IMG/VR virus record: IMGVR_UViG_3300011008_000181 | Length of the DNA stretch: 33,613 nt | Direction: 5' to 3' (one strand) | DNA from: a virus | In this document: piece after piece, positions 1-33,613 of the stretch | Numbering within the stretch: position 1 is the first letter of the stretch | Layout: each line of letters begins with the position of its first letter | Notes under the pieces: model-generated | What the model was told of the DNA's origin: nothing | Databases searched by the model: none | The model's input: only the letters and a program-made list of their open reading frames with translations | Position numbers and translations under genes: made by a program

Positions 1-34
1 CTTCAAAAAAACTCTACGCGTGCGCGTGCGCGTA
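1..34. repeat. 34-nt direct terminal repeat, left copy (identical to 33580-33613)
   Basis: CTTCAAAAAAACTCTACGCGTGCGCGTGCGCGTA is present at both ends of the window. This is either a circular-assembly overlap or true terminal redundancy. Confidence 0.95.
15..34. other. 20-nt perfectly alternating pyrimidine-purine tract (TACGCGTGCGCGTGCGCGTA), Z-DNA-prone, in the putative cos/packaging region
   Basis: Read directly from the sequence. It lies between the HNH gene and the small terminase start. Confidence 0.6.
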
Positions 35-46
35 AGGGGGGTCTAT

Positions 47-577
47 ATGGCAGAAAAGAAGACACCAAAAACACCAAAAAAGGCGGCGGAAGTTCCGAAG
101 AAATCGCCGGAGATAGAAAAAGATAGCGGGACTTTGAAAGAGTTACAAGAACTTTTGGAAGTCTTCGAGAAGATCCCGAAAGATAGACGGACTTTACTTC
201 TTACCCGCGCCAAAAAGGAAGCAGCGGGGGAGATCCTAACAGACGAAGCGATCGAAGCAGAAAGAAAAGCACTTCAACGCTTCTTTTCGGGGATCAAGGA
301 CAACCGCAAAAAGAAGTTAATAGCCCGCAAGATCGAAGAAGTGGCGTTCCAAGCCGTAATGATCCGGCAGGCAAAGGAAAGTCTTATTACCGAGGGACTA
401 CAAAAAGAGGTCGTCAACGGGTCGCAGCATTACCCGAAAGAAAACCCCGCGGTTTCTATCTACGACAAGAATTGCAGGGCATACCAAAGCAACATTGACA
501 AGTTGATCGAATACTTACCACCGAAAGAAGAAAAGGCAAAGTCCGCGCTTGCAGCATTGCGCGACGAGTTTAGTTAA
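47..577 (+). CDS. Terminase small subunit (P27-like)
   Basis: ATG at 47 is preceded by AAGGGGGG. The ORF-track start at 20 is an upstream in-frame GTG inside the terminal repeat. The protein is 176 aa with a Lys-rich N-terminus, ends 2 nt before the terL start, and follows an HNH gene as in HK97-like cos phages. Confidence 0.7.
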   Translation: MAEKKTPKTPKKAAEVPKKSPEIEKDSGTLKELQELLEVFEKIPKDRRTLLLTRAKKEAAGEILTDEAIEAERKALQRFFSGIKDNRKKKLIARKIEEVAFQAVMIRQAKESLITEGLQKEVVNGSQHYPKENPAVSIYDKNCRAYQSNIDKLIEYLPPKEEKAKSALAALRDEFS

Positions 578-578
578 T

Positions 579-2324
579 ATGGCAAAAAAGGCAGCAGGGG
601 CAGCAGGACAAGCCCCGTATAGCAATTACATATTCGAGTATTACGACAAGATTTGCCGGATCAAGAACGGGGAGAAGATCGAGGGCGTAAGAGCCGCCGG
701 AAAATACACGATCGCGATTTATAAGATCCTAACCGACGGGATCAAAAACGGCGTGTATGAATACGACGCAAAGAAAGCGAATAAAGCAATAAAGTTTATC
801 GAAAACTTTTGCCACCATTCCGAGGGACGCAACGATCTTTTGAAGTTGGAGTTATGGCAAAAGGCGGCAACCGCCGCAATGTTTGGCATATTAGACCCCG
901 CGACGCATTATAGGCAATTTCGCGAGGTCTTTTTGCTTGTCGCACGAAAGAACGGTAAAACATTATTTGCCGCGGCTATTATGGCTTATATGGCATACGT
1001 CGACGGAGAATACGGCGCGAAGTTATATTGCCTTGCGCCAAAATTGGATCAAGCCGATTTATGTTACGACGCATTTTATCAGATCGTGCAGGCGGAAAAG
1101 GAACTTGACGACATTACCAAGAAACGCCGCGCAGATATTTATATAAAAGACTTCAACACGACGATCAAGAAGATCGCGTTTAATTCCAAGAAGTCCGACG
1201 GTTTCAACCCGCACTTTGTACTTAACGACGAAATGGAAGCGTGGGCGGGCGATCAAGGCTTAAAGCAATACGAGGTTATGACGTCCGCGTTAGGCGCGAG
1301 AAAACAACCGCTTATTTTATCAACATCAACCGCCGGATATATCAACGACGGAATATTTGACGAACTTATGCGCAGATCTACCGCGTTCTTAAAAGGCAGA
1401 TCCGACGAAAAACGCTTGCTTCCGCTTTTGTATATCGTGGACGATCCCGAACTTTGGTACACGCGCGAAGAATTGGAAAAGTCAAACCCGAATTTGGACG
1501 TTTCCGTTTCGTGGGAGTTCTACCAAGAGCAAATAGCGATCGCGAAAGCGTCGTTGTCGAAAAAAGCGGAGTTCCTAACCAAGTATTGCAACATCAAGCA
1601 AAATTCTTCGATTGCGTGGCTTGAATTTGCAGACGTCGACAAGGCGGTCGGAAAGGATAAAGACGGGCTACCCGTTAAGTTATCGCTTGAAGACTTCCGC
1701 GGTTGCTATTGCGTCGGCGGGATCGACCTTTCAAGGACGACAGACCTTACGGCAGCGGTTATTATTATCGAGCGCGACGGGATCAATTACGTTTTCGGGC
1801 GTTTCTTTATGCCGCGCGAACGTTACAAAGTCGCAATCAACGAAGAAAACACGCCGTATAATATCTTTGAAGAACAAGGCTTCTTGCAAATATCCGGCGA
1901 CAACGCCGTCGACTACCGCGACGTTTACAAATGGTTTTTCGACCTTGTCAAGATCTACAAGATCCGCCCGTTAAAGGTAGGCTACGACCGATATAGCGCG
2001 CAATATTTAGTCCAAGATATGAAAGAAAGCGGCTTCCATATGGACGACGTTTACCAAGGTACGAACCTAACGCCGATCTTGCACGCTTTCGAGGGAGATC
2101 TAAAAGACGGCAACTACAACATAGGCGACAACGCCTTGTTGCAATCGCACTTACTAAACGTTGCGGTTGATATAAATATCAACGATAGCCGAATGAAACC
2201 CGTTAAGATTGAAAAACGCGCACACATAGACGGCGCGGTCGCAATCTTCGACGCGTTAGCGGTAAAAATGAAATATCACGACGAAGTAGGTAGACAACTA
2301 AAAAATGAGCGCAAGCCCGCATAA
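579..2324 (+). CDS. terL: Terminase large subunit
   Basis: 581 aa with a Walker-A-like 'LVARKNGKT' and a C-terminal nuclease region ('CVGGIDLS'). ATG at 579 is favoured over the TTG at 549. Position is between terS and portal. Confidence 0.9.
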   Translation: MAKKAAGAAGQAPYSNYIFEYYDKICRIKNGEKIEGVRAAGKYTIAIYKILTDGIKNGVYEYDAKKANKAIKFIENFCHHSEGRNDLLKLELWQKAATAAMFGILDPATHYRQFREVFLLVARKNGKTLFAAAIMAYMAYVDGEYGAKLYCLAPKLDQADLCYDAFYQIVQAEKELDDITKKRRADIYIKDFNTTIKKIAFNSKKSDGFNPHFVLNDEMEAWAGDQGLKQYEVMTSALGARKQPLILSTSTAGYINDGIFDELMRRSTAFLKGRSDEKRLLPLLYIVDDPELWYTREELEKSNPNLDVSVSWEFYQEQIAIAKASLSKKAEFLTKYCNIKQNSSIAWLEFADVDKAVGKDKDGLPVKLSLEDFRGCYCVGGIDLSRTTDLTAAVIIIERDGINYVFGRFFMPRERYKVAINEENTPYNIFEEQGFLQISGDNAVDYRDVYKWFFDLVKIYKIRPLKVGYDRYSAQYLVQDMKESGFHMDDVYQGTNLTPILHAFEGDLKDGNYNIGDNALLQSHLLNVAVDININDSRMKPVKIEKRAHIDGAVAIFDALAVKMKYHDEVGRQLKNERKPA

Positions 2325-2342
2325 ATAAAGGGATTGCAGCAG

Positions 2343-2382
2343 AAAACGCCCGTTAAAAACATAATAACAAACGGGCGTTTTT
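2343..2382 (+). terminator. Intrinsic-terminator-like hairpin between terL and portal
   Basis: AAAACGCCCGTT (2343-2354) pairs perfectly with AACGGGCGTTTT (2370-2381), giving a 12-bp stem and 15-nt loop. The 3' arm runs into a T tract. Confidence 0.6.
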
Positions 2383-2401
2383 ATTGTGTAATATGTGGGT
2401 A
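2362..2401 (+). repeat. 40-nt repeat copy A (39/40 identical to 18182-18221)
   Basis: TAATAACAAACGGGCGTTTTTATTGTGTAATATGTGGGTA compared with the copy at the end of the RT gene shows a single T/G mismatch. Confidence 0.9.
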
Positions 2402-2429
2402 GATTGGAAAAGAAAGGGGGCGCGACAAT

Positions 2430-3701
2430 TTGGGTCTAATCAAAGATTTGTTGAATTTAAGACGTTATAAGTACGCGCCTATTTTCGCTTTTCGTGGAGA
2501 GTATCAAGGATCAAGCGACCTTTACAAGTCCGACGTGATCGGATCAATCGCGAATTGCATTGCGTCAAATTTGGGAAAGTTGACCCCGCAAGTGATCCGC
2601 AGGGACGCCGCAGGGCTTACGATCAAAGACGACTATTTGGCAAAATTGCTTTCGCTTCGTTGGTCGCCGGAAATAACACCGTTCGACGGACTTTACAAAA
2701 TGGCTTCGGATCTTGTCTATAAGTCTAACGCTTTCGCGGTTGTATTTTACAACGCGGACTTTACAAGGGTACAAAGCATTGTTCCGGTAACGGTTAAGTC
2801 GTTCCGAATTTGGGAAGAAGAAAACAATATCTTTTTCCGTTTTGTTTGGGACTACAACGGCGAAGAATACACATTGCCGTATCAATCCGTGATCCACTTA
2901 AAAGCCCGCTACGATCGAAAGCGATTTATAGGAACTTCGCCGGAAAGTCAGTTAAAAACAACCCTTGAATTGTTAGACACTACGGGCGAAAGCCTACGGA
3001 ACGCGGTAAACAATTCCGCGAACCTTAAAGGCTATTTGAAATATAACAACTTTGCAGACGAAGACGAACTTAAACAAAAAGTTCGCGACTTCCAAGAAGC
3101 GTATATGAGCGCAGCGAACGACGGCGGAATTGCGGGTCTTGATAATTCTATGGAGTTCCACGAGATCACGCAGCACACAAACGCAATTCCGGTTACGCAA
3201 TCCGCTTTCTTACGCGAAAACCTTTATCGTTACTACAACGTAAACGAAAAGATCCTTAATTCGACATACAACGAAAGCGAATGGAACGCATTTTATGAAG
3301 CCGTAATCGAGCCGATCGCGTTACAACTTTCGCTTGAATTTACATACAAGTTATTGTCAGAGCGCGAACGCGGCTTCGGAAATAAGATCATCTTTACCGC
3401 TAACCGCTTGCAATATGCAACATTGCAGACGCGCGTAAATTTGGGATCGCAACTTTTCGATCGCGGTATCATCACAATAAACGAATACCGCGAACTTATG
3501 TATTACGAGCCGATCGAAGACGGCGACGTCCGAATGGTAAGTCTTAACTACGTTAAGGCGGACGAACAATCAATCTATCAGATCGGCGAAGACGCGGCAG
3601 CAGGCAGCAGGGGAGATCCGGCAGCAGGCGACGCGCAAAACAAATTACAAGCAATCGCGTTATATATTCCGACGCGCAAAAACGCAGGAAAGGGGGTGTA
3701 A
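2430..3701 (+). CDS. Portal protein (HK97-family-like)
   Basis: 423 aa, TTG start after AAAGGGGG. Canonical position between terL and the ClpP-like prohead protease. Confidence 0.8.
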   Translation: MGLIKDLLNLRRYKYAPIFAFRGEYQGSSDLYKSDVIGSIANCIASNLGKLTPQVIRRDAAGLTIKDDYLAKLLSLRWSPEITPFDGLYKMASDLVYKSNAFAVVFYNADFTRVQSIVPVTVKSFRIWEEENNIFFRFVWDYNGEEYTLPYQSVIHLKARYDRKRFIGTSPESQLKTTLELLDTTGESLRNAVNNSANLKGYLKYNNFADEDELKQKVRDFQEAYMSAANDGGIAGLDNSMEFHEITQHTNAIPVTQSAFLRENLYRYYNVNEKILNSTYNESEWNAFYEAVIEPIALQLSLEFTYKLLSERERGFGNKIIFTANRLQYATLQTRVNLGSQLFDRGIITINEYRELMYYEPIEDGDVRMVSLNYVKADEQSIYQIGEDAAAGSRGDPAAGDAQNKLQAIALYIPTRKNAGKGV

Positions 3702-3704
3702 AAC

Positions 3705-4460
3705 GTGCCTAAAATTTTTAATTGCTTCGAGGTAAAAAACGAAACCGAGAACAAAGCCGACTTGTATTTTTACGGCGACATTGTTTCCGATTGGTGGGGA
3801 GCGTGGCAGGACGAAGACCAATACCCGAACGCGGTAAAAGACTTCCTAACCGCGCAGGCGGGAAAGGATCTTAATATTTACATAAATTCGGGCGGCGGAT
3901 CAGTATTTGCGGGTATCGCAATTTACAATATGATCCAAAGACACGCCGCAAAGAACAAAGTTCAAGTCTATGTGGACGGTTTAGCGGGATCTATTGCGTC
4001 GGTAATAGCGTTTGCAGGAAGCGAACCGCCCAAAATTCCGTCGAACGCCTTTTTTATGATCCACAATCCGTGGTCTTACGGCGAGGGAAACGCCGCAGAA
4101 CTTCGTAAAATGGCGGACGATTTAGACGAAATCGCAATCGGTATGTTGAACATTTACGGAAAGCACCTAAAAGACGACGTTTCAATCGACACCATAAAAG
4201 AACTTATGGACGCCGAAACGTGGTTAAACGGGGAAGAAGCGGCAAAGTATTTCAACGTTGAAGTTACAGACGCGAAAGAATACGCCGCAGCCGTTGGCGA
4301 CTATATGGGTCGCGCCGATCGCGAAAAGATCCCGAAAGGGCTTTTGAAAAAGCCAAGTTCGCAGGAAGCGGACAAGGCAAAAGCAGCAGAACGCGAAGCG
4401 GAAACAATCAGAACCCGCAACGCGCTTATGCGTAACTATTTGGAAATTATCACACAGTAA
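3705..4460 (+). CDS. Prohead maturation protease, ClpP-like serine protease
   Basis: Motifs 'INSGGGSVFAG', 'GLAGSIASVIAF' (Ser) and 'MIHNPW' (His). Lies between portal and capsid. GTG start. Confidence 0.85.
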   Translation: MPKIFNCFEVKNETENKADLYFYGDIVSDWWGAWQDEDQYPNAVKDFLTAQAGKDLNIYINSGGGSVFAGIAIYNMIQRHAAKNKVQVYVDGLAGSIASVIAFAGSEPPKIPSNAFFMIHNPWSYGEGNAAELRKMADDLDEIAIGMLNIYGKHLKDDVSIDTIKELMDAETWLNGEEAAKYFNVEVTDAKEYAAAVGDYMGRADREKIPKGLLKKPSSQEADKAKAAEREAETIRTRNALMRNYLEIITQ

Positions 4461-4481
4461 AAAGAAAGGGGTAAAACCAAA

Positions 4482-5714
4482 ATGAAACACGAAGATCTTA
4501 TCAAAATGAGTGTAAAAGACCTTGAAAAGCACATTGCCGGACTTGTAGAGCAGAGCAAGACCGCAGAGGGCGAAGCCCTTAACGCAATCGTAGCAGAGGT
4601 TGAAGACGCAAAGGGCATTATCGCAGACGCGAAGACACGCGCACAGTTGCAGACAATGGCAGCCGTAGCCGATCCCGACGAGAACGAGGACGGCGACGAG
4701 GGCAAGGCAGGCGAAACCGGAGAAGCAAACGCAAAGACAAAGGCTTTTGCAGAGCGTGGCGCAGCAGCCAAGGCAGGAAAAGCGGTTAAGTATTCCGCAA
4801 AGACACTTTCCCGCAAGGTAAAGAACGCGCTTTCCGTATCACAGACCGCACCCGTAGTTCATACCGCAAACGACGTTAAGGAAACATTTAACGACGTTTC
4901 CGGTCTTATTGATCGCGTTAAGGCAATTCCGCTTAACGGCGGCGAAACTTACAACCGCGGTTTTGTTAAGTCTTACGGCAGCGGCGGAAACGTAACCGCA
5001 GAGGGCGGAACATATAGCAGCAACGAACCCGTTTTCGGTTATGTAACAATCGAGAAGCAGAAAGTTACCGCTTACACAGAAGAACCCGAAGAAATGGCAA
5101 AGTTGCCTAACGCAGACTACGACGGCGTAGTTGAACAGAGTGTTACAAGAGCCGTTAGACGTAAGATCACACGTCAGATCATCAACGGCGACGGATCTAC
5201 CGGAACTATCAAGGGTATTTTCTACGTTCCCGCTTCCGCAAGCGACGACGTAATCGACAGAAATACCGATCTTACAATGAGCGCGATCACAAATACAACG
5301 CTTGACGAGATCATTTATTCATACGGCGGCGACGAGGACGTGGAAGCAATCGCAACACTTATCCTTAACAAAGCCGATCTTAAAGCGTTCGCAATGCTTC
5401 GCGATCAGCAGGGAAGAAAGGTTTACACAATCGTTAATAACGGCAATAGCGGAACTATTGACGGCGTGCCTTTCATCATCAATAGTGCGTGCGACGCGGT
5501 ATCAGCAACAAAGACTTCCGCAACACCTTATTGTATGGCATACGGCGCACTTGAAAACTTCGAGTTAGCCGTATTTAGCGACATTGACGCGAGAAAGTCC
5601 GAAGACTACAAGTTCGCAACCGGACAGATCGCATATCGCGCGTCTACATTTGTCGGTGGTGCGGTAGCAGCCTACAACGGCTTTATCCGTGTAAAGAGAG
5701 CAGCGCAGGGCTAA
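4482..5714 (+). CDS. Major capsid protein (HK97 fold) with N-terminal coiled-coil delta/scaffold domain
   Basis: 410 aa with an Ala/Glu/Lys-rich N-terminal ~110 aa followed by a globular domain. Directly follows the protease. Strong RBS AAAGGGG. Confidence 0.85.
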   Translation: MKHEDLIKMSVKDLEKHIAGLVEQSKTAEGEALNAIVAEVEDAKGIIADAKTRAQLQTMAAVADPDENEDGDEGKAGETGEANAKTKAFAERGAAAKAGKAVKYSAKTLSRKVKNALSVSQTAPVVHTANDVKETFNDVSGLIDRVKAIPLNGGETYNRGFVKSYGSGGNVTAEGGTYSSNEPVFGYVTIEKQKVTAYTEEPEEMAKLPNADYDGVVEQSVTRAVRRKITRQIINGDGSTGTIKGIFYVPASASDDVIDRNTDLTMSAITNTTLDEIIYSYGGDEDVEAIATLILNKADLKAFAMLRDQQGRKVYTIVNNGNSGTIDGVPFIINSACDAVSATKTSATPYCMAYGALENFELAVFSDIDARKSEDYKFATGQIAYRASTFVGGAVAAYNGFIRVKRAAQG

Positions 5715-5737
5715 TAGCAAGGGGGCAAGGTTAAGCA

Positions 5738-6082
5738 ATGACTAAAGCGGAATTATTGAGCGCGGCAAAGTTAAGAGTGAGAAAAAGCGCAACGGACGGG
5801 TTAGACGCGGACGTTGAACGCCTTGTCGATACGGCTTTAAGTGATCTTGAACGTATCGGCGTCAAGTCTTCGTGGCTTTCCGCGCCCGAAGACCCGCTTT
5901 TGATCGAAGCGGTTTTGTCCTACGTTAAGGCAAATTATAGCATTAGCGACGACTACGACATTTTGATCGGCGTTTACAATATGGTTTTAACCAAAATCAA
6001 GGGTTGCGCGAAATACTTTGCAGAAAAGCCCGAAGAACCCGCAGCAGATCCGGCAGATCCGGCAGCAGGCGGCGGAGATTAA
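5738..6082 (+). CDS. Head-tail connector protein (gp6-like)
   Basis: 114 aa, first gene after the capsid gene. The N-terminus 'AELLSAAKLRVRKS...LDADVERLVDTALSDLERIGV' is typical of this family. Confidence 0.6.
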   Translation: MTKAELLSAAKLRVRKSATDGLDADVERLVDTALSDLERIGVKSSWLSAPEDPLLIEAVLSYVKANYSISDDYDILIGVYNMVLTKIKGCAKYFAEKPEEPAADPADPAAGGGD

Positions 6083-6094
6083 AGGGGGCAGAGT

Positions 6095-6382
6095 ATGGAA
6101 GACGTAGAAATCAAACTTGTAAGCGTTGGAGAAACGACCGACGAAGACGTCCCAACGACAGTATTTGCAACAAAAGATCCCGTAGGACGCGACGAGTTCA
6201 ACGCAGCGGGTCAAATGGGAATGAAAGCGGAATACAAGTTCACTATGTGGGCGGCAGAATATGACGGTCAAGAAGAAGTCGAGTTCGACGGCAACCGTCT
6301 TTCGATTTACCGGACATACGGCGCACGCCGCGACGGAAAGATCGAACTATACACGGCGGAAAGGGCGGGAAATGGTAGTTAA
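6095..6382 (+). CDS. Head closure / head-tail adaptor protein
   Basis: 95 aa. Called from position and size in the connector module. Confidence 0.5.
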   Translation: MEDVEIKLVSVGETTDEDVPTTVFATKDPVGRDEFNAAGQMGMKAEYKFTMWAAEYDGQEEVEFDGNRLSIYRTYGARRDGKIELYTAERAGNGS

Positions 6383-6776
6383 TGTAGGTTACGACAAACT
6401 TTCCGAAGAATTGCAAAAGCAACTTTCGGAGTATTCGCAGGACATAACAAAAGGACTTAACGAAGCGTTCAAAGATTTAGCAGAACAAGGCGTTAAGGAA
6501 TTGCAGCAGGGGAAACCCTACCACAACCGAACGGGTCAATATGCGAAGAATTTTGCCGTTACGCAGCGAAAAACGGCGTCAACGGTACAAGGTGCGGAAA
6601 GTTACACGATCTACAATAAAAAACGCTATCAAATAACGCATTTGCTTGAACACGGACACTTAACCCGCAAGGGATCGAGAACGGCAGCGTTTAAGCATTG
6701 GCAACCCGCACTTGACAATATAGACAAGGCGGCAGAAAAAGCAATCGAAAAGGTCGTAAGAAATGCAGGCGGTTGA
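6372..6776 (+). CDS. HK97 gp10-like tail/neck component
   Basis: ATG at 6372 overlaps the upstream stop by 11 nt, so the ORF-track start at 6261 is probably too far upstream. Called from position in the connector module. Confidence 0.5.
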   Translation: MVVNVGYDKLSEELQKQLSEYSQDITKGLNEAFKDLAEQGVKELQQGKPYHNRTGQYAKNFAVTQRKTASTVQGAESYTIYNKKRYQITHLLEHGHLTRKGSRTAAFKHWQPALDNIDKAAEKAIEKVVRNAGG

Positions 6777-6791
6777 AAGGGGGTCTAATCT

Positions 6792-7148
6792 ATGCCAACA
6801 TTCGACGAAATTGTCGCAAGGGCGGCGGCGTTGGACTATCCGATCGCCGAAAACGAATTTACGGTCACGAAGCAGAACCCCGCCCCGACATTACCGTTTA
6901 TATGCTATCAGCGTGTGGAACGGTACACGGGAACGGATCAAGCGGTTAGGATAAAAACAACGGAAGCGTCGTTCGAGTTCTACACGGACAGACGACCAAG
7001 CGCGGCAGACAAAGCGGCAATCGCAGAGTTTGAAGCGAAAGTCCTACCGGATATTGATTTTGTGAAGACACAAACTTTTATTCGTGACGAAAATATGACA
7101 ATGACGGCTTACGAGTTCGTAACCGTCGAGAAATTACGAAAGGGGTAA
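6792..7148 (+). CDS. Putative tail terminator / tail completion protein
   Basis: 118 aa, immediately upstream of the major tail protein. The call rests on position only. Confidence 0.35.
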   Translation: MPTFDEIVARAAALDYPIAENEFTVTKQNPAPTLPFICYQRVERYTGTDQAVRIKTTEASFEFYTDRRPSAADKAAIAEFEAKVLPDIDFVKTQTFIRDENMTMTAYEFVTVEKLRKG

Positions 7149-7155
7149 AAAGAAA

Positions 7156-7962
7156 ATGAGTGCAGCAGAAAGAATTATTTTAGGATCGGGCTATTTGCAC
7201 GTTGCTACTTTCACAAAGGGCGCGACAATTCCCAATCCCGAAGATTTTTGCGTCGAAGACAACAAGTACGCTTATATTTCCGGCGGCGCAGAGTTGGAGT
7301 ATAAGCCGGAGTTTTACGAAGCAAAAGACGATATGGGTAAGGTTGCAAAGTCTGTTATGACAGACGAGGAAGCAACACTTAAAGCCGGAATTATGACATT
7401 TACCGGAAACACCCTTGACAAGTTGTGCGATACCGCACGCGTAACCGAGCGCGACAACGCTATCGACGGTAAGCATTACCGCGAAGTAAAGGTCGGCGGC
7501 GCAGGCAACGCAAAGGGCGCAAAGTATGTTATTTGCTTCCACCACGTCGACGCCGTGGACGGCGATATTTATTTAATGATCGTCGGACAGAACCAAGCAG
7601 GCTTTACACTTTCTTTCAAGAAAGACGAAGCGACAGTTGTAGACGCAGAGTTCCACGCGCTGCCAATGGACGGCGAGGGAACACTTATCGACTACGTCGA
7701 GGAAGTACCGAACGCGGTTACAACTTACACCGTAACACAGACACTTTCACACGTTACTTCTTCGTTCGTGGGATCAGAGATCGAAGCGGGCGCAGACTTT
7801 GAAGCAACACTTACCGCAGCAAGCGGCTACACAATCGGAACACCTACCGTCGTAATGGGCGGCGAAGTTGTTTCCGGCGCGTGGGACGCTTCAACCGGAA
7901 AGGTAACGATCGAAAACGTATCGGGTAACGTTTCCGTAACCGCGGTTGCAACCGAGGACTAA
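7156..7962 (+). CDS. Major tail protein with C-terminal Ig-like extension
   Basis: 268 aa, last gene before the chaperone pair and tape measure. Has a Thr/Val/Ser-rich beta-type C-terminus and is followed by a GC-rich hairpin. Confidence 0.65.
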   Translation: MSAAERIILGSGYLHVATFTKGATIPNPEDFCVEDNKYAYISGGAELEYKPEFYEAKDDMGKVAKSVMTDEEATLKAGIMTFTGNTLDKLCDTARVTERDNAIDGKHYREVKVGGAGNAKGAKYVICFHHVDAVDGDIYLMIVGQNQAGFTLSFKKDEATVVDAEFHALPMDGEGTLIDYVEEVPNAVTTYTVTQTLSHVTSSFVGSEIEAGADFEATLTAASGYTIGTPTVVMGGEVVSGAWDASTGKVTIENVSGNVSVTAVATED

Positions 7963-8000
7963 AAACCGGATAAAAGCCCGAATAACCACAATCAACAGTA

Positions 8001-8034
8001 GCGGCGGCGGGCGGAACAATCTACCCGACCGCCG
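8001..8034 (+). terminator. GC-rich hairpin after the major tail gene
   Basis: GCGGCGGCGG...CCCGACCGCCG. The arms resemble those of the hairpin after the DGR VR at 16273-16295. The following T tract is weak. Confidence 0.35.
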
Positions 8035-8071
8035 TTAATTCTTACAAAGAATACGAAAGGAAATAAATATT

Positions 8072-8401
8072 ATGGCAAATGTAAGTTTTGATTTTAACAA
8101 GATCCCCCGTTCTTTCTTCAACGTAACTTTAAAGGACGGAAGAAAGTTACAAGTAAAAATGCCGAAGAAAAAGACTTTTGAGAAGTTGCAGGCATTACAG
8201 AATATGGATCAGAACGCCGTCGAGATCGACGACTTATTAGACACTTTCGGCGCACTTTGCGCGGAAACACTTTCGCACAATTTAAACGGCGAAACAGTAA
8301 CCGCCGACTATATGACCGAAAATTATGATATTGAGGAAATGACCGAGTTCATAAAGACATTTTATGTATTCGTTGGAAATATTACGAACGACCCAAACTA
8401 A
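8072..8401 (+). CDS. Tail assembly chaperone (gpG-like)
   Basis: 109 aa, acidic, directly upstream of the tape measure. Ends just after a slippery heptamer. Confidence 0.6.
   Translation: MANVSFDFNKIPRSFFNVTLKDGRKLQVKMPKKKTFEKLQALQNMDQNAVEIDDLLDTFGALCAETLSHNLNGETVTADYMTENYDIEEMTEFIKTFYVFVGNITNDPN
8392..8398 (+). promoter_or_regulatory. Putative -1 programmed frameshift site C_CCA_AAC
   Basis: An X_XXY_YYZ heptamer in the zero frame (gac cca aac taa), 1 codon before the stop. The -1 frame is open from here to 8691. Confidence 0.5.
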
Positions 8402-8403
8402 AG

Positions 8404-8691
8404 TTGCCCTACTATGCAGGGGGCAAAAAACAAAAATTTCACTACAAGCCGGAAACCGAGGGCGAACACCTTGTCGTCGCATATACGGGGCTTAATATCC
8501 GGCAAATAGACGAAATGGACTTCGACGAATATTTGTTTTATATGCGCGAAGCCTATATTTACAACCTAAACCAAACGGAAGACGGACGCGAATATTTGGC
8601 GAATTGTTGGCGTATGACACAAACAAAACCGGATCGAAGCAGACTTCGGGATCAGTTCGGAAAAGGGGCGACAAATGGCAGCAAACATTAA
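8404..8691 (+). CDS. gpT-like extension, probably expressed as a G-T fusion (8072..8398 joined to 8398..8691) by -1 frameshift
   Basis: The ORF is in the -1 frame relative to 8072..8401 and has no convincing RBS or ATG of its own. It overlaps the tape-measure start. Confidence 0.5.
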   Translation: MPYYAGGKKQKFHYKPETEGEHLVVAYTGLNIRQIDEMDFDEYLFYMREAYIYNLNQTEDGREYLANCWRMTQTKPDRSRLRDQFGKGATNGSKH

Positions 8692-11659
8692 GGGTATAAC
8701 AATTGAAATCGGCGGATCTACCCAAAAGTTAGATCAAGCCTTAAAGGGGGTTAATAACACCGCGAAATCGTTACAGAACGAATTAAAGGCGGTAAATAAC
8801 GCCCTTAAACTTGACCCGAAAAACGTAGAACTTGCAGCAAAGAAGCAGGAACTATTAAAAGAGTCGGTAGCAAATACAAAAGAAAAGTTAGACACCTTAA
8901 AGCAGGCGCAGGAACAAGCCCGCGCAGCGTTTGAACGCGGCGAAATGGGCGAAGACAAATACCGCGCACTTGAAACCGAGATCATCAACACGGAGTCAGA
9001 CTTAAAGAAACTTGAAACCGAGTTAGAGAACACAAAGAAAGACGCCGACAATTTAGGAATGGCAATGCAGGACGTCGGCGGTAGAATGCAGGCAGCAGGA
9101 CAGAAGATCGAGTCCGCCGGAAAAGCCCTTGCGCCTTTATCGGCAGCCGCCGCAGCCGTTGGCGCAGCTGCCGTTAAGTCCGCTATGGAATTAGACGAGG
9201 GCTACGACACCGTTATCACAAAGACGGGCGCAACGGGTAAGACATTAGAGTCCTTGAAAAATAGCGTTGATAATGTGTTTACAGATCTTCCAACAACCGC
9301 AGCAGACGCAGGAACGGCAATCGGAGAAGTAAACACCCGCTTCGGAGCAACGGGCAAGGAATTAGAAAGCCTTTCAAAAGATTTTATCCGCTTCGCGCAG
9401 ATCAACGGAACGGATCTAAACACGTCTATTGATAGCGTCGATAGCATAATGACAAAGTTCGGGGTTGACAGTAGCCAAACAACGAACGTATTAGGTCTTA
9501 TGACAAAGGCGGGGCAAGACACGGGAATTTCTATGGACGCGTTGGAAAGTTCTTTGCAGACCAACGGCGCAACCCTTAAAGAAATGGGGTTAGGTCTTAC
9601 CGAGTCCGTAAACCTACTTGCACAATTCGAGTCGTCCGGCGTTGATAGCACAACCGCCCTTGCAGGCTTGAAAAAAGCGCAGCAGAACGCAACCGCCCAA
9701 GGAAAAACCCTTGACGAAGCGTTGGGCGAAACCGTCGAGTCTATAAAGAACGCAGGAAGCGAAACCGAAGCGTTGCAGATCGCAACGGATCTTTTCGGAA
9801 AGAAAGGCGCGGCAGAAATGACGCAGGCGATCCGCGAGGGGCGTTTTTCCCTTGAAGATCTTACGGCGTCATTAGGCGACTACGGAACAACCGTCGAAGA
9901 TACATTCAACGCAACATTAGATCCGTGGGACGAAGCAAAAGTCGCGCTTAACAACTTAAAACTTGCAGGATCAGAACTTGCGGGCGAACTTTTAGCGTCA
10001 CTTCAACCCGTGATCGCTTCCGTTGTGGAAAAAGTGAAGAACTTTTCAACGTGGTTTAAGAATTTGGACGGCAACACAAAAGCACTTATCGGAAAGATCC
10101 TTTTACTTGTTGCGTCGTTGTCGCCCGCTTTAATGATAATCGGGAAACTAACGTCGGGAGTCGGCGGACTTGTTACGAAGATCGGCGGGGCAATAACGAA
10201 GATCGGCGGTTTGCAAGGCGTACTTGCCGCCCTAACGTCGCCCGTCGGAATTGTTATCGCAGCGATCGCCGCACTTGTCGCCGCTTTTGTGTATTTCTAC
10301 AAGACAAACGACGAGTTCCGCGAGAAAGTAAACGGCGCACTTGAAAAAGTAAAGACGGCGTTTACTAAAATGGTCGAAGCAATAAAGCCACTACTTGCGA
10401 ACCTTAAAGCGGCGTTTGATAGTCTTATGCAGGCTTTACAACCGATCTTTGAATTATGGATCAATTACATAACACGACTTGTTAGCGGAATAATGGCAGC
10501 CGTACCAAGCATTATTGCAGCCGTAACAAACGTCGTCGAGTTCATAACGAACATTATAAACGCGCTTGTTGCATTGCTTCACGGCGATTTTGAGGGCTTC
10601 TTTACCTACATAAAGGCAGCGTGGCAGAACGTTATAAACTTTATCAAAAACATATTGTCGGCGTGGGCGGCGTTCCTTTCAACGTTCTTTTCCGGCGTAT
10701 GGACGGCAATTAAGAATATCTTTTCCACCGTCGGAACGTGGTTTCAAACTATGTTTACAACCGCGTATAACAACATTGTGAACGCCTTTAAGAATATCGG
10801 ACAATGGTTTGCGGCAAGGTGGACGGACATTAAGAACGCACTTTCAACCGCGGCAACGTGGTTTTTAACTATGTTTCAAAATGCCTATAACAACATTGTG
10901 AACGTATTTAAGGCGATCGGACAATGGTTTGCGGCAAGGTGGACGGACATTAAGAACGCTTTATCAACCGTTGCAACGTGGTTTCAAACAATGTTTAACA
11001 ATGCCTACCAAAACGTTGTAAATATCTTTAAGGGTATCGGACAATGGTTTGGCGCACGTTGGACGGATATTAAGAACGTCTTTGCAAATGTGGCAACATT
11101 CTTTTCGGAGAAGTTCAACGCAGCAGCAACGGCAATTAAGAACGCCTTTACATCAATCCCGCAATTCTTCACGGATCTTTGGACGAAGATAACCGGAATA
11201 TTTAAGGACGCAGGGCAGAAAGTAGCCGACGGCGTTATGGGCGCGTTTAAGTCCGCTTGTAATTCCGTATTCGGTACGATTGAAAATATCGTAAACGGCT
11301 TTATAAATGCGATCAACGCCGTAATAGGAACAATAAACGAAATTCCGGGGGTTTCTATTGGCAAATTATCAACCGTAAGTCTTCCAAGACTTGCAAAAGG
11401 TGGTATCGTCGCAAAAGGTCAAGCGATCGTTGGAGAAGCAGGCGCGGAACTTCTTACCGTCGCAGGCGGAAAAGCAATCGTAACGCCGCTTTCCGGCAAG
11501 GATAAACAAAACACACTTGCGGCAGCAAGCGGCAAGGGCGACTTTATCCAAAATATAAAGATTGAGAGTCCGAAAGCCTTAACACCTTACGAGGTAGCAA
11601 GGCAGACGAGAAACCAAACCCGAAATATGGTTTTACAATTACAAGGGGGTAACGCTTAA
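8675..11659 (+). CDS. Tail tape measure protein
   Basis: 994 aa with an N-terminal coiled coil, a central hydrophobic segment and internal 40-aa tandem repeats. Canonical position. Confidence 0.9.
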   Translation: MAANIKGITIEIGGSTQKLDQALKGVNNTAKSLQNELKAVNNALKLDPKNVELAAKKQELLKESVANTKEKLDTLKQAQEQARAAFERGEMGEDKYRALETEIINTESDLKKLETELENTKKDADNLGMAMQDVGGRMQAAGQKIESAGKALAPLSAAAAAVGAAAVKSAMELDEGYDTVITKTGATGKTLESLKNSVDNVFTDLPTTAADAGTAIGEVNTRFGATGKELESLSKDFIRFAQINGTDLNTSIDSVDSIMTKFGVDSSQTTNVLGLMTKAGQDTGISMDALESSLQTNGATLKEMGLGLTESVNLLAQFESSGVDSTTALAGLKKAQQNATAQGKTLDEALGETVESIKNAGSETEALQIATDLFGKKGAAEMTQAIREGRFSLEDLTASLGDYGTTVEDTFNATLDPWDEAKVALNNLKLAGSELAGELLASLQPVIASVVEKVKNFSTWFKNLDGNTKALIGKILLLVASLSPALMIIGKLTSGVGGLVTKIGGAITKIGGLQGVLAALTSPVGIVIAAIAALVAAFVYFYKTNDEFREKVNGALEKVKTAFTKMVEAIKPLLANLKAAFDSLMQALQPIFELWINYITRLVSGIMAAVPSIIAAVTNVVEFITNIINALVALLHGDFEGFFTYIKAAWQNVINFIKNILSAWAAFLSTFFSGVWTAIKNIFSTVGTWFQTMFTTAYNNIVNAFKNIGQWFAARWTDIKNALSTAATWFLTMFQNAYNNIVNVFKAIGQWFAARWTDIKNALSTVATWFQTMFNNAYQNVVNIFKGIGQWFGARWTDIKNVFANVATFFSEKFNAAATAIKNAFTSIPQFFTDLWTKITGIFKDAGQKVADGVMGAFKSACNSVFGTIENIVNGFINAINAVIGTINEIPGVSIGKLSTVSLPRLAKGGIVAKGQAIVGEAGAELLTVAGGKAIVTPLSGKDKQNTLAAASGKGDFIQNIKIESPKALTPYEVARQTRNQTRNMVLQLQGGNA
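10696..11100 (+). repeat. In-frame tandem repeat, period exactly 120 nt (40 aa), about 3.4 copies, inside the tape measure gene
   Basis: GGACAATGGTTTGCGGCAAGGTGGACGGACATTAAGAACGC recurs exactly at 10799-10839 and 10919-10959, with a diverged copy at 11039. The peptide unit is WFAARWTDIKNALST..TWF.TMF.NAYNNIVN.FK.IGQ. Confidence 0.9.
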
Positions 11660-12541
11660 ATGTCAGCAGATAGACAGATCATTTGTATAAATGAAGACGG
11701 CGTCGAAGTAATTTTCGACTATGACGACGAAAGCGCGTTCTTTCTTGAAAGCGTCGACGGCGTAATGAGTGTATCGAACAAGGTTGCAACGTCCGAAAAC
11801 ACCACCGTCGACGGATCTACCTATCAAGGAAGCGTCACACTTCAAAGAAATATTGTTTTGACGGCGCACATATCCCGCCGACACGTCTATTATCGCAATA
11901 TGCTTTATAAATGCTTCAAACCGAAGACATTAGGCAAATTGACGTATAAGGAAGAAGACGAACGCCGTATTATCGACTACCGCGTGGAGTCGGTAGACAT
12001 TGACGAAAAAGGGGTTGTCCGCAACGCGACAATTTCCCTTATTTGCCCCGATCCTTTCTTTAAGGACGAGGAAGACACGATCGTCACTATGGCGGGTTGG
12101 GAAGCGCGTTTTGAATTTCCGCATTGCTTCGTCGCAGAAAAAGAACCGTTCGGCGAAAGAGTGGCGGAGATCATCAAGGAAATAGAAAACGATAGCGCGG
12201 CGGACAATATCGGTATAGAAATTCTTATCGAAGCAATGGGCGCGGTCACAAACCCCGCGATCTATCACACCGAAAAGCAGGAATATATAAAAGTGGGAAC
12301 GGAAAACAACCCGCTTTCATTATCCCGCGGGGAAGCGGTAAGAATTACAACCGGAACAAACGAAAAAGCCGTCTACCTTATCCAAGGGGAAACAGAAACC
12401 GAAATCAACGAATATTTGGACGAGGGATCGGACTTTATACAATTAGGACACGGCAGGAATACTTTTACATACGCAGCGGACGAGGGGCGCGACTATATGA
12501 ACATTACCATTACTTACCGTTTGCGTTATTTGGGGGTATAG
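11660..12541 (+). CDS. Distal tail protein (Dit-like)
   Basis: 293 aa. The ATG overlaps the tape-measure stop (TAAATG). Contains a 'LICPDPFF' motif typical of siphovirus tail proteins. Confidence 0.6.
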   Translation: MSADRQIICINEDGVEVIFDYDDESAFFLESVDGVMSVSNKVATSENTTVDGSTYQGSVTLQRNIVLTAHISRRHVYYRNMLYKCFKPKTLGKLTYKEEDERRIIDYRVESVDIDEKGVVRNATISLICPDPFFKDEEDTIVTMAGWEARFEFPHCFVAEKEPFGERVAEIIKEIENDSAADNIGIEILIEAMGAVTNPAIYHTEKQEYIKVGTENNPLSLSRGEAVRITTGTNEKAVYLIQGETETEINEYLDEGSDFIQLGHGRNTFTYAADEGRDYMNITITYRLRYLGV

Positions 12542-12542
12542 A

Positions 12543-13586
12543 ATGGAAATTCGGATCTATAACCCCGATCTTTATAGGATCGGGCAAGTTGAAAACCAAA
12601 CGTCGCTTATATGGACGCGAAAGTTTTTTGAAGCCGGAAACTTCGAGATCCACGCCCCGATCACATCACGAAACCTTGAACTTTTCGCAAAAGGAAATAT
12701 CGTAAGCATAAAAGGGGCAAAGGAAGCGGGCGTTATTGAAGATTTGGAAAAGGAAGAAAGCGACATAAAAAACGAAATAACCGTAAAAGGGCGTTTCCTT
12801 TCTTCCTATATGGATCGCCGGATCATTCGCGGAACGGTAAATTACGATAACGCAAAGATCGAAGTAGTTATGCGCGAATTATTAAGCGCGTGCGTTCCAA
12901 TCCCGCTTGTAGAGTTGGGAGAACTTCACGGCTTCGACGATCGCGTTTCTTTTCAAGCGACATATAGAAATTTGCAAGTCGTTTTAACAAAAATTGCAAA
13001 GTTTGGTCTTATCGGCTACCGCTTCACGCCGGACTTTGACGAACACAAAATCGTATTCGACACAATGAAAGGCGTAGACCATTCTTTCGCACAAAGCACA
13101 AATAACCGCGTAGTCTTTTCGGAAGACTATAACAACCTTACAAATGCGATCTATAAGTTTAACGACCAAGCCTTGAAAACAAAAGCAATAGTCGGCGGGC
13201 AGGGCGACGGGGCGCAAAGGGTTGTTGTAGAAGTAGGCGGCGGCAGCGGGTTAGATCTTCGCGAAATGTTTGTCGACGCCCGCGATCTATCGCCGGAAGA
13301 CCTTACCGCGGCGCAATACAAGGAAGTATTAAAACAACGCGGATATGAAGCGTTGCAAGAAGCAATCGAAGCCGAAAGTTTAGAGTGTGAAACCGCGCCG
13401 GAAATAAATTTCAAGTATAAAAGCGACTATGATTTGGGCGACATTGTCACGATCAAAAAGAAGTCGTGGGGTTTGTATATGAACAAGCGTATAACCGAAA
13501 TACAAGAGGTTTACGAATACGGCGGGGGGTATGTAGTACCAACTTTGGGCGATCCACTTCCCGAAACGATAGATTGGGGGAATTAA
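12543..13586 (+). CDS. Tail-tip/baseplate protein (Gp37-like or Tal-like)
   Basis: 347 aa, follows Dit with a 1-nt gap. Called from position and weak recollection of the N-terminal pattern. Confidence 0.4.
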   Translation: MEIRIYNPDLYRIGQVENQTSLIWTRKFFEAGNFEIHAPITSRNLELFAKGNIVSIKGAKEAGVIEDLEKEESDIKNEITVKGRFLSSYMDRRIIRGTVNYDNAKIEVVMRELLSACVPIPLVELGELHGFDDRVSFQATYRNLQVVLTKIAKFGLIGYRFTPDFDEHKIVFDTMKGVDHSFAQSTNNRVVFSEDYNNLTNAIYKFNDQALKTKAIVGGQGDGAQRVVVEVGGGSGLDLREMFVDARDLSPEDLTAAQYKEVLKQRGYEALQEAIEAESLECETAPEINFKYKSDYDLGDIVTIKKKSWGLYMNKRITEIQEVYEYGGGYVVPTLGDPLPETIDWGN

Positions 13587-13589
13587 AAA

Positions 13590-14675
13590 ATGAGTGAATA
13601 CGCAATGTTTTACAATTCCGTAGAGGGCGACCGAGTTTATGACGCGGACGATATGACAGATTGGCTTAAACCTTTCTTCGTAACGGGCGTTTTTAACGGT
13701 CAAATGCAAGTAACCGCAAACGACGATATGACCGTCACAGTAGCGGACGGCTACGTCAATATAGGCGGAAAGGTTAAGAAGTTCCCGAACGCGCAGACAT
13801 TCGACATTGAAACGGCAAGCGGTACGCTTAACCGTATAGACAACGTTATTGTCCGCAGGAACGACACCGACCGCGATATTACGGTTATGATCCAAAAAGG
13901 CGGCTACGCGGAACACCCTACCGCACCGGAGATCGTAAGATCCAGCGCGTGCTACGACCTAAAGATCGCGGAAATCTATATTGCAGCAGGATCTATTAAG
14001 ATCACGCAAGCAGATATAACAGACACCCGCGCAGATAGTAGCGTTTGCGGTTGGGTTGTTTCAACGGTGCAGGAGATCGACTTTTCACAGATAACCGCAC
14101 AGTTTAACGCCTACTTCGCACGTTACCAAGGAATGATACAAAGTCAGTATGCAACCTACCTTTCAGTAATTGAGAATTTAGAGGGGCAGGGGCAGCAGGC
14201 ATATACAAATATGCTTAACGACTTTTCCGGTTACGAAGCAACGCAGCGGCAATTATTTTCGGATCTTTACGAAGAAATGCGCGATCTTATCGGCGAAGCA
14301 ACCGCGGCAATGTTACAAAACGAGATCGACGAGATCAAGAACACAACCGGAGTTATGGCGCGAAACCTTGCGACAAAATTAGCCTTTACAAACGGAACGG
14401 GCGAAACTTTGGAAGACTTCGTCTTGATCGTAACCAACACGGACACCGGAACGGTTACACGTTACACATTCAACGAAACAAGCCCGCTTCTTCTCACAGA
14501 ACACGGCGACTATACCGTGGAAGCAGAAGACGACGGCTACGTTGTATTACCGCACACGTTCACACTTGACCACACAAAGACAACCGAAACAATCAACTTC
14601 GATATTTATAGCGACGCGGGTTATGCTTATGTTGGCGGATATGTGGGCGCGTATGTAGCAAGTGGCGCAAACTAA
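13590..14675 (+). CDS. Tail fiber / baseplate upper protein-like
   Basis: 361 aa in the tail-tip module, with a central coiled-coil-like segment. Confidence 0.4.
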   Translation: MSEYAMFYNSVEGDRVYDADDMTDWLKPFFVTGVFNGQMQVTANDDMTVTVADGYVNIGGKVKKFPNAQTFDIETASGTLNRIDNVIVRRNDTDRDITVMIQKGGYAEHPTAPEIVRSSACYDLKIAEIYIAAGSIKITQADITDTRADSSVCGWVVSTVQEIDFSQITAQFNAYFARYQGMIQSQYATYLSVIENLEGQGQQAYTNMLNDFSGYEATQRQLFSDLYEEMRDLIGEATAAMLQNEIDEIKNTTGVMARNLATKLAFTNGTGETLEDFVLIVTNTDTGTVTRYTFNETSPLLLTEHGDYTVEAEDDGYVVLPHTFTLDHTKTTETINFDIYSDAGYAYVGGYVGAYVASGAN

Positions 14676-14699
14676 TTTATCAAAGAAAGGGGCTTAAAA

Positions 14700-15134
14700 A
14701 TGGCTTACAAAGTAAAAATAAATTGCAGGCAGGACTTTTTTAATTACCGCGATATGGCAAAGCAGGGGTTAGTTAAAACAAAAGACGTTATCAAAGAGAT
14801 TAAGCGCGTCAAGGGTCTTAACTACGACAAAGCGATCATCAACGAAATTTCGAGCGATCGTAAAACAATCAATGTAAATTACCTTGCAGAAGCGGACGAG
14901 GGAAGCGCGGCACGCGTTGGAAGCGTGGACGTTATCGTTAAGAGCGTTACACACAATCAGAGCGAACCGGACGAACACGGCAACGTAAACTTCCTTACAA
15001 GCGACATTGTCGTTAATAAGGCGGTAACGGCAGGGGCAACAACTTTCGATCTTGTCAACATTCCGAGTATCTACGAAAGATTAAACATCACGGAAGAAGA
15101 AGTCGACGAGATTTTGGCAGAATTAGAGGGATAA
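14700..15134 (+). CDS. Hypothetical tail-module protein
   Basis: 144 aa with a good RBS (AAAGGGG). Lies between fiber-like genes. Confidence 0.5.
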   Translation: MAYKVKINCRQDFFNYRDMAKQGLVKTKDVIKEIKRVKGLNYDKAIINEISSDRKTINVNYLAEADEGSAARVGSVDVIVKSVTHNQSEPDEHGNVNFLTSDIVVNKAVTAGATTFDLVNIPSIYERLNITEEEVDEILAELEG

Positions 15135-15153
15135 AGAAAGGAGATATAAAGCA

Positions 15154-16266
15154 ATGGCAAAGTTTTTCTTATTTGACGAGTCAATGCAGAGCGCAAAAGC
15201 GAAGATAACGACCGCCAAACTTGCGACAATGGGCGACATTGTGGCAAACGAAAAGGCTTTTATCTACGCAGAGGGCGAAGACGCGCCGGACGAAATTACC
15301 GTTATGGGAAACGTTCTTGTTGCGGTAGGAAATTCGATCTTTAAGACCGTAGAAACAACACTTACCGCCGCAAACCTTGATAGCGGATCGGCGTTCGTAG
15401 TCGGAACGGACTACAATATCTTTGTTTGCGATCCTACAAACGGCGACGAAACCGTGGATCAGAACGAAGTATTTGTAATTTCGGTATCAACAACTTATCC
15501 GGTAGGATATACCGCAGCAAATAGCCGTCGTATTGGCGGTTTCCATTACGGCGTAGTTCGTAAGATTGACGACAACGGCGAACCCGTAAACGCAAGCGGA
15601 ACAACACGCGGCAGCGGTTGGGAAAGCAATGTTTACAACGGGATCTTGCCTAATTCCGTATGGACGCTTTTACACCGTCCGAAGTGCGATCCCGCCGGAA
15701 TGGTTTACATTGGTAACGGTCTTTGGGGCGACATTTATTTGTCTTCCGACGATAATAACGGCGGTCTTGCTACAATTAAGGGCGCAAACCCTATTACCGG
15801 AACAGAGGGGCTTAATTGGTACATTGCCAACGAGAAAGCCCGCCGCGTAGGTAAAAGACTTCCTACATACGCGGAGTTTTGCCAAGCGGCAGCAGGCAGC
15901 CCCGCAGGGCAGGACGCAAACAATACTTACGCGTGGTCGGCTACCGGAAACACCGCAAGAACAAAGACCGGAAACGTAACTTACGCCGTTTCATCTATGA
16001 ACATTCGCGATCTTGTCGGCAACGTTTGGAAATGGGTAGACGAATTTTGCCTTGATCCTACGGCGTCCGCGTGGGCGTGGCAGGACGTTTTAGGAAGCGG
16101 ACACGGACAAGCATACATTCCGTCAAACACCGCGCTTCACGCGCTCATTTGCGGCGGGAGTTGGAACAACGGCGTCCGCGACGGCGACCGCGCCGTGGGT
16201 TGCGTCGATTACCCGTGGCACGTGAGCACGGCCTTTGGCGTTTGGTGCGTGTGTGACTCACAGTAA
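15154..16266 (+). CDS. DGR variable target protein, probable receptor-binding tail fiber with a C-terminal C-type-lectin/FGE-like fold
   Basis: 370 aa. The C-terminus 'RLPTYAEF...CGGSWNNGVRDGDRAVGCVDYPWHVSTAFGVWCVCDSQ' carries the VR over its last ~45 codons. It is the last gene of the tail module. Confidence 0.9.
   Translation: MAKFFLFDESMQSAKAKITTAKLATMGDIVANEKAFIYAEGEDAPDEITVMGNVLVAVGNSIFKTVETTLTAANLDSGSAFVVGTDYNIFVCDPTNGDETVDQNEVFVISVSTTYPVGYTAANSRRIGGFHYGVVRKIDDNGEPVNASGTTRGSGWESNVYNGILPNSVWTLLHRPKCDPAGMVYIGNGLWGDIYLSSDDNNGGLATIKGANPITGTEGLNWYIANEKARRVGKRLPTYAEFCQAAAGSPAGQDANNTYAWSATGNTARTKTGNVTYAVSSMNIRDLVGNVWKWVDEFCLDPTASAWAWQDVLGSGHGQAYIPSNTALHALICGGSWNNGVRDGDRAVGCVDYPWHVSTAFGVWCVCDSQ
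16131..16258 (+). repeat. DGR variable repeat (VR)
   Basis: 128 nt, 116/128 identical to the TR. All 12 differences fall at TR adenines. Confidence 0.95.
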
Positions 16267-16272
16267 GCAGAG

Positions 16273-16295
16273 GGCGGCGGCGAAAGCCGACCGCC
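16273..16295 (+). promoter_or_regulatory. GC-rich hairpin with GAAA loop just 3' of the VR (candidate DGR target-recognition hairpin/cruciform and/or terminator)
   Basis: In GGCGGCGGC-GAAA-GCCGACCGCC, the 9-nt 5' arm pairs with the 10-nt 3' arm to give a 9-bp stem with one bulged A. It starts 7 nt after the stop codon. Confidence 0.5.
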
Positions 16296-16333
16296 TTTCC
16301 CTAAAAATCTAAAAGAAAGGATATAACGGCGCA

Positions 16334-16765
16334 ATGCAGACGGCGGACGAGTACAAACCAAAATATGAAATACCGGAAACGGTCAAAGATACGGGCGCGG
16401 ACTACGTCCATACGAAAGCACATCAAGCGGCTTACGACTTTTCGGTTTATCTTCACGACAAAATGAAGAAATTACCACATTATGAAAAGTTTACATTGCA
16501 AAAAGAGATCCGCGACGCGATAGATCTAATATTGGACGAAATAGAACAATACGAGATCACGAAAGTTATTTCACACCTTTACGCGGCGGATCGGGCAAAA
16601 CGCCGACTTATGCGCAAGCTGCGGACTTGTTACGACCTTAAATATTCGGCAATCAATGAAAATGTTTTATTTTATTGCGCCGGACAATGCGCGATCATTG
16701 GTAAATTGATCGGGGGTCTTATCGGGGAAGCAAAAGAAAGAAAGCAGGGCGGCGCGGGTAAGTAA
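16334..16765 (+). CDS. avd: DGR accessory variability determinant (Avd, four-helix-bundle protein)
   Basis: 143 aa, predicted all-helical and basic. Sits between the target gene and the TR, as in canonical DGRs. Confidence 0.8.
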   Translation: MQTADEYKPKYEIPETVKDTGADYVHTKAHQAAYDFSVYLHDKMKKLPHYEKFTLQKEIRDAIDLILDEIEQYEITKVISHLYAADRAKRRLMRKLRTCYDLKYSAINENVLFYCAGQCAIIGKLIGGLIGEAKERKQGGAGK

Positions 16766-16826
16766 CCCGCCCGCCTTAACTTTGGGGCAACCGTTATTAC
16801 CGTATCGTTCGGGCGTTGCTATCCCG

Positions 16827-16954
16827 CGCGCTTCACGCGCTCATTTGCGGCGGGAATTGGAACAACGGCGTCCACGACGGCGACCGCGCCGTGAATTGCA
16901 ACAATTACCCGTGGAACGTGAACACGAACATTGGCGTTTGGTGCGTGTGTGACT
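16827..16954 (+). repeat. DGR template repeat (TR)
   Basis: A non-coding copy of the VR. In the VR frame it reads ALHALICGGNWNNGVHDGDRAVNCNNYPWNVNTNIGVWCVCD, which is rich in AAY codons. It contains 27 adenines. Confidence 0.95.
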
Positions 16955-17145
16955 TGTGAATTATAGACGGCGTCTTGTCCGCAAGCGTCGCAAGGGCTTT
17001 TATGTTAAGTCGTTTACATAGAGTCAGACGGTTGTAAAGAGATCCGCCGGACTTCCGGCGCGTCTTCCCGTTCCGGTTACGGACAAAGATTAAAGAACGA
17101 CGTTCCGAGAAGTAGCGAAAGCGAACCGCGGGGCGTCGTATTTTT
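16827..17145 (+). ncRNA. DGR template RNA (TR plus structured downstream spacer)
   Basis: No ORF spans this region. Several hairpins lie downstream of the TR, for example CGCCGG-ACTT-CCGGCG at 17045-17060 and an 11-bp stem pairing 17097-17107 with 17129-17139, followed by ATTTTT. Confidence 0.6.
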
Positions 17146-17166
17146 ATACTATTAGGAAATTGGAAA

Positions 17167-18222
17167 ATGAAGACAGAAAAGCACGTTTTAGACGCGATTT
17201 GTACGATAAAGAACGCGCTAAAAGCCTACCAAAAGGCGCGAAAGTGCAAAAGATACCGACCGGAAGTATTAAGGTTTGAAGCAAACAGAGAAACGAACCT
17301 TGCAAGGGCTATTTTAGACATAAGAAACGGGACATATAAGGCGGGGCGGTATTACGTCTTTAAGGTCTACGAACCAAAAGAACGCCTTATTATGGCTTTA
17401 CCGTTCTACGATCGAGTGATCCAACATATGATCGTAAACATTATCGAACCGATCTTTGAAAAACGCTTCGTCTTTCATTCTTACGCTTGCAGGAAAGACA
17501 AGGGCGCACACGCGGCAAGCGATACGCTTTCACGTTGGCTTTACAATTTGCAAGTAAAGCAGAAAAAGAAGATCTACGCTATTAAAGCGGACATACACCA
17601 CTATTTCCAAAGCATAGATCACGAAGTTTTAAAAGAAGAAGTTAGACGGTATATATCAGACAAAGCCGTTTTGAAGATATTAGACCATATTATCGACCAT
17701 AACGGGATCTATCCCGACGGCGTCGGTATTCCGGTCGGGAATTTGACGTCGCAATTATTCGCGAACGTCTATTTGAACATATTAGATCATTACATAAAGC
17801 ACAATTTGGGCGTCCGGTACTATTTGCGGTATATGGACGACTTTATTATTTTAGGGGAAGATCCGGCGGAGTTGCGAAAGGAATTGCAGCAGATAAACGA
17901 ATTTGTAGAAACCCGCTTGCATTTACACTTAAACCCGAAAACGACGATCATAGCGGCGAAAAACGGCGTTGATTTTGTGGGATATAGACACTTTCCGTCT
18001 TTTAGGATCTTACGAAAGGGCGCAACCCGCAGGATCAAGAAATTACTTCACGCGTTCAAAACCGGAGAAGTCGACGAAGAATTGTTCGACCGTTCTATGG
18101 AAAGCAGGATCGGACACGCACGCCACGCCGACACGTTCAAATTATGCGAGGAACTACGGGGCGAAGTTAAGCAAATAAAACTAATAACAAACGGGCGTTT
18201 TGATTGTGTAATATGTGGGTAA
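17167..18222 (+). CDS. DGR reverse transcriptase
   Basis: 351 aa with RT motifs including 'GIPVGNLTSQLFANVYL' (the DGR-type xGxxxSQ) and 'RYMDDFIILG' (YMDD). Adjacent to the TR. Confidence 0.95.
   Translation: MKTEKHVLDAICTIKNALKAYQKARKCKRYRPEVLRFEANRETNLARAILDIRNGTYKAGRYYVFKVYEPKERLIMALPFYDRVIQHMIVNIIEPIFEKRFVFHSYACRKDKGAHAASDTLSRWLYNLQVKQKKKIYAIKADIHHYFQSIDHEVLKEEVRRYISDKAVLKILDHIIDHNGIYPDGVGIPVGNLTSQLFANVYLNILDHYIKHNLGVRYYLRYMDDFIILGEDPAELRKELQQINEFVETRLHLHLNPKTTIIAAKNGVDFVGYRHFPSFRILRKGATRRIKKLLHAFKTGEVDEELFDRSMESRIGHARHADTFKLCEELRGEVKQIKLITNGRFDCVICG
18182..18221 (+). repeat. 40-nt repeat copy B (39/40 identical to 2362-2401), covering the last 13 codons of the RT ORF
   Basis: Direct alignment by eye. 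Only the 3' arm of the copy-A hairpin is present here. Confidence 0.9.
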
Positions 18223-18253
18223 ATCAAAGAAAACAGAAAGGAAACCGGAAACA

Positions 18254-18640
18254 ATGAACGAACCAATTATGTTTACCCCGCAGGACATTATAAACGCTAT
18301 TTTGGCGGTTTGTGGGGCTATATCAGTAGTTGCAGGGGCGACCGCCGTTATTGTGAAGTGTGTTACCGCTATGAGAAAGCCAAACAAGACACAAGACGAG
18401 CGCTTGGACGCATTAGAAGCGGACGTTAAGGACGTGAAAGAAAGGATCGACGCAGAGTGCGAACGAATAACAGATCGCTTTCACGACGACGGATCACACA
18501 TTGACAAGATCGAAGAAGCGAACGTCGTAACCCAACGCGCATTACTTGCGCTTTTGTCCCACTCAATCAACGGGAACGACATAGAAAGTTTGAAGCGGGC
18601 AAAAACAGACCTTGAAAATTATTTGACAAGTAATTCATAA
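18254..18640 (+). CDS. Membrane-anchored coiled-coil protein (lysis-module associated)
   Basis: ATG at 18254 is favoured over the GTG at 18215. Has one N-terminal TM segment ('ILAVCGAISVVAGATAVIV') followed by a coiled coil. Confidence 0.5.
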   Translation: MNEPIMFTPQDIINAILAVCGAISVVAGATAVIVKCVTAMRKPNKTQDERLDALEADVKDVKERIDAECERITDRFHDDGSHIDKIEEANVVTQRALLALLSHSINGNDIESLKRAKTDLENYLTSNS

Positions 18641-18663
18641 CAAGGCGCAGGGGGCGGGGAAAT

Positions 18664-18786
18664 ATGGCAATTTTGGTTTTGATTATAGTTTTAATGGGTT
18701 TCGGGCTATTATCCGCCGGACTTATTGCGGGAACGATCGCACTTGCGGAAATGGGAGAAGTCCAAAAGCACGAAAAGGAAAAGTGA
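18664..18786 (+). CDS. Small single-TM protein (40 aa), below the ORF-track cutoff
   Basis: Translates as MAILVLIIVLMGFGLLSAGLIAGTIALAEMGEVQKHEKEK. The RBS GGGGGCGGGG lies upstream. Confidence 0.4.
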   Translation: MAILVLIIVLMGFGLLSAGLIAGTIALAEMGEVQKHEKEK

Positions 18787-18790
18787 TTTT

Positions 18791-19078
18791 ATGAAAGGCA
18801 AAAGAAAAAAGAAGATCGAAACGTCGAAGATCCTTTTAATAGTATCGGACGTAATAACGGGAGTTTGTACCGTCGCGGCAATAGTCGCGGTCTTCGTAAT
18901 TAAGGACACAACGCCGCTTGTTTATCTTATTCCGGCGGCTTATGGTCTTTCGGCTACTTCCCACGGTTTCTATTATTGGAAAGCGAAAGCCGAAAACTTG
19001 CAGAAGTTCGGACGCCTTGACGCGGTAACAATGGAAGATCCGCAGGACATACCGGACGAAAACAATTTTACAGTTTGA
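18791..19078 (+). CDS. Two-TM membrane protein, holin-like
   Basis: The internal ATG at 18791 gives 95 aa: a basic N-terminus, two hydrophobic helices and an acidic C-terminus. Confidence 0.5.
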   Translation: MKGKRKKKIETSKILLIVSDVITGVCTVAAIVAVFVIKDTTPLVYLIPAAYGLSATSHGFYYWKAKAENLQKFGRLDAVTMEDPQDIPDENNFTV

Positions 19079-19096
19079 AAGGGGGGTAAACCACAA

Positions 19097-19441
19097 ATGA
19101 CAGTAACTTTATTTGCAACGATCCTTACATTGGGCGCAATGGCAAACGCGCTTTTAACGGAAGCGATCAAAAAAATGTATGAAAACGACGGGAAGACCTA
19201 TTCGGCAAACGTTGTCGCGCTTGCAGACGCTTTTATTATTGGCGGTTTGGGAACGGCGGCGGTTTATATGCTTATGGGTATTCCGTGGACGGTCAATAAT
19301 ATTATTTGCCTTGTTATTATGATCGTCGCGGTTTGGGTTGCTTCAATGGTCGGATATGATAAATTGATCCAACTTGTAAAGCAGATCGAAACCGTTACAC
19401 CAAAGCAGGCAGAAAACGCAGATCATAGAAAGGAAGTGTAA
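19097..19441 (+). CDS. Putative holin (multi-TM)
   Basis: 114 aa with about 3 TM segments. Ends 3 nt before the endolysin gene. Confidence 0.6.
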   Translation: MTVTLFATILTLGAMANALLTEAIKKMYENDGKTYSANVVALADAFIIGGLGTAAVYMLMGIPWTVNNIICLVIMIVAVWVASMVGYDKLIQLVKQIETVTPKQAENADHRKEV

Positions 19442-19444
19442 TTT

Positions 19445-20152
19445 ATGGGCGTTTATATCGGATCGGCAAGGATTGACGAAAGAGGAAAAGCAAGCGGCGG
19501 CGCGGTAGGAGATCAGAAGCAGACGGCGGCGCAGGACTACGCGGGCGAAGTATCAATGCAAAAGTTTTATGTAGCGTCAAAGGGTTGGAACATTCTTCGA
19601 GCAAAAGACGCAAATATCGCGCTTCGTATTGCGGCGGCAATGATAACCGCTTGTAATAACAAAAATATCGGCTACGATCAAAGTAACCGTTTAGGCGTTA
19701 TTAAATACGGGACGGGATCAACAGTAAAAACCGAGTGCGATTGTTCTTCCCTTGTAAGACAATGCGTAAAGGAAGCCGCAGGCGTTGACGCCGGAAACTT
19801 CACAACGGCAAACGAAAAGAATATGCTTACAAAAACGGGCTTATTCGACGCGCTTACTTATTCCGCAGGAATGACACTTTACACGGGCGACATTCTTAAA
19901 ACGCAGGGTCACACCGTAGTAGTTACAAGCGGCGCAGCGCGCAACACTTCGACCGGATCTTATTACCCCGTTTATTCGGGATCTACAACAAGCATTGTTG
20001 CCGCACTTGCAGCCGTAGGCGAGAAAGACACGTCTTACGCACACCGCGAGAAGATCGCAAAGGCAAACGGCGTCGCAGGATATAAGGGAACGGCAGCACA
20101 AAACACCGGACTTCTTAATTTGTTAAAGCAGGGCAAATTAAAGAAAGCATAA
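19445..20152 (+). CDS. Endolysin, Cys/His peptidase type (NlpC/P60- or CHAP-like) with a C-terminal wall-binding-like domain
   Basis: 235 aa. 'ECDCSSLVRQC' is a candidate Cys nucleophile and 'TQGHTVVVTSG' a candidate His. Follows the holin-like genes. Confidence 0.65.
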   Translation: MGVYIGSARIDERGKASGGAVGDQKQTAAQDYAGEVSMQKFYVASKGWNILRAKDANIALRIAAAMITACNNKNIGYDQSNRLGVIKYGTGSTVKTECDCSSLVRQCVKEAAGVDAGNFTTANEKNMLTKTGLFDALTYSAGMTLYTGDILKTQGHTVVVTSGAARNTSTGSYYPVYSGSTTSIVAALAAVGEKDTSYAHREKIAKANGVAGYKGTAAQNTGLLNLLKQGKLKKA

Positions 20153-20172
20153 ATCAAAGAAAGGGGTAAACA

Positions 20173-20754
20173 ATGGCAAAGAAAACCACAAAAGAAGCAG
20201 AAATCGAAGCAGCAGCAAAAGAGGAAGTAAAAGCCGAATTGCAGCAGGCGCAGGAAGAAGCGCAGCAGGCAGCGGGCGAAGAACCCGCCGACGACTTTAT
20301 GAACCCGCCGGAAGATCCAAAGACGGGACACCTTGACGCCGGACAGTTGGCGGAATGGAACAAAAAAGAACTTGTAGACCTTGCGAAAGATTTAGAAATC
20401 AAGGGCGCGCACGATATGAGCAAAGAAGATCTTATCGCGGCGATCGTTGCGGTTGAAGTGGAGATCCCAAACGAGGAAGAAGCAGGCGTAGAACCCGAAG
20501 AAGCAGGCGCGGAAGATCCGGCAGCGGACGAAGCGCAGGACGTGGAAAACTTCGAGGTTAAAAAGGGCGATACCGTACACTTAAAAGCCGTTATGCCTAT
20601 TTATGACAAGATCGGCGGCGATCAGATCGGAACGGCTTACAAGTATAACGCCTTACTTGTCGAGGAAGTAAAGAAGCAGGGCGACCGCGTTTACATCAAG
20701 GCAGAAGCGGGCTACATTGTGGCAAAGGACGAAGCAAACGTCTATATTATGTAA
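20173..20754 (+). CDS. Acidic hypothetical protein with a HeH/Rho-N-like motif
   Basis: 193 aa. Contains 'NKKELVDLAKDLEIKGAHDMSKEDLIAAI' and a beta-rich C-terminus. Good RBS. Confidence 0.5.
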   Translation: MAKKTTKEAEIEAAAKEEVKAELQQAQEEAQQAAGEEPADDFMNPPEDPKTGHLDAGQLAEWNKKELVDLAKDLEIKGAHDMSKEDLIAAIVAVEVEIPNEEEAGVEPEEAGAEDPAADEAQDVENFEVKKGDTVHLKAVMPIYDKIGGDQIGTAYKYNALLVEEVKKQGDRVYIKAEAGYIVAKDEANVYIM

Positions 20755-20908
20755 ATATGGACGGGGCAACGTCACGTTGTCGCGATCCTTGCAGCAGGAC
20801 GCGGGAACAAAGAAAACAAAATCTTCTTTTGGTCGAGAAGCAAGGAAAAATATCACACCACGAAAAAGCGGGGCGGGCTTAACTTATGTTAGTTCGCTTC
20901 GTTTTTTA

Positions 20909-20937
20909 TTGCCGTTTGGGTCAAAATAATATATAAT
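20909..20937 (+). promoter_or_regulatory. Candidate promoter TTGCCG-17-TATAAT upstream of the miaB-like fragment
   Basis: Hexamers at 20909-20914 and 20932-20937 with a 17-nt spacer. Confidence 0.35.
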
Positions 20938-20975
20938 ATCACGCGTCACATTAAAAGAAAAGAGGATAAACCACA

Positions 20976-21161
20976 ATGAACAATAACGACGAAATCGAAA
21001 AGATAATTGACGGGATAGATCTATCGAAGCCCGCGCCGGAAGAAGAACCGCAAAGACAATATTATTTCATCAAGAAAGCGCGGCAGATTGTAAAGAAAAG
21101 ATCCGAGGAATTAGGACGCCCGCTTTTCTGTAATATCGTAACTTTCGGTTGTCAAATGTAA
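20976..21161 (+). CDS. miaB: Truncated N-terminal fragment of tRNA methylthiotransferase MiaB (61 aa)
   Basis: Ends '...RPLFCNIVTFGCQM*'. 'T(F/W/Y)GCQMN' is the conserved first-Cys motif of the MiaB N-terminal domain. The ORF stops exactly where the Asn codon is expected (ATG TAA). Confidence 0.6.
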   Translation: MNNNDEIEKIIDGIDLSKPAPEEEPQRQYYFIKKARQIVKKRSEELGRPLFCNIVTFGCQM

Positions 21162-21225
21162 ACCGTATCACAGACGCGACAAACCGCATAAATAAAGGCT
21201 TTTCTAACTTGCCTATAACTTGCAA

Positions 21226-21252
21226 AGACGACGGAAACCCCGCCGTCTTTTT
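21226..21252 (+). terminator. Intrinsic terminator
   Basis: AGACGACGG-AAACC-CCGCCGTCT (one mismatch) followed by TTTTT. Confidence 0.6.
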
Positions 21253-21288
21253 GTTATAAATATTTTTTACATATTGCGCAATAACCTA

Positions 21289-21317
21289 TTGACATATTAC
21301 GCAATATGTATTATATT
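21289..21317 (+). promoter_or_regulatory. Promoter TTGACA-17-TATATT overlapped by the palindromic motif CATATTACGCAATATG
   Basis: The -35 hexamer is at 21289-21294 and the -10 at 21312-21317. Motif copies lie at 21270-21282 and 21293-21308. Confidence 0.55.
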
Positions 21318-21366
21318 ATAATTACCGAAAGGCAATAAACCACGCAAAAGAAAGGAATAAACCACA

Positions 21367-21585
21367 ATGACAAACGCAGAAATTAAAGCAAGAAACCTTA
21401 TAGCAAAGAGAAGCACCGAAGAACTTATCGCAGACTTTGAAGCGACCGAAACAAACAACGATCCTTATATCCCTACCGTTCGCGGTTGGATAATGGACGA
21501 GTTAGAAAGCAGAAACGAAACGGCTTTTGAAAAATGGATCGATAGCGAAGAAGAAAGCCCAAGAAAGTTTTTCATAGCAGCATAA
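21367..21585 (+). CDS. Hypothetical protein (72 aa)
   Basis: Carries the conserved leader AGAAAGGAATAAACCACAATG. Confidence 0.5.
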   Translation: MTNAEIKARNLIAKRSTEELIADFEATETNNDPYIPTVRGWIMDELESRNETAFEKWIDSEEESPRKFFIAA

Positions 21586-21592
21586 AACAAAA

Positions 21593-21610
21593 GGGGCGGG
21601 CAACCGCCCC
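21593..21610 (+). promoter_or_regulatory. Hairpin GGGGCGG-GCAA-CCGCCCC (copy 1)
   Basis: 7-bp GC stem with a GNRA loop and no T tract. Begins 8 nt after the stop codon. Confidence 0.6.
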
Positions 21611-21635
21611 GCACAAAAGAAAGGCGGGAAACAAT

Positions 21636-21800
21636 ATGCAGATCGAAACAGTAAGAGAACTTAAAGGCTACAAAGTCCAAAGATACGCAGGAACGCGCGG
21701 ACACTTCTTCGTAAATATCCGAGAGGGTAAAGGCTTCCGAGAGTTCCACACATTCAAGACCATAAAAGCCGCGGTCGAGTTTATCGAAAAGGCTTTATAA
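21636..21800 (+). CDS. Hypothetical protein (54 aa), below the ORF-track cutoff
   Basis: Translates as MQIETVRELKGYKVQRYAGTRGHFFVNIREGKGFREFHTFKTIKAAVEFIEKAL. RBS AAAGGCGGGA. Confidence 0.4.
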   Translation: MQIETVRELKGYKVQRYAGTRGHFFVNIREGKGFREFHTFKTIKAAVEFIEKAL

Positions 21801-21808
21801 ACCACAAA

Positions 21809-21826
21809 GGGGCGGGCAACCGCCCC
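21809..21826 (+). promoter_or_regulatory. Hairpin GGGGCGG-GCAA-CCGCCCC (copy 2)
   Basis: Identical 18-mer to 21593-21610, again just after a stop codon and just before an AAGAAAGGCGGGA RBS. Confidence 0.6.
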
Positions 21827-21850
21827 GATCATCAAGAAAGGCGGGATCTT

Positions 21851-22237
21851 ATGACGTTAGAAGAATTTTACGCGGACGAAGCGGCAGCAGCCGAAGAACG
21901 AAGAAAGACAATGTATCGTTGTTTGACTTGCGGCGCAGCATTTACCGGAGAAGAAGCGAAAGAATACGACGAAGCAATCGGCGACTTTTGGGGAACGCCC
22001 GCGCTTGATACGTTTAGACTATGCCCGCATTGCGACAACGAAGACATTGTTAAAATGCAGGGCGGCGAAAGAAAATATAAAATATGGGGCGGCGACGTTG
22101 AAGAAAAAGACGCACTTTATATTTGGGCGAAAGACGCCGACGAAGCGTTCCACAAGATCGCAAGGGAAATCGACAAGACGGTTACGTCTACACAATGGAC
22201 GGGTGAAGAATACAAGCAGGAAAGGGGCAAACAATGA
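21851..22237 (+). CDS. Hypothetical zinc-ribbon protein
   Basis: 128 aa with 'CLTCG...CPHCD'. Confidence 0.5.
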   Translation: MTLEEFYADEAAAAEERRKTMYRCLTCGAAFTGEEAKEYDEAIGDFWGTPALDTFRLCPHCDNEDIVKMQGGERKYKIWGGDVEEKDALYIWAKDADEAFHKIAREIDKTVTSTQWTGEEYKQERGKQ

Positions 22238-22524
22238 GCGTTAAGGATATAAGCAAAACCAAGTCCGATAAAACGGACACCAAAACAAACGAAGCGGCAG
22301 CAGGCGCGACAGATCCGGCAGGGCAGCAGGAAAAGACCTTTAACCAAGTCGCCTATATGAACGAATACAACCGGAACAATTACGACCGCGTTAATTTGAC
22401 TATGCCAAAGGGTAAAAAAGCGATCGTAAAGGAAAGGGCAGCAGGACTTAAAAAGAGCGTAAACGAATACATAAACGACCTTATAAACGCAGATCTTGAA
22501 CAAAAAGAAGCGGGCGGAGAATAA
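22234..22524 (+). CDS. Putative ribbon-helix-helix (Arc/CopG-like) DNA-binding protein
   Basis: 96 aa. 'YDRVNLTMPKGKKAIVKERAAGLKKSVNEYINDLI' fits a beta-strand plus two helices. Shares a 4-nt ATGA overlap with the upstream gene. Confidence 0.45.
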   Translation: MSVKDISKTKSDKTDTKTNEAAAGATDPAGQQEKTFNQVAYMNEYNRNNYDRVNLTMPKGKKAIVKERAAGLKKSVNEYINDLINADLEQKEAGGE

Positions 22525-22536
22525 CCGCCCGTTTTT
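22511..22536. terminator. Terminator between convergent genes
   Basis: CGGGCGG-AGAATAA-CCGCCCG followed by TTTTT. Lies between the + strand accessory-gene operon and the 3' end of the - strand integrase gene. Confidence 0.65.
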
Positions 22537-22580
22537 ATTATGCCTTTCGTTCCCTTTTTCTACACTTTTCACCCTATTTA

Positions 22581-24296
22581 TTACACCTTATAAATAAAAC
22601 GCGCTTCAAGACCGTTTTTAAAGAGGATCGCGGACACACGCCCGCCTTTTATTTCTATCTTTTCGACAATCATATTTGCAAACTTCTTCAAAGTTTCATT
22701 CCCGACAGTTCCGGCAAAATCGGGGTAGTTTATTTCTTCGCCCGATTGGATCTTATACGACAAAAGAAATTCGCCTGCAGATTGCACGAAAGAAAGTTCC
22801 GACACATTCACAAACGCCGCGTCTTGCGCGTCGGCTATTTCGTTATTTATGCGCGTAAGTTCTTCTTCAAGTTCCGCCCGTGTGGATAAGTATTCGCGTT
22901 CGTCCATTGCGTCGTCGTCGAAAAGATACGCTTTCTTTAATCGTTCCAATGCGCGGGAGATCTTCGCGGCTTCCTTGCGTTTTGTTTCAATAGATCCGGT
23001 CTTCTTATTGTCCGGCAGCGGGGCGGGGATATAAGAAGCGGACGCAGACACCCCGCGCAGGGCGTCGAATATTTGGCGAAGTGATCCGCTATCCATTTGT
23101 AAAACGTCCTTGAACGCTTCGCCGGATAAAAGCCGCCTTTCGAGATCTTCCGATCCGGCGTCTATGATTGCTTTTCTTTTCTTTGTTGCGCCTACAAGGT
23201 TAGAAACGAAGTTGAAGAAGAACGCCCCGACAATAATATCGCTTGTATTTGCAGCAGAACACGCCCGTTTTTGCGTCAAAGTGTAACAACGGTAATATGT
23301 AGGTTGAAAACCGTTCTTTCGCATTTTATCCGCCCCGCGGGATTGAAAGAACGCCCCGCAATCGCAGCAGACCAAAAGACCCGCGAAGACGTGGGCGAAC
23401 TTCCTTTTATGCGTCGTCCCGTTCTTGTTCATAGCCTTATAGTTTGCCGCTATTTGTTCTTGTACTTTATCGAACGTTTCGCCGTCCACAATAGGCGGGA
23501 AGACGTCTTTAACGTAAACGACTTCTTCTTCCGGTTTCTTCTTCCCGCGTGCGCTATGGCGGTAGTTATACCGATAATCGCCGCGGTTTATAGGGTTGTG
23601 CAGAATATCGCCGACGGTTTTAGTAGTCCAAAGCCCGCCCCGCTTCGTTGGAATATCATTTGCGTTTAGATAGTCACGGATCGCGGCGGTTGTCTTTGTT
23701 TCAAGATACATATTATACATAAGGCGAACGACGGCGGCTTCCGCCTCGTCGTGGATCGGCTTTTCGTTTTCTTCGTCCCACGCCCAACCGTAAGGAACGC
23801 GCGCCCCGTTCCATTTACATTCTTTCGCGCGTCCGATCATAACGCCCGTTACACGTTCCGAAGTAAGTTTCCTTTCAAGTTCCGCAAAAACAAGAATGAT
23901 TTTAAGGACGGCTTCGCCGATAGCGGAAGACGTGTCGAATTGTTCGTTTAGAGATATAAACGTCGTCCGGTTGTCTTTAAAATCGTCGTACATTTGGGAG
24001 AAATCAACAAGGTTTCGGGAAATACGGTCGATTTTGTAGACGACAACCCGCGCAACCTTGCCCGACTTAACCTTTTTCATCATACGTTGAAACGCGGGGC
24101 GATCCGTATTTTTACCGGACTTCCCCGCGTCTTCGTAGACTTCGAGTTCGTCCGGCGATAAATGCAGGACGTGGACGCAATAATTTTTAAGTTCTTTCTT
24201 TTGGAATGGTAAAGAGTCTTTGTCTATTTGGTAGCCCGTAGAAACACGGACATATAAAGCCGTGATCCGGCTATCTTTCCCGCCTTTTTCGTTCAT
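22581..24296 (-). CDS. int: Large serine recombinase (phage integrase)
   Basis: 571 aa. N-terminal resolvase domain 'ALYVRVSTGYQ' (catalytic Ser) and 'YKIDRISRN', recombinase domain, zinc ribbon 'CCDCG...YYRC', and a C-terminal coiled coil. Confidence 0.92.
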   Translation of the reverse strand: MNEKGGKDSRITALYVRVSTGYQIDKDSLPFQKKELKNYCVHVLHLSPDELEVYEDAGKSGKNTDRPAFQRMMKKVKSGKVARVVVYKIDRISRNLVDFSQMYDDFKDNRTTFISLNEQFDTSSAIGEAVLKIILVFAELERKLTSERVTGVMIGRAKECKWNGARVPYGWAWDEENEKPIHDEAEAAVVRLMYNMYLETKTTAAIRDYLNANDIPTKRGGLWTTKTVGDILHNPINRGDYRYNYRHSARGKKKPEEEVVYVKDVFPPIVDGETFDKVQEQIAANYKAMNKNGTTHKRKFAHVFAGLLVCCDCGAFFQSRGADKMRKNGFQPTYYRCYTLTQKRACSAANTSDIIVGAFFFNFVSNLVGATKKRKAIIDAGSEDLERRLLSGEAFKDVLQMDSGSLRQIFDALRGVSASASYIPAPLPDNKKTGSIETKRKEAAKISRALERLKKAYLFDDDAMDEREYLSTRAELEEELTRINNEIADAQDAAFVNVSELSFVQSAGEFLLSYKIQSGEEINYPDFAGTVGNETLKKFANMIVEKIEIKGGRVSAILFKNGLEARFIYKV

Positions 24297-24312
24297 AGTG
24301 GTTTATTCCTTT

Positions 24313-24744
24313 CTATACTTCCTTACGCTTGCGTAGACCGAAATAAAGGCAGGCGCAGCCGATAGCAACACCGACAAGCCCGCCGACATTCCCGCCAAGA
24401 ACCGCACCGCCGCCAACAAACAACGCGAAGATCCCGAAACCGATTAAAAGACCGCCTTTCTTCTTTGAGTGATCGGCAGCAGGGGCGGACGTATCAAAAG
24501 AAGATCCGACGTCCGATCCGGCAGCAGGCGCAGAACCGGACACGCCACGCAACGTATCGCCGACGCCGAACGTCGTTTTGTGGTATATGGAATTTTTGAC
24601 AGATTTTGCGGGATCTTTCACGAAGCCCGCGCCCTTTTTGCCGTAAACCGGATTGACCGACTTTTTGACCGCGCGGGTTACTTTGCCCGTCGTCCTTGCT
24701 TTTATAGACTTCTTAATGTTTGGTTTGCGCATACCGACTTTCAT
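24313..24744 (-). CDS. Membrane-anchored protein in the lysogeny operon (basic N-terminus, Gly-rich C-terminal TM)
   Basis: 143 aa. 'GLLIGFGIFALFVGGGAVLGGNVGGLVGVAIGCACLYF' is hydrophobic. Overlaps the repressor stop by 4 nt. Confidence 0.55.
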   Translation of the reverse strand: MKVGMRKPNIKKSIKARTTGKVTRAVKKSVNPVYGKKGAGFVKDPAKSVKNSIYHKTTFGVGDTLRGVSGSAPAAGSDVGSSFDTSAPAADHSKKKGGLLIGFGIFALFVGGGAVLGGNVGGLVGVAIGCACLYFGLRKRKEV

Positions 24745-25202
24745 ATCGCACCGCCTTTCTTAAAGTTCACATAATATATATTATCGACGCGGAAACAAGT
24801 TACCCCCGCGTTTCGTCCGATAGATCCGTCTTTTTCTTCGCCCGAAAGTTCGGGCAATCCAAGCGAACGCAAAACAAAATTCTTTTCGCCCGCAGGAAGC
24901 GACCGGAAGCGGGTAACAATATCTTTTTCAAGTGGGGATATTTCAAAAGTTGCAGCAGGCGCGGCAGATCCGCCGATCAATTCGTCGGGGGTTACGCCGT
25001 ACAATTCCGAGATTTGAAGAATAACGGACAAAGGGACTTTACGCGTTCCGCTTTCATATCCGCTATATGTACTTTGCGGCATATCTAAACGCGCCGCCGC
25101 TTCGCTTTGGGAAAGCCCCGCCGCCGTTCTTGCGCGTGCTACGTTCCGCCCGAAACGTTCATATATAGAACCGTGGGTCGGTTGATTTTGAGTCTTTGAC
25201 AT
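24741..25202 (-). CDS. XRE-family HTH repressor (CI-like)
   Basis: HTH 'LSQSEAAARLDMPQSTYSGYESG'. Divergent from a cro-like gene across an operator-rich 187-nt region. First gene of the repressor/membrane protein/int operon. Confidence 0.8.
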   Translation of the reverse strand: MSKTQNQPTHGSIYERFGRNVARARTAAGLSQSEAAARLDMPQSTYSGYESGTRKVPLSVILQISELYGVTPDELIGGSAAPAATFEISPLEKDIVTRFRSLPAGEKNFVLRSLGLPELSGEEKDGSIGRNAGVTCFRVDNIYYVNFKKGGAI

Positions 25203-25240
25203 ATCTTAACCGCCTTTCTTTATACCGCCTTACGCCTTGA

Positions 25241-25269
25241 ATTATAAACGCATTTTTGCGGTTTGTCTA
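25241..25269 (-). promoter_or_regulatory. Leftward (lysogenic) promoter TAGACA-17-TATAAT
   Basis: Read as reverse complements, 25264-25269 is the -35 hexamer and 25241-25246 the -10. It overlaps a degenerate operator copy TAAACGCATTTTTGCGGTTT. Confidence 0.5.
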
Positions 25270-25310
25270 TAAAATAAACGCAAATTGTGAAAATAAATAT
25301 TGAAATATGC

Positions 25311-25339
25311 TTGACAAAAACGCAAAACGCGTTTAGTAT
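25311..25339 (+). promoter_or_regulatory. Rightward (lytic) promoter TTGACA-17-TAGTAT
   Basis: Hexamers at 25311-25316 and 25334-25339. The spacer is occupied by operator copy 25317-25335. Confidence 0.65.
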
Positions 25340-25367
25340 CATAAAGTGTAAACGCAAAACGCGTTTA
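25317..25367. promoter_or_regulatory. Two operator palindromes (T/A)AAACGC-N5-GCGTTTA
   Basis: AAAACGCAAAACGCGTTTA at 25317-25335 and TAAACGCAAAACGCGTTTA at 25349-25367. Half or degenerate sites lie at 25245-25264 and 25275-25281. Confidence 0.7.
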
Positions 25368-25389
25368 AGATAGAAAGGAGATAGCGGCA

Positions 25390-25617
25390 ATGAAGAAACT
25401 TATTGTTATTTACCCGAAACTTGAAGCAAAACGGGCATACCACGGCGAAACCGCGCACGATATAGCCGTCTTATTAGGGGTAAGCGACGATAGCGCGCGT
25501 CGCAGACTTCGCGGCGAAGTGGAGTTTGATTTGTCGGACATTGAAAAACTAATGAACCACTACGAAAGCACGTTTGAAGAACTTTTCGGACGCGATAACG
25601 CGGCGGTAGCAAAATAA
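25390..25617 (+). CDS. Cro-like HTH regulator
   Basis: 75 aa with 'ETAHDIAVLLGVSDDSARRRLRGE'. First gene of the rightward operon. Confidence 0.65.
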   Translation: MKKLIVIYPKLEAKRAYHGETAHDIAVLLGVSDDSARRRLRGEVEFDLSDIEKLMNHYESTFEELFGRDNAAVAK

Positions 25618-25644
25618 AACGATCAAAGAAAGGAATAAACCACA

Positions 25645-26079
25645 ATGAACAACGAAGTAATGTTTAGTAGCAAGTCGGATCAATGGGCGACACCGCAAGA
25701 CTTCTTCGACAAACTTAACGAAGAATTTTGTTTTACCCTTGATCCTTGCGCGACAGACGAAAACCACAAAGTCGAAAACTATTTCACGGCAGACGACAAC
25801 GGACTTTTGCAGAATTGGGGGGGGCAGCGCGTGTTTTGCAACCCGCCTTATAGCAAAATTGGGGATTGGGTTAAAAAGTGTTACGAAGAAGCGATCAAGC
25901 CCGAAACACTTGTTGTTATGTTGATCCCCGCAAGAACTGACACAAGATATTTTCACGACTATATTATCCACCGAAGCGAAGTTCGCTTCGTAAAAGGTCG
26001 CTTGAAGTTTGGAGATAGCAAGAACGCCGCGCCGTTCCCGTCAATGGTAGTAATTTTTAGGGCGGCAGGCGTGCAATAA
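25645..26079 (+). CDS. dam: Phage DNA N6-adenine methyltransferase (small Dam family)
   Basis: 144 aa with 'FTLDPCA', 'FCNPPYS' (the NPPY catalytic motif), 'LIPARTDTRYFH', 'FVKGRLKF' and 'PFPSMVVIF'. Confidence 0.9.
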   Translation: MNNEVMFSSKSDQWATPQDFFDKLNEEFCFTLDPCATDENHKVENYFTADDNGLLQNWGGQRVFCNPPYSKIGDWVKKCYEEAIKPETLVVMLIPARTDTRYFHDYIIHRSEVRFVKGRLKFGDSKNAAPFPSMVVIFRAAGVQ

Positions 26080-26102
26080 AAAGAAAGTGAGGTTATGAAG
26101 TT

Positions 26103-26699
26103 ATGGGACTTATGGACGCATTTAACCCCGAAGCAACGACAGAACTTAAAGTCGGGGAATTATACAAAATGTTGCGGCAGGCAGCAGAAAACGAAACAAC
26201 CGCAAAGTTTCTTATGAACGGAGTAAAAAACGAAGTTCCTTATAGATTTATAAGGGAAGTTGTTACCGGAGAAAAGGAAGACGACGAGAAAGACCCGATC
26301 ACAATTTCCATTGACAAGGAAACGGCGGGACATATAGCCGGAATGTTTGGCGATATGTTGGGCGCACACATTGAAGCAATTAAAGATCCTTGCGAGGGTT
26401 GCGACCACTTCGACGAGTGCCACCCAAGCGACGACGAAGACGAAGAACCGGAAGAAGACGGCGAAGCGGCAGCAGGCGAAGACGACTTCGACCCGTTACC
26501 GTTCCCCGAAGTTTGCAAAACAAAGGAAGAAAACGACCGCTACCACGAATTAGCGAAGCAGACAAAAACAGATCTTGAACATATCGCGCACGATTTAGGT
26601 ATCAACAACGCGTGCTACCTTTCAAAAGAAAAGATCCTTGATCTTATTATCGAATACGAGCGCAAGGCAGCAGGCGAAGACAAAGGGGGCGACAAATAA
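26103..26699 (+). CDS. Strongly acidic early protein with a Cys cluster and a HeH-like C-terminus
   Basis: 198 aa with 'CEGCDHFDECHPSDDEDEEPEEDGE' and 'DLEHIAHDLGINNACYLSKEKILDLI'. Confidence 0.5.
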   Translation: MGLMDAFNPEATTELKVGELYKMLRQAAENETTAKFLMNGVKNEVPYRFIREVVTGEKEDDEKDPITISIDKETAGHIAGMFGDMLGAHIEAIKDPCEGCDHFDECHPSDDEDEEPEEDGEAAAGEDDFDPLPFPEVCKTKEENDRYHELAKQTKTDLEHIAHDLGINNACYLSKEKILDLIIEYERKAAGEDKGGDK

Positions 26700-26926
26700 T
26701 GCAAAAGATACCGTACACATTCAATTTGTTATTACCGACGCTTTCCCCCGCTGCCAACCTTGCAATTTACGAAGACTTACGCAGCGGACAAAATCAGATC
26801 TTCAAGGGTAAGGCGATAAAAGCCCGCGACCTTGCGGACGTGGCAACCCGCGAAGTAAAACATATCGGCGTTAATGAGGTAAACAACACCGGAAGTGAAA
26901 CAATAATCGAAGTGTTTGTCTATTAA
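26699..26926 (+). CDS. Hypothetical early protein
   Basis: 75 aa. The ATG overlaps the upstream stop (TAATG). Confidence 0.45.
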   Translation: MQKIPYTFNLLLPTLSPAANLAIYEDLRSGQNQIFKGKAIKARDLADVATREVKHIGVNEVNNTGSETIIEVFVY

Positions 26927-26938
26927 GAGGGCTTGCAA

Positions 26939-27292
26939 ATGGTAAAGGTTAAAGACTTATTGAAAATCTTACAAGGCGGTAGTCCTACCGTTAGGATCAT
27001 AGACGCAAACGTCCCACAGGAAAACAACCGCGACAACGCGGGCGTTATGGCTTGCGAGTATTTAGACTGGTTCGCACTTAATAAGAACTATTGGCGACCG
27101 TTCGAGGATTGCGAAGTCGTCCGCTTCAAAGTGACGCACGAAGTATCACATAAGCAATACAAAGAAAAAGGATTGATCCCACCGTTTCGTCCCGACTTAA
27201 CCGCCGAATATGAGTTAGGCGACCTAAAACAAAAGACGTATTACGACATTTATATCGACGGATCAACCGCGGGGGACGATTGGAAGAAATGA
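26939..27292 (+). CDS. Hypothetical early protein
   Basis: ATG at 26939, 7 nt after AGAGGG, is favoured over the TTG at 26933. Confidence 0.5.
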   Translation: MVKVKDLLKILQGGSPTVRIIDANVPQENNRDNAGVMACEYLDWFALNKNYWRPFEDCEVVRFKVTHEVSHKQYKEKGLIPPFRPDLTAEYELGDLKQKTYYDIYIDGSTAGDDWKK

Positions 27293-27531
27293 AAAAAGGG
27301 AAAAAGAAAACAAAACGGGAGTTTGTAGAAGTCGACGGAATGTTGGTTTTTGAGAAGCGGGCGTTTTTCAATGATTATTTAGAAACGCAGATCGGCGCAA
27401 ATTGGTTTTTAATAAAAAGATCCTTGTTTGACGCCGGATATACCGCGCAGGAAGCCAACGACTACCGCGACGGACTATTGGCAGACTTCCGCGAAATGTG
27501 CAGGGAACACGGCTTTATAGAAAGGGTTTAG
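27280..27531 (+). CDS. Hypothetical early protein
   Basis: 83 aa, in tight operon spacing. Confidence 0.45.
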   Translation: MEEMKKGKKKTKREFVEVDGMLVFEKRAFFNDYLETQIGANWFLIKRSLFDAGYTAQEANDYRDGLLADFREMCREHGFIERV

Positions 27532-27534
27532 GGT

Positions 27535-27900
27535 ATGGAAGACATAAAGGAAGAATGGTTTTATAGACCGATCCCGCCGTTTGAAGACTTCTTCGAGAAG
27601 ATCGAAAAGGCGTTAGGCTTCAAATTGTTTATATGGCAAAAGACCTTTATTATAAACGGTTACTTCCGGCAATACGGGGAAACAACCGCGAAGATCATAA
27701 AGCGACTTACGGTTGATAATATCCCGATTGATCTTACACAAAGACCAAGAACGGCGCGCGAGAAGATAGAAAACGACGATCTTGTCGAGATCTACAAGAA
27801 ATTGCAGGCGGCAGGCGTGCCAACTTGTCCGGTCTTCCTAACAAAGAAAGACAAAGAAAATTATTTCATCAAGCAGAGAGCAACCGGAAAGGGGTTATAA
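27535..27900 (+). CDS. Hypothetical early protein
   Basis: 121 aa, in tight operon spacing. Confidence 0.5.
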   Translation: MEDIKEEWFYRPIPPFEDFFEKIEKALGFKLFIWQKTFIINGYFRQYGETTAKIIKRLTVDNIPIDLTQRPRTAREKIENDDLVEIYKKLQAAGVPTCPVFLTKKDKENYFIKQRATGKGL

Positions 27901-27901
27901 A

Positions 27902-28276
27902 ATGGCGGACGTAATAAGAAACGAAGTAATAAGACTTGCCGACGTAGAGTTGGAAAGCGCGCTTGAAAAGTTCGGGCTTAACAATAGCAATCACGAGTCT
28001 TTCGCCGTTCTTCGCGAGGAAATCGACGAAGCACGCGCGGAACTTGAAACAATGGAATATCTTTCGGGGCGCATTTGGGATCTTACCAAACAGAACGCGC
28101 AGCCGGAAACATTACGCGAGGTTTACACAAATTTTTATAACACCGCGATCAACCTTGCCGTTGAAGCGGCGCAATGCGCAGCAATGGCGCGTAAGGGGAT
28201 CTTATCAAATATTGAGATCTACAAGGAAGACAACAGACAAAACGCCCTTGCGGCAGCAAAGGGCGGGGAAGTATGA
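27902..28276 (+). CDS. Hypothetical all-alpha protein (possibly MazG-like NTP pyrophosphohydrolase)
   Basis: 'HESFAVLREEIDEARAEL' resembles the MazG-type E-x-x-E helix. This is a weak call from memory only. Confidence 0.3.
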   Translation: MADVIRNEVIRLADVELESALEKFGLNNSNHESFAVLREEIDEARAELETMEYLSGRIWDLTKQNAQPETLREVYTNFYNTAINLAVEAAQCAAMARKGILSNIEIYKEDNRQNALAAAKGGEV

Positions 28277-28467
28277 CCGCGGCAGCGGGAAGCGTAACCC
28301 AAAAAACACGGCTTGAAGCAGAACTTAAAAAGTTAGGCATAACAAGCGAAGCAGACTTGCGCGAAGCAATCCACAAATTGCCCGCGCTTCCGATCGGCAT
28401 AATGACCGACCCGATCAAGCATAAATCGAGAAAGGGGGCGGGCATTTATGGATATGGCAGGAAATAA
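28273..28467 (+). CDS. Hypothetical early protein
   Basis: 64 aa, with a 4-nt overlap with the upstream gene. Confidence 0.4.
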   Translation: MTAAAGSVTQKTRLEAELKKLGITSEADLREAIHKLPALPIGIMTDPIKHKSRKGAGIYGYGRK

Positions 28468-28696
28468 GATCTATGCGGTTGACTTTGACGGGAACGAGAA
28501 CTTACCGGAACTTATAGCCGCTTACGGCGGAGATACAAGAAAGATCAACGCAGACCACTATATCGACGACAAAAATTGCATATTCCCGACCGTTCCGTTT
28601 GGGATATGGAAGCCGGACGAAGAAGCACCGGACGAAAGCGCAGGCGCACCCGCCGGACAATACGCGGATCAACCTACCTTAAATTACGGGGCATAA
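28448..28696 (+). CDS. Hypothetical early protein
   Basis: 82 aa. RBS AAGGGGGCGGG. Confidence 0.45.
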   Translation: MDMAGNKIYAVDFDGNENLPELIAAYGGDTRKINADHYIDDKNCIFPTVPFGIWKPDEEAPDESAGAPAGQYADQPTLNYGA

Positions 28697-28723
28697 ATAA
28701 ACCACAAAGGGAGTTAAGAAGAT

Positions 28724-28990
28724 ATGTATAAATCAAGTTGGAATTTAAGAAATTTCAAAAAGGGGCTTCGCTTCGTTGAGAATATAGCGAAACGAGGAAG
28801 CGTCCGCGACGTGGACTATGCGACGGGTTACGCGATCGCGTCCGTTAAGGATATGAAAAACCACGGCAGGATCACACGCGCGCAGCAAAAAGCCCTTGAA
28901 GATCTTATTTACGAAACCGCAGACGCAACGATCGACGAGATCAACCACGACGCGGACGAAGTAGAGGGAATACACATTCTTTCAGATTAA
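28724..28990 (+). CDS. Hypothetical early protein
   Basis: 88 aa. RBS AAGGGAG. Confidence 0.5.
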   Translation: MYKSSWNLRNFKKGLRFVENIAKRGSVRDVDYATGYAIASVKDMKNHGRITRAQQKALEDLIYETADATIDEINHDADEVEGIHILSD

Positions 28991-28994
28991 ACAA

Positions 28995-29040
28995 AAGAAG
29001 ACCCGACGCAAGGCGGGAAACCAAAACGTCGGGTCTTCTT
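28995..29040 (+). terminator. Perfect 14-bp inverted repeat hairpin (18-nt loop)
   Basis: AAGAAGACCCGACG (28995-29008) pairs with CGTCGGGTCTTCTT (29027-29040). Begins 5 nt after a stop codon. Confidence 0.55.
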
Positions 29041-29087
29041 GAATAAACCACGGCTATATTTTAGCAGAAAGGCGGGAAACTTTCAAT

Positions 29088-29408
29088 ATGGCGGTAAAAG
29101 AAAGGATACAAGAACAAGTAAGAATATATACGGAATACGACGCGCAGCGCAGGGCGGAAGAAATCGCCGGATCTATGCTTGCGAACGCCGTTTCCAAGTT
29201 GGAAGAACTTACGCAAAACACGGTCGCACTTATGAAGTCGAACGACTTGTTAAGAAAACAACTTGCAGATCAACGCGAAGCAACAAAGCGTTATTTGATA
29301 GCGGCGATCTATTACGACGAAACATATACCCGCTTGCCGGAAGATATGAAGAAAAAGTTTATTGAGATAGGGAAAGGGGTAATAAAAGACTATGACTTGC
29401 CCGTTTAA
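29088..29408 (+). CDS. Hypothetical coiled-coil protein
   Basis: 106 aa with RBS GAAAGGCGGGA. The overlapping Arg-rich ORF 29039..29365 is rejected. Confidence 0.5.
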   Translation: MAVKERIQEQVRIYTEYDAQRRAEEIAGSMLANAVSKLEELTQNTVALMKSNDLLRKQLADQREATKRYLIAAIYYDETYTRLPEDMKKKFIEIGKGVIKDYDLPV

Positions 29409-30165
29409 TAGACAATCAAGAAATCTAAAAGCATACCGGAAGAAGTTAAAAAGGGGCAAACGTCCGAAAAGATATAGCGTTCGGCTATATTCTACGGGCG
29501 CCTTTGCCGTACTTATCGTCGTTACCGTGTTTCTTTTCTTCCTTATATATGAAGTAATTACGGCGGATCTTGTAGAAGACGCTTACGGCGCGCCGCTATA
29601 TGAGAAGATCCCACAGGAAGAAACGCAGGAAGTAACCGTTACGCCCGAAGATCTAAACGCAGCGGGCGAAGATCCGGTCACATTGCAGCAGGAAGAAACG
29701 ATCGCGCCAAAAGAACCCGCTTTCGTTCTTCTTCCGGTAGCAATGAGCGAAGAAGACCAAAGGATCGTTTTTGACATAGCGACAAAGAACAATATTTCTT
29801 ATTGCTTCGTTATGGCGATCATAGGACACGAAACCGAGTACACAAAAGACGCGAGATCTTCAACCGGAGATAGCGGCTATATGCAAATAAACGATTGCAA
29901 TTTAGAAGATTTGGCGGATCACGGCTTCGTAGATATGTACGACACCGCGGACAACGTCGGCGGGGGTTGCTACATATTAAGAAAACTATTTGACACTTAC
30001 GGCGACGACGAAGTCCATAAAGTTTTAATGGCTTACAATATGGGCGGCGGCCGCGCCGCCGAACTTTGGGCGCAGGGGATCACATCTTCGGAGTATTCCC
30101 GCGACATAGTAAAGCGCGAAAAGGAATTGTCGCGATATATAGACGACGTTTTAATGAATGAGTAA
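29392..30165 (+). CDS. Membrane-anchored lytic transglycosylase (SLT/GH23 domain)
   Basis: N-terminal TM 'FAVLIVVTVFLFFLIY'. SLT motifs 'AIIGHETEY' (catalytic Glu), 'GYMQIN' and 'LMAYNMGGG'. Confidence 0.8.
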   Translation: MTCPFNRQSRNLKAYRKKLKRGKRPKRYSVRLYSTGAFAVLIVVTVFLFFLIYEVITADLVEDAYGAPLYEKIPQEETQEVTVTPEDLNAAGEDPVTLQQEETIAPKEPAFVLLPVAMSEEDQRIVFDIATKNNISYCFVMAIIGHETEYTKDARSSTGDSGYMQINDCNLEDLADHGFVDMYDTADNVGGGCYILRKLFDTYGDDEVHKVLMAYNMGGGRAAELWAQGITSSEYSRDIVKREKELSRYIDDVLMNE

Positions 30166-30182
30166 GAAAGGCGGGACAATAA

Positions 30183-30350
30183 ATGAGATTACGAAAGAAA
30201 GATTTTGTCATATTTAAAGATTGGATAACTATATTACCAACTATTGAAATCAGAACGGACGACCCGCGCTATTTTCAAAAGACGGTAACGATTGCGTTTA
30301 GTTGGCTTATTTTTCACGCGAGATTATTTTTTATTGAAAAAGACAAATAG
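30183..30350 (+). CDS. Small hypothetical protein (55 aa), AT-rich, below the ORF-track cutoff
   Basis: Translates as MRLRKKDFVIFKDWITILPTIEIRTDDPRYFQKTVTIAFSWLIFHARLFFIEKDK. RBS AAAGGCGGGA. Confidence 0.35.
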   Translation: MRLRKKDFVIFKDWITILPTIEIRTDDPRYFQKTVTIAFSWLIFHARLFFIEKDK

Positions 30351-30362
30351 AGAGGGGCAGCA

Positions 30363-30542
30363 ATGGGAATTAGCGAAGTTTGTATCAGAAAAGTAAACGG
30401 CGGTTATTGGCTATTATGCCCTAAAGCAAAAATCATCAAAACAACCGAAACAATGATCTTTGTTTCTTGTGATAAGAAATTTTGTTTACGTAAGATAACG
30501 GCGGCAGCAGCGGGGCGGATCAATGAAAATAAAAGCAATTAA
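30363..30542 (+). CDS. Small Cys-rich hypothetical protein (59 aa)
   Basis: Starts MGISEVCIRKVNGGYWLLCPK...SCDKKFC. RBS AGAGGGG. Confidence 0.35.
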   Translation: MGISEVCIRKVNGGYWLLCPKAKIIKTTETMIFVSCDKKFCLRKITAAAAGRINENKSN

Positions 30543-30684
30543 CGGCATTATGTGGGCGGCGGATATTTTGGACGGTCGCCGCGAATTTCCGACATTTAAT
30601 AAGAAAGAACACGAAGAACGCGCGCAGGAAGACCACACGGGCGCGGAATTTGAAAAGGTATTAAATAGGGCGCGCAAAGTTTAA
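30523..30684 (+). CDS. Small hypothetical protein (53 aa)
   Basis: Starts MKIKAINGIMWAADILDGRREFPTFNKKEHEERAQEDH. Overlaps the upstream ORF. Confidence 0.3.
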   Translation: MKIKAINGIMWAADILDGRREFPTFNKKEHEERAQEDHTGAEFEKVLNRARKV

Positions 30685-30852
30685 ACGCCCACAACGACGC
30701 AATAGACGCGGCAGCAGGCGTGTTTATTCTATATCAGAAATACAAGGGCGATCAGATCCGGCAGCAGGCGAAAGCCGACCGGACGAGTTAGTTTCTTCAT
30801 ATATATAGGAACATATTAAGGCGACCTTGTAATGGGTATTAAGATACCGTAA

Positions 30853-30935
30853 ATATTACACAATATGTTAGAGAATAATATATATTACGCAATATGTAAA
30901 TGATAAATATAGAGGTTTATATATTACATAATATG
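30853..30935 (+). repeat. Three direct iteron-like copies of ATATTAC(A/G)(C/T)AATATG in an AT-rich intergenic region (candidate origin/Rep control region)
   Basis: Copies at 30853-30867, 30882-30896 and 30921-30935, immediately upstream of the HUH Rep gene. Confidence 0.6.
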
Positions 30936-30957
30936 TTAGACATAAAGGCGGGGTAAT

Positions 30958-31812
30958 GTGAGAAAAAAATATTATGACAATTACGACTATGAAGAAGCAT
31001 ATAACGAACAGATAGAGAAGTTAGAAGAAGCAGAAGCGGAGAGGATCGCAAAGAAAGGCAAGGGGGCGGGCTACCGAACAACCACAACGGAAGCCGGAAA
31101 AATGATCGAGGTTGATATTTACCCGACCTTTAACGTTCGCCACGATATGCCAAGGACAAAAAGGGGTAGAGAGTCAAGACCCGCCCAAAAGAACTTAAAC
31201 GACAAAAGGGCGCGCAGATATTTAAACCAACTTGCAAGCGCGAATTTTGGCAGGGGGGATCTTTGGGGAACATTCACATATAGAGCCGGAGAAGAACCGG
31301 AAAGCATAGACGACGCCGAAAAGAAGTTCGGAAACTTTATTCGCCGGATCAACCGCAGGAGAAAAAGAGCCGGAAAAGAAAACATAAAATATATCTATGT
31401 GACGGAATGGGAAGACGGAGAAAAGGGCGTCCGCTGCCACCACCACGCAATTTTAAGCGGGGACGTTGACCGCGACGAAATAGAGCAACTATGGTATCAC
31501 GGCGACCGGACAGAAACAAAACGACTTGCACCCGATCCCGATACACATATCGCCGGACTTGTTCACTACATCACAAAAGACCCAAAAGGTAAGAAGCGTT
31601 GGAAGACGTCGAAAGGGTTAAAGAAACCAACGATCACAAGATCATATAGCAAGTTTGGAAAAACGAAAGTTCGTAAAATGGCTTGCGACTATACATTGCT
31701 TGAAAGCGAATTGAAGAAGAAATATAAAAACGCCCGTTTTGTAGACGCCAAAGTTTACCAAAACGAAATCAACGGCGGCTTTTATATATACGCCCGAATG
31801 GTTAGGGATTGA
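30958..31812 (+). CDS. HUH-superfamily rolling-circle-type replication initiator (Rep)
   Basis: 284 aa, GTG start after AAAGGCGGGG. Three ordered motifs: 'WGTFTY' (motif I), 'CHHHAILSG' (HUH) and 'VHYITKD' (Y-x-x-K catalytic Tyr). Confidence 0.65.
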   Translation: MRKKYYDNYDYEEAYNEQIEKLEEAEAERIAKKGKGAGYRTTTTEAGKMIEVDIYPTFNVRHDMPRTKRGRESRPAQKNLNDKRARRYLNQLASANFGRGDLWGTFTYRAGEEPESIDDAEKKFGNFIRRINRRRKRAGKENIKYIYVTEWEDGEKGVRCHHHAILSGDVDRDEIEQLWYHGDRTETKRLAPDPDTHIAGLVHYITKDPKGKKRWKTSKGLKKPTITRSYSKFGKTKVRKMACDYTLLESELKKKYKNARFVDAKVYQNEINGGFYIYARMVRD

Positions 31813-31830
31813 AAGGGGGAATAACAGAAA

Positions 31831-32322
31831 TTGAGATTGCAGAATTTAAGAGCCGGAGAAACAACCGAGCAGATCAAATTATTTAATTGGGCGAAAATGC
31901 ACGAAGACATTATCCCGCCTTTAAGATTGCTTTATCACGTCCCGAACGAGGGGAAGCGATCAACCGCAGGCGGGCAGATCCTAAAAGCGGCGGGCTTAAA
32001 GTCGGGAGTTCCCGACGTATGCTTGCCCGTGGCGCGCAAGGGTTACAACGCTTTGTATATCGAAATGAAGTACGGCAAGAACAAGCCGACGGCAGCGCAA
32101 AAAGATTTTATGAAAGCGTTACAAGACGAGGGCGCAAAAGTAGCGGTTTGTTATTCCGCAGAAGAAGCCCGCGAAATGATCCGCTTTTATCTATCGCCCG
32201 CCGAGGGCTTCAACCTTGTAAATTGCGAAGAAGCAATAAGAACGGTCGACGGATGCGAGGGCTACGGGTTAGACTTTGCGCCTTGTGATAAATGCAAACA
32301 ACACAAAGCGAAAGGAGAATAA
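31831..32322 (+). CDS. VRR-NUC domain nuclease
   Basis: 'GVPDVCLPV...ALYIEMKYGKNKPTAAQKDF' matches the PD-(D/E)xK core of VRR-NUC. TTG start. Confidence 0.7.
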   Translation: MRLQNLRAGETTEQIKLFNWAKMHEDIIPPLRLLYHVPNEGKRSTAGGQILKAAGLKSGVPDVCLPVARKGYNALYIEMKYGKNKPTAAQKDFMKALQDEGAKVAVCYSAEEAREMIRFYLSPAEGFNLVNCEEAIRTVDGCEGYGLDFAPCDKCKQHKAKGE

Positions 32323-32328
32323 ATCACA

Positions 32329-32727
32329 ATGAGCGAAGAAAAGATTTTATACGGCGCGTGTAGATTTTGCGGACAGACGCAGACAGTAAACGAAGACGAA
32401 GTTTTGGACGTGATAAGACAGACGGGCGCAGAGGGCGAAGACGCAAAGAATATTGTCGCAACCCGTTATTGTACTTGCGAGGAAGCAAAGGCGCAGGCAA
32501 CGCACGAAATGAAACTTGAAGCCGCCGGAGAATGGGCGCGCGGGGTATTCGAGAAAGATCCCGAAAAATTACAATGTGTGCTTTGCGCAATTAAGGCAAC
32601 GAGCGAACATCACTTCGGGCGCATTGCTATTAAGTCGGGCAAATACAACTATACTTTCGACGTTGACGCGGCGGGAGATATTAGGATCAAGACAAAATAC
32701 ACAGACACACAAGAAGAAACATTTTAA
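32329..32727 (+). CDS. Hypothetical protein with a CxxC motif
   Basis: 132 aa with 'CRFCGQ'. Carries the leader GGAGAATAAATCACAATG. Confidence 0.5.
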   Translation: MSEEKILYGACRFCGQTQTVNEDEVLDVIRQTGAEGEDAKNIVATRYCTCEEAKAQATHEMKLEAAGEWARGVFEKDPEKLQCVLCAIKATSEHHFGRIAIKSGKYNYTFDVDAAGDIRIKTKYTDTQEETF

Positions 32728-32745
32728 GTTGGGGGAGTAGTTAAG

Positions 32746-33105
32746 TTGGGACGTTATCGAATGGACGACGACGAAAAAAGAATAATTAGATCTATTGTCC
32801 GTCTTGACGAGAAACGCAGACGCGGGAAGTTGAAGCGAAAGGAAACACACTTCGACCGGAAAGCGCGGGCGGCTATCGAAGCAGCGGAACGCGATATTGA
32901 GTTAGGCGGGGCAACCGGAGAAGTCCGCGACATTATTGTCGAGAAGATCCGCGAGAATATTATTTCCGGTACGACGTGGGAAAGGATCGGCGAAACGTAT
33001 TGCGGACGTGATACGTTTTACCGATATTCCCGACGCTATCAATTTCTTATCGGTCGTAATATGGGGATCATCAACGACAAGACCAAGAAAGGATCGGGCG
33101 GTTAG
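32746..33105 (+). CDS. Putative late-gene transcriptional regulator
   Basis: 119 aa, basic. Lies immediately upstream of HNH/terminase, where RinA/ArpU-type activators usually sit. Called mainly on position. Confidence 0.3.
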   Translation: MGRYRMDDDEKRIIRSIVRLDEKRRRGKLKRKETHFDRKARAAIEAAERDIELGGATGEVRDIIVEKIRENIISGTTWERIGETYCGRDTFYRYSRRYQFLIGRNMGIINDKTKKGSGG

Positions 33106-33107
33106 TT

Positions 33108-33428
33108 ATGGCGAAAGAATATGCAAAAGACTTTTACAATTCGCAGGCGTGGAAGAAGACGCGCAAGGCATATTATATCTTTCGACGCGGACAATGCGAA
33201 CGTTGCGCGAAAGAGTTTGCAGCAGGCAAGCGCAGATTTGAAGACATACACGCGGGGGCAATAGTCCACCACAAAGAATACATTACGCCGGAGAACCTAA
33301 ACGATCCGACGATTGCGTTGTCGTTCGACAATTTAGAATTGCTATGCGACGAACACCATAACCAAGAACACAAAAGCAAAACAAAACGATATTCTTTTGA
33401 CGCAAACGGTAGGGTAATCGAAGCATAG
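33108..33428 (+). CDS. HNH endonuclease (terminase-associated)
   Basis: 106 aa with 'IVHHKEY...NLELLCDEHHNQEHK' (HNH). Sits just upstream of terS/terL as in HK97-like cos phages. Confidence 0.9.
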   Translation: MAKEYAKDFYNSQAWKKTRKAYYIFRRGQCERCAKEFAAGKRRFEDIHAGAIVHHKEYITPENLNDPTIALSFDNLELLCDEHHNQEHKSKTKRYSFDANGRVIEA

Positions 33429-33579
33429 GGCATATGTTTTTATATGCAACACAAAATAAAAATATTTTTTAAAAAATTTTTTCTTGAAACAAAAATAATA
33501 TTGCATATTGCGCAATGCGTAGGGAATACACCCCCCACCCTTTACAAAAATAAGGGGCTACGGAGAACCGAGGGAGTGC

Positions 33580-33613
33580 CTTCAAAAAAACTCTACGCGT
33601 GCGCGTGCGCGTA
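33580..33613. repeat. 34-nt direct terminal repeat, right copy
   Basis: Exact match to nt 1-34. Confidence 0.95.

Follow-up and report, generated by a model that had tools for sequence, protein, structure and literature searches.

The window, by which we mean the whole 33,613-nucleotide stretch of DNA analysed (IMG/VR record IMGVR_UViG_3300011008_000181), is a ~33.6-kb temperate, siphovirus-like tailed phage of rumen or gut Clostridia. Besides lysis genes and a serine integrase, it encodes TerL, portal, protease, MCP, TMP, Dit and tail proteins. The 34-nt repeat at its termini points to an assembly that is complete and circular. A blastn search for cultured or GenBank phages returned no match, and the closest sequences come from Clostridia MAG contigs and from uncultivated contigs in IMG/VR. 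Positions 15154 to 18222 hold three open reading frames and a pair of repeats:

15154-16266, plus strand: target gene, encoding a 370-aa Mtd-like receptor-binding or tail protein
16131-16258, plus strand: variable repeat (VR), approximately the last 42 codons of the target, a 128-nt ungapped repeat of TR
16334-16765, plus strand: avd (accessory variability determinant), encoding a helical protein of 143 aa
16827-16954, plus strand: template repeat (TR), the invariant, non-translated master copy
17167-18222, plus strand: DGR reverse transcriptase (RT), 351 aa, intact

The boundaries of the three reading frames and the order target-avd-TR-RT, which is that of the DGR of phage BPP-1, agree with the first-pass annotation of this DNA.

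Repeat search, MAFFT alignment and direct tabulation all yielded the same gap-free 128-nt alignment of VR and TR, with 116 identities and 12 mismatches. Each of the 12 mismatches coincides with a TR adenine (8 A>G, 2 A>T and 2 A>C), and the full 128-nt alignment contains none at a TR C, G or T. The TR comprises 27 A, 40 G, 35 C and 26 T, and the hypergeometric probability that 12 of 12 random mismatches land on A is 7.3e-10. Nine codons are altered in the VR (N>S, H>R, N>G, N>V, N>D, N>H, N>S, N>A and I>F), seven of which are AAY in the TR. The length of the repeat, the restriction of its mismatches to adenines and the codon changes had been described from the sequence at the outset, and each was reproduced here. 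The VR ends 5 nt upstream of the target stop codon. A degenerate pattern with N at each TR adenine matches only the VR and the TR in the whole window, which indicates a single DGR target. The 27 TR adenines occupy codon positions 1, 2 and 3 in 12, 15 and 0 cases, respectively, with nine AAY codons, and just one A occurs in the final 24 nt of the repeat. No stop codon can be reached through adenine substitution in the TR. Because the adenines are confined to codon positions 1 and 2, adenine mutagenesis of the TR could yield up to ~1e16 stop-free protein variants.

Judged by homology, the target is a full-length relative of Mtd whose C-terminal C-type-lectin/FGE-type domain carries the VR. An HMM search yielded matches to the Pfam Mtd second domain PF21916 (3e-29, 102 bits, gathering score 24.6) and to the FGE-sulfatase family PF03781 (27.9 bits, above the gathering score of 23.3). 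In a phmmer search, target residues 60-368 match the Mtd crystal structures 2iou and 1yu0 with an E value of 4e-12; the alignment reaches 2iou residues 84-372 and places the VR segment of the target upon the VR segment of Mtd. The C-type-lectin/FGE-like scaffold that the first-pass annotation placed at the end of the protein is thus borne out. The target also matches phrog_11262 ('tail protein') at 3.5e-59, and tblastn aligns it to BPP-1 mtd with 29% identity across 92% of the query. Its gene, as had been proposed, is the final one of the tail module on the gene map and precedes the lysis genes. A receptor-binding role of the 370-aa protein is probable from these homologies; like Mtd, it may assemble as a trimeric pyramid whose VR face contacts a receptor on the host surface. 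Full-length Mtd homologues occur as targets of this kind in only about a dozen GenBank phage records. The DGR target of the Bacteroides Hankyphage is not known to be a full-length Mtd homologue.

The 143-aa protein encoded between VR and TR is Avd according to its sequence relationships. It matches phrog_3206 ('Avd protein of DGR') at 2.3e-13. As a single sequence it scores under the curated cut-offs of both NCBIfam DivGenRetAVD (1.9e-9) and Pfam bAvd (1.9e-7), and single-protein phmmer against the PDB returned no match. A profile built from 22 orthologues matches bAvd 4DWL at 1.4e-10 and chain B of 8ub7 at 8.5e-10, in keeping with the helical Avd-like protein proposed at this position.

Search scores and motifs place the RT with the DGR RTs. 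Residues 3-327 align with BPP-1 bRT (PDB 8ub7_A) with an E value of 6.6e-61 and 209 bits, far ahead of the next PDB matches, which are group II/retron-type RTs at ~1e-17 and at most 66 bits. The two motifs on which the DGR assignment had been founded were located: VGNLTSQ at residues 190-196 (nt 17734-17754), which fits the DGR motif (I/V/L)GxxxSQ, and the YxDD catalytic motif as YMDD at residues 222-225 (nt 17830-17841). R73, F65 and I75 align with bRT R74, F66 and I76. The RT further matches phrog_1423 at 2e-125 and Pfam RVT_1 at 3e-20. Its best GenBank match is 44% identical, and relatives at 54-71% identity reside in Lachnospiraceae and Clostridiales genomes. Some GenBank relatives carry a 'retron-type' annotation.

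One might instead ascribe the RT to a retron, a group II intron or a DRT/Abi defence system and regard the 128-nt repeat as an unrelated duplication. Such a reading could draw on the NCBIfam results, where the RT passed no model and its top match was the group II intron RT model (133.8 bits against a cut-off of 300), on the generic RT and weak DRT matches in PADLOC, and on the 'retron-type' labels. However, the NCBIfam retron and DRT models also score far under their cut-offs, the bRT match exceeds those of group II/retron-type RTs in the PDB more than threefold in bits, and Pfam identified no maturase or endonuclease domain in the protein. The Rfam search returned no intron RNA or retron ncRNA, and neither neighbour gene of the RT matches a defence family in PADLOC. 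Among the 135 RT relatives having a repeat, moreover, 129 are flanked by a TR/VR pair with at least 80% of its mismatches at template adenines. An origin in one of these other systems thus appears exceedingly improbable, and the protein is treated below as a DGR RT.

Two elements follow the VR:

16259-16272, plus strand: VR-flanking sequence CACAGTAAGCAGAG, in the IMH position and including the stop codon at 16264-16266
16273-16295, plus strand: hairpin/cruciform target-recognition element GGCGGCGGC-GAAA-GCCGACCGCC, 14 nt after the VR

The VR-flanking sequence is nearly invariant in 10 relatives with RT identities down to 77%, and it is missing from the TR side, where a different sequence follows the repeat. 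By analogy with IMH and IMH* of BPP-1, this flank may confer directionality. In the hairpin, a GC stem of 9 bp, interrupted by a single bulged A (16290), is capped by a GAAA loop at 16282-16285; the single-stranded DNA fold has an energy of -12 kcal/mol (z = -3.1). It is invariant in every relative examined while its flanks vary, and the terminator scan does not list it. Recognition hairpins of DGRs possess a GC-rich stem of 7-10 bp and a 4-nt GRNA loop, located 4-34 bp after the VR (PMC3240598), and the hairpin of the window agrees with this description.

The region surrounding the TR contains the following predicted elements of the DGR RNA:

16781-16796, plus strand: conserved RNA element UUUGGGGCAACCGUUA, upstream of TR
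16955-17166, plus strand: spacer (Sp) of the DGR RNA, 212 nt, analysed by an alignment of 28 spacers and an RNAalifold consensus
16968-16990, plus strand: Avd-binding-like stem-loop, 9 bp, with a bulged U16973 and a UCCG loop
16995-17025, plus strand: spacer hairpin
17022-17034, plus strand: spacer segment AGUCAGACGGUUG, invariant in the alignment of 28 spacers
about 17071-17083, plus strand: spacer hairpin
17110-17113 (AAGU) with 16952-16955 (TR 3' end, ACUU), plus strand: tentative candidate for a cis-priming duplex

The RNAalifold consensus of the relatives' spacers exhibits compensatory changes in 11 of 22 predicted pairs. The spacer's single-sequence fold is not significant (z = -0.42), and a search against Rfam gave no family match. 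In all 28 sequences the upper stem of the stem-loop at 16968-16990 is paired, and each of its positions shows 3-4 types of pair. This stem-loop would correspond to the Avd-binding stem-loop of BPP-1, a label taken by analogy from the cryo-EM structure of the BPP-1 RNP. The UUUGGGGCAACCGUUA motif is kept upstream of the TR in relatives with RT identity down to 53%, and its positions 16787-16795 pair with spacer positions 17027-17035 in a long-range duplex. Over 15 distinct sequences this duplex is 94% paired, compared with 26-54% for slid controls, and two of its pairs show compensatory changes (C-G/A-U/U-A and C-G/U-A). By analogy it resembles the 'cPRT Stop' duplex of BPP-1, although its 9 bp fall below the reported average of 13 bp for such duplexes (bioRxiv 10.1101/2023.10.23.563531). 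The pairing of the TR 3' end with AAGU at 17110-17113 comprises just 4 bp with one covarying pair, adjoined by the conserved A17114, and is tentatively suggested as the cis-priming duplex.

Turnover of the VR was followed in relatives of the phage. Three close relatives (L001, L083 and L084) originate from other samples and share 92-97% identity with the window when the VR is set aside. Compared with the VR of the window itself, close relatives vary at 14 of the 27 adenine sites and at 0-1 of the 101 remaining ones. In pairwise comparisons of these genomes and the window, the VRs differ at 13-16 of the 27 adenine sites and at 0-1 of the 101 other sites (p <= 1.5e-10 for the adenine-site excess); their TRs differ by at most 1 nt and their VRs by 13-16 nt. 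The TR substitution T93C of L001 and L083 is also found in the VRs of both, and in a further relative, L005, all five non-A differences in the TR are mirrored in its VR. A private TR change in L084 (G19) was not copied to the L084 VR. Over nine relatives, 98 of 100 VR/TR mismatches are at adenines, a count that leaves out relative L004 and two repeat-boundary positions. In L004, six of 13 VR/TR mismatches are at non-adenines, so that the present TR of a clade member need not be the source of its VR. At the non-adenine positions 61, 93 and 94 the L004 VR agrees with the TR type found in the window/L001 sub-lineage and not with its own TR; at position 121 it agrees with its own TR. An assembly chimera or ordinary recombination could also account for the L004 VR.

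Taken together, the comparison of relatives indicates that sequence passes in one direction, from TR to VR, as in mutagenic retrohoming. Phage tail-fibre tips are recombination hot spots, and the VR differences might alternatively stem from homologous recombination, or from co-infecting phages swapping their receptor-binding-domain cassettes, a reading to which L004 lends itself because its own TR fits its VR less well than does the TR type of another sub-lineage. Recombination cannot, however, explain why every pairwise comparison concentrates 13-16 differences in the adenine-templated sites and leaves 0-1 to the 101 others, nor why, at every non-A site, a VR agrees with its own TR. Neither an invertase nor a cassette array lies close to the DGR, and the window contains no donor cassettes matching VR variants. 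We regard recombination in place of retrohoming as very improbable.

The DGR is evidently active in this phage lineage. Homing in it has been very recent, since genomes diverged by ~3% differ completely in the VR and a TR substitution has been copied to it. The first-pass annotation had called the system 'apparently active', and the near-identical phages uphold this wording: differences among their VRs lie almost exclusively where the TR has an adenine, and substitutions in the TR recur in the VR. For the window's own copy, present-day activity is suggested by its intactness together with the relatives. This copy could nonetheless be a fossil, in which an active ancestor produced the VR/TR differences and these now persist as a frozen record with no further retrohoming. 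The case for activity here is a comparative one drawn from sequences, and both the L004 VR, out of step with its TR, and the uncopied G19 of L084 would suit a fossil. Drift, on the other hand, would add non-A mismatches between VR and TR, of which the window has none. The three reading frames are intact and full length relative to their structural homologues, the hairpin and RNA elements are intact, and a fossil sits poorly with ~3%-diverged genomes that have replaced their VRs. A fossil therefore has only a slim chance of being correct, and we favour a functional element.

The region 15154-18222 is thus, with high probability, a complete DGR of the BPP-1 type (target-avd-TR-RT) that diversifies an Mtd-like tail protein by mutagenic retrohoming. 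Its RNP architecture, cis-priming and integration mechanism are modelled here on homologous systems. In the proposed mechanism, a transcript would cover the avd 3' flank, the TR and the 212-nt spacer. This RNA would fold round the RT-Avd complex such that the stem-loop just 3' of the TR touches Avd and the template is enclosed by the long-range duplex in which the spacer pairs with the region 5' of the TR. The RT would then make cDNA from the TR, faithfully at C, G and U and with misincorporation opposite the 27 adenines. At the 3' end of the tail gene, this cDNA would take the place of the VR, guided there by the VR flank and by the hairpin with its GC-rich stem and GAAA loop 14 nt past the VR. 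The resulting variants, up to the ~1e16 given above, would reshape the ligand-binding face of the C-type-lectin domain and change the host receptors open to the phage. By homology, the ecological meaning would be a phage that continually re-tunes its receptor specificity.

Between sub-lineages with only 77-87% RT identity, the VR flank and the recognition hairpin hardly differ. Together with the match of the L004 VR to a foreign TR type, this raises the idea, which we consider unlikely, that related DGR phages sharing a rumen community may rewrite each other's receptor-binding genes in trans. If so, cDNA from one co-infecting phage would home into the target of another, and the TR would be a shared, exchangeable 'design' within the phage community.

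Within the well-known class to which it belongs, the DGR of the window is an ordinary, textbook case. DGRs that target tail proteins are frequent in phages and have been thoroughly catalogued (PMC8144416, PMC6199706); with thousands of them on record, the present one opens no new question. Its value lies in the clean and complete state of a DGR carried by a phage that infects Gram-positive gut or rumen anaerobes, with a full-length Mtd homologue as its target and with natural near-isogenic genomes that already record VR turnover and TR-to-VR copying. It is also well suited to comparison with the mechanistic model of BPP-1, as the recognition hairpin, the Avd-binding-like stem-loop and the long-range duplex are recognisable and supported by covariation, which supports the generality of the BPP-1 RNP architecture.

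The closest known system is the BPP-1 DGR (mtd-avd-TR-brt; Mtd structures 1YU0/2IOU, bAvd 4DWL and the bRT-Avd-RNA RNP 8UB7), with which the window shares its gene order. Homology between the target and Mtd extends over ~92% of the target and takes in the second domain as well as the C-terminal CLec VR. The RTs are related across residues 3-327 of the RT in the window, and Avd too is homologous. Both systems possess a GC-rich GAAA-loop hairpin downstream of the VR, a tetraloop-capped stem-loop with a flipped-out base after the TR and a long-range duplex bracketing the TR. However, protein identities are ~29% for the target and below 45% for the RT, and the window belongs to a Gram-positive Clostridia host and a siphovirus-like virion module with a tape-measure protein, whereas BPP-1 is short-tailed with a proteobacterial host. 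The VR/TR homology of the window stops at ...GACT, and the extended IMH/IMH* homology and (GC)14 tract of BPP-1 are absent. The spacer measures 212 nt compared with ~140 nt in BPP-1 and adds a clade-specific extra hairpin. Gut Bacillota prophage DGRs, such as the Eubacterium rectale DSM 17629 element (PMC3240598 Fig. 5) and those of Faecalibacterium prophages (PMC11792537), and the viral tail-protein DGR clades from a global survey (PMC8144416) share with the window a temperate lifestyle and gut anaerobe hosts. In these, too, the DGR is positioned between the genes for tail and lysis, its target is of the CLec type and its hairpin has a GRNA loop. The Hankyphage DGR (PMC6199706) likewise diversifies a CLec-fold tail protein in a temperate gut phage, and its activity too was inferred from VR differences among near-identical genomes, but it belongs to another host phylum and another phage lineage.

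The repeat search returned 16131–16258, the variable repeat (VR) at the 3′ end of the target gene, and 16827–16954, the template repeat (TR), as a two-copy direct repeat of 128 nt with 91% identity. In the MAFFT alignment the similarity ends abruptly on either side. Direct tabulation placed all 12 mismatches on TR adenines (8 A>G, 2 A>T and 2 A>C; p = 7.3e-10 by chance, hypergeometric), with none among the 101 C, G and T positions of the TR. Nine codons are altered between TR and VR, seven of which are AAY in the TR. The repeat, the exclusive location of its mismatches on adenines and the nine amino acid changes listed in the first-pass annotation were all reproduced. Recombination was considered as the source of the VR differences between related phages; it cannot explain their site specificity.

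The 27 TR adenines occupy the first (12) and second (15) codon positions and never the third. Nine TR codons are AAY, and no codon can be converted to a stop by adenine substitution. The theoretical repertoire of the TR is 4^27 = 1.8e16 DNA variants, or ~1e16 protein variants. The final 24 nt of the repeat hold a single adenine and so provide a block of invariant 3′ homology. A search pattern carrying N in place of every TR adenine matched the 33.6-kb window at the VR and TR only, with no second VR or remote target, and the element therefore has a single target. The genes that accompany the repeats in this diversity-generating retroelement (DGR), together with the integrase gene of the phage, are as follows:

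15154–16266, plus strand: target gene, 370 aa, with the second domain of the BPP-1 target protein Mtd (PF21916, 3e-29) and an FGE-sulfatase/CLec region above gathering score
16334–16765, plus strand: accessory protein Avd, 143-aa ORF, PHROG 'Avd protein of DGR' 2e-13
17167–18222, plus strand: reverse transcriptase (RT), 351-aa ORF, Pfam RVT_1
22581–24296, minus strand: large serine integrase, phrog_95, 4e-120

The solved RT structure closest to that of the window is Bordetella phage bRT in its complex with Avd and RNA (8ub7_A, E 6.6e-61, 209 bits, residues 3–327), compared with ~65 bits for group II intron and 'retron-type' RTs. The DGR-type motif VGNLTSQ (residues 190–196) and YMDD (residues 222–225) are present, upholding the assignment first made by eye, and the residues aligned with bRT F66, R74 and I76 are conserved. 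None of the curated NCBIfam RT family cut-offs was reached (133.8 bits against 300 for the group II model), and PADLOC gave only generic RT or weak DRT matches. In an automated scan of all loci fetched, adenines in the RT-proximal copy account for at least 80% of the mismatches in 129 of the 135 RT relatives with a repeat of the pre-RT region. No Rfam match was obtained at gathering thresholds over the whole window, and the curated families do not include the DGR RNA. The alternative of a non-DGR RT is contradicted by the bRT best match, by the lack of an Rfam match and by the adenine-biased repeats of the RT relatives.

Pfam and NCBIfam Avd models match the 143-aa protein with scores under the curated cut-offs, and a PDB search with the single sequence (phmmer) gave only noise. 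A profile of 22 Avd orthologues, taken from the same position of related loci, matched BPP-1 Avd (bAvd, 4DWL; 1.4e-10) and also the Avd chain in 8ub7 (8.5e-10), which together with the PHROG match substantiates the proposed Avd-like protein. Residues 60–368 of the target, VR segment included, align to Mtd crystal structures (E 4e-12), in agreement with the FGE-sulfatase/CLec region and with the CLec/FGE-type target that had been suggested. Among GenBank phages, near-full-length matches of the target are limited to Mtd of the BPP-1 group, which aligns across 92% of the query at 29% identity, and to a few mtd genes besides. The family questions are settled because the sequences are homologous to the solved Mtd, bRT and bAvd structures. 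The 144-aa ORF directly upstream of the target (14700–15134) has no Pfam or PHROG match; by its position, its product could be an adaptor or a tail-fibre assembly factor that serves the Mtd-like protein.

A DNA hairpin, GGCGGCGGC-GAAA-GCCGACCGCC, is located at 16273–16295, 14 nt past the VR; its GAAA loop caps a 9-bp GC stem interrupted by one bulged A. Its folding energy as ssDNA is −12 kcal/mol (z = −3.1), and it is unchanged in 10 of the 10 relatives examined, with variable sequence after it. DGR hairpins, established by experiment in BPP-1 and seen in other phage DGRs, have a 7–10 bp GC-rich stem and a 4-nt GRNA loop and lie 4–34 bp after the VR (PMC3240598); the window hairpin falls within each of these limits. 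As an intrinsic terminator the hairpin was rejected: it lacks a U-tract and was not listed by the terminator scan.

Conservation of the 212-nt spacer between TR and RT, and of the 45 nt preceding the TR, extends to relatives with RT identity down to 53%. RNAalifold analysis of 28 spacers yielded 22 pairs, 11 of which show compensatory changes. The first helix (16968–16990), 13 nt after the TR, comprises a 9-bp stem, a bulged U and a UCCG tetraloop, and by analogy would be the counterpart of the Avd-binding stem-loop described for the BPP-1 DGR RNA (bioRxiv 10.1101/2023.10.23.563531). A long-range duplex joins 16787–16795, within the conserved UUUGGGGCAACCGUUA upstream of the TR, with 17027–17035, within the invariant AGUCAGACGGUUG. 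It is 94% paired across 15 distinct sequences, compared with 26–54% in slid controls, has compensatory changes at two pairs, and probably corresponds to the 'cPRT Stop' duplex of the BPP-1 RNA. With the spacer alone, RNAalifold pairs GACG (17028–17031) with a downstream CGUU. The pairing with the element upstream of the TR is preferred because of the compensatory changes, and it is possible that both form at different stages. The 3′ end of the TR (16952–16955) may also pair with AAGU at 17110–17113, beside a conserved A; this candidate for the cis-priming duplex of BPP-1 is only 4 bp long, too short to be secure. Priming would be expected at or next to 17113/17114, with the first templated base near 16950–16951. 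Support for the predicted structure comes from covariation only, and the single-sequence fold of 16766–17166 is no better than shuffles (z = −0.42).

Viewed across loci, window segments 16781–16796 and 16955–17166 and the same regions of ~50 related loci form a conserved, covarying structured RNA with no Rfam family. It comprises a UNCG- or GNRA-capped stem-loop, the invariant AGUCAGACGG motif and the long-range duplex, and is common to DGRs of gut Clostridia phages with RT identity down to 53%. The window sub-lineage has an additional hairpin at ~17039–17066, inserted after the AGUCAGACGG motif.

Three related contigs from other samples, L001, L083 and L084, are 92–97% identical to the window outside the VR. 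The samples behind the near-identical contigs carry the identifiers IMG 3300021426, ODAI010350795, JAEEGL015103349 and SRR873610. Their TRs are each one base from the window TR, and every VR is different. Each of the six pairwise comparisons shows VR differences at 13–16 of the 27 adenine-templated sites and at 0–1 of the 101 others (p <= 1.5e-10). The one non-A difference is T93C: found in the TRs of L001 and L083, it is also found in their VRs, and the window has T in both repeats. All five non-A TR differences of the more distant L005 are mirrored in its own VR, and its nine VR/TR mismatches are all at adenines. Such mirrored TR changes are what repeated TR-to-VR copying after lineage divergence would predict. 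Over nine relatives, 98 of 100 VR/TR mismatches are at adenines, a count that leaves out the related locus L004 and two repeat-boundary positions. These comparisons of near-identical phages bear out the apparent activity proposed in the first-pass annotation and suggest activity of the element now or in the very recent past. That the copy in this genome is a fossil is unlikely given the perfect intactness of the cassette and the zero non-A VR/TR mismatches.

A few positions depart from the pattern. TR position 19 of L084, near the 5′ end of the repeat, is G, with T in its own VR and in all other TRs, and looks like a private TR mutation that has not yet been copied into the VR. Position 87 of the related locus L086 (TR G, VR C) looks like a VR point change. 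In L004 (VR 4976–5103, TR 5668–5795; from IMG 3300021254) only 7 of 13 VR/TR mismatches are at adenines; at non-A positions 61, 93 and 94 its VR agrees with TRs of the window/L001 sub-lineage, and at position 121 with its own TR. The mismatched VR of L004 is possibly an assembly chimera, or the result of local recombination or of trans-homing between co-circulating phages. A whole swap of the target gene from a window-like phage was rejected, with non-VR identity only 78%.

The window is a phage, with genes for TerL, portal, protease, major head protein, a tape-measure protein of 994 aa, Dit and additional tail proteins. The tail genes are followed by the DGR, small membrane proteins, an endolysin-like gene and the serine integrase on the minus strand. 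Since tail genes precede the DGR and lysis-type genes come after it, the target is the last gene of the tail module, as had been read from the sequence. Positions 1–34 are identical to 33580–33613, and this exact 34-nt terminal direct repeat indicates that the assembly is circular and complete, with a phage genome of ~33,579 bp. tRNA and tmRNA scans of the whole window returned nothing. No DNA match to 13000–20500 was found among GenBank phages by blastn, and thus the phage has no cultured relative; the nearest RT of cultured phages in GenBank is at most 44% identical. The close relatives are uncultivated (contigs from IMG/VR, from metagenomes and from Clostridia MAGs), and remoter ones (54–71% RT identity) reside within Lachnospiraceae and Clostridiales genomes. 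The host is therefore most likely a rumen or gut member of the Clostridia.

Several other repeats occur in the genome. Between the lysis module and the serine integrase, a non-coding, AT-rich imperfect inverted repeat (21247–21331; 37-nt arms, 11-nt spacer) is a candidate attP or regulatory region. The tape-measure gene (8675–11659) contains a 120-nt unit in three tandem copies at 10700–11105, 75–83% identical. A block of ~31–37 nt, AAAGAAAGGAATAAACCACAATGA…, at 21347–21383, 25625–25661 and 4462–4498, and inverted at 24284–24314, consists of a ribosome-binding site and start codon found at several gene starts, including the divergent pair at ~24.3 and 25.6 kb beside the integrase and regulatory region. 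Two direct copies of a 48-nt sequence share 92% identity: the one at the terL–portal junction (2357–2404) encodes a 22-aa remnant ORF ending …ITNGRFYCVICG, and the one at the RT 3′ end (18177–18224) spans the last 15 RT codons (…ITNGRFDCVICG*) and the beginning of the next ORF. The repeat supplies the 3′ arm of an inverted repeat that resembles a terminator (AAAACGCCCGTT…AACGGGCGTTTT), and TGTGTAATAT, similar to an extended −10 element, comes next. In three related contigs, one of them just 86% identical overall, the terL-side copy is kept exactly. This repeat may be a shared late promoter or terminator element, or a scar left by recombination of the DGR/lysis module.

The BPP-1 model is the best-supported mechanism for the element, whose VR/TR pattern, parts and lineage turnover were observed. 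Extended by homology to the RNP contacts, priming site, integration chemistry and receptor binding, the model predicts that RNA of avd, TR and spacer would assemble with RT and Avd, and that the TR would be reverse-transcribed with misincorporation opposite adenines. The VR-flanking sequence and the hairpin would then guide the cDNA to take the place of the VR, and the ligand-binding face of the Mtd-like receptor-binding protein, predicted to be a trimer with the VR residues distal, would be varied. Every testable defining feature of a DGR was found in the window element, which belongs to the already known class of DGRs targeting phage tail proteins. Many such DGRs are known from the gut and from other microbiomes (PMC8144416, PMC6199706, PMC11792537), and among them the window element stands out mainly as a clean Gram-positive, siphovirus-borne, full-length-Mtd DGR with natural near-isogenic VR variants.
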